In this document: piece by piece, positions 1 to 64,000 of the stretch
How positions within the stretch are numbered: position 1 is the first letter of the stretch
How the letters are laid out: every line of letters starts with the position of its first letter
Assembly: GCA_023920165.1 (NCBI GenBank)
Contig: CP089279.1
Location: 992,001-1,056,000, forward strand
DNA: 64,000 bases
Source of the DNA: Curvularia clavata
Lineage: Eukaryota
Reading direction: 5' to 3'
Made by a program: the position numbers and the translations under genes
The notes under the pieces: model-generated
Database searches by the model: none
What the model saw: only the letters and a program-made list of their open reading frames with translations
What the model was told of the DNA's origin: nothing

Positions 1-1116
1 CGCCCCACCCGCTTATTTTGGGCTAAGTAGGCGACGTAGGTGGAAGGGGCAAGAGAGGCGATATGAGCGGGAATAGATGCGCATGAGAAGGGGGGAGGAG
101 AAAAGGGGATAAGCAAAGGGAAGACGTTGAAGAACGTGGAAGAACTGAGTGATCTGAACACAGTTGCAGGTGTGAAAATCATATATGGTGCAAAAGTAAC
201 TCATTCGTACCCTATATACGGGATCTGCGCCTGCAAGTATAGTATTCTTAATAGAGTGATGTTCAAAGATGGGAGAGAGAAAAGGGCCTAGTGGAGGCTT
301 TCCTAGACTCGGGTCACGTGCAGATATACTACGTATCCATAGCACGAGATAGGACACGAACACGAACACCACGTCTATTAGGAAGATGTCCCTTATGAGA
401 GCAAACCCACTCAGGAAGGGTACATAACTTCGTATCGCGAACATGCGCATGTTTATCTACGGTATATGTACGAAGGAAATTACCCCACTCTACCACTAGC
501 TCTGCTCTACCTTCCTGCTCAAGCAAACCACCTCATATACATGCTCCTCGCCACCCAATGTGGAAAAAACAAAAACAGAGTATTACGATTCCACGCACAG
601 TGCCGAGGGTTTAGGAAATCTGCCGAAAGACGCAAAACCCCCCCGTTCTTCCTTCCACGCTCAAAATAGACACAGCATGATATAATGCCCACGTGTTGTC
701 TCGCCTCTTCTTACTTTGTAGCAATACAACGTCTGCTATACTTTAACCCACGTACCACCTGCCCATACGTGTTTAGCGTATAACATGCCCTCTGCATGTC
801 ACCCCTCCCCCCAAACACGTAACCAGAAACTCATATCGACATGTTTCAGCGGCTAGTCATACGTTTGGAAAAGAATAAGTGGGGCAGGGGACAAGAAGGG
901 GAGCTGGTGGGGGGAAGGGGAACGGGTGTTTCATGTCAGAGTAACATGTAATTTTTTTTGTACTTCGGGACAACGGCTCTTAGTCTGGTAGAACGGGGGG
1001 AGGTGTTTGGATACTGAAGGCATGAATCAAGGTCAGATTCTTAGAAGGGATTTTTTTTTCCTTTGGTCTGGTGCATAGCATGATAACGATACGTAGATTT
1101 CCGTATGCTTGTGCCG

Positions 1117-1132
1117 CACACACACACACACA
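1117..1132. repeat. (CA)8 microsatellite
   Basis: cacacacacacacaca read directly in a non-coding region. Confidence 0.85.
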
Positions 1133-2009
1133 CCCTTGCAAGCATGGTAAAACGTTGCTCGTTTGTTTCGTTTTGCACTTGTTGCAGTTGCATCAACGTA
1201 TCATGGGCTTGTATCCTATGTCAGAGTCCCCTTGTCTCTTGCACTTTCCCCATCAGCTACTTCTATTTATTTTTTTAGATGTACGAATAGTACGTACATT
1301 GCGCAAGACCTTCCTTCGTGTTCGTAGCGATGACGCTATTCAGCTAAAAACACCGACTACGAATGGCGGCTGTGCGCTTGACGCGTCGACTATCGTGAGA
1401 TGAAAGTGAGACATATGATGTCATATATTATGTAGTTCGCACTCGCACTCGGGTTTTCTTTCCCCCCTCACATCAGTTTGCCCATCTCATGTCAGATGTT
1501 GCCCCAAGTGCAGCTCTAAGCAGAGAAAATTTTAGGTTTTGCTGTTTTTGGGTATGGACGAGGTGCCACTTGGGATGCAACTTTGAGTGGGTTTGTGTAG
1601 GATTGCGAACCTGGGTCGTGTGGTTGGGTTGTGCGCGTGCATGACCCACTCGATCGGCAGCTGGCGCGATGCCGTCACATGCTCGAGTCACTACGGCGAT
1701 CGGTCCCAAGTTCAGGTCATGTAGTAATTGTAATGTAGTATGTACAGGATGTGGAATTGTTCACACCCACTCTCCGTGGAGCAGGTGGCAGATGCAGTAT
1801 TAGAAGATCTAGTGTAGTATAGTATATAAAAGTTAAATGCGAAGCGCTGGATTGCCTCCCAATGGACAATGTATGCAAGTGGTATCTTGGGAAAAATGAA
1901 ACAAAGACAACACCCGAAAATGCTCATAAACGCCCCTCCCATCGTGTTCCTGTATTGTGGTACTCGTAACTTCTTAACACTCGTCATCGTGGTTTTTTCA
2001 ACGTCATAG

Positions 2010-2990
2010 TCAGCTACTGTCTTCGCTTGTGGCGTCGCTCGCTGATGACGATGACTTGTCAGATGGCAGAGGGCCGAGTGTCCAGCGCCAGTCCCGTGTT
2101 CTCTTCCGTCGGCCAGCGATGGGAGTTTCAGGACATGAGTCACTGTCATCTTCTGATGAGGATGAGTCGCGCTTCTCGCCAGTGCGCGGGCCCTTTTTTC
2201 GAGGGGAGCTTTCGGTCGACGAAAAGGACGAGGTTGACTTTTCGAGCGACAGCTGCAGGGGTGATATGCTGGCATTGGAGGAATTGTTGGATGTGTTGAC
2301 GACCAGGGAGTGGTGCGATGCCGACGCATTCGAGTCAGTGGTTGCTGTAGATGCGACAGACGAGACGGTGGACAAGGTGGAGATGGACGACTCAAGGTCC
2401 GAGTGGGCCATTGTGTACCTGGTCGTGGTGATTTCCTCCTCGAGCGGGGTGCGGAAGCAGACGTGCTTCTCAGCAGGAAACATGGGCCGGCTGGAAGACA
2501 TGTTGCGGGGTATTATAGAGCGGGCCGGGCTGTTTGTGAGGATGGAGGTGAGGTTGTGAGGCTGCTTGTAGGGGATGGTGCAGGTAGCTGACTCGTTGGA
2601 GGCTGATGTGAGGGTGGATGAGAGGGTGGATGCTGAGCTGGGCGTCGTTGCGCTGTTGTTGTTGGGGGTAGTAGTCAAGTTGCTCTCTATTGACAGCGAG
2701 GGCCGTGTTGGGCGCTGCAGAGTGGGTGCTGTGGACGGACGCTCGTAGGCGTTGGTAAAGGTATTGCGGACGGTAGGCGAGGCGGCGCTGAGAGTGTCGA
2801 GGCGCAGGCTGGCACCCTTTCCCAGGATGCGTGGTTGCTCAGTGTTGATGGACAGCTTTGGGCGGGCGGGGCCCTGGCGCGGGGCGGGTATTATAGGCAG
2901 CGAGGTGGTCATACTCGACATGGCAGGTGATTGTGCTGGATAGGACGGTGTCATGGAGGGGTGTGATGGGTGGAGCGTCGAGAGCATCAT
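2010..2990 (-). CDS. Ser/Thr/Pro-rich, probably disordered fungal hypothetical protein (326 aa)
   Basis: Part of ORF 2010-3665. The most plausible start is ATG ATG at 2990 (MMLSTLHPS), downstream of a pyrimidine-rich 5'UTR-like tract. Contains RPKLSINT, KHVCFRTPLEEEI and RDWRWTLGP segments typical of conserved fungal hypotheticals. Confidence 0.7.
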   Translation of the reverse strand: MMLSTLHPSHPSMTPSYPAQSPAMSSMTTSLPIIPAPRQGPARPKLSINTEQPRILGKGASLRLDTLSAASPTVRNTFTNAYERPSTAPTLQRPTRPSLSIESNLTTTPNNNSATTPSSASTLSSTLTSASNESATCTIPYKQPHNLTSILTNSPARSIIPRNMSSSRPMFPAEKHVCFRTPLEEEITTTRYTMAHSDLESSISTLSTVSSVASTATTDSNASASHHSLVVNTSNNSSNASISPLQLSLEKSTSSFSSTESSPRKKGPRTGEKRDSSSSEDDSDSCPETPIAGRRKRTRDWRWTLGPLPSDKSSSSASDATSEDSS

Positions 2991-3554
2991 GTGTCGCAGG
3001 CCGGCATGTGCCGTGGGACGCAGGCAGATGATGCAGGAGATGGCGGTGATAGCGGTGGTAGGATAGAGAGATGGGATGGGATAGGATAGGATAAGATAGG
3101 GCAAGGAAAAAGCGAGGGCGGGCGTGGGTGGGCGGAGGGGCGTGAGGGTATTAAACAGCAGCAGCAACAGCAGCAGCACCGCCAACCAGCGTGGTGGAGC
3201 CGCCCATGTCCAAGAGGCGCGGAGGACGACTTGGACCTGGCACACGAAGCGCTTTGTTTGGCTGGGCGCGCGGTGTCCCAAAATACACCCTCGACTAGCG
3301 CCTTCCAAAGATAGATTGCCCAAGTGGCGACTGCAACTAACTGCAACTGCAACTGCGACGGGCGCACACCAAACGGCTCGCCTTGGCACGACACGCCCGG
3401 CGCCGGCATCCCCCGCACACGCACGCGCATACGCACCATGCCATGCCATGTAACTTAGCAGCAGAGCAGCTGCACCAAGCCGAAACACGGTGCCCGCAAA
3501 CTGCACCCTCTTCTCTACACAACGACGACTCCACGCCGGCGCTTCTGCTCTGCC

Positions 3555-5926
3555 ATGGCACACGCCCCTCGGACCAGCTGCTCTCTCGGGCGCACCACCA
3601 GCGCCATTGTCCTCCACTTTGTTCGTCAGCACCAGGCCTCCACCCCGCCGACGCCGCCCTGGCACAGCCTCGACCGCCTGCTAACACCGTGTCGTTCGTA
3701 TCCTCTAGGACTACGTGCGTCTGCTTACCGCTGCGGCCACGGCCTTGCGCAATCGCTAACCCGGTCCGTGTCACTCCAAACAGGACTGTTTCTACGCCAG
3801 TGTCTTTGAGCACCAGAACCCAGCCCTGAAGAACGTGCCTCTGGCCGTGCAGCAGAAGCAGATTGTCGTCACCTGCAACTACGAGGCCCGCAGACGAGTA
3901 CTTGCCCTGCCTTACGCCCCATGCTCTCGTCATGCCGTGGTTGACTGTTGCAGGGCCTGCACAAACTGCAGCTGATTCACGACGCCCGCAGAGCCTGCCC
4001 GGATCTAGTCATTGTCCTCGGCGAGGACCTAACCCCCTTCCGGGATGCATCCAAGCACCTCTATGCCTTTCTGCGATCCTTCTGCTGGAGCAAGCGATGC
4101 GAGCGACTAGGCTTCGACGAGGTTGGTCTTGGCGCCACTAGCCTACACCCGCCCAGCGCTGAACCATGGTAATCAGGTCTTCCTCGACGTGACCGACATG
4201 GTGGATTACAATGTCTCCATCCTCAATGTCAATGACCTCAACAACGCCTTCTTCTGTCTCGCCAAGGATGACCCCACAGTGGGATTCCCTTACGACGCAA
4301 CCCGGCTGACAGGTCATCTTTATCCCGAAACGGCCAATGAAAGCTTAGGTAAGCTTCGCGCCGCGTGCCCGGCTACTTTTCTCCACATCCAAGCTGCTGC
4401 AAGGCTGACGCTTGCCTTGCTCAAATCTCGCGGCTATTCAGCGTCTAGTGAGACCTATGACTGTGCTCGTCCGCCCGTCACCAACATGGCATGCATCACG
4501 GTGATCCAACACATCTGCCGTGTGCGGCCATAGCCGTCTGTTCATGGCGCTAACCTGCAGCAGAAACCACGTCGTTGGATGCATTGCATCTCCGATTGGC
4601 TCTGGCTAGCCATCTGGCGCACTACCTACGCACAAGGCTTGAGTCCGAAATAGGCTATACTGCCACGGTTGGTGTTTCGACAAACAAGGTATTGCATCGT
4701 ACTATGCACAAATGGGCCCGTAACCTAAACTCGAACAGCTGCTGTCAAAGCTTGTCGGCAGCACGCACAAGCCCAACGCTCAAACAACTCTAGTCCCGCC
4801 CTACGTTTCCAACGGAGACGAAACGCTGGACAATGTGACACGTTTCCTCGATGATTATGAAATCGGCAAGATTCCGGGTATCGGATTCAAGACGGCACAA
4901 AAGCTGCGTGCATACGTACTGCAGCGCCCGGCAAATTTCGACACTGGCCTGGTCTATGGAGCCACGAAGGAACATGTCTCTGTACGTGATGTGAGGATGC
5001 ACCCCGCCATGGGACCAGAGACACTGGAGCGGGTTTTGGGTGGCCCTGGTGTGCCTCATGGCATTGGAGCCCGAATATGGGGTTTGCTTAACGGCTGCGA
5101 TGAAACAACAGTCGGCCAGGCCCGTGAGACTCCCCGACAGATTAGTATCGAAGATAGTTATCTGCGTCTCGACACCCTGGATGCAGTAGTCAAGGAGCTG
5201 CGTGTGCTCACGACGAAACTCGTCGAGAGGATGCACACTGATCTGCTCGATGAGGAGCCAGACCATGTCCAGGATGCATCTGCCCCTCCTGTGACCGTGA
5301 AGCGATGGCAGGCTCATCCAAAAACCATTCGCCTGTCCACGCGACCTCGTCCGCCTCAAAATCCAGATGGCAGTCGAAATAGGTCTTTTGCGCGCATCTC
5401 CAGATCTGCTCCTATGCCCAGCTTTGTTTTTAACCTCAAAAGCGATGTAGCGTCGGTGACTGAAAAACTACTTTGCGAGACAGTCGTGCCTCTGTTCCGA
5501 AGACTGCATCCTGAAAAGGGCGGTTGGAACCTCAGCCTAATCAACGTTGCTGCCACCAACATGGTTGATGCTGCGAGCGAGAAGGGCGGTGTGGGCAGAG
5601 ACATCAGCAAAATGTTCAAGAACCAAGAAGAGGTCCTGCGGCAGTGGAGAGTCGAGGAAGAGCCAGCTGTCGAATCCATGCAGGATTCCACAAGCAATCG
5701 CTCGGCCGCATGGCCCAAGACAGATCATTGCTCGAGTGACATGCCCGTAGTCGGTTCCGAAGATGTTCCGACCCCTTCGCAAGAGTTCGACATTTCGGCT
5801 GCTGATGTCTGGGTGTCCGAAGACGAAGACATGGCTGACCTAGATTCATTCCGTTGCGATGACTGCGGTGCTTCTATGCCCATATTCGCCATGGGAGCGC
5901 ACTACCGTTGGCATGCGCAGCGATAG
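3555..5926 (+). CDS. Y-family (ImpB/MucB/SamB) translesion DNA polymerase, Pol iota/eta-like, with C-terminal UBZ-like zinc finger
   Basis: Exons 3555-3620, 3709-3714, 3784-3897, 3954-4121, 4177-4348, 4561-4688 and 4739-5926 join in frame. They give IVLHFDYDCFYASV, IVVTCNYEARRRG, RLGFDEVFLDVT, ATVGVSTNKLLSKL, HKPNAQT, the HhH motif KIPGIGFKT and terminal CDDC..H..H. Confidence 0.9.
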
Positions 5927-6261
5927 CGAGTTGCTAAACGTGGGCACCAATGAGATCCATGATTCTATGATAGTAGATTGAGTTCAAAGACCCTTATGGT
6001 GATTCCCTTGTAAATCTCGGGTCGCTTCTAGAAGCTGATTTCTCATTGGCTTCTTTTGCATAAAGACTGCTCAAAACGGCAATGCCCCGCCGAACCCGAG
6101 ATCCGTCCCGATGACAGGCGCCTTCGGGTCCGGCTTCCTTGGCTCTCCGGAGACGCATGTGAACCAAATGACCTCACCCAGTGTGCAGGCTTTAAGCAAC
6201 GCGCAAACCCGCATTGCCTCAGGTGTTATGTCCTAGATCCTCCATTCTCACCAATTTCAAA

Positions 6262-8077
6262 ATGCCTGGCTCATCGCAACTACCTATCAGTCTCTTGCGC
6301 GACTCTTTTATGGCGCGCAAGAACTCGCCAAACGGCCAACTGCTTGCTTTCAACATTGACGTGTAAGTTGCTCCCTGACAGCCTGTCTAATGGATCCGTC
6401 TGGTCTTCTGACATTCGAAACAGCTTGCGCAACATTGTTTTCCTCTTCTTCGTACTACGATGGTCACGCATCACTTTCTACCAACTAAAAGGCCGGGGTG
6501 TCTTTGGCTCGGTCTCTGATGCCTATGTCAGTATCCGCCGCTATCTCTACGGAGTTTTTCTACGACTTCCCGGTGTTCGCGAAAAGGTCCAGGCCCAGGT
6601 TTCAGAGTCAATTCTCGGTTTGGAGCGCAAACTTGTTCCGAGCGGACCCGGTGTCGAGCGCCTTACCAGTCTACCGGCTGAGGGATGGAGCGAGGAGGAG
6701 GTGCGCGCCAAACTGGACGAGTTGGCCAACATGGACCATACCCGCTGGGAGGATGGACGTGTCAGCGGTGCAGTATACCACGGCGGTGAGGATTTGATTC
6801 GGTTGCAGACGGAGGCGTTTGGCAAGTTTACCGTGTCGAATCCAATCCACCCTGATGTGTTCCCCGGTGTAAGAAAGATGGAGGCTGAAATCGTAGCAAT
6901 GGTACGTCGGGCTTTTGGTAGTGTCAATCATGTTACTAACCGTCTCCAGGTCCTTTCTCTCTTCAACGCTCCCCATGACGCTGCCGGTGTCACCACTTCC
7001 GGCGGAACAGAGTCGATCCTCATGGCATGCCTGTCCGCGCGCAACAAGGCCTACAAGGAGCGTGGGGTTACCGAACCCGAGATGATCCTCCCAGAAACCG
7101 CACACACTGCTTTCCGCAAGGCCTGCGAATACTTTAAGATCAAGATGCACCTTGTACCATGCAAGGCCCCAAGCTACAAGGTCCACATTCCATCTGTCTC
7201 CCGATTGATCAACCCCAACACTGTCTTGCTTGTCGGATCAGCCCCCAACTTCCCCCACGGCATTATCGACGACATCACTTCTCTGAGCAAACTCGCGTAC
7301 AAGAAGAAGATTCCGCTACACGTTGACTGCTGTCTCGGATCCCTCCTTGTCCCCATGCTCGCCAAAGCCGGTTTCGACTATGAGCCCTTCGACTTCCGTC
7401 TCAAAGGCGTAACCAGCATCTCGTGCGACACGCACAAGTACGGCTTCGCGCCCAAGGGCAGCTCCACGGTTCTCTACCGCTCCGACGCCTACCGCAAATA
7501 CCAATATTTCATCATACCGGACTGGTCCGGCGGCGTCTACGCCTCGCCCTCTATTGCTGGCTCTCGTCCTGGCGCTCTCATCGCCGGTTGCTGGGCCAGT
7601 CTCGTCAAGCAGGGTGCCAACGGCTACCTCGATGCCTGTCTTAAGATCGTCGGCGGAATGAAGAAAATCGAATCCGCCATCCGCGAACGCCCGGAACTAT
7701 CATCTGACCTCAAAGTCATCGGTCGCCCTCTGGTCTCTGTCGTAGCTTTCTTGTCAAATACTCTAGATGTCTACGATATTGCAGACGGCATGTCGGCAAA
7801 GGGCTGGCACTTGAATGCTCTACAAACGCCACCCGCTATCCACGTCGCTGTCACACTGCCAATTGTCGCGGTAGCAGATAAGCTTATTGCGGATTTGATC
7901 GAAGTTACAGAGGGTGTCCGCGAGGCTGAGCGCAAGCGTATTGCAGAGGGCAAGGGAGCAAAGGGCGCGGTTAAGGGTGATACGGCGGCTCTGTATGGTG
8001 TCGCTGGCAGCTTGCCGAATAAGAGCGTGGTGGAGGATTTGGCAAAGGGCTTTTTGGATACTTTGTATAAGGCGTAA
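6262..8077 (+). CDS. DPL1: Sphingosine-1-phosphate lyase (PLP-dependent)
   Basis: Motifs GRVSGAVYHG, NPIHPDVFPGVRKMEAE, TSGGTESILMA, HVDCCLG and SCDTHKYGFAPKG (PLP lysine). ATG at 6262; introns 6363-6423 and 6902-6949. Confidence 0.93.
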
Positions 8078-8479
8078 AAGAGTTATATCCTGCGTGTGTT
8101 ATGATTGTGGGTTTTAACGCTGGAAGGAGTTTTTACTGGTTTTCGTTTTAAACACTAGTACTGTTATAGGATGGTATTGTTAGATATCCAACTGGGTGGT
8201 GTTGGTAAGAATCCAGATTTTAATTTCAGTGTTTTTCTGGAGCATTCTTTTGTGGTTGTAGTCGTGATGTGTGAAATTGTGGATGTTGAGGGCTTCATGG
8301 ATGGTCTTTGGATGTCACCAAGAAGTGATTTCTCTAAAGCTGTTTCGTGACAGCACATTTACTGTGAGAGATATTCAGTCGTATCTCGGGAACTTCCAAC
8401 CAGCTCACTATGCACAAATCTTCCAGTCCCTCGGTCCACAGAATCATTTCAATATTCATACACACATATAGCCCCCCAT

Positions 8480-9271
8480 CTACAATGAAGCCCGCGGTGC
8501 AGCAGGCTCCGCCTCCGCCAACCTCGCCGCCGTCTCCTCAACACCGACCTTCCTCCTCGGTCTCTTCAACTCCTCCGCCGTAACCCCATTGCCCACTTTC
8601 GTCACACCCATAACCGGGGGATCACCCCTCCTCACAAACTCATACAGGCCAGGCAACTTATTCCCCGCCAACCTAAACGCATCCTTAACCACCTGCTCGT
8701 GCAAATCGCCCTTGATCTCAAACACTATCCTACTAACTGGCACCCTAGCCGTCCAGCGATCAAAACTACCTTTTCCCTTTCCCATACGCACGTCATTGCC
8801 GGATGTGTACACACCAATGTTGGCAGCGACACGCATGTAGAGACGGAACTTCATGCCTCGGAGACGCTTTTTGATGGTTTCTTCGGCGATGCGGAGTTGT
8901 TGCGACGAGATGCGTCGGTCGTGGTCAAGAAGCCGAATGCCGTAGTCGCCCCATACGACGGTCGTGCCGCGCATGCTGCCGCCGGTGGGGACGTGGCAGC
9001 GGCCTTTGCGCGATTTGCGCGATTCACCGGCTTTGGGGGCAAGGTACGAGGCGGCGATGGGGGTCGAGGAGAAGGTTCGCAGAGTGGGGAGGGTGGGTTT
9101 GGTGAGGAAGTGACATGGTTTTTGGAGAACTGTAGGTGCGGACGGTTAACATTTTTGATATTGAGGGTAGGAATTGAGGTTGGATGGAGGCGTACGTGTG
9201 GGACGGGTTGCTGAGAGGGTCAATTGGCTGAATTGAGCCAGTAGGCTGGGTTGTATCCTCGGCGGCGGCAT
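8480..9271 (-). CDS. MRPL16: Mitochondrial ribosomal protein uL16m
   Basis: RKSRKGR...GGSMRGTTVVWGDYG and RMGKGKGSFDRW L16 motifs. Exon 1 is 9271-9196 (presequence-like MPPPRIQPSLL), intron 9195-9130, exon 2 9129-8480; total 241 aa. Confidence 0.9.
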
Positions 9272-9573
9272 GGTGTGTGGTCTGTGGGGGTTGCGCTGGA
9301 GATGTCCATGGTAGTTGGATGGACATTGAAGTTCTGGTCTGCCAAGCTGTGGCTGGTGCGTTTGCTAAGTGTGGCGGTGCGACCCGCGGCGCGTCAGATG
9401 CGTAATTGCCTAATGACTGCGCGAAGGCGCGTCGTGAACGTCAGTTGCCCGTGTTGCCTGTTAGAACCCACTCTTTCCACCATCACACCACGCTCTTTGT
9501 CAACACACAGGCACATTGACGCGACACTTCAATGGTGGTTTAATTGTTGTGCTCTACCTGTTGAGATTCAAAT

Positions 9574-12500
9574 ATGCCAGCGGATATTCGCAGCTTCTTT
9601 GGTGGTGGGCCGCCCAAGGCAAGCCAGGGTTCGCAGAAGGAGGAGCCTGCGCCGAAGAAGGCTGCACCGAAGAAGAAGGGTCGCACCAGTAGGGTTGTAG
9701 AGGACTCCGATGACGACGAAGAGGAGTCAAAGTAAGTGAGGGATTACAATGTTGCTGACGGCAAAACTAACAAATGTGTAGGCCGAAGAAGACGACACCA
9801 AAGAAACCAGCGGCGAAGAAAGTCAAACGTGATCCCACACCGGAGCCTGTGCTTGAAGAGACAACTACGTCTGCGTTTTTTGGTGGCTCAAAAAAGCCCA
9901 AGCGATCGGAGCCTGTCAAGAAAGCCGCGGAGGTACCAAAGACAACGCCCAAGAAGCCGGCTGCTAAGGCGAGTGACAAGGCGGCCAATGGCAAGACTTC
10001 TAGCCGTGCAAAGAAGCCTGTCACATCCTATGCAGAAAGGAAAGATGAGGACGAATTTCCGGATGACGACCTGGACGAAGCAGGCGATATTTTCGAGGAT
10101 AACATCAAGGGTAAGGGCAAGGATGACTACCGGGAGGCGTCTGAGAGCGATGAGGATATGCCCATTAAATTGCCGCATCGTGGAACACCAAAGGCTCCGG
10201 CGAAGCAACAGAAAAAAATCAAGGACGATGACGATTTCGATCCTGACGACGAAGACGTGGACATGAAGGATCTCGATGGGGACGATGACTTTGTTGAGCC
10301 GGACGAGGAGGAACAAGCGGTCTCAAGCAAGCCGAAGAAGACATCGGCTGCTACCAAGAAACGCAAGTCCCCCGACCGAGACGAAGACGAGGAGGATGAG
10401 GAGGACAAGCCGGTGAAGCCTAAACCGAAGAGGGCCACTTCCGCGAAATCGCCAGCAAAGAAGAAGGCGAAAAAAGAAGACGTTGAAGACAGTGCTGATA
10501 TCCAGGCCATCTATGACAGCATACCTACCGTGCGCGCTCCAACCCCTCCACCCAAAGACCCAAATGGAAAGTTCAATTGGCAAGCAAATGCGGGCCGTGC
10601 CGATGCCGGACCCGCGCAAGGCTCCTCAAGCGATATGCCTCAAGGTTCAGAGACCTGTCTTGCTGGACTGAGTTTTGTCTTCACTGGGGTGCTACAGAAA
10701 TGGGGCCGAACCGAGAGCCAAGAGCTTGTCAAGCGTCACGGCGGCAAAGTCACTACCGCTCCAAGCAAGAAGACCAATTACGTTGTCTTGGGACAGGATG
10801 CGGGACCTAGCAAGCTGCAAAAAATTCGCGATATGAACATTAAGACAATTGATGAAGATGGCTTGACAACGCTCATCGAAAAATTGACAGCAGCCGGCAA
10901 CAAGGGCGACAGCAAAGCCCAAGCAGCATATGCGGAGCAGCAACGCAAAGAGCAGGAAAAGATTGAGAAGCAAGCTGCAGAACTGGAGGAGGAAGAAAGG
11001 AAACGCCAGAAAGAACTCAAAGCTGCAGCGGCTGCAGCAGCAGCATCAGGAAAGAAGCCTGTTTCTGCTGTCACTGCTGCTGCTCAAAGCGCAGGCCCAG
11101 AGGTTGACTCTCGTTTGTGGACGACCAAGTATGCACCTACGTCACTTGCTCAGATATGCGGAAACAAGGCATCGGTTGAGAAGCTGCAACGATGGCTACA
11201 AGCGTTTCCGAAAAACCTCAAGACAGGCTTCAAGCTTGCCGGTAAAGATGGTAGCGGAAACTTCCGTGCTGTTATGATCCATGGAGGACCCGGTATTGGC
11301 AAGACTACTGCAGCACATCTCGTCGCGAAGCTTGAAGGTTACGATATCGTCGAGAGGAATGCCAGTGACACTCGAAGCAAGAAACTCATCGAAGACGGTC
11401 TTCGCGGTGTCCTCAGTACTACCTCCCTTCTTGGTTATTTTGCCGGAGACGGAAAGAAAGTCGAAGGGTCTAAGAAGAAGCTTGTGCTAATCATGGATGA
11501 AGTTGATGGCATGTCTGCAGGCGACCGTGGTGGTGTTGGTGCGCTCGCAGCCGTCTGCAAGAAGACAGAAATTCCCATGATCCTCATTTGCAACGACAGG
11601 AGGCAGCCCAAGATGAAGCCATTCGATTACGTGACGTACGACCTCCCCTTCCGGAAACCCACTGTAGATATGGTGCGATCACGCATCATGACCATCGCGT
11701 TCCGAGAGGGCCTCAAGATGCCGGCGCCAGTTATCAATGCTCTTATTGAAGGCAGCAATTCTGATATTCGCCAAGTCGTCAACATGATATCTACTGCGAA
11801 GATTGACCAAGAAGCCATGGACTTTGACAAGGGCAAAGCCATGTCGAAGAATTGGGAAAAGCATGTCATTTTGAAGCCATGGGACATTACGCAAAAGATT
11901 CTTGGAGGTGGCATGTTTGCTTCGAGTAGCAAGGCCACACTCAACGAGAAGATTGAGCTCTACTTCAACGATCATGAGTTCAGCCCGTTGATGCTCCAGG
12001 AGAATTATCTCGGCACAAATCCCATCTTATCACTTAACTATTCTGGAAAAGAAAAGAACCTCAAGAACCTTGAGCTTATATCGCAGGCCGCGGACAGCAT
12101 TAGCGATGGTGATCTGGTCGACCGGATGATTCACGGCTCTCAGCAGCAATGGAGTTTGATGCCTACACACGCAGTGTTTAGCTTTGTGCGGCCTGCAAGC
12201 TTTGTGTCTGGCAGCACTGCTGGTAATCAGACACGTTTCACATCATGGCTAGGCAAGAACAGCACTGCCAACAAACTTGGTCGCATGGTCAAGGAGATCC
12301 AGGCTCACATGCGGCTGCGATCTTCTGGTGATCGACATGAGATTCGGCAGCAATACGTACCGATTCTCTGGACTGATCTCGTCCAAAAGCTGCAGAAGGA
12401 GGGCAAGGAGGCGGTTCCGGAGATCATTGAGTTGATGGACAGTTACTACCTCACAAAGGACGACTTCGATGCTATCATGGAACTGGGAGTCGGCCCCATG

Positions 12501-12964
12501 GACCAAGAAAAGGTCAAGATTGACACTCAGGCCAAGTCAACCTTTACAAGACTGTAAGTCAAAACGTAATATTGCGTAACCTCAGAGCTCGTTGACTAAC
12601 TTCGTCTTCTAGGTACAACCAGCAATCACATCCGCTACCATTCATGAAAGCTTCGTCCGTCACTGCACCAAAGAAACAGGCAAAGGAGAAGCCAGACTTG
12701 GAAGAAGCGATTGAAGAGTCTGACGATGGCGAGGTGATTGAAGAAATCAAGGATGAGGACGATGAGGACGTGGACCTCTCCAAGGACAAGTACGTCAAGC
12801 AGCCGAAAAAGAAGGCTGCGCCTAAGAAAGGGGCTGCGGCAGCGAAGAAGGGAGCGAAGAAGAAGGCAAAGGGCGAGGATAGTGATGATGACGAAGAGGA
12901 GGAGGTCAAGCCTAAAGCCAAGGGTAAGGGAAAGGCGAAGGCATCTGCGAAGGGAGGAAAGTAA
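9574..12964 (+). CDS. RFC1: Replication factor C large subunit
   Basis: MPADIRSFFG N-terminus, BRCT domain (CLAGLSFVFTG...KRHGGKV...AGPSK), LWTTKYAP, Walker A GGPGIGKTT, NASD and Walker B LIMDEVDGM. Introns 9732-9781 and 12554-12612. Confidence 0.95.
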
Positions 12965-13666
12965 GAGTATCTGGGGTAGCTGTGTATCAACAAACATGGG
13001 TTTAGGTCGGAGGTTTACTTTCGTGGAGCTAGTGTGTATCCTAGTAGTATGGCATATTAGCGGGCGCCTTTCTCTACATATTCAAAGTAGCTCTATAGTT
13101 TAGTCGGTAGACGAGAGCAAATTTCAGTCAGATATATCATACGGCTATACTTGTTTAGATGTTTGTTTCTTGCTCCTACTGACTGAGTCTCATGCTTCGT
13201 CGTTGATGTTCGACATCTGTCATTCGAGTCAGTGCATCTACATTGCTGGCAGCGTCGTCCAATTAGCAAACTGAAGGACCTAGATCCTGGCATGTCAAAG
13301 GCTTAGTGATGGCTTTGCTCACTTGGCTCGCGTCAGTTGTCTTGGTTGCGAGGCGGCCACGCCCTCTTCCCGCCCCACCCCACCTTTGACCCTGCATTTC
13401 GCTCCACTACGTCAATGACCCGCGCGCGCACCCAGTAATCCAGTTTTGTCCCTGTGATATTTGCTCTCACTGTTTTTGCCTGTTTCTTGTCTGCGTTGTC
13501 CTCTTAATCTTTTGGCCAAACCCTTTTTTTTCTTATGAGTTAGTTTACCCCGCAGCTGTTGGACACAGTCATCAAGTCCTTCTAGCACACACATGCGTCA
13601 TTAGTGTTATGACACTGGGCTGAAAACAACCACCTTTGCGCCCCACTATCCCTCTGCTCATACCAC

Positions 13667-14536
13667 ATGGAGAGCAATCTTGCCGCCGCGCGGGCAGCCC
13701 GCCGTTTCCTCGACGAGCGCCTTCGAAATGACTGGGACTATCCGGATGTGCCGGCAGCAGGTTCAGCCTCAGACGAGCCAGTGCGCGATGCAGTTGACTT
13801 TCGAGAGCGGTACTACGGCGAGTCTGAATCGGGAGATTCAGACAACGAGGATGAGGGCGTGGCACCCTACAAGTTCGACAGCCCAGAGAGCATCGGTGAT
13901 GTGGTTGCGCGGACCCGCGAGGCGCGCAAGAGACGGCGGAGGGAGCGGTTAGAGCGCGAGATGAAGGAGAATGAAGGCTTGCGAATATGGGTAGAGCGAA
14001 GGGACATGTGGACAGGGGCGGCATGCGTTAGGAAATATGGCACAGGAAGGCAACGACAGGCGAATCAATCACCATCTGCAACAGGCTCCGCACCTGAAGA
14101 CCAGGCCACGGCGCCCACGGGCTCCGAAGCACAATCTACGACGATTACAACACCGGATGTCGTACCCGTTGCACCACGACTTCTCGACCAGAACCCAATC
14201 CGCGCCTCCATCACACCGAAAGCCTACCCAGACATCTACCAGAAAATCGTCGTCTCATCCCGCACCCCCTCCGTCCCCATCAACCTTGCAGACATGACAA
14301 AAGCGTTAGTGCAGGGCTGGAAGGATGCAGATGAGTGGCCTCCGAGGGCGACGGCTGTAGATCCCCTTGCGGGCAAGAAGCGCGTTATTACGGGCCCTCC
14401 TTCGAATGGTCATCATGGAGGCTTTATTGCGCGGCATCCGCATCTGGAGAAGGGCGTGGATGGGATGAAGAGGATCCTGCATCTTAGTGCGCATCATGAT
14501 CATGAGAATGAGCATGCGCAGGGGAAAGAAGGGTGA
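13667..14536 (+). CDS. DUF4050 / Gag1-like protein
   Basis: Intronless 289-aa ORF with N-terminal RNDWDYP and C-terminal YPDIYQKIVVSSRTPSVPINLADMTKALVQGWK..EWPP signature. Confidence 0.75.
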   Translation: MESNLAAARAARRFLDERLRNDWDYPDVPAAGSASDEPVRDAVDFRERYYGESESGDSDNEDEGVAPYKFDSPESIGDVVARTREARKRRRRERLEREMKENEGLRIWVERRDMWTGAACVRKYGTGRQRQANQSPSATGSAPEDQATAPTGSEAQSTTITTPDVVPVAPRLLDQNPIRASITPKAYPDIYQKIVVSSRTPSVPINLADMTKALVQGWKDADEWPPRATAVDPLAGKKRVITGPPSNGHHGGFIARHPHLEKGVDGMKRILHLSAHHDHENEHAQGKEG

Positions 14537-15507
14537 GATGGCGGACTGATGTTTTCACGATTCCTGCAAGATGCATGGCCTGGACGAGATGCACGAATAT
14601 GCCTGTTTTAGGCAACAAACTTGAGCATCCGGCGGTAGCCTAGCACGGCACTTTGTTGTTTGATCAGGTTTCCTAAACCAAGGCGCCTGCTGGCTTTTGC
14701 TATGCTATCACTCACGCAAAAGAGATGGACGTGCAGCAGCAGGCTGGGCGTTGTTTGAATTTTCCGAACGGTGAGCAAGGAGATTGAGTACAGTACGTAA
14801 ATACCGATATATACCCCCCTTTTCAATGACGTCTTTTTCATGCATACAAATTTTAGCTTGCAGACAGCACTTCTTCCTCTCCAACAAGCTAATGCAAGTC
14901 ATCTGCAACTGTGTCGCCACAACCGTTGTCCATCCCCATGCCCCTTTCTGGTTATCCCATAGCGGTCGAGGGAAAATGTAACTAGCCCCACCGACACATA
15001 CCCTGCCTACATCCTTGATTCAGCTGGTTAGTACATACACTATTGCTATGTAGTGCAAAACTCGGCCTTCTCATCGTTTGTCCGACCCGCCCCGCAGTAA
15101 AGTCAGGCTTGTTTCCATGCGGGGCAAGCAAACCGGAGATCAGAAGGCCCGTGAGTGGAGTCATGACATACTAGTTAATTTGTAAGTGTCTCCATATATG
15201 AGTGCGACGAGCCGAAATCACGGAAGCCCTGGGGTCCGAGAGAGCGAGGCAGGGCGGTGCGGAAGCTGGTGTTGGACGAAGTGGGCGTGGGCAGGGCTTG
15301 CTTTGCTGGGTCATTGTCTTTGTCTGTAATGCCAGGGAGAGTGGGAAAGAATGGGCCGGCGAGAGTTAAATATGCGGAGAGGGTATTGCAGTTTGTGTCT
15401 CCCTACCCATCTCTTGTTCTCTTCGTTGCGAGAGTATTACTGAGATTGAAATCCCATTCTCGTTCTATTACCCTTTGTTATAACTCTTGATCGCACCATC
15501 GACAACC

Positions 15508-16780
15508 ATGCCTGGCGCCATCACCACCGAGCACCATGACAATGACGCCACTGCTTCGCCTTCCCTCCGCGGAATCTACCATCTCACGCACCCGCGCTCA
15601 GCTTCCAACCTCTTTCAGAACATGATGGCCAAGCAGCCTGGGTTCCAGTATTCGGGCTACAAGCTGTTTGATGCTGCGTTTGGGCTCATGGCACAGTTGG
15701 AAAGGGGCCCGTTGAGTGGGTGGCCGGAGGAGGAGAGGAAGAAGATGTATGAGAATTTTGAAAAGGGATTTGAGACGATGCAGGATGAGATTGACGAGGC
15801 GGAGAGGAATGTGAGTGTTCTCTCTTTTGTTTTTTTAGTTTTCTCTTTTGCCTATGAATGAGATGGAAAGAAACAAGAAAAAAGAAGAGAAGAACAAGTA
15901 AGACGAAGTATCAGTGGAGCCGCTACTCTGGGATATGTGTCTTCTTGGTAGACATGCGTCGTCGCTCGGATTATTTGGGATGTGCCTTTGCGAAATCCCA
16001 CGTCCAGATTGCGTGCTCGGCACGGGACGGGCCGTTCGAACAATTCCCCCACTGATGCTGACAACTATTCTTTAGGGCAAAAAAGTGTTGCTAAAAGAGC
16101 ATACGCGGTTTCTCTACGCTCCGGACAGACTAATGCGCTGCATCTACAAAGATGACACTGTTGAGCCCTTGATCATTCACGAGCGCGGTGTCCCCGCCAA
16201 CACCCCCCATACTAACCCCACGTCACTACCCGATAGCTTCCTACTGCAGTTCCAGCCAATCTTCCAGATCAGAAACCCAGTGCTTATGTTCCCGTCGCTT
16301 GTACGCGCGCAAATGGACATCAATTTCGTGAGCCGTCCACGCGACCTCGTGTGCCAACTCATGCTGAATCTGCATGCGCCCCGCGCACTGTACGATTGGT
16401 ACGCTGAGCAGAGCGCCACCTCACACATTATCCCACGCGTCATTGACGCCGACGACGTCATGAATGATCCTGCTACCGTGCGCTTGCTGTGCACGCAGAC
16501 GGGAATGGATCCTGATGCTGTTGTGTATGAGTGGGAGGAACGTGTAGTTGAGGATCCCAGACAAGCGCGATTTTTGTCTACTATATCGAAGAGTAAGGGG
16601 GTTATTAAGGGGTTAGATGCTCAGGGGAAGACGGTGGAGAGCGAGATGGAGAAGTGGGTGGCGGAGTGGGGGAGGGAGGATGCGGAGGAGATGGCGAGGT
16701 TGGTGAGGGATGCGATGCCGGATTATGAGTATTTGTACAGTAAGAGGACAAAGGCGGGGGGAAAGAGTGTCGGGGAGTAG
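15508..16780 (+). CDS. P-loop / sulfotransferase-like fold hypothetical protein
   Basis: THPRSASNLF (PSB-like loop), LKEH, PIFQIRNPVLMFPS and VIDADDVM. Exons 15508-15810 and 16076-16780 join in frame across a 265-nt GTGAGT..CTGAC..TAG intron. Confidence 0.7.
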
Positions 16781-17778
16781 GTGTTGGTGGTACTTATGTT
16801 TTGTATGTAGGAGTGAATATAGCAAGGATATTATTCAATAAACAAGTAAAGTGCTATTTATCACTGGCATGTCTGTGAATCGTTTTCTGGTCTTGGCAAC
16901 ATTGATGTGATGACAATATCAGCAGAGTAGATAATATCATGCGTGTTTTTAAGAAGAAATGCCGTGTCATGAAAATGTGAGATCAGTCTCTTGGGAAGGG
17001 GGCTGGGCTTTCATTCAACTGAAGATCTGGAATTGCCACAAAAGCTAGATATGAGTTTGATTCAAAGATACCCGCCTATGATCGAAGGAGTTTCAAGATA
17101 CCAGAAAGCTATTGATGTATAGGAAGTCATACCTATAGTTCATACTATGCATATGTATAGTGAAGATGAAGATTAGAGACATTCACGTTCTGGTCACGTG
17201 AACTCATGACATTAGCTGTCGTTTTTTCCGTAGCCGATGTACAAGTATTAGATCGAATTGCCGACGACGGCAGTCTATCAGTGAGCCGTTCTCTTCGGCC
17301 CGGGTGACAACACCTGGCGGGAATCTTACCGTACATCTCCGCTTACTCACCCGGCCGCTTGTTACTCACAACCCATGTTCGTGAGATCATACAATGCCCG
17401 ATTCGGCAGTTGTCCCTAGCGTGACTCCAAGAAAGTTTAAACTTACCTATACTTCCCTCCATTATATGTCGGTTGTCAGTCCCGTCATCCTTTTCTACCT
17501 ACGGCTTGGTAAAAATGCTCCCAGTATTAGATTCACGTTCCTTTATTGCCTGGCCATCTCTCGGATATGAAGCTTGAAATTGAAAAATGACTTTACTATT
17601 GGACTAACAAACGTAGTAGCTGACTTAACGGAGTATTACTAGCGAAAGTAATTCTCAAGAGATCAGATTTTTGACTCCGAGAAACGGTATCTCTGACATG
17701 TAAGACCCAGGGCGGCCAGCCGGACTCCGAGAAAATTATGGATCACTAAAGGACATCAGACAGAGACAACCGAGCCGT

Positions 17779-18901
17779 TTAAAGCCCTAATAAAGCGCCT
17801 TTGACGACGTCTTTGTTCAGCTGCACCCTCCACAACTTGTTCTCGTTCAGCAAGAATACCTGTCCGTCCTTGCCGAAACAAAAGTTCGCGACTCCACCAT
17901 CGACCAGAATCTTTGCCAGCAAAACACCTCCAGCGGACCAGATATTCAGTCCATCGCCACACCCGCTGTAGACTCTGCCGGCCAAGTCGCACTTGATTCC
18001 GTCTGGAACGCCAGTGTCGGCCATGGCAAAAAGTCGACGGCGGACCAGGAATGGCTGACCAGAGTAGAACTCAACATCGAAGGCGTATCTGAGGGTAAGC
18101 CTATTAGCATCTGCAGCACAGATATGGAAAGTTTGGCATGTGAAGCTCATGCTACTATGTGCAAGGTAAGGGGATTGAAACGTACATGCTCGACACTCTT
18201 GTGTCGTCTGTTGAGCCGTCTCCATGTATCCAGTCGGTGTCGGTAATGTACACAATTTTCTCATCAGGACTGAAGCAAATTCCATTGGGTCTGCTGAACC
18301 CATCTGCAATCGCGCGAATACCACCAGTTGCTGGATCGAAGCGATAGATCTGGTTGGGTAGTCGTGGTTGAGGTCGGATGTTCTGTTCCCAGCCATAACT
18401 TGGGTCTGTGAACCAAATCGAGCCATCTGAATGCACTACAACATCGTTGGGCGAATTGAATGGCCTTCCATAGAAGGACGAAACGAGCAGCTTTGCTTCA
18501 TAACTGCCCGTATCGCCTAGTGGCTTTGATGGCATAAACGCTATTCCTCCTGGCGTATCGAGTGTTCCTTGCGAACAGAATAGAACGCCGTCTTTGTAAT
18601 TGACACCCCCATTAGCCATATGAACATTCTTTACCTCGATCTCCGAACATTCTGCATCGGTGCTGTCGGCTTTCGATGGTAACTGGATGCGGGAGATGTG
18701 AATGTGCTTTTTGCCCGTTGTGGGGTGCTGGTACTGGTTGCTGGTGATATAGAGACAGTTTTGCTCGGGTATGAAGACGCCCGCCTCGTGTGCAAAGGGG
18801 CGCTCATTATCCTCTAGCAGTAGCTCAAGCTTGGGTTCGTCTCCGAATATGTCTCTCGCCGCTTCATCGTGAATCTGCAGCCAGGAGGGCACAGGACTCA
18901 T
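17779..18901 (-). CDS. SMP-30/gluconolactonase family lactonase (beta-propeller)
   Basis: FAHEAGV, MANGG, FNSPNDVVV..DGSIWFTDP, RPNGICFSPDE and PDGIKCD. Intron 18185-18089. Confidence 0.9.
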
Positions 18902-18979
18902 CTTTGGGGAGATTGTATTGCGCTAAACGTGTTAGGTCAACTTCCGTCCAATAGAGTTTCAGAGGCTTCGAAACAATTA

Positions 18980-19547
18980 CCCCGGAATGCCGTTGAAGCT
19001 ACCCCAGACTGTCTTATAGCGCGAGAGCGGCACAGATGACGAAACCACAATCGGCGTTTGAACACAGCCAACACAGAGGACAAAATGCCACGGTTTTTGA
19101 CTCAATCGCCGAAAGCTTTAGTTGCATTCACCGGTCGGGTGCGGCGTTTGATCTAATGCATCTACCAGGGCACAACGGAGGCTCGGTCCTGCATCGGAGA
19201 GATTGTCTGGCTGAAAAGCAAGAAAACAAGGGTTTACTAGGCCAATACGGCTTAGGCCCGAACTATGCACAAAGCCTCAGGTGGTTGATGACATGGTTAG
19301 GAAGTTGCACTAAAACCTTCTAGCAGACTGTCTCCACGTGCGTAACATAGCCTAGATGCCTCAAGCTTCACCTAGGGCGACTAGTTCGATCGATGGCCAC
19401 TGACTCAATCTCCAAGGCAAATCGAAATTCCCAACTAAAGCAACCTTCGAGGGACGGCAAGTGGACTCAATCCCCGCATTGTTCCCCGTAAAACACCAAA
19501 CCCCGCGGGATATGCATGACTTGGCGGTCCCATGGGGACGGCCCCGC
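18980..19547. promoter_or_regulatory. Cluster of CreA/Mig1-type SYGGRG sites in a divergent promoter
   Basis: Reverse-strand matches (CYCCRS) at 18980, 19002, 19332, 19472, 19501 and 19542 between the lactonase and sugar-porter starts. Confidence 0.45.
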
Positions 19548-19687
19548 AGACAGAAGCGCGACGTCCATGCTTTAGAAGGACCGTTTGAGTGTCTATATAT
19601 GATATGAGCGGGTCACACAATCTGCCAGCTTGTACTCTTCACCAGTGGCAGAGACGACACATCGAAACCACAGTTGAGACTTTCACC

Positions 19688-21374
19688 ATGCCTGAACTCA
19701 AGGGTCGAGCGCTTTTGCTCACCGTCAGTCTCCTCACCTCTCTGGGGTTCATGTTAATCGGTTATGACAATGGTCTCATGGGTGGACTGGTCGGCGCACC
19801 AGCTTTCAACAACACATTTGACCATCCATCCTCGGGAATGATTGGAACCATTGTTGCCATTTTTGAAAGTGAGTGACTGTTAAGGCGATGGAAGACCGAC
19901 CATAGTAACCTGTAGCTGCAGTTGGTTGCTTTCTCGGAGCCATGGCAACGGCGGTGTTTGGCGAAAAACTCGGTCGTCGCAAGAGCGTTGCCATTGGAGC
20001 TGTGATCAGCATCATCGGCGCTGTTCTACAAGCTACTGCATACGGACGAGCGCATCTCATCGTCGGCCGCATTGTCTCTGGTGTCGGTCTTGGTATAATC
20101 AACTCAACCGTGCCGGTAATGCAGGCCGAGTTCAGTCCCAAGGCGAGTCGCGGCATCTACGTCTGCGCACAGCTTTCGACTTTGAACCTAGGAATCTTGA
20201 TAGTGTACTGGATTGACTATGGCTTCGTATCGCACACCTCGAGCTATGCATGGAGAGTACCTACGATTCTTCAGTGCATTATTCTCATTGGCATCCTCGT
20301 CCTTGTTACGCTGATCCCAGAGACACCTCGTTGGTTGGCCTCGCATGACCGCCCGGACGAATGCTTGAAGGTTTTGGCACGTATTCACGATACCGATGAG
20401 AATAACACTGAAGTTCAGAGACTTCACACCGTTATCACTGAGACCGTTGCTTACGAGGCATCGCGACAAGCTGGATGGAAGGATATCGTGAAGAGTGACC
20501 CTATCAAGTCCAGGAGACGCTTCCTTATTGCTTGTGGCATTCAAATGTTCCAGCAACTTGGTGGCATCAACGCAATTATTTGTAAGTGCGGCCGTGACTG
20601 TGCTCCGAACTATTACTAATTAATCAGATTACTCTGGTACTCTCTTCCAGAAGAGCATTGGATTCGACACACACATGTCCGCCCTTATGAGTGGTTTCTT
20701 GCAGACCTGGTTCTTCGTCGCATCATTCATTCCGTGGTTCCTGATTGACAGAATCGGCCGAAGACCGCTCCTGCTGTCTATGATCAGTCTCATGGCAGCT
20801 GTCATGGCCGTACAGGCTGCTCTCATCTATCAAGTCCAGTTCAAAACTGCCTCAGCTCACGGTGCTGGTATCGCAGCAGCCGCTATGCTCTTCGTCTTCC
20901 AGGGCGCGTTCACAGTCGGTTTCCAGGCTACTGTTTGGGTTTACCCGTAAGAAAATCATAGTTGATCATAAGAGTTGTAGAAAACTAACACAAGACAGGT
21001 CTGAGATTCTTCCTCTTCGCCTTCGTCAGCGCGGCTCAGCCATTTCAACGGCAGCCAACTGGATCTGCAACTACGTAAGTTTGAGATCTTTTGGTGTAAT
21101 TGAAGCAATCAAACTGACACTCTGCCAGATCATCGTGCAAATCACCCCTCCCGCGATCAGCAATATCGGATGGCGCACATACATCATTTTTGCCGTACTC
21201 AATGCACTCTGGGTCCCCATCATCTACTTGTTCTTCCCTGAGACTAGGGGCTTGGAGCTGGAAGATGTTGACCGTCTTTTCTCTCATGGAGAAAGTCATT
21301 CCGACTTGCTGGAGAAGATTGGCGATGATGAACGCGTGGAAAAGGTGTCACACGTTAAGCAAGTAGAGTTGTAA
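19688..21374 (+). CDS. MFS sugar porter family transporter
   Basis: GYDNG, EKLGRRK, GRIVSGVG, PETPRWL, QQLGGINAIIYY, DRIGRR, YPSEILP..LR and PETRGLELE. Introns 19869-19921, 20582-20627, 20947-20998 and 21075-21128. Confidence 0.93.
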
Positions 21375-22394
21375 GATATGTGAAGTGAGAGTGTACTACA
21401 CGATGCCAACGCTTCGATATATACATGTAATTGGAATCAAATGTCTTAATGGCGCTACAACGCTATATTGTGGCGTTGAAAATGGTTTTATTGTTGCAGT
21501 GACTCGTAAACTTTTCATAAATATCGACTTCATGAGTTATAATCCAATTCAGTTGGCAAGTAATGGTATAGACTCATGAGGAATATGGGTTGACTGCTAC
21601 ATAGACCGCTTAGCTGCTAAGAATGGCGTGAGCCACCTAACACTAAGAAAGAATAGCAAAAGGGGTTTGGGGCCCAATGAGGGCTCGGAAGGTCGGTCCA
21701 AAAACACAAAGCAGGGAAAGGGATATGGATTGTACGACAGCTTGAGTATGTTACGAAAAAGGACCCCCCACCTACAAAAGAAGTGACACTGAGGTGATAT
21801 TTGCACACAACTGCGGATGTGATGAGTAAAGCTACACGCTCATTGCGAAAGGCTTTTGGAGTTGCAGAATGATATGCACCCGCTTGGGTGACTACACTGG
21901 GTCCACATGGCTGGAGCTGCTATGTTTCATCACGATTGGGGGCAGGGACAGGTTTGAATCCGGCAACTCTCTCAAGGACCCCACATGAACATCGCGAGTG
22001 ATCCTGCATTTCTTCTCGACTTGTATTTCCAACTTTCTAAGCTAACTGCGAGCGAATGACAACCTCGTAAACCCTGCGAGGTCCGACTTATATTTACCCA
22101 CGAAATCCTCCGCGCGATGTTTACTCGAGCAGCACGTGGCCCTCGCAATCTTGCCAAAATGAATATTAAATTCTTTTCTGCATTAAATAGCCAAGTAATT
22201 GCAGTCGCTCACATCGTATTGTACTCAAAATCATTGTGAAGGGGGCAACATCCCTTTCTAGAGCCAAGTGTCAAGGTAACCTGCGACCTGCGCCTCATTT
22301 ATTCAGCGTTCAAAGCTCGCTTTAGTTTACAGCCTGCACCAGTTAGCCCATAACATTGCCGATATCTACTGCTACTAGCATCTTCGACAACGCA

Positions 22395-24247
22395 ATGGCA
22401 GACCAAGAAGCGACCGCCTCGGCTCCGGAGTCTAGAAAGGTTTTGGTCGACGATACGATGGAGGAGAAGGACGCACCCAAGTTCAAGAAGGGTCCGAGAT
22501 TCTGGGCCATCATCGTTGTACTGTCTCTCATTAGTCTCCTCACGTCTCTCGAGGCCACAGTGACATCGACAGTCATGCCCTCGATCATTGTTGATCTGGG
22601 TGGAGGCGAAAAGTTCATCTGGGTTACTAATGCATACTTCTTGACCATGTAAGTTTTCGTCGCGCGAAAGACATGTGCTCCTCTCAAATTTCAGCTTTAT
22701 ACTTATCGAATGTATATGAAACCAAGTCTGAGTCTAACGACTGATATAGGACTTCCCTTATGCCTATGGTTGGCCAGCTCGCAAACGTGTTCGGCCGCCG
22801 GTGGCCATTGATCATATCCGGGCTTCTCTTCATGGTAGGAAGCGCTATTTGTGGCAGGTGAGTTGATGGTATCCGACTACCTGACATTGCGTCCACTCTG
22901 TCTTGATTATCAGTGCTTGTGCTGATCAGAATTGTTATGCGTAGTGCCACAAACATAGCTGCTCTGATTACTGGTCGAGCAATCCAGGGGATCGGAGGTG
23001 CAGGTATCGGCGTCCTCTGCGAAATCGTCATCTGCGATCTGGTGCCGCTCCGTGAGAGAGGTACCTACATGGGCGCTGTGTTCGGCATGGTAGGCATCGG
23101 AGCTTCACTAGGTCCTCTCTTTGGCGGACTGATCGCCAGCTACAGCACCTGGCGGTGGGCATTTTACATGACTCTGCCAACCGGTGGTGTTGCGGTTGTC
23201 CTGCTCATTATGTTCCTGCAAGTGAAGTACGACAGGTCTCAGACATGGGCCACCAAGTTCTCGAGTCTCGACTGGGCGGGGAACTCCCTCTTCATCGGCG
23301 GCACCGTCCCAGTTCTAATTGCCCTTGGCTGGGCAGGAGGCCAATACTCGTGGTCATCGTATAGAGTCCTCGTGCCACTGATTGTCGGCCTGGTCACGAT
23401 GGGTGCCTTCATTGTGCTGGAAGGTAGTACCCGCATTACGCCGAATCCAATGATGCCTCTGCACCTCTTCAGCAACTCCCTCAGCGCCGTCGTCTTCCTC
23501 CTTACCTTCATCCATGGTATCGTCACTATGTGGACGCTCTATTTCCTCCCAGTTTACTTCCAAGGCGTCCTTGCCAAAGATGCTTACCATGCTGGTATCT
23601 ATCTGCTACCTACCATTCTGGCGCTTCTTCCAGGGGCCATTCTCGGCGGCCTGTTACTCAGCAAGTTCGGTCGGTACAAGCCTGTTCTCATCGCCTGCTT
23701 TGCTTTAGTCATCGTTGGCTTTGGTCTCTTCACGATGTTGGATGAAAACTCGAGCACTGGCGCATGGGTAGGCTACCAGATGATCGAGTCCTTTGGAGCG
23801 GGTCTCGCAATGGGAGCTATGCTCCCCGCACTACTGGCCCCGTTGGCGGACAAAGACACAGCGCTGGCAACCGCTACGTTTTGCTTTATGCGGACCTTTG
23901 GTGTTCTGTGGGGCGTCGCCATTGCGGGCGCTATCTATACCAATCGAGCCGCACAACTAGCTGGTGAGGGCGCCATCAGCAACGTGGCTGTGAATGCCCA
24001 GTTCAGGGATGGGGGAGCATATGGGGCTGCAGAAGTCAATTATCTCGACCAGCTCTCAACAGAAACTCGTGTCCAAGTCATCTCTGTGCAGAGTATCGCA
24101 CTCCAGCGGTCTTGGCAGATTGCGATTGCCTTTGGTGCAGTGGGACTCATCGCTGCTAGTGCGATGAAGCAGATGTCGCTGAGAAAAGAGAACAACACTG
24201 AATTTGGCATGACAGAGAAGAAGAGAAAGCATGCAGATGAAGAGTAG
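22395..24247 (+). CDS. MFS DHA2 (14-TM) drug/toxin efflux pump
   Basis: LEATVTST, GQLANVFGRR, GRAIQGIGG, DLVPLRERG, LGPLFGG, WRWAFY and DWAG motifs. Introns 22649-22749 and 22858-22944. Confidence 0.9.
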
Positions 24248-24642
24248 GCCAAGGCAGCAACGGGTCAGATGCCAATGGTAACATCGTGATATCCAAAGTA
24301 ATGTCGGAGCCAGTAGTGTAATCTGAATTCACCTTAGACAACATGAACGATTGTTCATTTTTCCTGACAGAGTCATCGAACATTGTATTCACCTCTGTTG
24401 TTGAAGACTTGACTATTTCGACACAGCTCGTATAACAACCGTAGCGCATATCGCTCGCGCCAACACGATGTTGTTTCTACCGATTGGCTCACAGAAAACC
24501 TCCGAGGAGGGTTTATGCTGTTAGCTAATCTATCCGAACTACCAACATCTTCGTGCATGAACTTGAACAACCGTAACAGCGCCTATGCATTTGCTCAACA
24601 ACTCTACAATCACTTTACTACTCCTGGAATAAAACACTAACT

Positions 24643-25935
24643 ATGCTCAAAACCACAATCAGGCGCTCGGCCTGCGACCAGTGCAGAGCAAAGCGAGTTC
24701 GGTGCCTTCGCCCTCAGGACAGTACGGCTTCCTGTGCCCGCTGCCGCTACACGGGTGCGCGATGCGTAACAGGCACCGCCGGCCACCCTGGAAGACCGCC
24801 TAAGCAGCGTCTTGCTGTCCCCTCGCATGGAGACCATCGCACTTCGATATTGGGAGATACGGATAATGTCCCAGATCACGCATCCTCCAATACAGTGGTG
24901 CCTGCGCCTGCAAGGATATCCAATGCCGCAGTGCATGCCTATTCATCAAGACACCTTGTCGCTCATGAGGCACAGCAAGACTTCTGGCTAGCAACTGGGA
25001 ATACACCTGCTTCTTTCTATTCGCCTTCTGCTTCAATGGATCAAAGCCCAGTGCCGGGTCATGATATCCTTTCCCTATCCGATCAGCTGAACAGCCCATC
25101 ACAGCTTCGGGGATTTCTCGGTGCAGATGATGAGCTCAATGCAATGCTTCTCATGGGCGAGGACAACAACCTTGCCCTCGGCATGGAGATTGAACCACTG
25201 CTTAACCAGGGCAAAAACCTGCTGCCCCCGACTCCGCTGCAATTTTCCAGTACGGAAACGTCTCTGGCGAGATTCCGAGATGAAATAGATGAACACATTG
25301 CGACTGTTAAAATATACTACTCGGACGCCTCCAAAGTACCAGAGCGCTGTAAAGATGAGGACACGGGTCGAGATGTCGAAAATCCAGCGGCATTACTTCT
25401 TACATGCACTAAAGAACTCACAGACATCATTCAAAGCTTGTCGCCGGCAGCTCAGTCAGATATATTGATCAATGACACTCTCAGCACAGAGACTGTGCTT
25501 CTGGCTCTATCCAGCTATCTTGCATTAATGAGGCTATTCGACTGCGTATTCCACCGCATCTACAACTATCTCTGCGAGGTGTCATTGGAGTCATGGGAAT
25601 CAATCAAAGTCAAATCGGTGCTCCGCATCGGCGGCGTCTCTTCGCTTCAGGACATGCCGCTAAAGGTATACGCCATAGGCGTTCTCGAGGCCATCAAGGC
25701 GCAAGTGCAGATTTTGGAACGTTTTATGGGAATCCCAGGTGAATACTGCCTCTCGGGCGAGGCGACTACCTCAATCGGTCCGGTGGCTCCAGGCATATTC
25801 TCCAGTGCACTTCGAGCACGGTTGTTTTGGGCCGTCATGGAGCAGGAAGATGTGCAATCACTGCGGGGTAGCAAATCGTACGTAGAGTCGATACGAGCTA
25901 GTATGAAGGATTCGATGGCTTTTCTCAATGCTTAG
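24643..25935 (+). CDS. Zn2Cys6 transcription factor (secondary-metabolite cluster type)
   Basis: N-terminal SACDQCRAKRVRC..SCARC...ARC binuclear cluster followed by GRPPK; intronless 430 aa. Confidence 0.88.
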   Translation: MLKTTIRRSACDQCRAKRVRCLRPQDSTASCARCRYTGARCVTGTAGHPGRPPKQRLAVPSHGDHRTSILGDTDNVPDHASSNTVVPAPARISNAAVHAYSSRHLVAHEAQQDFWLATGNTPASFYSPSASMDQSPVPGHDILSLSDQLNSPSQLRGFLGADDELNAMLLMGEDNNLALGMEIEPLLNQGKNLLPPTPLQFSSTETSLARFRDEIDEHIATVKIYYSDASKVPERCKDEDTGRDVENPAALLLTCTKELTDIIQSLSPAAQSDILINDTLSTETVLLALSSYLALMRLFDCVFHRIYNYLCEVSLESWESIKVKSVLRIGGVSSLQDMPLKVYAIGVLEAIKAQVQILERFMGIPGEYCLSGEATTSIGPVAPGIFSSALRARLFWAVMEQEDVQSLRGSKSYVESIRASMKDSMAFLNA

Positions 25936-26003
25936 AGAATTTGGACGACAGGATGTGTGGCAACTTCTGTTGTCATTTTGCACTCATCGTGTTTCCCTGG
26001 GTA

Positions 26004-26654
26004 TCATGTGGATGTCTTACTTGCAACGGCAATTAGCTCCCAGGGTTGCCCACCTATAGCACCAGCATCCTGCTCGTGCAGATGCCAGCCAGCAAAGCAT
26101 GGCTTGTAGTCATCCCAGTCAGCCTTCGGCCCTGCCCATATTATCTTTTCCACACTTCCCTGTCCATGTGCCGCCATGTATTCCTGAACCAAACCAACAC
26201 GTCTTGGGTACACAAATAGCCAAGTCGTGGCTTGGGCGACAAGGGGCTCGAGGAAGCGCGTGCCATGTACAATGCGATGGTGAGAAGAAGGCAGGTACTT
26301 GTTAGGACTTGGTTCGACCTCGACACCAATGACGTGAAAGCCATGGTTTCCGGTCATGATGTATGCTTCAAGGAGGCCGAAGCCGCTTCCTATTGAGACT
26401 GCGATGCATGGCGGCGGAGTGAGAAGGGACCGGATGTATGCCACAAGCTGGGTACTAAGAGCGAGGCAGCATCCTGAATATGTCGTCGGCGAAGCAGCGA
26501 GTTGGGGAAGAGGCGGAAGCGATGGCGCAGTCCAAAAGGCGGGTGTATTTCCTTCTTCTGTATGATACGCCTGTGTATCTGCGTCCGTATCGTGTTCTTG
26601 CTTGCCCGTAGCAGGAAAAAGCATTTGATGGTCGTGGTGTTGAGTATTCACCAT
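26004..26654 (-). CDS. Hypothetical protein with SAM-methyltransferase-like motif I
   Basis: VSIGSGFGLLEA followed by VIGVEV, WLFVYPR and IWAGP..DW..Y. The start at 26654 is inferred. Confidence 0.6.
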   Translation of the reverse strand: MVNTQHHDHQMLFPATGKQEHDTDADTQAYHTEEGNTPAFWTAPSLPPLPQLAASPTTYSGCCLALSTQLVAYIRSLLTPPPCIAVSIGSGFGLLEAYIMTGNHGFHVIGVEVEPSPNKYLPSSHHRIVHGTRFLEPLVAQATTWLFVYPRRVGLVQEYMAAHGQGSVEKIIWAGPKADWDDYKPCFAGWHLHEQDAGAIGGQPWELIAVASKTST

Positions 26655-27041
26655 ATCTTCGGCCCCTGTCAACCAGGCTTTTGTTGTCTGCAGACAGACT
26701 GCATCGATCGACTTGTACATGTACTGAATGCGCAAAGCACGCAGTGGAGCGTGGGAGTTTCAAGTCTTCATGTCGGGATAGCAGTATGCAGAAACCAAAA
26801 ATTAAGGTGTGGATGTGATACAAGGCTCCGGCTACCATAGCGATCTTTTCCTGGCCTGGCTGGCGCGGCAGGAGCTATGGCCCACGACGTCTGCACATGC
26901 ATGCACGCATGCACAAGACCCGCGCCCCGCCCATCGTGGACCAAAGATACCTCAACACCATCCCAGCCTCTCCACCTTGCGTCATCACCGCCCATAGCAC
27001 TGCTTTGGACAACGAGCCTACCAGGCTCCGCCAGCGCAGCT

Positions 27042-29964
27042 ATGGTCCGATACAATCCCTTCTCCTTCACGCCTAAGCCTGTCATCTTCTTCACCACTGC
27101 CATTTATGTGGGTCTGTTTGCTGCGCTGCTTGTTACCCACCTGACGGTGCCGGACTATCCATCGCGTCCTCCTCAAGGCGTCAATCTCACAGAAGCGTGG
27201 GCAGATCTCCAGCATATCACCCGCTACTTCCACCCATACAACAGCCATGCCAATGATCACGTGCGCCAATACCTCATCTCACGCATCCAAGCCATCATCG
27301 CCGAGAAAGATGCAGAGCCTGGTAGCATTGAAGTGTTTGATGACTTGACCGCAAACGTTACCTTCTCATCTGGAACCACGTCTGTCTATTTCGAGGGAAC
27401 CAACGTCATCGTGGCCATCCGCGGCTCCGAAGATGACGAGCCCTTTAACTCTACTGAGCGCAGACCGGACAACGGCGGTGTTCTCGTGAATGCACACTAC
27501 GACTCTGTAAGCTCTGGTTATGGGGCAACTGACGACGGTGTGGGTGTCGTGACTGTTCTCCAGCTCTTTTCCTACTTTACCGAACCTCGCAACTGGCCCA
27601 AGCGGACGCTGATTCTCTTACTCAACAATGGCGAGGAAGACTACTTGAATGGAGCCAGGGCATTCATGCGACACCCGATATCTCAAGTTCCCCATACCTT
27701 TGTGAATCTGGAAGGTGCTGGTGCTGGTGGCAGAGCCACTCTCTTCCGAAGCACAGACACTGAAGTGACACGCTTTTATAAGAAGTCCAAATATCCTTTT
27801 GGAACAGTTGTAAGCGGAGACGGGTTCAAGAAGGGTCTCATTCGCAGTGAGACTGATTACCGAGTCTTCTATGGGGACCTTGGTCTTCGTGGACTCGACA
27901 TTGCTTTCATGGAGCCCCGAGCACGATACCACACTGTCGAGGACTCGACACGCGAAACATCGATCAACTCTGTCTGGCACATGCTATCAGCGGCTTTGGC
28001 CTCGACAGCTGGATTGGCCTCAGTCACTGGTACTCAATTCAGTGGCCCAGAGGCTGTCGACAATGGAAGAGTCAACGCAGGCACTGGCAGCGACGGTGTT
28101 TGGTTTGACCTCTTCGGCAAAGTATTCGTCGTATTTCAGCTTCACACTTTGTTTGCGCTGTGCGTCACCATGCTGGTGGTTGCGCCTCTTGTGCTCATTG
28201 GCCTTACAGTTGGGCTGTCCAGACTGGACAAAAACTATCTGCTCGCGCGCAAGGCATACGTTTACTCACCAGACGATGACCATCCTGTACGGCTCTACGG
28301 CTGGCGAGGCTTTTTCCGCTTTCCCATCATCTTCCTCGTTGCCAGTGCCATTGTGGTTGCCCTAGCATACCTCATAGTCCGGTTCAACGCCTTGATCATC
28401 TATAGCAGTCCATTTGCTGTCTGGAGGTGAGTTGTCTAGAACATCTGCAGGTACTAATGCTAACCGTTGCAACAGCATGATGCTCTCTGCTTGGTTCACC
28501 GTCGCGTGGTTCCTATCCCGTGGCGCAGACGCCATGCGACCCTCTGCTCTTCAGCGCATGTACGCCCTAATCTGGCTATTCGTTGGTTCTTTCATCCTTC
28601 TAACCGTGGTCACCGTCTTCGTCAACAATTACCAGCTTGCAGCTGGCTATCCCGTGCTCTTCTACTTTGCCGCTGTGTTCGCCGCCCTCCTCCTTTCGTA
28701 CCTGGAGCTTTTCTTTGCACCGACAAAGTCCGCATATGCGCGCCATGTCGACCAGGTCAACAGCTCACGCCAAAATTCGGAGACCGCCAGTCGTCCCCTT
28801 ACCGGCAGTACCAGTGCTGCACGTTCTGAGGATCGCGCAGTAGGAGACGACGACGCGACCGAAACGACGTCTCTGCTACGTGGTGATCGCCGCGGATTCG
28901 CAAGATACGGCAGCAGGCGAGACTCCACCAGCGAGGGAAGCGACGATCATGGACATGGCACCCGACGATTCGATCTCGGGAACGTCTATTCTGGGGAACA
29001 AGAGTGGAGCGGCAAATTACCGAGCTGGATCTGGACCATCCAACTCCTCCTCTTGGCACCCATCGTCATCATCTTGGTGGGGCAAGTCGCCCTTCTCCTG
29101 ACATCGGCTCTTTATCAAACACCGTCAGATGGTAACTCGACCTTGTTCATTTACCTCGCCGTTGCGTCTCTCAGTGTGCTGTTGCTGACGCCCATCGGCC
29201 CTTTCATTCATCGCTTCACCTATCATATCCCTACGTTTCTGTTCCTGGTCTGTGTTGGAACTGTCATTTACAATCTTGTGGCATTTCCTTTCAGCAGGGA
29301 TCACCGCCTAAAAGTATACTTCGTCCAGCGAGTCGACTGTGAGACGGGTGCTAACACCGTATCCCTGACTGGCGTGGATGGCTACGTACAACGCATTGTG
29401 GGCGGAATACCCAGTGCCCAAGGCACGCAATTCAAATGCATGACGCCTGACGTTGCAACACGTAAGGAGCTAAAGACGTGCGAGTGGCAGGGTCTACCGG
29501 CCAATGTTGTGCCAGACACCACGAAAACAGCATCCTTGGATCACAAACCCACAACCGACAAATGGCTCGATTACAAGATACAAAAGGGCAACACCTCCAG
29601 CACAGCGACAATTCGTGTTGTTGGTCAAAACACACGGGCATGTCGCATTCTGTTCGACTCTCCCGTTACCGACCTAGCCGTTGCTGGCGCCGTTTCAGAT
29701 CCTCGCTTCAAGCGAGTTGGTGCAGCGGGGTCCCGGGAAGTGCGACTGTGGCATCGTGAATTTGGTCAGCCCTGGAACGTTAGTGTGACATGGGACGCCA
29801 AAGAACAATCCAAGCTTTCTGGAAAGGTCGTGTGCCTATGGTCAGATGCCAATACTGGCGACATCCCTGCCTTTGATGAGGTACGGCATTATATGCCTAC
29901 GTGGGCGATACAGTCGAAGATTAGCGATGGGTTGGTCGAGGGCTTTAAGCGGTTCGAGATTTGA
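27042..29964 (+). CDS. PFF1: Vacuolar membrane M28 metallopeptidase
   Basis: VLVNAHYDSV..GATDDG, NNGEE, NLEGAGAGG, TDYRVF and RYHT..DS motifs, followed by multiple TM helices. Intron 28427-28475. Confidence 0.88.
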
Positions 29965-30972
29965 GCGGTCGTCATTCGGTGTTGCTGCGGTGATCCCTGT
30001 CGCCTGTCCCATTGCTTTTGTGACGACATCCTGTGTGTCCACGTCGTCGCGGGCCAGTTGTTTCGTTATGCGCATCTTTTGCGGGTTCATTCAGGTCACA
30101 TTTCTCAGATTAACTCCCCTGGTTTTGTTCTGTTCATCCAATGTTGCCTGATAATTTGGAGGCGTCTTCCATCTGTTCATCCATCGCGTGGTATTTTGGT
30201 CCTGTATAGACAGCAAATATAACGAATCTCACTTCCAAGGCCCAAACTTCGACAAGTCCCTAATCCCGGACCACTTCCCGCCGTTTCGCCAATCCAACCC
30301 ATTCTTTTTCAGCCCCTCACTCGCCGAACGGGGTTTGGCTGGTACTGGTATGACAACAGCCGTCGAGGCAGCCCGAGACTATGCAGAACGCTACCCGTTG
30401 CTGATCGCTCTCGGGTCGATACTCGTTATCCCTGGTGGCTTTCTTTTGCTTAGCGGCAGGACTACTTTACTGCCCAAAGAGCCATTCCTCTCAAAGTCAG
30501 CATCGTCGTCGACATTCGTCCCCGGCTCTACGGCCACGCCTCCTATTTGCACCGTGTACGATTCTTTCGTATTTGAGCCAGCAATATCCAAACCAGGCAG
30601 GTCTATGCCATCGCTCACATTCTGAACATCGGATCGCTAACCTCTAGTGCAGTCGACGAGCCGGTAACGGCTATAATCTACCGACTGATCGCCTCCACAC
30701 GCAACGCTCTTCGAACCATTGTATCCAGATCAGGAGGACGACACCATCCTGAAGTGCGCCACGGAACATCCAACATTGCTTTTGGCCTACCCCTCTCGAT
30801 AGTGATCATCGCGGCTCTCCCCAGCGCGTTTGTTTTCTTACTCCGGCATCTGCCGATTCCCTGGGCGACTAGACATCAAACGTTCATTGCAACTGTTTTG
30901 CACTCCCTTGCGATCTTTTTTTGCGCCAATCGCGGGTTTGAGGCTTACCATCTACTTTTGTTGGTTTTTGTC

Positions 30973-33176
30973 ATGGTTGCGTTTGACCTGTTTCAGCAGG
31001 CCGCGGGCCCTACGCCGATGGACGCTATTCCTACCGGCGAATCAGGTCATTCACCTCAACAAACATCGCCTCTTGAAACCCCAGATGCTGAAACCCGTTC
31101 AATACCCGCCAACACAAGTACCGCGGTTGCTGTGACCAGAGACCTCCTGCCTGCCTTGGCGCAAAAGTCAAATGTGTCCGACACGACCCTAATAACCTTC
31201 GATTCCAAAGACAGAGAGATTGTGCGATTACAACGCGCCCTCACTGAACTGAAGACTACTCACAAGGCCACCGAGGTGCAGCTTCGTGTTGCGAGAGAGG
31301 AAATCTTTAATGCGCGTGAAACACTCAATGGAACATTTGCCGAGTATGCCAATTTACGCGAGGAATTGAAGATCATCAAACAGAACCTAGGACGGGATCA
31401 CCAAGCCATTTTATATCGGAAAGACATTGAGCTCTTTGCACTCCGCAAGGGCAACGAGCAGAAGGACCAGCACATCAGGGAGCGCGACGCCAAGATAGAA
31501 GACATGGCCCGACAGCACAAGGCCGCGATAGAGGTCAAGGACGCCCAGTTAAGGCTAATGAAGGAGCGAATCATTTCTGTAGAGCGACAATCAAGTCCGA
31601 AGTCATCTGAAGATGGGGACGATGGCGACCATGCGCTCGAGGTCCGGCTGCTACGAGTTCGGAAAGGACGGAATTCGCCCATCGAGGAGGACAACAAGGA
31701 CCTTATCATCGCCAAACTCCAGGAACAGCTAGCTGCCATTCCAACAACTAATGAAGAGGTCGTCAACCATCGAGCAGAGCTATCGAGGGCATGGGATGTG
31801 GCAAAGAAAATCAAGAAGGCTCTGCTGGAGGAGCGAGAGAAACACTGCCAAACGCAAGAGAAACTCCAAGAAGCTACCGTCAAGCTTTCCGAAGCCGACT
31901 TGCGCTTGACAACTCAAGAAAATCATTCTTTCAGTCGCCTGCCAACAATAGAAGAGGATGATCACGATAAGAATGAGCTTGAAGCCATGTTCAACACTGC
32001 TCAAGAAGATAACGTCCGGCTGAGCGCAGAGGTCGCGACTCTTGAAAAGCGGTTGGCAGATGCCAATTCACGCATGTTTGCTGCTATACAAGAAACTGAA
32101 GCGTTACGAGAGGGATTGAGTCTGGAAAAGTCATCGGATCAAGATACAGAGACTGCGCGGCCGAGTCTAGTATATCAGGTACATCTCCAGCGCATGGAAG
32201 TCCAGTTGGTCGAACTTCGGCGCGCACTCAAAACCAAAGAAGAGGAGGCAAGGAAGCTCACGAAAACCATTGCGCATAAGGACAATCACATCAGCGAGAT
32301 CCAAGCGGAGCTAGACGCTGCCGCTAGCTTCCACACCCAGGATCAAGACGAAATTGAGCGCCTCAAGCAGTGCATCTCCGAGCTTCAAGCAACCAAGTAT
32401 CAGCTCATGCTCGATCGTGAGCGACTCGTGATGCACCGCCCCCGCCAGCGCATCATTTCATCGGAGCGTACAGATCGTACATCTGCTCGTTCTAGTGGTG
32501 CAACTCTCATTCAGGAACTAAGCGCCCCCTCAACCGCACTTTCAGACGATGAAAGTAGCCCTGCCCCAATAACTCCAGAAGTGGAGATACCTGAGCGGGA
32601 AGGAAGCATACAACAGACACCCAAGCGACACCTCCGGACAAAGAGTTTAGGAAAAGATCTCAATAACAGGTGGAGCTTGATGTCGCAGGACTTGCCACCC
32701 CCAGAGCTACGAGAAACGAAGGGCGTACGCACGAAGAGCATGAGTTTCAAAGATGTGCTACAGAAAATGGTTGGAAACAAGAGCCAGGATTCCCACGTTC
32801 GGCGCGCCCTCACATCAAGAGACGGCAATGTGCGCCCATCGACTTCTGCTTCGATCAAACCACCAAAACCAGTCACCCAACCGGCTTCGGCCAAAATGGT
32901 TACTTCACCCGTTCCACAAAACGTCCTGGCTACTACCCCTAAATCAAAAGCAAAGACCCTCGCCCAACAACAGCGCTACTATGCGGCACAGGATGCGACA
33001 ACGTCGGAGACGGACGACTCTATGCGTCCGCAATCCGTGGGAGCGGCCAGTGCGCAGAAGACAAAGAGCATATATAGTTGGGGTGCTACGTAAGTTTCAT
33101 CTCATCTTCCATTATTTGGCCCCTTTTAACTAACGACACGTGCAGAAGAAAGTTGAAGCGACGTTCGCTTATGTGA
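30973..33176 (+). CDS. Long coiled-coil hypothetical protein
   Basis: E/K/Q/L-rich heptad sequence within ORF 30754-33093; first ATG 30973. Terminal intron 33090-33145 (GTAAGT..CTAAC..CAG) adds RKLKRRSLM*. Confidence 0.75.
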
Positions 33177-35085
33177 TACCATGGCTGAATTTTGGCATTT
33201 TTCTCGTTTTGATCTTTACTTGCGATTGTGGTTTAATGGAGTTTTCAAGCGACATTGGGCGGTATGAATTTATGGGATCTCTTTCGCGCTGCTTGGACGA
33301 ATCATGTTTCTCCTTTTTGCTTTTGAGCCATGAGATATGTTTGTGTGGTTGGGGACGTAATGTTAGACTGGGATGGGAGTAAATGCGGCACGCATGTAGA
33401 TGCACGACTATTTTTTTTGCTTACTTTCTTGATCGGGTATTTATATTCAATTTTATCGTTTGGATATGCAGGATTCTGAGTTCGGTTGCCTTGTGGTGGT
33501 CTTTGCCATGTGTGCTTGGACTCATGCGGGTGAAGCATGGTCTCCTTTGACCAGCCCGTGCATCTTCACTACAACGTCATCACAGGGAAGCCCCTTTGTT
33601 TTCTTTTGTGCGTAGCGAAATGGGGACATACCGCATGAGCATTGCGTTATGGACCCCGTTGTCGCGGAGCATGGAGTGTGGAGAGATACGAGCTCAGCCC
33701 TGCATAACAACTATCACAGTACAGCACTAGCCATCATCATGCTTATTTCATGAAACCCCCTTTTTGAGTCGTAGAGCCTGATCTTTGCCTCCACCAGTCC
33801 ACGTTGCTCATGCGAGATTTCTCATGCGTGTGCCGGTTAGCTGAGCCATTACAAAACGCATCTCTCTAAGTTTTGCATGAATCTTGTTGCACAAGATGAG
33901 CCACATTCTCAACATGAGGTAGGAATGGCGGATTCGTTCGCAACATGAGTTGTTGATTAGGCAAGAGTATTAGCATATTTGTTTGCGCTCTTGTATAGTA
34001 AACAGCCTAGGAATATTCCCAACTAGAAGAAATTGTGTTGGCTGCGCGTGGAGTGACCATGGTTAGGGTTTCGAGATTCAGTGAACGAAAACAAGCACTA
34101 TCCGTGGAACATTGAGATATTGAGAGCTCGTGGTTTGTCAAAGAGCTTCGAAATTTAGGGTGCTCTTGCGGTATTCACAGCCAGTATCAAGCTGAGATTC
34201 CACTGCGCTGTTGACGTGGCTTTTGAGACTAAACAGGTCATGTTGTTGAGATCTTCAACCTTGTTACTAGAATTGTAGACTATTGTAACGTTAATCCAAA
34301 ACAGATACCATACCTTATAATTCGGGAAATATTCATCGGCTGCTCACCGGACCGGTGGTATGAGATAAGATCGATAGGCCAAGTATGGCGGACCTTGGCA
34401 GGTTTTCACGTTTTCATAAGATTGGTCCAGCGCATTCTGATGAAGCAATGACGTTATCTGAAACGGTCTGACATGTGAAGGAAAGCCTGGAGCCCAGCCC
34501 ATCTCCACCGTTAGTATATCTTCGAGATCCCACTGAGACTGCATTGAGACAGCAAAACTGCGCCTTCCATCTGTCCGGACCAGTAAGCGCGATCCCCCAG
34601 CATTAAAGGAGTCATTGTTGACCCGCACCGGCCAAGACACAGAATATTCTTGTCGCGAAAAGACTACTAGCCGATGTTCAAGCCCAGGCTATGACGAGCC
34701 TCAACATGGGCCCTGAAAATCTCAGCCGCGCTAGCGGCTAAGAGTGGGTCGGCACGCGTTATCGTCACTCCACTTAGCGCGTGAGGTGAGGGTGGCGCAT
34801 CGTCTGAAGGTCGTCCGACGCCGATTCTCGAAACAGCCGGGACAAGTCGGGAAGGGGATTTTTGCCTGGCGAATTTTGCTCGCCAAGGTCATGATTTCAT
34901 GGTGCTAGCAATGTGATGTAGGGACTTGGCCACGGAAGGGCTTTTTATATAAGACGAAGAAGCATGCCACCAGAAATTCAAGTCGTCACCCCATCACAGT
35001 ATACCTCGAATATCAATCAGATACGCTTTACCTAATACGCACCAAATTACCTCACCAAATTCCCATCTACAGTAAAGCCCTCGAA

Positions 35086-35348
35086 ATGCCTTCCTTCACA
35101 GGTATGTAGCATTCTCTTCCTTGCTACACCCGCTCTCCATACTAATTCAATAACCAGAATCCGTTTCTTCTACCCCGGCCGCTGCATCCGGCGTTCCTAC
35201 TCCTTCTTCAACCACGCCTCCTACTTCCACCCGCGACACTCTCCACGCTGCTTCGGCCGCACTAGGCCTGACCTCGCAAGGACTGGATCTCTGCCCTCAC
35301 TGCTTCCGCGAGATGTCTCACTGCGAAGAGAGGTTCGCGTTTGCTTGA
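35086..35348 (+). CDS. Small spliced protein (68 aa), Ser/Thr/Pro-rich with C-terminal CPHC..SHC
   Basis: TATATAA at 34946 and a CA-rich leader. Exons 35086-35101 and 35158-35348 flank a canonical GTATGT..CTAAT..CAG intron and read MPSFTESVSSTPAAASGVPTPSSTTPPTSTRDTLHAASAALGLTSQGLDLCPHCFREMSHCEERFAFA*. Confidence 0.65.
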
Positions 35349-36036
35349 TTTCTTCAAGCATTAAAACGGCACGCTGGACGTCAACACTATGTTCAGCATT
35401 GTATACCTAAGAGTACCCTTCTCCATCGCAACGGCGCATGATTGAAGGGTCTACGACTTTCTGTTGGGGGTTTATTTGTTCTTTTTTTTTTGGAATGGCA
35501 GTAAATGTTGTAAAAGTTGCATGAGTGGCGTTTACGGATTAGTACATTATCAATCTGGCATGGCATACCCCACTTTAAGAGCTGGAATTGGCGTTGGGAC
35601 AATCTAGCTATCGCCTCGCACCTCAATCGAATTCATTATCTTTCGAGTTATCTTTATCTCTATGTCAGCGTTATTTCGCACGAACTACTCAGTACCCTTT
35701 AGGCAAAACGAAGAATCGGTAACATAATCGCTGCGGAAAATCACTCAGTGGAAGTGGCGAAGCGATTTAATATTACGTCACGAATATCTTCGCAACTCCA
35801 ACCATCTCGACGCCCATCTCTTCAGAAATCACGCAGGGCTAACAGTCTTATCATCATCTTCGTTCAGTGCGTTATTAATCGCTTTCTTGCCTCCACGAGA
35901 GTCGGTGTGGAGTATCCGCAACGGGGAACCCGCCGATCACCGGATGCATTTGCCGGTGTGCGTTAGCTTCCTTCTTTAACAACTCAAGACTTTTCTCAAC
36001 AACAGACGTCTCTACACCTGTCAGGCAAACTTCAAC

Positions 36037-37653
36037 ATGACCGTCACACAGGACCCGAGTAGCACCTCGCTCGCAGGAGAAACGACACCTCTCCTGCAGC
36101 GCGAGGAGACTAAAGAAAGAGATGACAAGAAACATAATGCCTCGGTATTATTCCGCGCTCTACTTTGCGCATTCCTCGTCTCGTTGACTTTTGGTATTAC
36201 ACAAGTCCCCATCCTCTACGCATTCCGCATGATGACTTGCGATGCATACTACGAGCATCATGTTCCGGATCCCGATGCTACCGATATATGCGCTAGACGC
36301 GAGATTGAAGCGGGCACAGCTCGATCTTTCGCTCTACTCGCTTCTTCAACTACGATCTTCGGCCTTGTAAATCTACTTGTTGCAGGATGGACCATCAAGA
36401 AGCTGGGTGTAAAGTCGGCGCTTATCATTCAGATCTTCTGGCCTGCTGTGCGGTTGCTCATCCAGAACATTGGTATCATGCATGGCGGCAACGTTGGCAT
36501 CATGGTTGTGCAGTCCTCGCAGATCATCACAGTTGTTGGTGGGCCCAATGGCTATGTGCTCTGTCTTAATTCCTTGGTTGCCGACGTTGCTGGGCACGAA
36601 GCGCGGACGGGTTCGCTGGGCCGTCTCCAGGGCTGCATGTACTTTGGGAGCGCCATTGGCTTCCTTATTGGTGGCATTGTAGGCGATTACTTTGGTATTC
36701 TGGCTCCGTTCCGCATGACATTGGCAATGTTTCTGCTTTGCTGTGTATACGTTGCGGTATCCTTGCCGGCTATGGACCCGCCTAAAGAGTCAAAAGATGC
36801 AACACCCCGTCAAATCGCGGGCATTGCACGGTTCTTCGGTCCTCTTCGAATTTTCGCCCCGCAGAAATGGGAGCTCCCTAATGGCGAGACTCGTATCCAG
36901 ACTGGAGCGTTGACTCTGGGTACTGGTGTCTTTCTCGGTATTCTCGCAACGGGATACATTCCCGTACTGCTTCAAATGTACGCGACTGCTGAGTTCAGCT
37001 TTGGTACCAAGGAGAACGGAGCACTGATCTTCTTGTACTCATCGTTGAGGGGTGGCTTTCTCTCACTAGTCTTCCCTCGCATTATCGCTGCAGGTCGGAA
37101 ATGGCTTGGTGATGTTGCCAACAAAGAGACTCCAGAAGCAGACGAAAGGGGAACGTCTGTCCAAGTTCAAAATACACCACCAACATCTGCTACTACCGAA
37201 ATGGTAGATCCCATGGAGAATGAGGAGCCACCAAACCCCGAGCCAGTCGACAAGCGAGAGACTTTCACATTTGACCTATTCTATGCGCGCTTCAGTCTCA
37301 TCCTCGATGGAATACTAACGGGCCTTGCTGTCTTTGTGTCCGAAGGATGGCAGATGTATATCGTGGCTGTGCTACTACCCTTTGCCGCAGGCACAGGCGC
37401 TGCATCAAAGGGAACCATTCTGCAGATGCTCCCGGAGAGTGATCGAGTCGACGCTTTGAGCGGTATCACACTGGTAGAGAATATCGCGCGACTGTCAACA
37501 ACAGCGGTCTTTGGCCTGGCTTTCGCTGCACTCGCGGAAGTCGGCAAGAGTTATCTTACGTTCATTTGCAATGGCGCTGTGGCGCTGCTTGGCTTTGTTG
37601 TACTGCTTTTCTCACGCTTTCCGCCGAAGGGCAGCCGTCGTCTAGATTGTTGA
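36037..37653 (+). CDS. MFS transporter
   Basis: 538-aa intronless ORF with ETTPLL dileucine-type N-terminal motif, about 12 hydrophobic helices, IKKLGVK and RTGSLGRLQG. Confidence 0.85.
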   Translation: MTVTQDPSSTSLAGETTPLLQREETKERDDKKHNASVLFRALLCAFLVSLTFGITQVPILYAFRMMTCDAYYEHHVPDPDATDICARREIEAGTARSFALLASSTTIFGLVNLLVAGWTIKKLGVKSALIIQIFWPAVRLLIQNIGIMHGGNVGIMVVQSSQIITVVGGPNGYVLCLNSLVADVAGHEARTGSLGRLQGCMYFGSAIGFLIGGIVGDYFGILAPFRMTLAMFLLCCVYVAVSLPAMDPPKESKDATPRQIAGIARFFGPLRIFAPQKWELPNGETRIQTGALTLGTGVFLGILATGYIPVLLQMYATAEFSFGTKENGALIFLYSSLRGGFLSLVFPRIIAAGRKWLGDVANKETPEADERGTSVQVQNTPPTSATTEMVDPMENEEPPNPEPVDKRETFTFDLFYARFSLILDGILTGLAVFVSEGWQMYIVAVLLPFAAGTGAASKGTILQMLPESDRVDALSGITLVENIARLSTTAVFGLAFAALAEVGKSYLTFICNGAVALLGFVVLLFSRFPPKGSRRLDC

Positions 37654-38037
37654 GATACCCGTGTTCGCGCATCGTGGGCATATAGGCTGTTGTATACGCC
37701 GCATAAACTACTCGATTTTATGAAATAAATGTTATTATCATCACGAGTTACAGGCGTGCCGTGAAGTTCGGGGTGACCGCTTTAGGCGTCCATTTATTTA
37801 TCCAACACTAGTACTACCTGGGAGCCTTGCCGTGTTTTCCACTGAATTTAGCCTCACACGAATCGTGGCCCTTATACGGCTGCCTATTTAGTGACTAGAC
37901 ACATGCCCAGACATTTTAAGGGTCCTGTTGTATTATGACTTCAAGTCCCAACTTTCGTTCTGAGCAGGACGTCTGGTGTGCTGGGGCTTGTTAAAACCAC
38001 AACAGCAGCAGCGGCATACCCAGCGCCTTACACAGAC

Positions 38038-38831
38038 ATGGCCAAATCCATTATCGCACTTCTTCTGGCTGGCGCCGCTGCAGCAGATTACAATGTCACT
38101 TACCTGGATGTTCTCTGGAACCCAGCTCCAACCCTCACGCTTGTTGAGAGCAATAGTATAGCGACAACCTATGAGCTACAATGTCCTACTACAACGACTC
38201 CTAAACCAACACCCACGACTCATGCGGATTGGGTTTACCTTGACTGTACGTATCTCAATCTGAAAACAACTTCTTGTCTCGCGCTTCTGACACCTAGAAA
38301 ACAGCACCAGAGGAAAGCGCATCATACTTTTCAAGTCTCTACTCTCGCCTTAGAACTGAGTTCCCAGCTGTGACTCCACAAAGCATTGACGGCAGCTGCG
38401 TCCCATTTACCCTGTTCCAAGGCCCCGAGACATATGGCTTTCGCCTCACGGATGCACAGCCAGGCCTATTTACGATGAACGGAGATTGCAGCTGGAAAGG
38501 TGAATTTACCAAAGTACCAATCACTTGCGATGCCGAGGTGAAGGGTTCGTTGTGGCAGAAGGAGTTTTCGAGCGGTAATCCTCAGACGTTTGAGCAGAGT
38601 GAATTAAGCATAGGCACATCGGTGGGGTTTGCGGTTGCGACGGTCGTGGAGAGGGCCGGGACGACTGGTCTGGCGAGTGTGACGAGTGCGAGAGGAGAGA
38701 CTCCCGCACGGGAGACCGGAGCGGCGAGTACGGGCAGTCAGGGAGTGGCTGGTCATGCGCCAGTTCCGACGGGTATCATGGTGATGGCGGGAGGGGCATT
38801 TGCGGTTGGAGCAGCGGCTTGGGTGCTCTGA
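38038..38831 (+). CDS. Secreted, probably GPI-anchored cell-wall protein
   Basis: Signal peptide MAKSIIALLLAGAAAA, TTYELQC, Thr/Ser-rich stalk and hydrophobic C-terminus (IMVMAGGAFAVGAAAWVL). Intron 38246-38304. Confidence 0.75.
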
Positions 38832-39873
38832 AGATACAGGAATAGGCAGATCATGTGCGACATGGTACATAATAGGATACAGTTTAACGAACTACAAGAA
38901 GATCATTCGGGGAACCAACTAGTCATTGCAGTAGCAAGAGGCTGAGAGTCATTCCGAGCGATAAAGGGTAGCGTTGATATGCTCAAAGGGAAATTTTGCT
39001 TGCCATGTCACCTGATCACAAACCTTCCTATGACGTCTAAATCGGGACGTGATGCGTACATTCATCGGTGCTAAATTGCCATAGGCATAAGGTATTCCCG
39101 CAATTCGAGAAGTCCGCGCTAGAAGTTCTAGAAGAAATACGCTCACATCACATTGATCACTAGCATTTCTAGAACCTAGTCTGCTTCTTCTCCCCAATGG
39201 GTCTTGATGATGCATGAGTCAGGTTATTACCGACCATGTTCGACGACAGTAGTTCAGGACAATTGTATCTCCGAGTGTGTTACCAGAGTAGGCAGTTTTT
39301 TCACTACAAGTGCGGGTATATCTACATGAAGTCAGCCTTTCTCGCCCCCGTGAACCCTGACTTATCGTGCGGTGCTCCGTTTGAACCTTAGCTGAAATAT
39401 AAACTCTAGGTGGCTACTCACAACACACATTTCGGGCACGGACGTTGCTTACTGTGCCTTGCTAGACCGAACTCAAGACTCAGTCGTCCCAAATCACTCT
39501 CAAAATCGTAGGTTATTATTGGAACCATATAAGCCAAAATAGCAGGTCAGCTATTACACCGACGAGATTGGACTATGTTAACAAAATGCCTGGATGTAGT
39601 CGGTGTAGCCTCTCTTGGCCAAAAAGCGTAAATAAGGTATCACAGGCTTGCCAGGATAGGCGGTATACGAAAGTTTGAAGCTGTTGCCGCGTAGTAATGC
39701 TGGGCAGCCCTCAGGTCGCCGAGAGCTAGTTAGTTCGGCGACTCTGCGGACAACGCAGAACCCGGTTAGCGCAGGGCCTCGAGTGGTTTCTTCAGGGTCT
39801 TTCGGCGTCTTAACTCGTGCTGTCCTCTCAGTCGCATTCAATCCACTTCACTCTCCCTTCCACAGGCGACCCT

Positions 39874-41625
39874 ATGCCATCTCCGGTGCCCACTGCACAC
39901 GCTCGGCCAGCCCCACTCGCCTGTTTAGAATGCCGCCGCTCCCATCTCAAGTGTGACGGGGGTAGGCCCACCTGCGAGCGCTGCCAAAATCGTAATTATG
40001 CTTGCACCTACAAGCGTTCTGGACGAGGGCGACGTCGTGGCGTCACGCGTCTGACGCCTCCTTCTAGCAGCGAGCCGCCCGTCATACCTGAACCAGCTCC
40101 CTATCCTTTATCCACAACACCACAAATCTTCCCACCCATAAATACGCCGGCGCTCAATGAGGCTCCCCCACATTTCCAGGAAGCGTCTCTCGGTTCCGGT
40201 AGTCCGTTAGACCCGCTATTGGCGCAAAACGGCCCGCTCCCAGCCTGGTCCAATGAAGAGCATCTGATAGATCTCTACTATTTGAACTTTCATGCAGCCC
40301 ATCCAATTCTGCTTCCGCGGCATCTGTATTGGGAGCAAGCCTATCCTAACTGCTTGAAGGCTGCCGTCCACTACATTGGCGCTTGCTTTTCCTCAACAGC
40401 TTCGAGAGCCGACCTGCGACAGCGTACAACACAAGAATTCAGCGAAGTACACCAGCCCACTCCTGAAGTTGTGCAAGCACAGATACTCTACTCGGTTGCT
40501 CTTTTCGCCCAGGATGCTGCAGAAGAAGGCCAATGCATGCTCGACTCTGCGATCCAGAATGCCCTGGCCCTTGGTATGCACAAGCGCGAGTTTGCATCAA
40601 TGTATGCTGGGGGATCAACTATCGTTGAAGAAAGTATGCGAAGGACTTGGTATGAGCTGTATGTTGTCGATGGTTGCATTGCCGCACTGCAGAGAAAGTC
40701 AACATTTGAGACAAACACAGTGAATGCAGATGTGCTTTTGCCGTGCGAGAACTTCATCTACGAGGGCGGACTGTGCTTCATACCACCAACACTGGCCGAA
40801 TTCCACGGAAACGTCTTTGCAGACGAAGAAAAAGTCTTCTCATCTTTCTGTTATCGCATCGAAGCAGTCCGTCTTCTCGGGCGAGTCTTGACGATTGCGG
40901 GAACACATGGAGTACACAGGGACCGTGTCCAGGCAGTTGACAACTCCCTGGCTGCTTTCATCCACCATCTCCCACGCAACAAGAGTGAGACCCAGATTTC
41001 CAACACTTTTGGAGAGCTAGATGAGCTCATGTTCCAGACTCACACCATCATCCAATGGGGCATCCTTCTCTTACACTACCCCAGAGGCGATTTGATATCT
41101 CCGAATTCCCTCACGCACAACGTACCCGGAGCCGACTGCACCAAGCTTCTCTGTCCTTGTAATCGCCAGCACGTACATTCAGTCAAGGCCGTCGAAGCGT
41201 CAAGGTCCATATCAATGCTGGCTGCCCTACAAGCTCCTGCCCAAAAGCACAGCCCCCTCTTCGTATATCCCCTTGCTTTGGCTACCGTAGTCCAACTATC
41301 AATTGGTGCGGTGCATGCGAAAAACACTGGGGCATGTATGGAGCAGCACTCCGACCGGGTCAAACTATTACTCGGTATATGCAAAACCCTGGGCCGCCAC
41401 TGGTCAGTCGCAGAAAGCGTACTGCGCACAATGAAAAAGGTAGCAAGCGCCGTGTTCCAAGGACAAAGTCTCGCATATACAAACACAATGCACTTAGCTC
41501 CTACGCCTGGAGATAGGACAGCACCACTGACGAGCATACCGATTGAACGAGGCCAATTTGATGACATAGATATGCATAATTTGTACGACCTCATGGGTAT
41601 AGAAAATGTTCCGATGAATACATAG
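39874..41625 (+). CDS. Zn2Cys6 transcription factor with fungal-specific TF (middle homology) domain
   Basis: ACLECRRSHLKCDG..CERC....AC cluster; YYLNFHAAHPIL, ALALGMH and EESMRRTWYELYVVD motifs. First ATG is 39874. Confidence 0.9.
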   Translation: MPSPVPTAHARPAPLACLECRRSHLKCDGGRPTCERCQNRNYACTYKRSGRGRRRGVTRLTPPSSSEPPVIPEPAPYPLSTTPQIFPPINTPALNEAPPHFQEASLGSGSPLDPLLAQNGPLPAWSNEEHLIDLYYLNFHAAHPILLPRHLYWEQAYPNCLKAAVHYIGACFSSTASRADLRQRTTQEFSEVHQPTPEVVQAQILYSVALFAQDAAEEGQCMLDSAIQNALALGMHKREFASMYAGGSTIVEESMRRTWYELYVVDGCIAALQRKSTFETNTVNADVLLPCENFIYEGGLCFIPPTLAEFHGNVFADEEKVFSSFCYRIEAVRLLGRVLTIAGTHGVHRDRVQAVDNSLAAFIHHLPRNKSETQISNTFGELDELMFQTHTIIQWGILLLHYPRGDLISPNSLTHNVPGADCTKLLCPCNRQHVHSVKAVEASRSISMLAALQAPAQKHSPLFVYPLALATVVQLSIGAVHAKNTGACMEQHSDRVKLLLGICKTLGRHWSVAESVLRTMKKVASAVFQGQSLAYTNTMHLAPTPGDRTAPLTSIPIERGQFDDIDMHNLYDLMGIENVPMNT

Positions 41626-41789
41626 CTAGAATAGCTTTCCTTTCAGCAAACCTTGGCAACATCCTTGCGAGTTCATGCTCGAAACACATCATTAAACACG
41701 ATTGACATAAAAAAAAAACACCAAAATGGCTGGATCGCCAAGGCAACTTACTATCTTCAAGAAGCGCATCTTCCTACAATAAACAGATT

Positions 41790-43016
41790 CTACCACGCAT
41801 CACACTGCATCTTGACCGGAAGCAACATCAAACGCTCACCACCCAGCGTTGGTCGCGGGAGCCTGCCAGCACGAATATTGATCTGCAAAGAGGGATCCAG
41901 TAGCTTTGGCGCTGCCAGTCCTGCGTCGCGCTCCTGCCGCAGCGCAAGAAAGTCCTCCTCGGCAACGCTCATGGAAACGTGCTTGTTCCTCTGCCGGTGG
42001 TCTTGAACCGTCATCCAGGGAACGGCCTCACAGCGCGCAGGACAGGCCGGGTAATCATGTCCCGTCCATATCTTGACATCCTCGGGGAGACTGAGCAGTC
42101 TTTTCGCCGATGTATAGAGGTCTTTTGCGCTGCCTCCTGGGAAGTCGCAACGCGCAGTGCCGATATCTGCGTGGAAGATGGAGTCGCCGCAGAAGACGTT
42201 TTCTGGTTACTTGTTAGTATTGTAATTGTATTTCGACGGGTTGCTGGTGTACTTACTGGAGATCTGATAGCCCAGATGGTCAGGGGTGTGTCCTGGAAGG
42301 TGCATGACGCTTACGGTCAGTTGGCCTAGCGAAAACGATTCGCCATCTTCGAAGAGCTGGTCAAATACGCCTTCGTATTCTTCGGCAGGGATATCGTATT
42401 TTGCCGCAAAGAATCGTTGAACTTGGGCGATGCGTTTGCCAATGCAGATGGGCGATCTAAAACCTTGCATTTGTGAGAGTCGGTGCTGGAGGTACGAGGC
42501 GGCTGTCAGATGATCGGCGTGCGCATGTGTCTCCAAGATCTTTTCGATGCGGTATCCGCTAGAGATTATGGTTGCCAGCAGTTTGTCGGCAGTCGATGTG
42601 CTGATGGTTCTGGAATTGGCGTCGTAGTCTAGCACAGCATCGATGATCACTGCTTTCTTCGTGGAGGGGTCGGCAACAATGTATTGCCATGTACCAGTTT
42701 TCTCTTCGAACGCACTGTGAATAGTAGGCTCTTGAGAATGAGTCGCCACGTTGTTGTGGAGTACTTTGTCTTCGGGCCTTAGAAATGGCACAAATTGCTC
42801 CATAGGAGTAGCGACAACCGACATTCTTCGAATCGTTGAAGCAACTGGCTGCGTTTTGCTAGTTGAAGAACGATTTGCCAAAGGATATTCAGAAGGAATT
42901 CGCTGATGGAACAGGCGAGACCTGTGTGCGGTGATTTGAAGGTTGGGTATGTAATGTAATCGATTTGACAATGGGTTAATAGATCGAGTGTGAGCGCAAA
43001 ATCGCACAGCTTTCAT
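41790..43016 (-). CDS. Persulfide (sulfur) dioxygenase, metallo-beta-lactamase fold, type-II PDO/Blh-like, with N-terminal presequence (390 aa)
   Basis: TWQYIVAD, IIDAVLDYD, ILETHAHADHLTA, PGHTPDH, GDSIF..DIGTARCDFPGG, GHDYP and RDAGLAAPKLLDPSLQINIRAGRLP. Intron 42256-42203. Confidence 0.88.
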
Positions 43017-43416
43017 CACTCAAGTTTGTCTTTGTGTTCAACTATGTTGATTTTATCAGATAATCCTTACAAAAATATAGGGAGATGCTCTGTATTATGA
43101 ACATCTTACAGATATCTGTATTACGACATGGCTGCGGTGTTCGGGGTTCACCCTACATTCGTAGACGCCGACGATCCATGTTAGTCGCCGAAACAGGATC
43201 CATGGCATTGATCAAATCGTCTCATCGTACATCTATCTGGTGATTCAATCCTTGTGCTGGACCATAGCTTAATGTTGCCCGAAAAGATGTATAAGCAGGC
43301 CAGCTATTTTTCTAGAAGTATAATTTTAATCGGTCCTCTTAACTGAACAGCATCAACGTTGTGTCGCACGATCTCTTTCTTGGCGCAGACTACACCAAAA
43401 TCCTTAATCAGGCACA

Positions 43417-44754
43417 ATGCAGTCTTTACGTCAATGCAGAAGACGAATAGGTGACATTCGGCCTACAGCGACTCGAAATCTTGCCACAGTCTCACCTGTA
43501 GTCACTGCGGTTAGGAATCACAAGGTCGTCGTCGTTGGGAACGGTTCCGCTGGCGTCGCGCTCAGCCACCAGCTCCTTCGGAAAGGCAAATTTGCAAAAG
43601 ACGATATCGCGGTCATCGATCCGGCAATATGGCACCATTACCAACCCGGCTGGACGCTTGTTGGCTGTGGCTTAAAAGACAAGAAATCTCTGAGGAAACC
43701 CATGGATGGGTTGGCAGACGAGAAGCTCAAGTTCTACAACAAGAGCGTTGCAACATTCCACCCAAGCGACAACTCTTTGTCACTAAGCGATGGTGATAAG
43801 ATCAACTATGACCAACTCGTAGTCGCACCAGGCGTCAGAATCGACTACAGCAGCGTCAAGGGCTTGTCTGAGGCAATGGCCGATCCGGATAGCCTCGTAG
43901 CATCAATATACAGCTACGATCACTGCGACAAAGTCTTTAAGAACATCCAAAGACTAAAAAGTGGTTCTGCCATCTTCACTCAGCCAACTGGTGTCATCAA
44001 ATGTGCTGGTGCACCCCAAAAGATCATGTGGCTGGCACTAGACCACTGGAGAAAGGCAGGCTTGTACCAAAGCGGATCGGATAAGTCAGCAATCAACATC
44101 ACCTTTGCAACTGGCCTATCCGCCATGTTTGGAGTACCAAAATACAGCGCCAAGCTCGAAGAGTTACGGAAGCACAGGGGCGTCGAAGGCTTGTTCGAAC
44201 ACAATCTTGTCTCCATTGACGGAAACACCGCGACTTTTGCGCGTCCTAACGGACAAGACAAAGTACACCGACACTTTGAATTTTTACACGTTGCACCAAG
44301 GAACGTCCCACATGAATTTGTCAGTGCGAGTGAGTTGAGTAATGAAGCGGGGTACGTTGACGTCGATCAGCACTCACTTCAGCACAAGAAGTGGAATAAC
44401 GTTTGGTCCCTCGGCGATGCGGCCAACCTGCCGACGTCGAAGACAGTCGCAGCGATCACGTCGCAGGCGGTGGTTCTTACCCAAAATATACTGCGAAATC
44501 TTGAAGGCAAGGAAGTTCAGCCAGAGTATGACGGATATACTTCGTGCCCGCTCTTAACAGGAGAAAAGAAGGTTCTGCTTGCGGAATTCAAGTACGGTGG
44601 CGAACCCAAGGAGACCTTTAACCAGTGGCTCGGAATTGACCAGGCTGTTCCGCGGCGGGCGTTTTATCATCTGAAGAAGGATTTCTTCCCTTGGGTGTAC
44701 AACATGTTTCATATCAAGGGTCAGTGGGGTGGGCCAAAGGGTTGGATCCGGTAA
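43417..44754 (+). CDS. SQR: Mitochondrial sulfide:quinone oxidoreductase (type II; SQOR/Hmt2-like)
   Basis: FAD-binding VVVGNGSAG, HHYQPGWTLVG, catalytic cysteines in KCAGAPQK and YDGYTSCPL, GDAANLPTSKT and LAEFKY; Arg-rich presequence. Confidence 0.93.
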   Translation: MQSLRQCRRRIGDIRPTATRNLATVSPVVTAVRNHKVVVVGNGSAGVALSHQLLRKGKFAKDDIAVIDPAIWHHYQPGWTLVGCGLKDKKSLRKPMDGLADEKLKFYNKSVATFHPSDNSLSLSDGDKINYDQLVVAPGVRIDYSSVKGLSEAMADPDSLVASIYSYDHCDKVFKNIQRLKSGSAIFTQPTGVIKCAGAPQKIMWLALDHWRKAGLYQSGSDKSAINITFATGLSAMFGVPKYSAKLEELRKHRGVEGLFEHNLVSIDGNTATFARPNGQDKVHRHFEFLHVAPRNVPHEFVSASELSNEAGYVDVDQHSLQHKKWNNVWSLGDAANLPTSKTVAAITSQAVVLTQNILRNLEGKEVQPEYDGYTSCPLLTGEKKVLLAEFKYGGEPKETFNQWLGIDQAVPRRAFYHLKKDFFPWVYNMFHIKGQWGGPKGWIR

Positions 44755-45401
44755 GTCAGTCGTAGAATCCGCAGAGGATAAAAGGGGTGAGTGGTCCTTT
44801 TCGATAAAACACGCATGAGGAGTTGTTCTGTAATACTATATATTTGAAAAGTTAGAATTTGCAATAGTTGATTGGTCTTGATAAAAATAGGAAGGTTTGG
44901 TTATTCCAGGAGATAGCGAGCCCACATACCGAATACGACAGTAATTATGGCCCCCAAACCTGATCAGTCCTCATGAACCTGGTAGTTCTCGATTCAGCTC
45001 TTGCTTGAGTTACCACTCTCAAGCACATGGCGTCCTAGAGCAAGCACAAAACCGCATCAGTGTCGAATCACTCGAATAAACAAGCGTGCTTGCCGAGTAT
45101 CTTTCCAAAGATGTTACTGATCATCGTCTAGGAAAGTCACGCAATGCTGCTGAGTCAGAATACGGCCACTCCGGCGGTTTACCTATATTAATACGGCGTT
45201 GGAGGGAAAGAGAGAATAAGTCCGGGAGCTAGGCCAGTTGCAGCCCTTGGCAGAGAGCTCCAGCTTATCGATTAGGTACCTTCCTATCAGTAACAAAAGA
45301 CTCCTATCGCAGCTCAATTGTCTCTGTATAGCAGTTGAGATTGCCGAGGCGCACGACACAGCACCACGAACTCAAACCAGCGGTGCATTCTGTGGGCTAC
45401 C

Positions 45402-46070
45402 ATGACAACCGACAAGCCGTGGCCTCCTTCAACCGGTCTGGCGACCGTGGTTATTCCGCGGGGCAAAGCCACCCTCGAAACACCCTACTCCATCGTTGTG
45501 CACGCGCCGGCATCGCTGGTCTTCGACACCGTTCTGCGCATCGCAGACTACCCAGCATGGAATACCTGGGTCCCCGCTGGGCGTATACTTACACACCCTC
45601 CTCCTGCGCCGGGCGCCGAGGACGAGGACCCCAATGATCTCTCGCGTATGCGCGTCGGCAGCACAATGGAATTCGAGGTGATCATGGATGCGAGCAAACC
45701 AAACGATATCCACCGGACGCCGCTCAAGGTCATGGACATTTCCACGCCTGCTGCGCCGTCCTCGTACGTCTCGCCTGAGTTACTCGAGGACCCGAGCTTC
45801 ACTGCGGATCTGTCGAAGGTGTATCGGGTGGCGTGGAAAGGCAATGGTGGCATGATGGGGCTCGCGCCAACCTGTGAGAGATTTCATGAGGTGATTGTCA
45901 TCAGCGACAATGAGTGTGAGGTCCGCTCTTGGGAATTGATGTCGGGCGTGACTGCGAAGATTGTGAAGGCCATGTACGAGAATACATTGAAGGAAAAGGT
46001 GGCTCTCTGGTGTACGGATCTGAAGCGGTACTGCGAGCAGAAGCATGCGCAAGCTAGCTCGGCAACTTGA
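45402..46070 (+). CDS. SRPBCC / polyketide cyclase-dehydrase (START-like) protein
   Basis: SIVVHAPASLVFDTVLRIADYPAWNTWV signature, ERFHEV and C-terminal helix WCTDLKRYCE. Confidence 0.8.
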   Translation: MTTDKPWPPSTGLATVVIPRGKATLETPYSIVVHAPASLVFDTVLRIADYPAWNTWVPAGRILTHPPPAPGAEDEDPNDLSRMRVGSTMEFEVIMDASKPNDIHRTPLKVMDISTPAAPSSYVSPELLEDPSFTADLSKVYRVAWKGNGGMMGLAPTCERFHEVIVISDNECEVRSWELMSGVTAKIVKAMYENTLKEKVALWCTDLKRYCEQKHAQASSAT

Positions 46071-46884
46071 GTTCCTCGGCGTTTGAATGAAGAAGGCATC
46101 GCAACAAATCCTGATATTGATAAACTGTTTTTCCCATCACATGTCCGCCTCGCCTTGAGTCTATGTATCGGCAACTGGGGTAATGGATGCCGATCCCCAG
46201 ATGGTTTCGCCGCTATTCTCCCCGATCCGACGTGCATCCTTCCCGCTGGTGACATCACCGTTCATGATGACGCTGAGGGCGGGCAACATGCGAACAAATC
46301 GTAACACTTTTGACGTTGCAAACAGCCCTCTAACAGAGAGCAAGTAATTCCCAACCTCTTTCTGAAAGCCTGTGAGGCCTTGTTCACACCAAGCTGGTCG
46401 TAGTTATGAAGCTTCGCCAACCTTTCCCAAGCTTCCCCATGGCACCGTCTTTATCCGTGGTGCGCTGATGAGCGGCGGGTTACCCAGTCTGGTAACTGCG
46501 CGAACCAAGTTCCTGAAGCTTTGCAAAATTTCCAAAGCAGCTAACATAGTTCCCACCAGTCATAAGACGGCGCAACTGGTTACGATGGCAGGGTAGCATG
46601 TGGCCCATGGCTTGTGTCCAGTCAGGATGTAAGAAGCTGTGCTTGGGGCCCCATGGGAGTGGGGAGCGCGCTGTCCCCGCCGTTGAAGAAAAGTGGGCTT
46701 CGGAATGCCCATCGTACAAATGGTCGGCTATCTTACCGATGTATAAGATGTCCTGAGGCCGCCCATGATGCACGGCTGCTTTGTTGTTCTCATCTTCTCT
46801 TGTCCTACGCGGACTCAGTTGTCCTCGCTGATATCCATTTATTAGAGGTTTCCATCTTGGGGGAACAACTCACTGCCTTCAACC

Positions 46885-48596
46885 ATGGACAAGATACATC
46901 GGCTCAATGTCGTCCATCGTTTCGAGAAGCGCAGCTTACTCATAGCGTAAGTCCCATCTCTCGTCAAATCCCATGGATGCCTGCTGACCATGTCTCAAGG
47001 ATCAACTGTATTGCTGGTCTTTCTATCCTGTTCTTCGGTTATGATCAGGGCATGATGGGCGGTGTTAATACAGCCTATGACTACTACACGCTCATGGGCT
47101 TTGGCCACAGGGGACCAGATGGTGGACCTGTAGTTGATGACACCTTACTCCAGGGTGGAATCGTCTCAGTTTACTATCTTGGAACGCTGGTTGGATGCTT
47201 GGCCGGTGGCTCGATTGGTGACCGCTTCGGGAGGATTAAGACCATCTTCATAGGCGCAGCTATTGGAACAATCGGTGCCGCGCTGCAGTGCTCGGCTATG
47301 AATCACATATGGATGATTTGCGCGCGATTGGTCAATGGCTGGGGAACCGGTATCCTGAATGCCATCATTCCTGTCTGGGCGACAGAAACTGCAGAGCACA
47401 CGTCGCGAGGACAGTTCATCGCCATTGAGTTTACGCTCAACATCCTCGGTGTGGTTATCGCTTACTGGCTGGAATACGCGTGCTCTTTTTACGGCGACGG
47501 CACTTCATCGTTCATCTGGCGTTTCCCTATCGCATTCCAAATCCCCATGCTTCTCATGCTCATGGCCGGAGTCTTGTTTTTCCCCGAATCTCCGCGTTGG
47601 CTGGTCAAGGTCGGCCGAGAGGCAGAAGGCCGCTACGTTCTGGCTCGGCTTCGTGGCGACACTGGAGAAGATAAGCAGAGAGCGGAAGCGGAATTCCAAG
47701 ACATTGTTTCTTCCTGCGAACTCGAGCGCTCCAATTTCCGGAAGCAAAGCTACTTCCACATGTTGTTTGGTATTGGATCCGGAAAGCTTCATACGGGTCG
47801 CCGCGTCCAACTCGTCATTTGGTTTCAAATTATGCAGGAGTGGATCGGCATCGCGGGTGTCACCGTGTATGCACCGACGATATTTGGTATCGCAGGTATG
47901 AGCCCGGAGAAGCGGCAGTGGATTGCCGGTCTGAACAACATCTTCTACATGTTTGCTACTCTCATCTGCGTGTTCACGCTAGACCGAATCGGTCGACGCT
48001 GGACTTGCTACTGGGGCTCCGTGGGTCAGGGAATCGCCATGGCTCTTGCAGGTGGATTCTCGTACCTGGGTCAAGAGGCCAGAAAGAACGGAGACTTGAG
48101 CAACGCGTCCTCGTATGGAAATGCTGCAGTGTCTATGGTCTTTCTATTCACCGCAATTTTCGGTGCGACATGGCTTACTGTTCCATGGCTCTACCCGGCA
48201 GAAATATTCCCTTTGGAGGTTCGAGCCAAGGGTAATGCCTGGGGCGTTGTTGGTTGGTCTATTGGCAACGGCTGGCTCACACTCCTCTGCCCAGTCATGT
48301 TTAATGCTTTGGGCGAGAAGACACTTTACATCTTCGCTGCATGCAACGCCATCACGATCCCCATGATCTGGGCTCTCTACCCGGAAACAAACCAACGTAC
48401 GCTGGAAGAGATTGACCTTTTGTTTGCGTCGGATAGCATCTGGAATTGGGAAGCAGAGAAACACTTTGCTGCTTTGAAGGATCAGCTCACGTACGAGACG
48501 GCGCGTGCTTCAAAAGACGATGATATTGAGCAGCTTTCGCACCGTGGATCAAGCGAGGCTCGTAGGTCGAGTGTTCGTGGGGATATGAAGCTTTAG
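46885..48596 (+). CDS. MFS sugar porter family transporter
   Basis: FGYDQG, DRFGR, PESPRWL, QEWIGIAGVTVY, DRIGRR, YPAEIFP and PETNQRTLEEID. Exon 1 is 46885-46946; intron 46947-46999. Confidence 0.93.
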
Positions 48597-49232
48597 ATGA
48601 CTTGTAAAAGAGTATAATTTTACCCATCTTTCACACCAATATATTGCCATCAAAAGTGTCATTTTGGTTTACAGAAGCGATTCTCTTCTATGAGACGATC
48701 TCACGTTTTTGGTACGCAACTTCCGTTTCTGTAATTCCGTGCGTAGGGATTCGCCCCTTCTCGCATCCTTTCTTTACTCACTGCAAAGCTGTAAGCAGTG
48801 GCCAATCACCTCACTGGCAAATGGTAAGCAGCGTGAACCAAGGTAGAATTAGGGGCAGACTTACAAGAATACTATTGATGGCTGTATTGGTAGCTTGTGA
48901 TTAGCTAATCACTGGAGTGGGTAGATAGGGGTCTTATGTAATTGTAATTCAACCCTACCTCTACGCAAATCTCGGCCTACCAACTCTACCCATTTGTCAG
49001 TATCGTTCTTACAGGATTGGCCAGTTATGCGACTCGCTCTTCCGTCACCCGCTCACTCAGACCATCACCCACGATGCTACAAAAGTATGTCCACGTTGTA
49101 GCCAGCTTGACCATCTCCTCTATTCGTCGATAGAATCCCTGAAGCCATCAAATCAGTTGTATTCTCAGCCCTCGTCTACTCACCACCTCACACCTGGGTA
49201 ATCTGACCAAAGATCCACCCAATACAAGCACC

Positions 49233-49605
49233 ATGAAACTCTCTATGCTCCTTGTCACAACGCTTTCAGCCCTCGCCCTAGCCGGAGACAGCAACAAGAG
49301 GAAAAGGGCTGCTTGTCAGGGATGCGTCAAACGAGTTCAACAATGCAAACAGGTAAACCATGCACTTCTTCCACATCTCTGCCCACTCTCAAGGCACTTG
49401 GTTAGAGCCGTACAATCGCTAATGATATCAAACGCAACAGACCTGCGCCCTGAGCCCGGCTGTCTGTGAACAAATGTGCCAGATTTCCGTCTGTTTGGAA
49501 GATTGGCAGAATTTGACACACAAGGACGATTCTGTGACATTTCCAAACAGAAAGCGTTGCATACACTTTGAGTGTATTGAGCAGATGCCTGAGTGTCATA
49601 TGTAG
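49233..49605 (+). CDS. Small secreted 10-Cys protein A (94 aa, Kex2-type KRKR site)
   Basis: Exons 49233-49352 and 49441-49605 read MKLSMLLVTTLSALALAGDSNKRKRAACQGCVKRVQQCKQ/TCALSPAVCEQMCQISVCLEDWQNLTHKDDSVTFPNRKRCIHFECIEQMPECHM*. Confidence 0.8.
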
Positions 49606-50204
49606 AATTGGGACATGAGTACATAGAAAGCGGGCTGGATAGCGAGATACTGGAGGGTGATGGGGCAAGGAGCAGCTACAGGATTTCTAACAATCTACCG
49701 TAGCGTCGAGGATCGAGTGGCGGATGCATGGGTATGTGACAAGTCCGATAACTACAGCATTGATACGAGGATACTCGTCAGGAGGCAGAGCTAAGGTACT
49801 TTTAGAATTCCATCTACGATTGCTTGTATACCAAGGCCACTCTCTCAAGAACGTTTCTCTCTCGCATCTACCGCGATCTTTCCGTTTGTTCTTCCGATTC
49901 TACTGTTGAAATTAACGGAATCGCGTCTACCCAGTTTGCGGCAATTTCAGGTCGTTTGCTTTCACCACCCGGTAGCCGTAAGTATACAACAAACGGCTGG
50001 GACACTGTGCGCCACGATATCAGGTCTTTCGCTCTCATTTCTTCCTTACCTTGGCGCAGTGTTTATGCATACTTTGACTCCAGTATATAAATGTTTCTCA
50101 ACACGCACTCCTTCAGTCCTTCTCCTCAACACACAACACTCACTCAACTGCGATTACTGCTCAAACACTCTCAATCTAAATCAACGTTCTCCAAAAGTAG
50201 CAAC

Positions 50205-50472
50205 ATGAAGTTCTCAATTGTCATACTCGCCGCCCTGGCCTCCTTCGTCATGGCCAGCAACGATGAGGCTAACGCCGATCACTGCAACGAGTGCCGTGCT
50301 GTCTTCGAGAGATGCATGCGCGTAGGCAACATTTTCTTTCTCCCACCCCCAATCTCACTAACAATTTCCATAGAAATGTTACTTCGGCGGCGCATCGTGC
50401 CCACATACATGCACTAGGGACACCTGTCGCTCCAGCCCGTTCTGTATGAGGTGCGGCTACACTGAGTGTTAG
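50205..50472 (+). CDS. Small secreted 10-Cys protein B (71 aa)
   Basis: TATATAAA at 50084. Exons 50205-50321 and 50374-50472 read MKFSIVILAALASFVMASNDEANADHCNECRAVFERCMR/KCYFGGASCPHTCTRDTCRSSPFCMRCGYTEC*. Confidence 0.88.
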
Positions 50473-52134
50473 GTCTTGCCTGCTTGACCGACCGACCCCA
50501 TGCGTTCGCAATAATCTGCACTAGCTGTGATGGGATTCTCAGAAACCATTTCAGGTGTTATTCTAGAGCTTGCTGTATTGGCGGATGGCGGGGGTGTTGT
50601 CAACACAAAAACTCGGGTGTAGATGGATAGAATTCAAGATAGATGGTTGGGAAATGATAGATCGAGAGCTTGCCTAGAAGCTGAATACTATAAGTCTGTG
50701 AGTACTGTGTATGATGTATCGTGATCATGGTTTTTTTCTATGCTGTGATATTTTCAATTCTTAGATATGTCTTTTGCGTAAAAAACCCCCCCACAGTGCC
50801 AACCTCTAAAGTAGTTCCCACACCCCGTCTCACTGCAAAATGATAGAAGAAGAAAAAGTAAAAAGCAAGCAATCCTAATCTGTCCACGTGTGTTGCTCTA
50901 CCGCCTCGATTCAAACGAGGCGTCTCCCTAGCTTAGCAACCCATTAAAGACGACAACACTAGGTTATTAGTTTCCTAGAATCAGTAGTAGTCGTATTCAA
51001 ACCCTATATCTGTCAGTCTAGCATGTTACATCCCGCAGGGCATCCCGTATTTGGGGTGGGTAGTGTTCGATTTGGAACCTAGTATCGTCGTCGCCGCTAG
51101 GAGCTCACTCGATCGCGGCAGAGTTAGAATTGATTCGTGGTGAGAATTGGAACGTTGTGATATTTATCTACATACGTTCTAGTTATAGACTTTTACGCTG
51201 TTTATGCAAACACGCCTTCTAGAGCACTGCCATTCATACAACTCATTTTCTTGCTACTCTCATCCCATCACGTAATGTCTCATACATGCACAATTATATT
51301 TGTTGCGCTGTACCTTGCTTCCCCAACATTGGCCTGGGACGTGATAAAAATATGAATTGGCCAATTCAGAGTCGATGAATAGAGATGGAACAGTTCGCGA
51401 GACAGAAGGGATTGCTACAGCCGTGATCTGGGCAGCATGTTGCTCGCATAGAGCACTCGAAACTATTGATCAATGTTTCTCATGCTGGTAAATTGTCCAT
51501 TGAACTCCCAATGTATTGAAAGGATAAGCCACCTTTGGTTGCACCTCATTTGTAAGAAAATTTCAGTGTACATAACCACCAATTGCTTTCCTGCGCGTCT
51601 CGACTTTACTGGATAGCCATTAAGTCCGAGACTCGCATCCAGCCCAGGTCAATGCAGTCCAAATTGAGTCAAGACTGGTGTTCGCCTGAGCTACTTCAGG
51701 TGTATGTGCGCTACGAATCATGTTGAGTCTGCAGACGAGAAGCAAAGCTACGTCGGCGTCTTATCGTGTACATCCCCTTTACCTACCATGTCCGCCACCG
51801 TGGTCAATTAGCCAATTACCATCGCCCAGCCATTATTACCCCGCTGGGTGGGTTTAATTTCAAGCCTATCACCGACTCAGTTTCTTTTCGAGATTCAGCG
51901 CGGTAATTGAGTCGGGTCGTGCTCGGTCATTCTACGATATAACTGGAGATCTTTGGCTGCATAGTAATTTATTATTTCAAGGTGGCTGCGCCCGCTGTGA
52001 GTCTTCTGTCAAGATTGACTTATTTGCTGATCCCATTTCCTTGTCAGATTGTTGCATGGCACTCCAGAACCGCTTTGGCACTGCACATTGCTTCAATTGT
52101 ACCATCAGCAATTGTTACTTCCACGTCTTCGATC

Positions 52135-52466
52135 ATGAGGCCTACCATTCTATTCTTCGCCTGCATGACTTCTGTCACGCTTGGTGGCCGCTTCGCCATG
52201 CCTCCGACTGATATTACTGCTGTCTCTGAGACCGAACGTGCCACCACCGCTGATTGCAAGAAATGCGATGAGTTCTTCGGGAAGTGCAGAAGCGTAAGTG
52301 TCATCTGTCTTCTCAAAGAAGTACTTCTTTCCATTCCTTTGCTAATAAGAAAAAGTCCATCTGGTGCTTCTACAATTCCTGGGGCTGCTACGTGACGTGC
52401 AACACGGACACCTGCCGCAACTTCAACCAGGCCTGCACATCCTGTGGCTACACCGAAAGGTGTTAG
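52135..52466 (+). CDS. Small secreted 10-Cys protein C (89 aa)
   Basis: Exons 52135-52293 and 52356-52466 read MRPTILFFACMTSVTLGGRFAMPPTDITAVSETERATTADCKKCDEFFGKCRS/SIWCFYNSWGCYVTCNTDTCRNFNQACTSCGYTERC*. Confidence 0.88.
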
Positions 52467-53406
52467 ACGGCTTGGCCGACGACTTGATTTCTGGTCCAAT
52501 AATGGAACAAGATGGAAAACGGAGAAGCCTACGTATGGGTCCCTGGCATGATATCACCAACAAGATATGGGTTTGCAACCACGGAGCGAACTTGTCCATG
52601 TTGTGCTTTAGCAGCGGATTCACCATCTGTGAGCTGGGTGGCAGGATCTCGACGAAGAACACGACAATAGGAGATCGGCCCGTAATATACGCTCAGTCGC
52701 CGCGCCGTGTGTTCTTGGGCAATGTTTCAGCTTCAACGGAACGATGACCGAGGTTATTGCTGGAGGATAGTGGCTTATCAGGCATTGTAATCGCTAGAGA
52801 AGCAGAATCGCGAGCAGCTGTTCAATTGACCATGGCGTAGTAAAACATGCTCCAAATCACCTGGGGAACAGTCGTAGAGATGTGGGCGAAACGAGGAGAT
52901 GTATGTGTTGTTCACAGCAGACCTTAATAGTCCAGACTGATAAGATCCCGAAACAGAAGGTGGGAGATATTTCCTAATCGGTCGATAATGTCCTTGACAC
53001 AGTAGGAGCAGCCCAGCCAGACTATGCAGAGGAAGCAAAATACATGCCGCCAGCAGCAAAAGGTTAAAAGACGACTGACGTGTATCTTTCGCAAGGATTT
53101 CCCTCAACCAACACGTGACAGACCCGCTTGGACTGCCACATGGCAAGCGCGTGCGCGCCGAAGCAGCCGAGGCCCCAGCCCCAGGAAGTGCGCGACAACG
53201 ATGCCATCTCCACACCGTCCCCGGCTCCGCATGTCATCGCATCATGCACGCCGCCCATCCACCGACTCACGCTCGATCTTGCCTGCCTCTTCTACTGCTT
53301 TGGCCTGATTGATCTCCTTGTGCATGTGCTTGGATACGCACGTATAGCCTCCACACCGATCAATGCGACGCTCCCCTCCTGTGGGGGCGCGCCGTTCACC
53401 CTAGAC

Positions 53407-54777
53407 ATGTCAGACTCGGTCGGTATGTGCTGGTGTTCTTCGAGCTGGCTTATTCTTGTGCCAAAATACTAATGGAGAGAAACGTAGACAGAGTCTTTAG
53501 CCATGCGCTCAACACCGTCAACAAGATCCGGACGGGGTCGCAGAAGCCCCCATCCGCGATACGATTACGCCTGTATGGACTGTACAAGCAGGCCATGGGT
53601 ACGTTTGAGCCGATGGGATGGTAAAAGTCGAAAACTAAAACATTGCAGAGGGGGATGTTGACGGTATAATGGACTGCCCGCGAGGCAATGATGATCAGAG
53701 CCAGCGGGCGCGAGAGAAATGGTATGTTGGGCACGCGACAGATGCGACTCTTCTTCACAGACTGTGGCGCAGTACTGATAATTCCTCAGGGATGCATGGA
53801 AACAGCAAAACGGCCTCTCACGTACAGAAGCGAAGCGCCGCTACATTACCACCCTCATTGAAACCATGCACAAGTACGCCTCGCCGTCGCCGGACTCCCG
53901 GGAATTGGTCGCCGAGCTCGAATTTGTCTGGGACCAAGTAAAATCCAACGTACCCTCTTCATCATCTTCCTCCCCACTGCGGCATTCGGACCATATCCAG
54001 TCTGGTTATTCTCAACATGAGTTGGGCGAAAGTCGACGCGCAGCCATGGACATGAGCACGCCGTTGAGGCAAAATGACGAAACCCCAACACGAGAAGCAG
54101 TGCGAGAAATGCCACTGCGCGTCAAATCACCAATGTCGCAGTCCGAGGAAAATCTCGAAGAAGAAGAGGCGGAAATCGACCGTGGTGAAGTCTTTGTCGA
54201 CGCTCCCGATTCGCAATACAATCCCACATCCTACCCAGACGAGGATCCCGACGCCACGAATCACAACATAGAAGACGCCGGCGTCCAAACTGACCTGCAA
54301 AATCTCATGCGCGCCGAACCCATCCCTATCCAGACACCCACACCTGCCCCGAAAAACAGAGGCATAGGCGTCCTAGGAAAACCCATACAAATGCCTATTC
54401 CCGGCTTCGGCAGCACCCCCGGTCCAACATCCAAAGAGTCGGCCGAGGACCAAAAATGGCGCAAACGTGTCGAGCAGTCTCTCATGAAGATGACGGCCGA
54501 AGTAGCCGCTCTACGAGAACAATTAGAAGCCCGACGTCTATTCGCCCACTCGGCGCACTACCGTTTGTTCAGAGGGATATGGCGATGGGTTTGGGCGTGC
54601 GTCAAGCATATCGCCGTCGACATGGTTGTTCTGGGTATCGTGCTAGTTTGGATGAGGAGAAAGAAAGATAAAAGGCTGGAAAACACCATTCGCAATTTAT
54701 TGGGTGGTGCGGTGGCGAAGGTACGGAGAGGCGGAAGTGGAGTAACGTTCCTCGGCGGCGGGAAGAAAGCAGCTTGA
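53407..54777 (+). CDS. Acyl-CoA-binding domain protein with C-terminal coiled coil and TM helix (ACBD5/Atg37-like architecture)
   Basis: Exons 53407-53422, 53488-53598, 53649-53721 and 53790-54777 give MSDSVDRVF..LRLYGLYKQAMEGDV..REKWDAW...GLSRTEAKRRYI, then KMTAEVAALREQL and a TM segment. Confidence 0.85.
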
Positions 54778-55129
54778 TGCTGAAGCAGAGGGAATGTGTT
54801 GTATGAGTATGTGAAGATATACTGCGTGCATGTATATATTGGGAGCGCACGTATCGTGTTACTATGAACTAGGGATGGTTTTGAACCATGTAGGACACGC
54901 AAAGACTATATCTACCCTGGTTTTCACACGAAGACGGCAGTGGACAATAAGCTCATACCATATCGACTAGCGTGTGAAGCATGTTGGCCCTCTCGATGTA
55001 CTGAAATATTCGGAATACGACTGCAAATATCATCTCTAAAAATATGCACTTTCAGTTCTTGAATTTACGAGACAGATGCGAATACATATAGGCACTTTTC
55101 ATGTCCCGGAGACGCGAGGCAGGCACGAA

Positions 55130-55263
55130 CACATGTAGACAGTAAAGGTTTGATTCGAAATATGAAGAAGTCCCATAGAGACGTGAGACACATGTAGATA
55201 CAGATACATGTAAACAGTAAAGGTTCCATGGAAAGCATGAAGAAAGTCTCCTAGAGACGTGAG
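55130..55263. repeat. Imperfect direct repeat of about 60 bp (2 copies)
   Basis: acatgtagacagtaaaggtt...atgaagaagtcccatagagacgtgag versus acatgtaaacagtaaaggtt...atgaagaaagtctcctagagacgtgag. Confidence 0.7.
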
Positions 55264-55450
55264 GCGCTATACTAAGATATACAAACTAAATATATTCATG
55301 TGGTTGGTGGCGGAGTAGGATTCAGTGCAACCCTATTCTGAATGTCCTTGAGTTGTCAATAAGCCGGCTTGGTTTTTGTCGATAGTAGATCAGACCACTT
55401 TCTAAGCTATGCCACGGTGCGTAGATGTCATGCTGGTCTGTTTGTAATCA

Positions 55451-56712
55451 TCAAGCCTGCCTGACTTGGATTGCTGACAATTCTACTGACGATCCCGACG
55501 GTGATCCTGACGATGACCCTGCCCCATAATTCGAGTCTCTGTCGGACGCTCGTGCCGCTTCGTTGGCCATTTCAGCGACATACCTGGCTTCATCAATCGG
55601 GTGAATCTGATCCTCAGGTGATGGCGACCGCTTTTCACCCTTAGTTCCAGGGTTGAGGTGATGCCTACCTTGCGTTCCTCCGCGTACACCGCACTCTGCC
55701 ATTTCGAGATACTCGCCGAGCTTCATCCCAGAGATACAGATTTCTTTGTCTTCATCTCCCAACACTTCACTTGCAAGATCCTCGTAAGTGAAGTCACTCA
55801 GGCGGAGCCGTATACCACGGTTTTCGACGAGCTCCCCTTCTTGGTCGCGGAAAACCTCATCTTCGACCTCCGCTACAGCACGTAATCTAGGCCCTTCCGC
55901 AGTATGAAATTCTCGCGGTCGCCATACTGTAAACGTCGCTTCACACGTCGCGTTGCGTGACTGTTCATGTTGGTACGGAAGTTTTACACAGATAACCGCC
56001 CGTATGCTGGCCTCTGAATCAATGAGATAGTCTTCTGCCCTTCGATCCAAAGATTTCTTGTTTTGCGAATACCCGATTTCGATGATGACGCCTGGAAACT
56101 TCGCCAGATCATGACCGAATGATATGTCGGGCTCGTAGTTGACCTCACTGCCCTCAAACTCTATCATAGCAGAACCCCACGCGTCCACTCTCTGTGCGAA
56201 ATTTGCCTGCTTTCTATGTTCAGAACAGATACTTGCAAGCTGGGTCTGTACGTGGTTGTCAAACTTCCAAAGGAAACATTCGTGTATCCTGCTCGGCATG
56301 CGGACGATTACTGCGCGTGTCTTCTCGTCGTAGTAGTACGGGATCTTTTCCTGCACGTAATTACAGAACGTTGGATTCTGCTCAAGCCTTTCTTGTAAGT
56401 GAGCGTATTCTTTCTTGCTCAGTTGGATTTTGATTTCCGGGTCTTCGTTGGTGTTTGTGCCGTTTCGGATGCTGTTAAAAAGCTCAAAGACGCGGTGTGC
56501 GTGTAGAAACGCCTTCTCGCCCGACGGATGTGTCAGTGGACCTCCGGTTACACTCTGCGGAATTTTGATGTTCTGCTCTTGGTTTTAGTAGTTAGTTATG
56601 GTAGTTGGTTGTAGTAGTTGATGATTGTGGGTGGTGCAGGTTTCATATATACGTTGCTGGTGTGCATTATGAATATAGGTTGTAAATGCAGGATATTGGT
56701 ATTAGTTGACAT
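55451..56712 (-). CDS. PD-(D/E)XK / Uma2-like restriction-endonuclease-fold protein, copy 1 (5' end uncertain)
   Basis: MPSRIHE, YEPDISF, FPGVIIEIGYSQ and AEDYLIDS..SIRAVICVKL. The frame is open from 56572 to 55451 without an ATG at its 5' end. A candidate intron 56652-56573 (GTATAT..CTAAC..CAG) links it to an ATG at 56667 or 56712. Confidence 0.6.
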
Positions 56713-57104
56713 TGCAAATTATTGATGCGAGGTTGCAGGTTATGAATGTGGGCTGTTGATCTGGGTCGAAAGGCGTTTGCTACCTCGCAAGCTGTGCCTA
56801 CACTAGCCTGCTACTACTATGTCTCTCCCACGACTGGGGAACCGGAAGATGGCGACCACCATAATCACGACTACCAAATGCATTGTAATTGCTACAGTTT
56901 TTTGTTACCTGCTGTAAGGATAGCTTGTATTGGTAGATAGGCTTGTTTTGATGTCCGGTTTTACTGGCTGTGGGAGAGTATGTGTTGAGCTACGCATTGG
57001 CTATTGGCGCCAAGTCATGTACAATGTTCGAGGACATCACAAGTGCATAGTTACTTCATCTACCTTATTGTCTCGAGAATGGACAGCTCACAGTGTAAAT
57101 TCTC

Positions 57105-58055
57105 CTAAGGTGGGTCCATCTCAACACCATCCTCCAGAACATCCTTATGTAATAACTCCACGTTCAAAATGTGCTCTGCCTCGTTGAGAATTTCGCAGAG
57201 CTGTTGCCCAGAGATCGATATTTCTACACCTTCGTCATGTAATTCTTTCTTGACAGTAGACAGGGCAGCGAAGTCGCTAAGATAGAGCTGTATGCCAAGG
57301 TGGTCGACAGAATTTCCGTCATCATCGCGGAAGGCCTCGTCCACAACCTTACCCACAGCGCGTAATTTGCGCCCGTTAGGAGTGTTGAATATCTCAGGTT
57401 GGTAGATATAAAGGGTCGCTTCTCTTGAATCTTCACGGTACGAGAGTTTGAGGCCAATAGCCACCCGTATGTTGGCGGCCGAGTTTACAACGTATCATCC
57501 ACACAACCGAGCCAAGTTTTTCCTCTTCTGCAAATTTGCGAGTTCGATGACCACACTTGGATATTTATCGGCATTGTGTCTGAACGTCGCATCGGGACAA
57601 TGTACACTCGTATTGTTGTGGAGTTTGAAGCCAATTGACCTTCTGGGCAGTACGCGTCGCGCAAAGTTCGCCTTCTTCCCAGATCCAGAACGGATCGCTT
57701 GAAGCTGCAAATTTATGGCATCGACGACTCGCCTGTTGAATTCTTCGCATATGTTGTCCACCGGCATTTGTACGACTATCGTGTGCGATTCCTCGTCGTA
57801 ATCCAAGCTGAGAATCTATTGTTAGCTGTGGCCTTTACCGTGTGTGTGAACGACGAACCAGATATTGTCTCGCACGAAACCCGAAATTTCACCATCTTTC
57901 TTGATCGTTTCTTCTAGATAGTCGTACTCTCCCTCCTCAAACTGGACTGTCACCTCTGGGTCTTTGTAGTCATATTTCCCTTCATGTATAGCTTTTAGAA
58001 TGGCAATGACACGATCGGCTCCAGAAAATAACTCCTGATATGTTGGTTGAGACAT
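57105..58055 (-). pseudogene. PD-(D/E)XK / Uma2-like protein, copy 2, with in-frame stop
   Basis: Collinear with copy 1 (HCPDATF, YPSVVIELAN, LRAV..V.DE.FRD..G, LSDF, ISG..L.E.L..AE). Intron 57858-57808; in-frame TGA at 57497-57495. Confidence 0.75.
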
Positions 58056-58504
58056 TGCGATGCTGATCGCTGAGGCGTGATTGCTGCTTTGTGAGACGCG
58101 CCGAGAGTGCATAGCAGCTGAGTAGCTCAGTGACGGGTAGGTAGTGTAGATCGAATATTTTACTGTGAGATTTCGGTATATGCTTCGCATCTCCAAAAGT
58201 TGAGAAGAGCGTTTTATTAGAGTTGATCGGTTCGGTTTTACTCCGATTGTCTGATTGCATTGAGAGGTGGCGCTAGGCTGCTAGCGGCAACTTACAGGTG
58301 AAAGTAACCTTCCATTCAGATATAGTGCCTCGGCTCCCATTGTTTGCTCAGTTCTTTTCAGACATGGTTATACGGAAACAAGTAAATGGTAGAAAGGTCT
58401 AGCCAAGGTTCATGACTACGGTCATCAGTTTCCAAGTCATCTACCTTGCAACGAATGACTCCATCTCTCGATCGTCTTCCTGGTACACAAACTGCCTCTC
58501 CATC

Positions 58505-60063
58505 TCACCAACTAAATTCCGCAATGCCCCCATCCCAGCATGACCATAATCTGACATCGTCGCCGTTACTTCCCTCCAAAAACTTGAGCGAGCGAATGCT
58601 CTCACACCCACCCTTGCCCTTTCCATTCCCCCGCACCTCATTGCTCTTGATCTCCTTGACTACCTTCCCTGTGTAGAGATTACTAATGCGAATCGCTGTG
58701 CCAGTTGACAAATCTTGAGCTGCAGCAACCAAGCCCAGACGCGCATGCACAGCCACGTCGAGGTCGAGTTCGTCGCGATTTGCATGCTCGAATGCAAAAA
58801 GGGGTTGGGAGGCGTTAATGTGCCGCTTTTGAGTGACCTTCCTACGTTTAGGGGCGTCACGGGTATGGCTGAACGACGTCTGGCGGGGCGAACGCAAATC
58901 GTAAAGACAGAGCGAGTTCTGGAGGCCTGAGCACACGAGTCGCGTGTCGTTCTCTGCCCGCTTGAGTTTGGATATAGGGTAAGGATGCGTGAGAATGTGG
59001 CTTGAACCCTTGGATCGGGTGTCGTACAAGCGGATGGATCCGTCACGGGAACCCATTACAACGGTAGTGTAGGATAGCCAGTCTAGCGCTAAAACGTCAG
59101 ACTTGAGTGGCCAGGCGGCAACGGTAGAGTTCCAGAATCCTGATTCAGAGCGCATGAAGAGAATGAGGGAGTTGGATGTGCCAATGGCAAGGTGCTCGGT
59201 GTATGTTGCTGGTACGGTGTTCGCGAGATAGGGTGATGGGGTAAAGGTTGTGGGTCTGGCAGCTGTTGTCCAGATAGCTTTACGATCCGAGGTGTTCCAC
59301 CTTCGGGTACCGTACTACAGGAAGAGATGATTAGAATTTGTTTTCATGCTGTTCAGGCCAGCTCACATGCCTTGAAACAGTGGCTAGTTTGCATGTCTGG
59401 ACGATGACTTACTGATCGGTCACGCCCTGGATCGCTAAGAAGTATCTCTGGATGATAATCTGAACCATACGTAGTTACGGCCAGTGCGCCAGTGGCTGGA
59501 AGGTAGGTCAAGGATGACACCGTTGACTTAGGGCGTTCCACTTCCTGACAAGCATATGTATTCTCGAGCGGTCGCCGGTCGGAACTGCTGTAGTCAATGT
59601 CCATGTCCCATGAATCTATTCCTGTACGTTTGGTCTGCATAGTGACACTGTTGGACCCATAGACTGCGTATATGGCGCCGGAAACGGGGTCTAGGTCAAA
59701 AAGACGTATCGGACCAGAATCAGCTCGCCTACTGACAACCTGTTTTGGGCGAGCATCGATTCCAAAAGCACAAGCATCTGTCCAAAGGTTGCTCAGGTAG
59801 ACCGAGGATCTCTTGGAGCCAAGCTCTCTGTCGATGTTCGTCTGTGTAATGCTGTTCAGATTCCGCCGAACAACTCTTTCCTTGCGGATCTTATCCGAAC
59901 GGGCAGCTACTGCTTTTTGTATGCGCTGTTTACGCTCTTCTTTCCTGATATTGTCGAGCGAGTACTTGAGGTCAAAACCACGTGCTGCATTCTGGCTCTG
60001 GATCTTGAAATATTTCTTCTTCTCGGCATCCCAGTAATAACCCGGAATTGCCTGACCGTTCAT
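58505..60063 (-). CDS. WD40-repeat protein (DCAF4/WDR21-like)
   Basis: N-terminal IPGYYWDAEKKKYFKI, SDVLALDWL, GSRDGSIRLYDTR and LCLYDLRS (DxR motifs). Intron 59412-59315. Confidence 0.8.
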
Positions 60064-60258
60064 GGCGGATGCTTGCACGAGAAGGGCTGCAACCAAGGTT
60101 CTGAGTAAGAGTAGCACCTATCAGGTATACCTTGAGTTTGTCGTATCGCTGTTAGAAATAGAGACGCAGTATGTGAACAAGACAGGACGCGTAGATTCTG
60201 CAAACGCGATGATTGGCTAGAAAAGTGGCGACGGCAGTTTGCTCAGAACCGAATTCGG

Positions 60259-61722
60259 CTCTCGTGGAACTAAAATAGTGCAAAATAAGCTGCCCCACCA
60301 AAACAATGCACATACGTCGCAATGCAAAAACAGCCCAAAATACAGCCAAAATCAGCCAAAATTACATTCAAACCTATGTAAAAAAAAACTATCAAAAACG
60401 TGAGGCTCTATACTGATACTTATCCCGTACTTCTTGGAGTCGTAGAGGATATCCGTCTACTGTTTTGTTGATTTTTTCTTGGTTAAGTGCACGCCAAATC
60501 TCATGAAAACGCCGCAGCCCCTGTGCCTTTGTTGCACACCTTTGCTGCCAAAAATCACGGCGGATAGGTGAAACCCAGGTCTCCATAACGCTAAGATCGG
60601 GTGATTTTGGTGGTGAGAGGATATAGTCTAGCCCATGAAGCTCCATCCAGCGTAGAGTCTCTTTACTTGTATGGGCAGAATCTCGATCCTGCCACAAAAT
60701 CCAGTCACCACCTTTTTCAAGTATAAAAGCTTGCAGCTTTGGTAAAACAAACTCAGTATATGTTTTAGTGTTCATTTTACCATTTGTTGCCCGCGTAGAA
60801 TAGGGGAGAGCCCATGCAAAGTCAAACCCAACAACACAGAAGACATGAAAGTGACTCTGCTTTTCTGCATCTGGTTTATGGTCTGGGTCGTATTGGATAT
60901 TACTCGGGTGATATTTCCAGTAAGTGCCTGGTGGTCTCTTTATATTGCGGGGATATCTTGGGCCAGTCATCCAGTGGACTTCATCACACCAAAGCACATT
61001 GCGCCAGTGCTGTGCATTTGGGCGTATAGTAATTTGGGTGTCAATGTATGCCGCCCGCCACCGAACTTGTGCAAGACTATGAGCTTCTTTGGTAACTGCC
61101 TTATGTGTTTTGATGCCTGACCACTGAGTAACATGCCGTTGTATTACTTTGGGATGCCATTGTAGGTTCCTAGCACCACGTTCATGCCGATACTCCTTAA
61201 CTACTCCAGCTTTTTCTGCTATATCTTGCCAAGAAAAGCTTTTTTCATCAAAGGGAGCGTCTCGGATATAGGTAGAAATAGCCTCAGCGTCAGCGTTGGT
61301 TATACCTCGTGGCCGTCCGCGAGTGTCAGGTGCATCAGAGTGCTGGAGTTGACGGCATCGTCCTGACGCGACGACACGTGATATTGTAGACGGATGTATG
61401 CCAAATACTGTAGAAATACGCTGTAAACTACATGGCTGATTCTCTTCTTGATTGAAATAGACCAGCGCAAGTATGGCAGAGCGTCGGGGGGTGTCTAGTT
61501 GTGGTGGTGCGTCGTCAGTTTTGATTAGCTCTCTCGGCGGCGTCGTGAGTCGCAAACGCTTTGGCATTTGGATATGTGTATCCTCACATTTCAATAGACC
61601 TGTTTTGCATATAAAGTCAGTAAATTTGGGTGCGTTTTGGTGGTGTGGTGGGTGGTTGAATGTGGTGGATTGCATTGTTTTGGTGGGGCAGCTTATTTTG
61701 CACTATTTTAGTTCCACGAGAG
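60259..61722 (-). mobile_element. 1464-bp IS630/Tc1-like DNA transposon with 52-bp perfect TIRs and 5-bp flanking direct repeat TTCGG
   Basis: 60259-60310 is the exact reverse complement of 61671-61722 (CTCTCGTGGAACTAAAATAGTGC...AAAACAATGCA). TTCGG occurs at 60254-60258 and 61723-61727. A single transposase ORF lies inside. Confidence 0.93.
60392..61675 (-). CDS. Tc1/IS630-type DD34E transposase
   Basis: HTH region (ISTVFGIHPSTISRVV), GRPR linker, VLWCDE, LWQDRDSAH and PPKSPDLSVME, with 34 residues between the second D and the E. The start is either 61675 (inside the TIR) or 61567. Confidence 0.9.
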   Translation of the reverse strand: MQSTTFNHPPHHQNAPKFTDFICKTGLLKCEDTHIQMPKRLRLTTPPRELIKTDDAPPQLDTPRRSAILALVYFNQEENQPCSLQRISTVFGIHPSTISRVVASGRCRQLQHSDAPDTRGRPRGITNADAEAISTYIRDAPFDEKSFSWQDIAEKAGVVKEYRHERGARNLQWHPKVIQRHVTQWSGIKTHKAVTKEAHSLAQVRWRAAYIDTQITIRPNAQHWRNVLWCDEVHWMTGPRYPRNIKRPPGTYWKYHPSNIQYDPDHKPDAEKQSHFHVFCVVGFDFAWALPYSTRATNGKMNTKTYTEFVLPKLQAFILEKGGDWILWQDRDSAHTSKETLRWMELHGLDYILSPPKSPDLSVMETWVSPIRRDFWQQRCATKAQGLRRFHEIWRALNQEKINKTVDGYPLRLQEVRDKYQYRASRF

Positions 61723-61885
61723 TTCGGTAGCCGTTATTTAGTGGCTGCGTTATCGATAACCGCTCTCCGAGGCATGACGCCACTGCTCCATAGCATTCAC
61801 ATCACTCGGAAATGTGCTTATATACGCCACCACTATCACTCATTTTCCTCTGGCCTAACAACATTTGATATCCCCTTAGCAGCGT

Positions 61886-63917
61886 ATGTTTCGCCTCTCT
61901 TCTGCGCTGCAACATACACGGAAAACCCTTTCGTCGGCCAAGCGCACACCACGAAACCTGTCCCACACATCTTTGCGCTTAAATCAAATCATGGCGCATA
62001 TAGACGGTGCACCGGCGGACGGTGACTCATCCAGCAAGCTTCATACACTGCAGTCTCTCCCTAAGTCTAACGTATTCACCACGAATCTTCCCGCGGATAC
62101 CGAGTTCCCCACGCCCAAAGATTCACACAATGCGCCCCGCGAGAAGCTAGGGCCCCGCATGGTGAAGGGAGCATTGTATACCTACGTGCGTCCAGACCCT
62201 CAGGGAGAGGCCGAGTTGCTGGCAGTCAGTAAACGTGCGCTACAAGACATTGGTTTGAAGGAAGACGAGGCCGAGACCGAAGAGTTCAAAGACGTTGTAT
62301 CAGGTAGAAAGATCTTGACATGGGATGAGAAGAATCCGGAAGAGGGCATATATCCATGGGCGCAGTGCTATGGTGGATATCAGTTTGGACAGTGGGCTGG
62401 CCAGCTGGGTGACGGACGTGCCATTTCGCTGTTCGAATCTACGAATCCTACGACGGGTACACGATACGAGATTCAGCTTAAAGGTGCTGGCCGAACACCG
62501 TACTCGCGTTTCGCTGATGGGCGAGCTGTTCTACGCTCTTCCATCCGAGAGTTCGTCGTTTCTGAGTATCTGAATGCGATTGGCATTCCGAGTACACGGG
62601 CGCTATCTCTGGTCCTGAATGACGGAAGCAGAATTATGCGTGAACGAATCGAGCCTGGGGCGATTGTTGCGCGTTTTGCGCAGAGCTGGATTCGTTTTGG
62701 AACTTTTGATCTGCAGCGCATTCGTGGAGATCGCAAAACATTGCGTATATTGGCAGACTACACGGCAGAGCATGTGTATGGTGGCTGGGACAAGCTGCCG
62801 TCAAAACTCCCTTCAGGCGAGGCCAAAGATGTGCATTCCCAGACTCATGACGGCATTTTAAAGGATACAGTCGAAGGCGAAGGCGAAACAGCAGAGAATC
62901 GCTACGTCCGACTGTACCGTGCCATCCTCCGCCGCAACGCCGAGACTGTTGCCAAATGGCAAGCATATGGCTTCATGAACGGCGTTCTCAACACAGACAA
63001 CACATCGATTCTTGGTCTCTCAATCGACTTTGGCCCCTTTGCTTTCCTTGATACTTTTGATCCCACGTACACGCCCAATCACGATGATCATATGCTCCGC
63101 TACAGCTACCGCAACCAGCCTACCATCATCTGGTGGAACCTCGTCCGGCTCGGCGAGGCCCTTGGCGAACTCATGGGCGCAGGAAGCCATGTCGACAACG
63201 AAACATTTGTAGAAAAGGGAGTAACGGAAGAACAGGCACCAGAACTGGTCAAATGCGCCGAATCAGCCATCGATCGCGCCGGCGAGGAATACAAAGCTGT
63301 TTTCCTCGCTGAGTACCGTCGCCTCATGACCCTGCGCCTTGGACTCAAAACACAGAAGGAATCAGACTTTGATGTCCTCATGTCTGAACTGCTAGATTGT
63401 CTCGAGGCGTACGAGCTAGATTTCCACCATGCGTTTAGAAGACTGGGTGACGTACAACTGTCTGACGTCGACACCCAAGAAAAGAGGATAGATACTGCCG
63501 GACGCTTTTTCCGCCGCGATGCGGCGCCTAGACGCGAAAGTGAAGGTAGAGAGCGAATTTCAAAATGGCTTGATAAATGGGCGGAGCGTGTCAGGGAAGA
63601 CTGGGGTGAAGGAAAGGACGCTGAAAGAAGAGAAGCTATGAATGCTGTCAATCCAAACGTATGTTGTCCCTCCAGTACCTGATGCTTTTTGATTGATCAA
63701 CTAACGGAAAAAATAGTTCGTCCCCCGTTCCTGGATCCTCGACGAACTTATCGACCGTGTTGAAAAGAAGAGAGAACGTGATATCCTGCCGCAAGTGATG
63801 AACTTGGCGCTGGATCCCTTCCGTGAAAACTGGCAATGGAATGCAGATGAGGAAGAGAGGTTCTGCGGCGACGTACCGAAGTATAAGGGCATGATGCAAT
63901 GTAGTTGTAGTTCTTAG
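61886..63917 (+). CDS. FMP40: Mitochondrial protein adenylyltransferase SelO (YdiU/UPF0061)
   Basis: YGGYQFGQWAGQLGDGRA, QLKGAGRTPYSRFADGRAVLRSSIRE and GFMNGVLNTDN..SIDFGPF. Intron 63659-63716; C-terminus QCSCSS*. Confidence 0.93.
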
Positions 63918-64000
63918 ACATCGATAGGCCTCTTAGAAGAGTAGCAGGTCTTCGTGTTGACACGAAAAAGAAGATGAATAAGAAAAAACGTTGATTTGCC

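Follow-up and report, generated by a model that had tools for sequence, protein, structure and literature searches.

A predicted sulfide:quinone oxidoreductase and persulfide dioxygenase gene pair next to a candidate Zn2Cys6 regulator gene in Curvularia clavata: a putative ascomycete module for sulfide oxidation

In Curvularia clavata, three neighbouring genes were found to encode a Zn2Cys6 transcription factor (TF), an MBL protein with the features of a type II persulfide dioxygenase (PDO) and a putative type II sulfide:quinone oxidoreductase (SQR). Positions given here are those of the window, the whole stretch of 64,000 nucleotides that was analysed (contig CP089279.1, positions 992,001 to 1,056,000). 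The features of the locus are the following.

39715-39722, plus strand: shorter motif GTCGCCGA, upstream of the TF ATG
39734-39743 and 39801-39810, minus strand: two copies of AGWCGCCGAM upstream of the TF ATG, candidate autoregulatory sites
39874 (ATG) to 41625 (stop), plus strand: Zn2Cys6 TF gene, 583 aa, with Zn_clus and Fungal_trans domains
41152-41160, plus strand: Cys-Pro-Cys (C427/C429) in the TF regulatory region, from conservation across homologues
41790-42202, minus strand: PDO exon 2, with the CGD iron ligand, GTARCDFPGG, GHDY, and the RxxR and L of the type II glutathione pocket
42203-42256, minus strand: PDO intron, GT-AG, 54 nt (GTAAGT..CTAAC..CAG), from the sequence and the RNA-contig joint 42202/42257
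42257-43016, minus strand: PDO exon 1 (ATG at 43016), with a basic presequence-like N-terminus of about 90 aa and an MBL core with HAHADH and HLPGH
43017-43416, both directions: divergent promoter common to PDO and SQR, 400 bp, from the sequence and a like layout in loci L001, L002 and L013 and in a Tara contig
43140-43146, minus strand: variant CCCCGAA in the shared PDO-SQR promoter
43163-43172 and 43183-43192, plus strand: two copies of AGWCGCCGAM, 20 bp apart, in the shared PDO-SQR promoter
43417-44754, plus strand: type II SQR gene, 445 aa, intronless, with C196 in KCAGAPQK, C377 in YTSCPL and a basic N-terminus

Re-checking the sequence returned the coordinates that the first-pass annotation had given for all three genes, including the 164 bp between the stop codons of TF and PDO and the 400 bp between the start codons of the head-to-head genes PDO and SQR; the observed arrangement is confirmed as real. 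PDO counts 390 aa over its two exons, and its intron is spliced exactly (42202/42257) in RNA contigs from two of the four runs, X19 (oligo-dT) and X8, is covered but unspliced in X5, and is not reached by the contig of X20. The X19 contig runs to 43040, beyond the PDO ATG at 43016. SQR is also covered by RNA contigs, as is the TF gene by those of X5 and X8 and, over 188 nt only, of X19. The basic N-termini ascribed to both enzymes are evident from their first 40 residues (R+K/D+E of 7/0 in PDO and 8/1 in SQR), and N-termini that are basic and poor in acidic residues recur in all 15 long PDO homologues inspected, picked for their length; at the sequence level, presequence-like N-termini that are kept in homologues are supported. 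In keeping with the first-pass annotation, no rhodanese gene was found in the window: 31 window ORFs scanned with Pfam included none, and the best tblastn E for five rhodanese domains was 0.05. To call the cluster self-contained was an overstatement, as its surroundings yielded no gene for a sulfurtransferase, a sulfite oxidase or a sulfite exporter.

Among PDB entries, SQR matches human SQOR best (300 bits, E 4e-88), compared to at most 54 bits for bacterial SQR and FCSD structures. The glycines of its FAD-binding GxGxxG motif (G41/G43/G46), C196 and C377 are invariant in 37/37 aligned fungal SQRs, and both cysteines line up in the 6mp5 alignment with cysteines of human SQOR which we take to be the catalytic ones. 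The conservation of both residues and the proximity to SQOR argue for the initial assignment as an SQR, and place it in the type II (SQOR/Hmt2) group. For PDO, the bit scores are 233 (9g8t), 215 (4efz) and 205 (4ysk) versus 62 for human ETHE1. Its His-His-Asp iron triad (H100, H179, D196), invariant in 25/25 fungal homologues, aligns with H74/H149/D170 of P. putida, where the numbering of H74 was counted from the 4ysk alignment. The type II pocket comprises D78, H149, D170, R181, Y214, R250, R253 and L262, the last three of which are missing from type I PDO (PMC5584763). When this list, taken second-hand from that paper, was mapped by hand onto the PDO-4ysk alignment, all eight residues were present (D104, H179, D196, R207, Y240, R278, R281, L290), seven of them invariant in the 25 fungal homologues and R281 kept in 24. 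The low similarity to ETHE1 and the presence of the R250/R253/L262 equivalents set the protein apart from ETHE1 and type I PDOs, and its proposed resemblance to the type II class is borne out by residues and scores alike. The NCBIfam model of the bifunctional sulfurtransferase/dioxygenase Blh (NF040641) also matches (E 3e-36 for exon 2), over model positions 137-421 only, below its full-length cut-off of 625 and with the N-terminal sulfurtransferase domain unmatched. Taken together, the gene pair very probably works as SQR and PDO.

The adjacency extends well beyond this genome. Of 12 named species that could be compared, from three ascomycete classes, 10 have SQR linked to PDO, and the two with unlinked genes both belong to Coleophoma; a fourth class is added to the three known from accessions by metagenome locus L013. 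Accessions of the two genes are consecutive in all five pairs looked up (chosen for equal-size contigs) and locus tags in two more. Among the matches listed, equal-size contigs unite SQR and PDO in at least 17 cases, SQR and TF in at least 21, PDO and TF in at least 15 (one spurious) and all three genes in at least seven, this genome included. SQR and PDO lie head to head in L001, L002 and L013, as here, and also in the Tara contig, which has the TF in the same layout. By its tags, the TF is also adjacent in Neocucurbitaria, Alternaria panax, A. atra and Pleosporales CAS-2024a. Among leotiomycetes, Hyphodiscus has it beside SQR. The two Coleophoma species have TF and SQR separated by some 100 accessions, with PDO on a different contig. 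The metagenome scan, with 19 fungal-level loci out of 80, mostly short, revealed PDO at 3 of the 11 fungal SQR loci that extend 1 kb or more upstream, and the TF at none of the 19, including the 18-kb L013 that carries the pair. Of the 92 TF clusters whose contigs measure 4.5 kb or more, 64 have no contig of equal size among the SQR/PDO matches listed. Linkage across lineages is conserved for the pair, and the trio holds in several Pleosporales and one leotiomycete but is mainly Pleosporales-wide and not pan-fungal. Database models fuse the TF to an upstream gene that is not the same one here as in Stemphylium, which suggests a trio that persists while its flanks change.

The motif AGWCGCCGAM, defined post hoc, refined after the data had been viewed and counted in the window, occurs five times versus 0.40 expected, with four sites within the two promoters. 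The fifth, at 51752, was set aside as a chance occurrence, having small secreted-looking ORFs nearby and no visible link to sulfur. Enrichment is marginal in L002 (p 0.048) and lacking in L013 (2 versus 0.62 expected, p 0.12), and the short pattern CCGA is weakly enriched. Related sites lie upstream of SQR in L001 and L010, where their conservation may be plain promoter homology. Aspergillus nidulans AN1825 (SQR) and AN1826 (MBL), likened to our locus by annotation and consecutive numbering, both show lowered expression in conidia of the napA-null mutant (logFC 2.3 and 2.1), AN1826 being one of 201 such genes (PMC5371717). The accessible part of that paper interprets AN1826 in terms of possible degradation of antibiotics, with no remark on its pairing with AN1825; AN1823-AN1828 were not found in the supplement text (18,703 characters, which may miss tables set as pictures). 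The shared promoter motif and the joint fall of AN1825 and AN1826 are indirect signs that SQR and PDO are co-regulated, which we consider likely. To this extent the co-regulated cluster first proposed holds, with the TF as its putative controller and sulfide as its putative inducer.

The TF itself combines a six-cysteine binuclear cluster (Zn_clus, E 6e-10) with a fungal TF middle region (Fungal_trans, E 3e-10) and has 108 homologues among the matches listed; a viral-contig scan with it found no relative. C427 is present in 73 and C429 in 72 of the 104 homologues that span the column, and the Cys-Pro-Cys is missing in the SQR-adjacent Hyphodiscus orthologue; as a hypothesis, it is a possible candidate for a persulfide-sensing site. 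We lean slightly towards the TF as regulator of SQR and PDO. Alternatively, the pair might be co-regulated by general regulators (Yap1/NapA, MetR/Scon), with the Zn2Cys6 gene a passenger of Pleosporales synteny, as the pair without TF in L013, the unlinked TF of Coleophoma, the NapA dependence of AN1825/AN1826 (PMC5371717) and the SQR transcript reportedly raised in a sconB mutant (cited in PMC7589619) would suggest. Three observations speak against a passenger: the TF adjoins SQR in Hyphodiscus, which is not one of the Pleosporales; the promoter shared by the pair and the region upstream of the TF have a CGG-containing motif in common; and the upstream flank varies within one family. We regard this alternative as rather unlikely.

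We propose that the locus is an ascomycete module for mitochondrial oxidation of sulfide and sulfane sulfur, most likely activated in Pleosporales by the adjacent TF, a reading to which we assign a probability of roughly 0.6 and which builds on gene structure, splicing, family residues, linkage and motif presence, with the chemistry drawn from knowledge of the families. SQR would pass electrons from H2S via the C196/C377 pair and FAD to ubiquinone and the sulfur to glutathione, yielding GSSH, which the type II PDO, a non-heme iron enzyme, would oxidize with O2 to sulfite. Enzymes encoded elsewhere would then remove the sulfite in the form of thiosulfate or sulfate. The single 400-bp bidirectional promoter would keep both enzymes in step, such that SQR does not accumulate toxic sulfane sulfur, and in Pleosporales the Zn2Cys6 protein would most likely activate SQR, PDO and itself through AGWCGCCGAM. 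Mitochondrial import, co-induction and TF binding are inferred here. A reading that differs in purpose, not in chemistry, is that the module mainly serves sulfane sulfur (elemental sulfur, polysulfides, cysteine breakdown) or the supply of respiratory electrons rather than detoxification of H2S gas. As H2S is the substrate of SQR and the pairing with PDO is tight, family knowledge points to a flux from sulfide, which makes this reading rather improbable. In its favour, PDO takes GSSH whatever its origin, sulfane sulfur is toxic, fungi are described as handling S0 by way of glutathione (PMC9163753), and an ATP gain from sulfide oxidation has been proposed (PMC7589619).

The proposed module shares with the animal SQOR-ETHE1-rhodanese pathway an SQR nearest to human SQOR among solved structures and, by inference, compartment and chemistry. 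It differs in its type II dioxygenase, not an ETHE1 orthologue (62 versus 205-233 bits), and in its clustering, as animal SQOR and ETHE1 genes are not known to be linked. Bacterial pdo-sqr clusters can have FisR/BigR/CstR-type regulators, in place of which a Zn2Cys6 factor is found here, at a locus that further differs from the proteobacterial clusters in being eukaryotic, in its intron, presequence-like N-termini and bidirectional promoter, and in having no rhodanese or DUF442 domain. The likeness to those clusters (PMC5702731, PMC9163753) lies in both enzyme types, their adjacency and the predicted reaction order, and bacterial clusters without rhodanese also exist (PMC9163753). Schizosaccharomyces pombe has a fungal mitochondrial SQR, Hmt2 (PMC8310684), to which ours is likened by description, and is stated to be without PDO (bioRxiv 10.64898/2026.04.05.716515), for which the present locus has a predicted gene. 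In a literature search, neither a fungal sqr-pdo cluster nor its TF turned up as described; the SQR/PDO chemistry is known, and the clustered fungal form with a candidate regulator is the new part.

Recent horizontal acquisition of a bacterial pdo-sqr operon, with a fungal regulator added, is very unlikely. Among bacteria this PDO type is reported in Proteobacteria only (PMC5702731), the best prokaryotic PDO matches are 41-49% identical, and a type II-level SQR lies within 4 kb at 13 of 80 prokaryotic PDO loci, four of them divergent. Yet the 28 named ascomycete PDOs are not nested among named Proteobacteria and group with proteins of the basidiomycetes Postia and Rhodosporidiobolus (FastTree 0.97), the 49 fungal SQRs make up a clade of their own (support 0.91) with human SQOR as best PDB score, and the PDO gene carries a spliceosomal intron and encodes a presequence-like extension. 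Horizontal transfer, first raised as a point to test, is not supported in the form of a recent operon acquisition, against which the trees argue. Both genes seem to be of long standing in Dikarya, so the cluster probably came together within fungi; PDO by itself may have come from bacteria long ago. With genes divergent on separate strands, an intron and an SQR of the fungal clade, the locus would work like the bacterial operon but is not one, and would represent convergent clustering with bacterial operons. More tentatively, the TF may be a dedicated, self-amplifying, sulfide- or persulfide-responsive activator that binds AGWCGCCGAM, may sense via its Cys-Pro-Cys, and controls an SQR-PDO unit that fungi built without any part from bacterial operons, joining their native SQR to a type II PDO acquired in ancient times; it would then be the eukaryotic equivalent of the persulfide sensors of bacteria.

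The locus names likely enzymes of sulfide breakdown in filamentous fungi, which would use a type II and not an ETHE1-type dioxygenase, and its candidate regulator and binding site make the question of sulfide detoxification testable, with a possible bearing on how fungi oxidize sulfur in soils and how they tolerate sulfur fungicides. That the MBL protein is instead a glyoxalase II-like or lactam-hydrolysing enzyme, as suggested by database names ('Glyoxalase B2', 'beta-lactamase-like'), by weak matches to the GloB and B3 beta-lactamase models far under cut-off and by the assumption of annotators and of PMC5371717, is hardly credible given Blh scores of 144.5 and 125.2 bits on the two exons versus 43 and 27 for GloB, all eight type II residues and the linkage to SQR. 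Assignment as PDO would reannotate a widespread 'beta-lactamase-like' protein family. Atlas searches returned generic family names only.

The persulfide dioxygenase gene of the metallo-beta-lactamase (MBL) fold (PDO), the sulfide:quinone oxidoreductase gene (SQR) and a Zn2Cys6 transcription factor gene (TF) had been proposed in a first-pass annotation to form a co-regulated mitochondrial H2S detoxification cluster. The layout claimed for the three genes is borne out by sequence coordinates and Pfam, with intergenic gaps of 164 bp (TF-PDO) and 400 bp (PDO-SQR):

39874-41625, plus strand, TF gene, 583 aa, Pfam Zn_clus and Fungal_trans
ATG 43016 to 41790, minus strand, PDO gene, 390 aa, one 54-nt intron at 42256-42203
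43417-44754, plus strand, SQR gene, 445 aa

Contigs of four public RNA runs (X5, X8, X19 and X20) were aligned over 37500-46500. The PDO intron (42203-42256) was exactly skipped in contigs of X19 (oligo-dT) and X8 and retained unspliced in an X5 contig, while X20 stopped short of it. The X19 contig ends at 43040, upstream of the PDO ATG at 43016, which fits a long, presequence-bearing PDO, the start codon itself being unprovable from contigs. The database protein P0121 (Curvularia clavata yc1106_07983) is 100% identical to PDO over the region searched, and its model starts at Met65, so that most of the N-terminal extension is missing. Since the spliced X19 contig also reaches 41582 (41582-41790), within the TF coding end, the 3' ends of the TF and PDO transcripts, which converge, may overlap. 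Downstream of SQR, a 94-nt minus-strand intron in X8 (44835-44930) indicates an antisense or unannotated transcript.

Both enzymes belong to known families, and their pathway is already known in bacteria and animals. PDO scored 233, 215 and 205 bits against the structures 9g8t, 4efz and 4ysk (the last of which we take to be P. putida PDO2), compared to 62 bits against human ETHE1. Using the 4ysk numbering, which agrees with the residue list in the accessible part of PMC5584763, all eight glutathione-pocket residues of type II PDOs were placed in PDO by hand mapping; together with the structure scores this upholds the suggested type II likeness. Seven of these residues are invariant among 25 fungal PDO homologues and the eighth is present in 24. 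The Blh model matches PDO in its dioxygenase part only, with a score under the cut-off. The best match of SQR is human SQOR (300 bits), and C196 and C377 are conserved in 37/37 aligned fungal sequences, picked from 120 listed. Its nearest named relatives among the matches listed are from Stemphylium and Bipolaris (78-79%), which places the genome in Pleosporaceae. At positions 42 and 84 (43417-43700) this SQR carries Asn and Cys, respectively, in place of the Gly of the fungal consensus. Searches of the whole window found no rhodanese, as had been stated from the sequence, and rhodanese-free clusters likewise exist among the bacterial sqr-pdo clusters described in the accessible part of PMC9163753.

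The adjacency is not unique to this genome: judged from accession numbers, locus tags and equal-sized contigs, SQR and PDO share a contig in 10 of the 12 named species comparable within one assembly. Pyrenophora, Macrophomina and Paecilomyces were excluded from this count because their SQR and PDO matches came from different strains. Accessions are consecutive in Aspergillus alliaceus, Phlyctema, Phialocephala, Decorospora and Lophiotrema, five species preselected for SQR and PDO contigs of equal size, and locus tags are consecutive in Paraconiothyrium (SLS60_005059/005058) and Neocucurbitaria (Nn.00g039110/039100); for Amniculicola, Phaeosphaeriaceae SRC1lsM3a and Phaeosphaeria the linkage is read from equal-sized contigs only. 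In both Coleophoma species the genes lie on separate contigs, though one SQR name ends in '-1', a hint of a second copy. The linked species fall into Dothideomycetes, Leotiomycetes and Eurotiomycetes, classes we assigned from general knowledge. Of 11 fungal metagenome SQR loci that extend 1 kb or more upstream of the gene, 3 (L001, L002 and L013) have PDO head-to-head with SQR, and the L013 PDO, 64-80% identical to Cladorrhinum, adds Sordariomycetes to the classes with the pair. The remaining eight are L006 and L007, whose SQRs branch outside those of ascomycetes, L004, a long-branch copy, L010, an apparent misassembly, and L005, L016, L017 and L018, in which PDO was not seen beside SQR. The pair is thus widespread without being universal. 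At L002 (1061-1860) an intact SQR has a degenerate, frameshifted PDO beside it, and at L010 (3135-5080) a promoter-like stretch separates two SQR halves that lie on opposite strands, probably through misassembly or an inversion.

According to the accessible part of PMC5702731, human and plant PDOs are type I and, among bacteria, type II occurs in Proteobacteria only. The best prokaryotic matches of PDO (41-49% identity) are scattered over alpha-, beta- and gamma-proteobacteria. In a FastTree phylogeny (240 sequences, 282 columns, coverage-filtered to remove fragments, with a distant bacterial MBL as the root), the 28 named ascomycete PDOs belong to a 39-member clade (support 1.0), itself nested in one of 48 (0.97) with Postia and Rhodosporidiobolus proteins, apart from named Proteobacteria; deeper nodes are weakly supported. 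Fungal SQRs form one clade in a midpoint-rooted tree of 121 sequences, all non-animal. Judged by these clades, SQR and PDO appear to date back to the origin of Dikarya or earlier, and it was probably fungi that assembled the head-to-head unit; PDO may have come from a bacterium or an endosymbiont in the distant past. Several placements stand out. Five type II PDOs that carry a rhodanese domain at the N-terminus (P0373, P0384, P0390, P0402 and P0405), possibly from early-diverging fungi or other eukaryotes, branch close to the fungal clade at weakly supported nodes. The PDOs of Aspergillus tubingensis and A. brasiliensis (P0179, P0232), modelled without N-terminal extension, cluster with Pleosporales and not with other Aspergillus PDOs, possibly through paralogy or transfer between fungi. 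SQR and PDO of Paraconiothyrium (P0021/P0143) both sit in a Pleosporaceae-rich clade away from the Paraphaeosphaeria SQR, and the Lipomyces SQR (P0019, P0055) nests among filamentous ascomycetes, hinting at joint transfer or hidden paralogy.

Membership of TF in the cluster held in part. TF orthologue tags adjoin PDO in Neocucurbitaria, Alternaria panax and A. atra, while in Pleosporales CAS-2024a the TF tag is two positions from that of SQR; a Tara contig repeats the window's layout (SQR minus 17781-19133, PDO plus from 19865, TF minus 21020-22528), and at least seven contigs, matched by size and including this genome, are common to the SQR, PDO and TF match lists. Outside Pleosporales the link is patchy: TF (KAG0645793) adjoins SQR (KAG0645792) in Hyphodiscus, but lies about 100 accessions from SQR in both Coleophoma species, and none of the 19 fungal metagenome loci shows it, L013 lacking TF despite 8 kb past PDO and L001 ending within PDO. 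Ordinary synteny could partly account for the adjacency in Pleosporales; as the sole synteny control, the secreted-protein genes that database models fuse upstream of TF in this genome and in Stemphylium are unrelated to each other. One such model, P0241 (764 aa; 37939-38831 plus 39874-41625), joins a secreted GPI-like gene to TF and omits the zinc cluster. It is probably wrong, since RNA contigs of the upstream gene stop at 38916 (X5) and 39145 (X8), separate from those of TF; in Stemphylium P0245 TF is fused likewise, to another secreted protein. A Cys-Pro-Cys at TF residues 427-429 occurs in about 70% of homologues (73/104 and 72/104), mainly of Pleosporales and Diaporthe, and is lacking in Hyphodiscus; a sensor role for it is speculation.

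The motif GWCGCCGA, picked out from the window alone, has 10 copies there where 3.8 are expected, and the TF and PDO-SQR promoters contain five of these. Its refinement AGWCGCCGAM, made post hoc with other loci already viewed, occurs 5 times against 0.40 expected; two copies are upstream of TF, and the divergent promoter holds two more. In the 19 fungal loci it turns up upstream of SQR in L001 (1) and L010 (2), and once off the promoter in L018. In tests of 16 regions and 4 patterns, the looser form C[GC]CCGA[AC] gave 5 copies against 0.18 expected in L001, a locus that had served to define it, and 2 against 0.25 (p 0.019) in L010, which had not; L002 had 3 against 0.85 and L013 had 2 against 0.62. 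The reverse strand of the motif contains CGG, the usual Zn2Cys6 half-site. These candidate sites are a lead, not proof, for direct TF control with positive feedback.

In A. nidulans the relevant genes are probably AN1825 (SQR) and AN1826, an MBL-domain protein and putative PDO counterpart. According to the accessible part of PMC5371717, napA-null conidia have lower levels of 201 transcripts, these two included (logFC 2.3 and 2.1); its authors suggest antibiotic degradation for AN1826. As far as their accessible texts go, PMC3589345 lists AN1825 with sulfur genes, and PMC7589619 regards sulfide detoxification in fungal mitochondria as unexplained by data, assumes an SQR-SDO-rhodanese route and cites higher SQR transcript in a sconB mutant, while PMC12934615 offers no further specifics; S. 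pombe is reported to be without PDO in a preprint (bioRxiv 10.64898/2026.04.05.716515) and PMC8310684. Searches of the open literature, which takes in few subscription journals, gave no description of a type II PDO in fungi, of the conserved SQR-PDO pairing, or of the candidate regulator with its shared motif; all three thus appear to be undescribed.

Elsewhere in the window, 49200-52400 holds several small cysteine-rich ORFs that start like signal peptides and resemble one another in CxxC spacing, perhaps members of one family of small secreted proteins, and 55451-58280 and 60392-61702 hold repeated related ORFs without Pfam match, plus a DDE_3/HTH transposase-like ORF.

What the first reader, a model, noticed from the sequence alone, without database searches (positions are those of the whole stretch)
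60254..61727. Tc1/IS630-type DD34E transposon with a non-canonical 5-bp target duplication (TTCGG) instead of TA
Seen: perfect 52-bp TIRs with 5'-CTCTC...GAGAG-3' ends, each directly abutting TTCGG in direct orientation, and no TA at either junction. The transposase has clear Tc1-like motifs (GRPR, W.DE, QD...H, SPDL...E; DD34E). Established: IS630/Tc1/mariner elements characteristically duplicate TA, while 5-bp duplications with similar DDE spacing are typical of the unrelated Transib group (CAC ends). Inference: this may represent a Tc1-related lineage with altered target choice and cleavage stagger. One copy cannot exclude a chance repeat or a different boundary.
Basis: partly seen in the sequence, partly recalled or inferred. 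Interest (0 to 1): 0.8.

Follow-up and report, generated by a model that had tools for sequence, protein, structure and literature searches.

The report
Tc1-like fungal transposon duplicating five bases
An intact, recently mobile jumping gene of the Tc1/Sleeping Beauty type in a fungal genome copies five target bases when it inserts instead of the TA pair that is the hallmark of this whole superfamily, which makes it a natural variant for studying how these enzymes choose and cut their targets.

Summary
Window 60259-61722 is a 1464-bp element with perfect 52-bp inverted ends (CTCTC...GAGAG), an intact 391-aa DD34E transposase on the minus strand, and TTCGG on both sides. Contigs of two other public runs join 60253 directly to 61723, skipping 1469 bases (1464 + 5) with 5 letters fitting either side. 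This is the predicted empty site. Other copies in two runs have different flanks, and two of them pair as TCAGG/TCAGG and GCAGT/GCAGT. None of 17 junctions examined has TA. The protein is Tc1-like by sequence (Sleeping Beauty 5cr4, profile E 8e-19; IS630 model 4e-15) and by fold. Six of 8 target pentamers fit YYNRR, a pattern I chose after seeing them. Against: two diverged metagenomic relatives with both ends in hand show no matching flanks. No phylogeny against named reference families was possible. Five literature searches found no Tc1-like element with a 5-bp duplication. Verdict: a real, recently active Tc1-related lineage with a 5-bp integration stagger, a new variant of a known kind.

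The parts
60254..60258 (.). left copy of the 5-bp target-site duplication, TTCGG
   Evidence: The empty-site contigs of X3 and X5 keep only one copy (table 5: skips 1469, 5 letters fit either side).
60259..61722 (-). whole autonomous element, 1464 bp
   Evidence: Depth in run X1 is about 370-380 over the element against about 91 in the flanks, so roughly four collapsed copies (table 2).
60259..60310 (+). left terminal inverted repeat, 52 nt, starts CTCTC
   Evidence: 100% complementary to the right arm. One search shows CTCT invariant in 8 ends of 5 related elements.
60325..60362 (+). subterminal tandem repeat (period 11, 3.5 copies) just inside the left end; a possible extra transposase binding site (inference only)
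60392..61567 (-). transposase gene, 391 aa from the start shared with relatives (MPKRL...); D195, D294, E329; GRPR at 84. An upstream in-frame ATG at 61675 lies inside the right inverted repeat.
   Evidence: Model pLDDT 84.2. Best folds are the Sleeping Beauty and Mos1 transposases.
61671..61722 (-). right terminal inverted repeat, 52 nt, ends GAGAG
61723..61727 (.). right copy of the 5-bp target-site duplication, TTCGG

Best explanation
This is an autonomous cut-and-paste DNA transposon of a small fungal lineage related to Tc1/Sleeping Beauty (IS630-Tc1-mariner superfamily). Named relatives come only from Pleosporales fungi. The 391-aa transposase has an N-terminal two-part helix-turn-helix DNA-binding region with a GRPR linker and a DD34E RNase-H-like catalytic domain. 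By inference it binds the 52-bp CTCTC...GAGAG ends, excises the element, and joins the two 3' ends to target phosphates 5 bp apart on opposite strands. Gap repair then gives a 5-bp duplication of variable sequence, probably with a pyrimidine-pyrimidine-N-purine-purine preference, instead of the 2-bp TA duplication of its relatives. Shown: the anatomy, the homology, the exact 1464+5 bp insertion against an empty allele, several copies with other 5-bp flanks, and a presence/absence difference between close relatives, which indicates recent movement. Inferred: the catalytic steps, the 5-bp stagger as the cause of the duplication, the target preference, and the idea that the longer, different loop between the first two catalytic residues (98 residues between D1 and D2, with insertions relative to Sleeping Beauty) sets the wider stagger.
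For: Anatomy: perfect 52-nt inverted repeats, unique in the window, and an intact ORF.

Empty site: a 7146-nt contig of run X3 and a 458-nt contig of run X5 join 60253 to 61723. They skip 1469 = 1464 + 5 bases, with 5 letters fitting on both sides (tables 5 and 8). A third, more diverged X5 contig also lacks the element.

Other copies (table 7):
- X1 has a left flank ending TCAGG and a right flank starting TCAGG.
- X3 has a left flank ending GCAGT and a right flank starting GCAGT.
- Unpaired flanks are TTAGA, TCGGG, GTTCG, CTAGG and CCTAG.
The chance of both pairings among the 5 possible left-right comparisons is about 6e-6.

TA: 0 of 11 junctions of this subfamily and 0 of 6 junctions of diverged relatives have TA next to the element.

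Boundary: conservation among 8 ends of 5 elements begins exactly at CTCT.

Homology:
- NCBIfam IS630 model E 4.3e-15 over positions 5-298 of 299.
- Sleeping Beauty catalytic domain 5cr4 at E 1.3e-10 for the single protein and 8.1e-19 for the profile, against SETMAR at 0.026.
- Foldseek best hits are 5cr4 (2.2e-10), full-length Mos1 (3.6e-9) and SETMAR (TM 0.80).
- DDE_3 in 26 of 42 and HTH_Tnp_Tc3_2 in 10 of 42 family members.
- D195/D294/E329 with 34 residues between the last two.

Target: 6 of 8 sites fit YYNRR against 5.7% of window pentamers.
Against: Two diverged relatives from metagenome contigs with both ends present show no matching flanks: L002 has CCGGC and ACCCC, L005 has GGGGG and ACCGA. 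The 5-bp duplication is therefore shown only for the window's own subfamily (3 insertions).

The TCAGG and GCAGT pairs are matched by sequence. No contig spans a whole second copy, so it is inferred that each pair belongs to one copy.

The window's protein falls below the curated cut-offs of both family models: DDE_3 26.7 against 28.6 bits, IS630 55.9 against 100 bits.

YYNRR was read off the same 8 sites it is tested on, and positions 1 and 5 are not cleanly complementary.

There is no RNA, excision-footprint or activity data, and no tree against named reference families.
Confidence: 0.82

Rival explanations
1. The 5-bp repeat is a chance match or a one-off repair artefact of a normal TA-duplicating Tc1 element, or the element boundary is misplaced.
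For: A 5-bp match occurs by chance once in 1024.
Against: The empty allele lacks exactly 1464 + 5 bases. Two further copies carry other paired 5-bp flanks (joint chance about 6e-6). No junction of 17 has TA. The repeat cannot be extended outward, and conservation starts at CTCT.
Confidence: 0.02
2. The element belongs to an unrelated superfamily that normally makes 5-bp duplications (Transib or a 5-bp hAT group), and the Tc1-like motifs are superficial.
For: Transib elements make 5-bp duplications (search listing and term counts for PMC1131882). A hAT5 group with 5-bp duplications is cited in the reference list of PMC12730594.
Against: The sequence and fold matches are to Sleeping Beauty, Mos1, SETMAR and IS630. 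No RAG1 or hAT (Hermes) structure appears among the Foldseek rows shown down to rank 50. The ends are CTCTC, not CAC. The protein is 391 aa with a paired-like N-terminus and a GRPR linker.
Confidence: 0.01
3. The duplication length is not a fixed property of the lineage. The transposase integrates with a loose or variable stagger, or often without a clean duplication, and the three 5-bp cases are one outcome among several.
For: L002 and L005, the only 2 diverged relatives with both ends, have unmatched flanks. An earlier unchecked note on another fungal Tc1-type element could not decide between 5 and 3 duplicated letters (e1-7639546).
Against: Within the window's subfamily, 3 of 3 insertions for which both flanks are known show exactly 5 bp. 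L002 and L005 are metagenome contigs in which flanks of different copies can be joined by the assembler, and L005 is only 1543 nt long.
Confidence: 0.12

Closest known systems
Tc1 family proper (Tc1, Sleeping Beauty; DD34E) of the IS630-Tc1-mariner superfamily
   Same: Single-gene element of about 1.5 kb with terminal inverted repeats. DD34E triad. Paired-like N-terminus with a GRPR linker. The best solved relative by sequence and fold is the Sleeping Beauty catalytic domain.
   Different: It duplicates 5 variable bases, not TA. The ends are CTCT..., not the CAGT/CACT-type ends (that these are the typical ends is recalled; CAGTCGGT and CACTA are reported for the fungal Dici family in PMC13469147, passages and section 14 read). 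About 20% identity to Sleeping Beauty in the fold alignment. Insertions in the loop after the first catalytic D. Below the curated Pfam and NCBIfam cut-offs.
Dici family (fungal DD34E ITm elements; PMC13469147, passages and section 14 read)
   Same: Fungal. DD34E. PAIRED domain with a GRPR-like linker. Matches to the IS630 model NF033545 and to PF13358.
   Different: Dici elements invariably show a TA duplication, have transposases of 432-478 aa, and occur in Mucoromycota and a few Ascomycota. Here the transposase has 391 aa, the ends are CTCT, the duplication is 5 bp, and the named relatives are Pleosporales. The sequence relationship to Dici was not tested because no Dici sequence was at hand.
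Tc4 elements (TcMar-Tc4; bioRxiv 10.1101/2023.11.06.565293, passages read)
   Same: A precedent inside the Tc/mariner group for a non-TA duplication at an interrupted palindrome. Tc4 targets CTNAG, which is one instance of YYNRR.
   Different: Tc4 duplicates only the central TNA (3 bp), has a DDD triad, and is known from ecdysozoan animals. Here all five bases are duplicated, the triad is DDE, and the host is a fungus.
Transib / RAG1-like transposons
   Same: 5-bp target duplication.
   Different: The transposase is unrelated (none among the fold hits shown) and the ends are CAC. The resemblance is limited to the duplication length.

Membership tests
IS630-Tc1-mariner superfamily | DDE/D catalytic domain homologous to Tc1/mariner/IS630 transposases (RNase-H-like fold) | tested here: met
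   5cr4 at E 1.3e-10 (single protein) and 8.1e-19 (profile). Foldseek best hits are Sleeping Beauty, Mos1 and SETMAR. IS630 model E 4.3e-15 over nearly its full length.
IS630-Tc1-mariner superfamily | Score at or above the curated cut-off of the family models (Pfam DDE_3, NCBIfam IS630) | tested here: not met
   DDE_3 scores 26.7-26.9 bits against a cut-off of 28.6. NF033545 scores 55.9 bits against 100. 26 of 42 relatives match DDE_3 at E <= 0.001.
IS630-Tc1-mariner superfamily | TA target-site duplication | tested here: not met
   0 of 17 junctions have TA. There are three insertions with exact 5-bp duplications, and the empty site lacks element + 5 bp.
IS630-Tc1-mariner superfamily | Terminal inverted repeats around a single transposase gene | tested here: met
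   Perfect 52-nt repeats. One intact ORF.
Tc1 family (DD34E) | [quoted passage not shown] | tested here: met
   D294 and E329, aligned to the DNDPKH and SPDLNPIE regions of Sleeping Beauty.
Tc1 family (DD34E) | Bipartite paired-like HTH DNA-binding domain with a GRPR-type linker | tested here: inconclusive
   GRPR at residue 84, between predicted helix bundles 26-68 and 91-150. Only a weak HTH_38 match in this protein. HTH_Tnp_Tc3_2 in 10 of 42 relatives and HTH_SB in 1 of 42.
Tc1 family (DD34E) | Placement inside the Tc1 clade in a transposase phylogeny with named references | not testable with these tools
   No named reference transposase sequences could be obtained. Only relative E-values are available (Sleeping Beauty 8e-19 against SETMAR 0.026).
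Transib | RAG1-core-like transposase and CAC...GTG ends with a 5-bp duplication | tested here: not met
   Only the 5-bp duplication is shared. The ends are CTCTC, and no RAG1 chain is among the fold hits shown.
Tc4 | CTNAG target with TNA duplication; DDD triad | tested here: not met
   All 5 bases are duplicated. The third catalytic residue is E329.

The most novel reading that the evidence does not exclude
The element is a still-active founding example of an undescribed CTCT-ended family of Tc1-related transposons in Pleosporales and other, unnamed (probably fungal) sources. Its DD34E transposase has changed the geometry of target capture so that it integrates with a 5-bp stagger into a YYNRR pentamer. 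That would make it the first Tc1-like lineage freed from the TA rule. A second, unrelated fungal case noted earlier in this scan hints that this has happened more than once.
Probability: 0.5. Interest if true: 0.72.

Novelty: new variant of a known kind. Interest (0 to 1): 0.62.

Why it matters
The TA duplication is treated as a constant of the IS630-Tc1-mariner superfamily. The 2026 Dici paper (PMC13469147) calls it "a common characteristic" of the superfamily. It also follows from the sharply bent target seen in Mos1 strand-transfer structures (the entry is listed; the bend itself is recalled). A close structural relative of Sleeping Beauty that integrates with a 5-bp stagger at non-TA sites would be a natural experiment on what sets the stagger and target choice in these enzymes. 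It could also widen the target range of transposon tools. For annotation, programs that require TA flanks to call Tc1/mariner elements would misfile or miss this lineage. The element is also polymorphic between close relatives and sits about 140-160 bp from the starts of two divergent ORFs, one of them a SelO gene. It may therefore affect their expression.

Tried and rejected
- No whole genome is held for this window, so the flanks of all copies could not be tabulated. I used contigs of public runs instead.
- The window holds no further copy of the end sequence (up to 3 mismatches).
- Metagenome scan: 7 loci were returned. Two (L002, L005) gave both ends but no matching flanks. L001 gave only the right end and L003 only the left. 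L004 is truncated. L006 and L007 match only 71 residues and were not used.
- L002 has no ORF interrupted by the element that could fix the junction.
- Scans of bacterial/archaeal genomes and of viral contigs found no relative. The patterns were narrow, so this is weak evidence of absence.
- Cluster look-up of 10 broader relatives gave no organism names.
- Rfam found nothing in 59500-62500.
- A guessed subterminal motif was not enriched (3 matches, and 15 of 100 shuffles reach that).
- Earlier-findings look-ups by place and by sequence gave nothing.
- Literature: searches found no Tc1-like element with a 5-bp duplication. One search (Tc1 mariner + non-TA + target site duplication) returned 0 papers. 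Repbase and Dfam could not be consulted, so the family may be deposited there under a Mariner/Tc1 name.
- Supplements of PMC13469147 (the Dici element list) were not opened.

Full report
**1. What is in the sequence**

Window 60259-61722 is a 1464-bp unit bounded by one perfect 52-nt inverted repeat, with arms at 60259-60310 and 61671-61722. The first 32 nt of the end occur only at these two places in the window, and none of 100 shuffles gave a match. The left junction reads ...GAATTCGG|CTCTCG... and the right reads ...CGAGAG|TTCGGTAGCC.... The bases just outside the arms are G and T, so the inverted repeat cannot be extended. The direct repeat is exactly five bases (TTCGG), and no TA touches either end.

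The minus strand carries one long ORF, 60392-61675. All relatives start at its second ATG (MPKRL..., 61567), which gives 391 aa. The first ATG lies inside the right inverted repeat.

The element sits between two divergent ORFs. One is an unassigned 254-aa ORF ending at 60117 on the minus strand. The other is a SelO adenylyltransferase gene starting at 61886.

**2. What the protein is**

- The NCBIfam IS630 model matches over positions 5-298 of 299 at E 4.3e-15, but with 55.9 bits against a cut-off of 100.
- Pfam DDE_3 gives 26.7 bits against 28.6.
- The best solved relative is the Sleeping Beauty catalytic domain 5cr4: E 1.3e-10 for the single protein and 8.1e-19 for a 10-sequence profile. The mariner-type SETMAR domain reaches only 0.026.
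- The alignment to Sleeping Beauty places WCDE, QDRDSAH and SPDLSVME on its catalytic motifs. This gives D195, D294 and E329, with 98 and 34 residues between them. The protein has insertions relative to Sleeping Beauty in the loop after the first D.
- An AlphaFold2 model from a 42-sequence alignment has mean pLDDT 84.2.
- Its best Foldseek matches are 5cr4 (2.2e-10), full-length Mos1 in its transpososome structures (3.6e-9 and following) and SETMAR (TM 0.80). Retroviral integrases come only after these.
- Of the 42 aligned relatives, 26 match DDE_3, 10 match HTH_Tnp_Tc3_2 and 1 matches the Sleeping Beauty HTH.
- The protein-atlas neighbours are Tc1-like DDE_3/HTH_Tnp_Tc3_2 clusters.

By sequence and fold the protein is therefore a Tc1-like DD34E transposase, though a divergent one.

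**3. Is the 5-bp repeat a target duplication?**

I laid contigs of four public runs on 59900-62100.

Run X1 carries the filled site with no differences. Its word depth is about 91 in the flanks and about 370-380 over the element, so it holds roughly four near-identical copies.

Run X3 comes from a differently labelled organism, and its left flank differs from the window at 3 of 354 letters. It has a 7146-nt contig that runs from 60253 straight into 61723. Run X5 has a 458-nt contig with the same joint. The joint skips 1469 bases, which is 1464 + 5, and 5 letters fit on either side. A further, more diverged X5 contig also lacks the element.

X3 nevertheless holds the element elsewhere (depth about 256-290 against 118). 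The insertion at this locus is therefore polymorphic among close relatives, and so recent.

Loose ends at the element's termini give the flanks of other copies. To read them I added the one or two letters that the aligner absorbed because they match the window.

| Run | Left flanks end with | Right flanks start with |
|---|---|---|
| X1 | TCAGG | TCAGG, TTAGA |
| X3 | TCGGG, GTTCG, GCAGT | GCAGT |
| X21 | CTAGG, CCTAG | none read |

The TCAGG and GCAGT pairs are exact. Among the five possible left-right comparisons, the chance of both is about 6e-6. No contig spans a whole second copy, so it is inferred that each pair flanks one copy. A right flank in X5 was ambiguous (two contigs, agreement 0.55) and I dropped it. 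The tool also withheld two further loose ends.

In all, 3 of 3 insertions with both flanks known have an exact 5-bp duplication, each of a different sequence. None of the 11 junctions of this subfamily has TA.

**4. Relatives**

A word-indexed search found 13 homologues, or 26 with a profile. The named ones all come from Pleosporales: Curvularia clavata (67% identity), Bipolaris maydis, Bipolaris zeicola, Setomelanomma holmii and Clathrospora elynae. An exhaustive profile search of 1.84 billion representatives found 107 proteins at E <= 1e-30, 643 at <= 1e-10 and 4392 at <= 0.001. The lineage therefore grades into the wider Tc1-like world. Many relatives sit on contigs of about 1.4 kb, the size of the element. 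That is what an assembler produces for a repeated element, but this reading is an inference.

Seven metagenome loci were fetched. Their ends (L001 right, L002 both, L003 left, L005 both) all begin with CTCT. In an alignment with the window's two ends, conservation starts exactly at that C, and the 10 nt outside are unrelated. None of these 6 junctions has TA.

However, L002 (flanks CCGGC and ACCCC) and L005 (GGGGG and ACCGA) do not show matching flanks. These are metagenome contigs, and L005 is only 1543 nt long, so the assembler may have joined flanks of different copies. Recombination between copies, or different behaviour of these subfamilies, is also possible. I could not decide between these. 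The family-wide statement is therefore only 'no TA'. The 5-bp rule is shown for the window's subfamily alone.

No relative was found in bacterial/archaeal genomes or in viral contigs with the narrow patterns used.

**5. Target preference**

The eight distinct pentamers of the window's subfamily have a pyrimidine at position 2 in 8 of 8 and a purine at position 4 in 7 of 8. Six of 8 fit YYNRR, against 5.7% of all pentamers in the window (nominal P about 9e-7, but I chose the pattern after seeing the sites). Of the 6 flanks of diverged relatives, 2 fit.

YYNRR is a degenerate interrupted palindrome, as expected for a two-fold symmetric transposase dimer. It includes CTNAG, the target of Tc4 elements, which duplicate only the central TNA (bioRxiv 10.1101/2023.11.06.565293, passages read). 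The window's own empty site is the 10-bp palindrome CCGAATTCGG, but the duplication is not centred on it. I attach no weight to that palindrome.

**6. How it most likely works**

The transposase most likely binds the 52-nt ends through its paired-like N-terminus and synapses them. It then excises the element and joins the two ...GAGAG-3' ends to target phosphates five base pairs apart. Repair of the two 5-nt gaps gives the duplication.

The anatomy, the homology and the product (element + 5 bp against an empty allele) are shown. The chemistry and the stagger are inferred from what is established for DDE transposases. The different, longer loop after the first catalytic D may set the wider spacing of the two active sites. 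That loop corresponds to the region called the clamp loop in Mos1 and Sleeping Beauty, a name and role I recall from memory. This last idea is a hypothesis only.

**7. Comparison with what is known**

By protein, the closest named kinds are the Tc1 family and, among fungi, the recently described Dici family. Dici elements 'invariably' carry TA (PMC13469147, section 14 read). Tc4 is a precedent within the group for a non-TA duplication, of 3 bp. I also recall, without a call, that the ciliate TBE1 elements duplicate 3 bp. Transib shares only the length of the duplication.

Five literature searches turned up no Tc1-like element with a 5-bp duplication. Repbase and Dfam could not be consulted.

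An earlier, unchecked note of this scan (e1-7639546) describes a decayed Tc1-type element in another fungal genome with a 5-bp (or 3-bp) flank. It shares no detectable sequence with this one, and I did not test it.

**8. Verdict**

The element is homologous to Tc1-family transposons and works like them, but it fails their hallmark TA test. I therefore file it as a new variant lineage and not as an ordinary member. Interest is moderate to high for transposon specialists. It is limited by the small number of insertions seen, by the two unexplained relatives, and by the lack of a reference phylogeny.

Noticed in passing
window 60259-61722, as seen in runs X3, X5 and X21 (tables 1 and 3): Copies of the element in other runs differ from the window almost only by C>T and G>A changes. 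Summing the change-type counts of table 1 by hand, these are 57 of 65 changed places in X21, 71 of 88 in X5 and 24 of 29 in X3. This is the signature expected of fungal repeat-induced point mutation. The copies in X1 are unmutated.
   Followed up: partly
window 60117-61886: The element splits what would be a roughly 300-bp region between two divergent ORFs. It lies 141 bp from the start of a 254-aa ORF with no Pfam match and 158 bp from the start of a SelO gene. Related strains have the empty site, so any effect on expression could be compared.
   Followed up: no
window 60325-60362: An 11-nt tandem repeat (3.5 copies, CAAAATACAGC) lies just inside the left inverted repeat only. It may be an extra transposase binding site or part of the 3' untranslated region.
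   Followed up: partly
window 61673-61675: An in-frame ATG 36 codons upstream of the conserved start lies inside the right inverted repeat. No relative uses this extension.
   Followed up: partly
window 60337, 60952, 61008 (table 7): Contigs of X1 and X5 leave the element at internal places. The same 30 loose letters precede 60952 in both runs. This suggests a truncated or rearranged copy, or an insertion into a copy, that is shared between different organisms.
   Followed up: no
L001:1203-2587: A second, unrelated pair of 50-nt inverted repeats (76% complementary, 1285 nt apart) lies upstream of the Tc1-like relative on this metagenome contig. The expected left end of that relative was not found.
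   Followed up: no
L002:2455-2457 and 3838-3840; L005:96-98 and 1503-1505: In both diverged relatives the three bases outside the CTCT ends read GGN on the left and ACC on the right. This is an extra two-base inverted match outside the conserved end. It is unexplained.
   Followed up: partly
L003:1-170: A tandem array of roughly 36-nt units (CGCACTCGACTCCTCTGCCGCACTCAGCTGCTTCGT-like) lies upstream of the element's left end (by eye).
   Followed up: no
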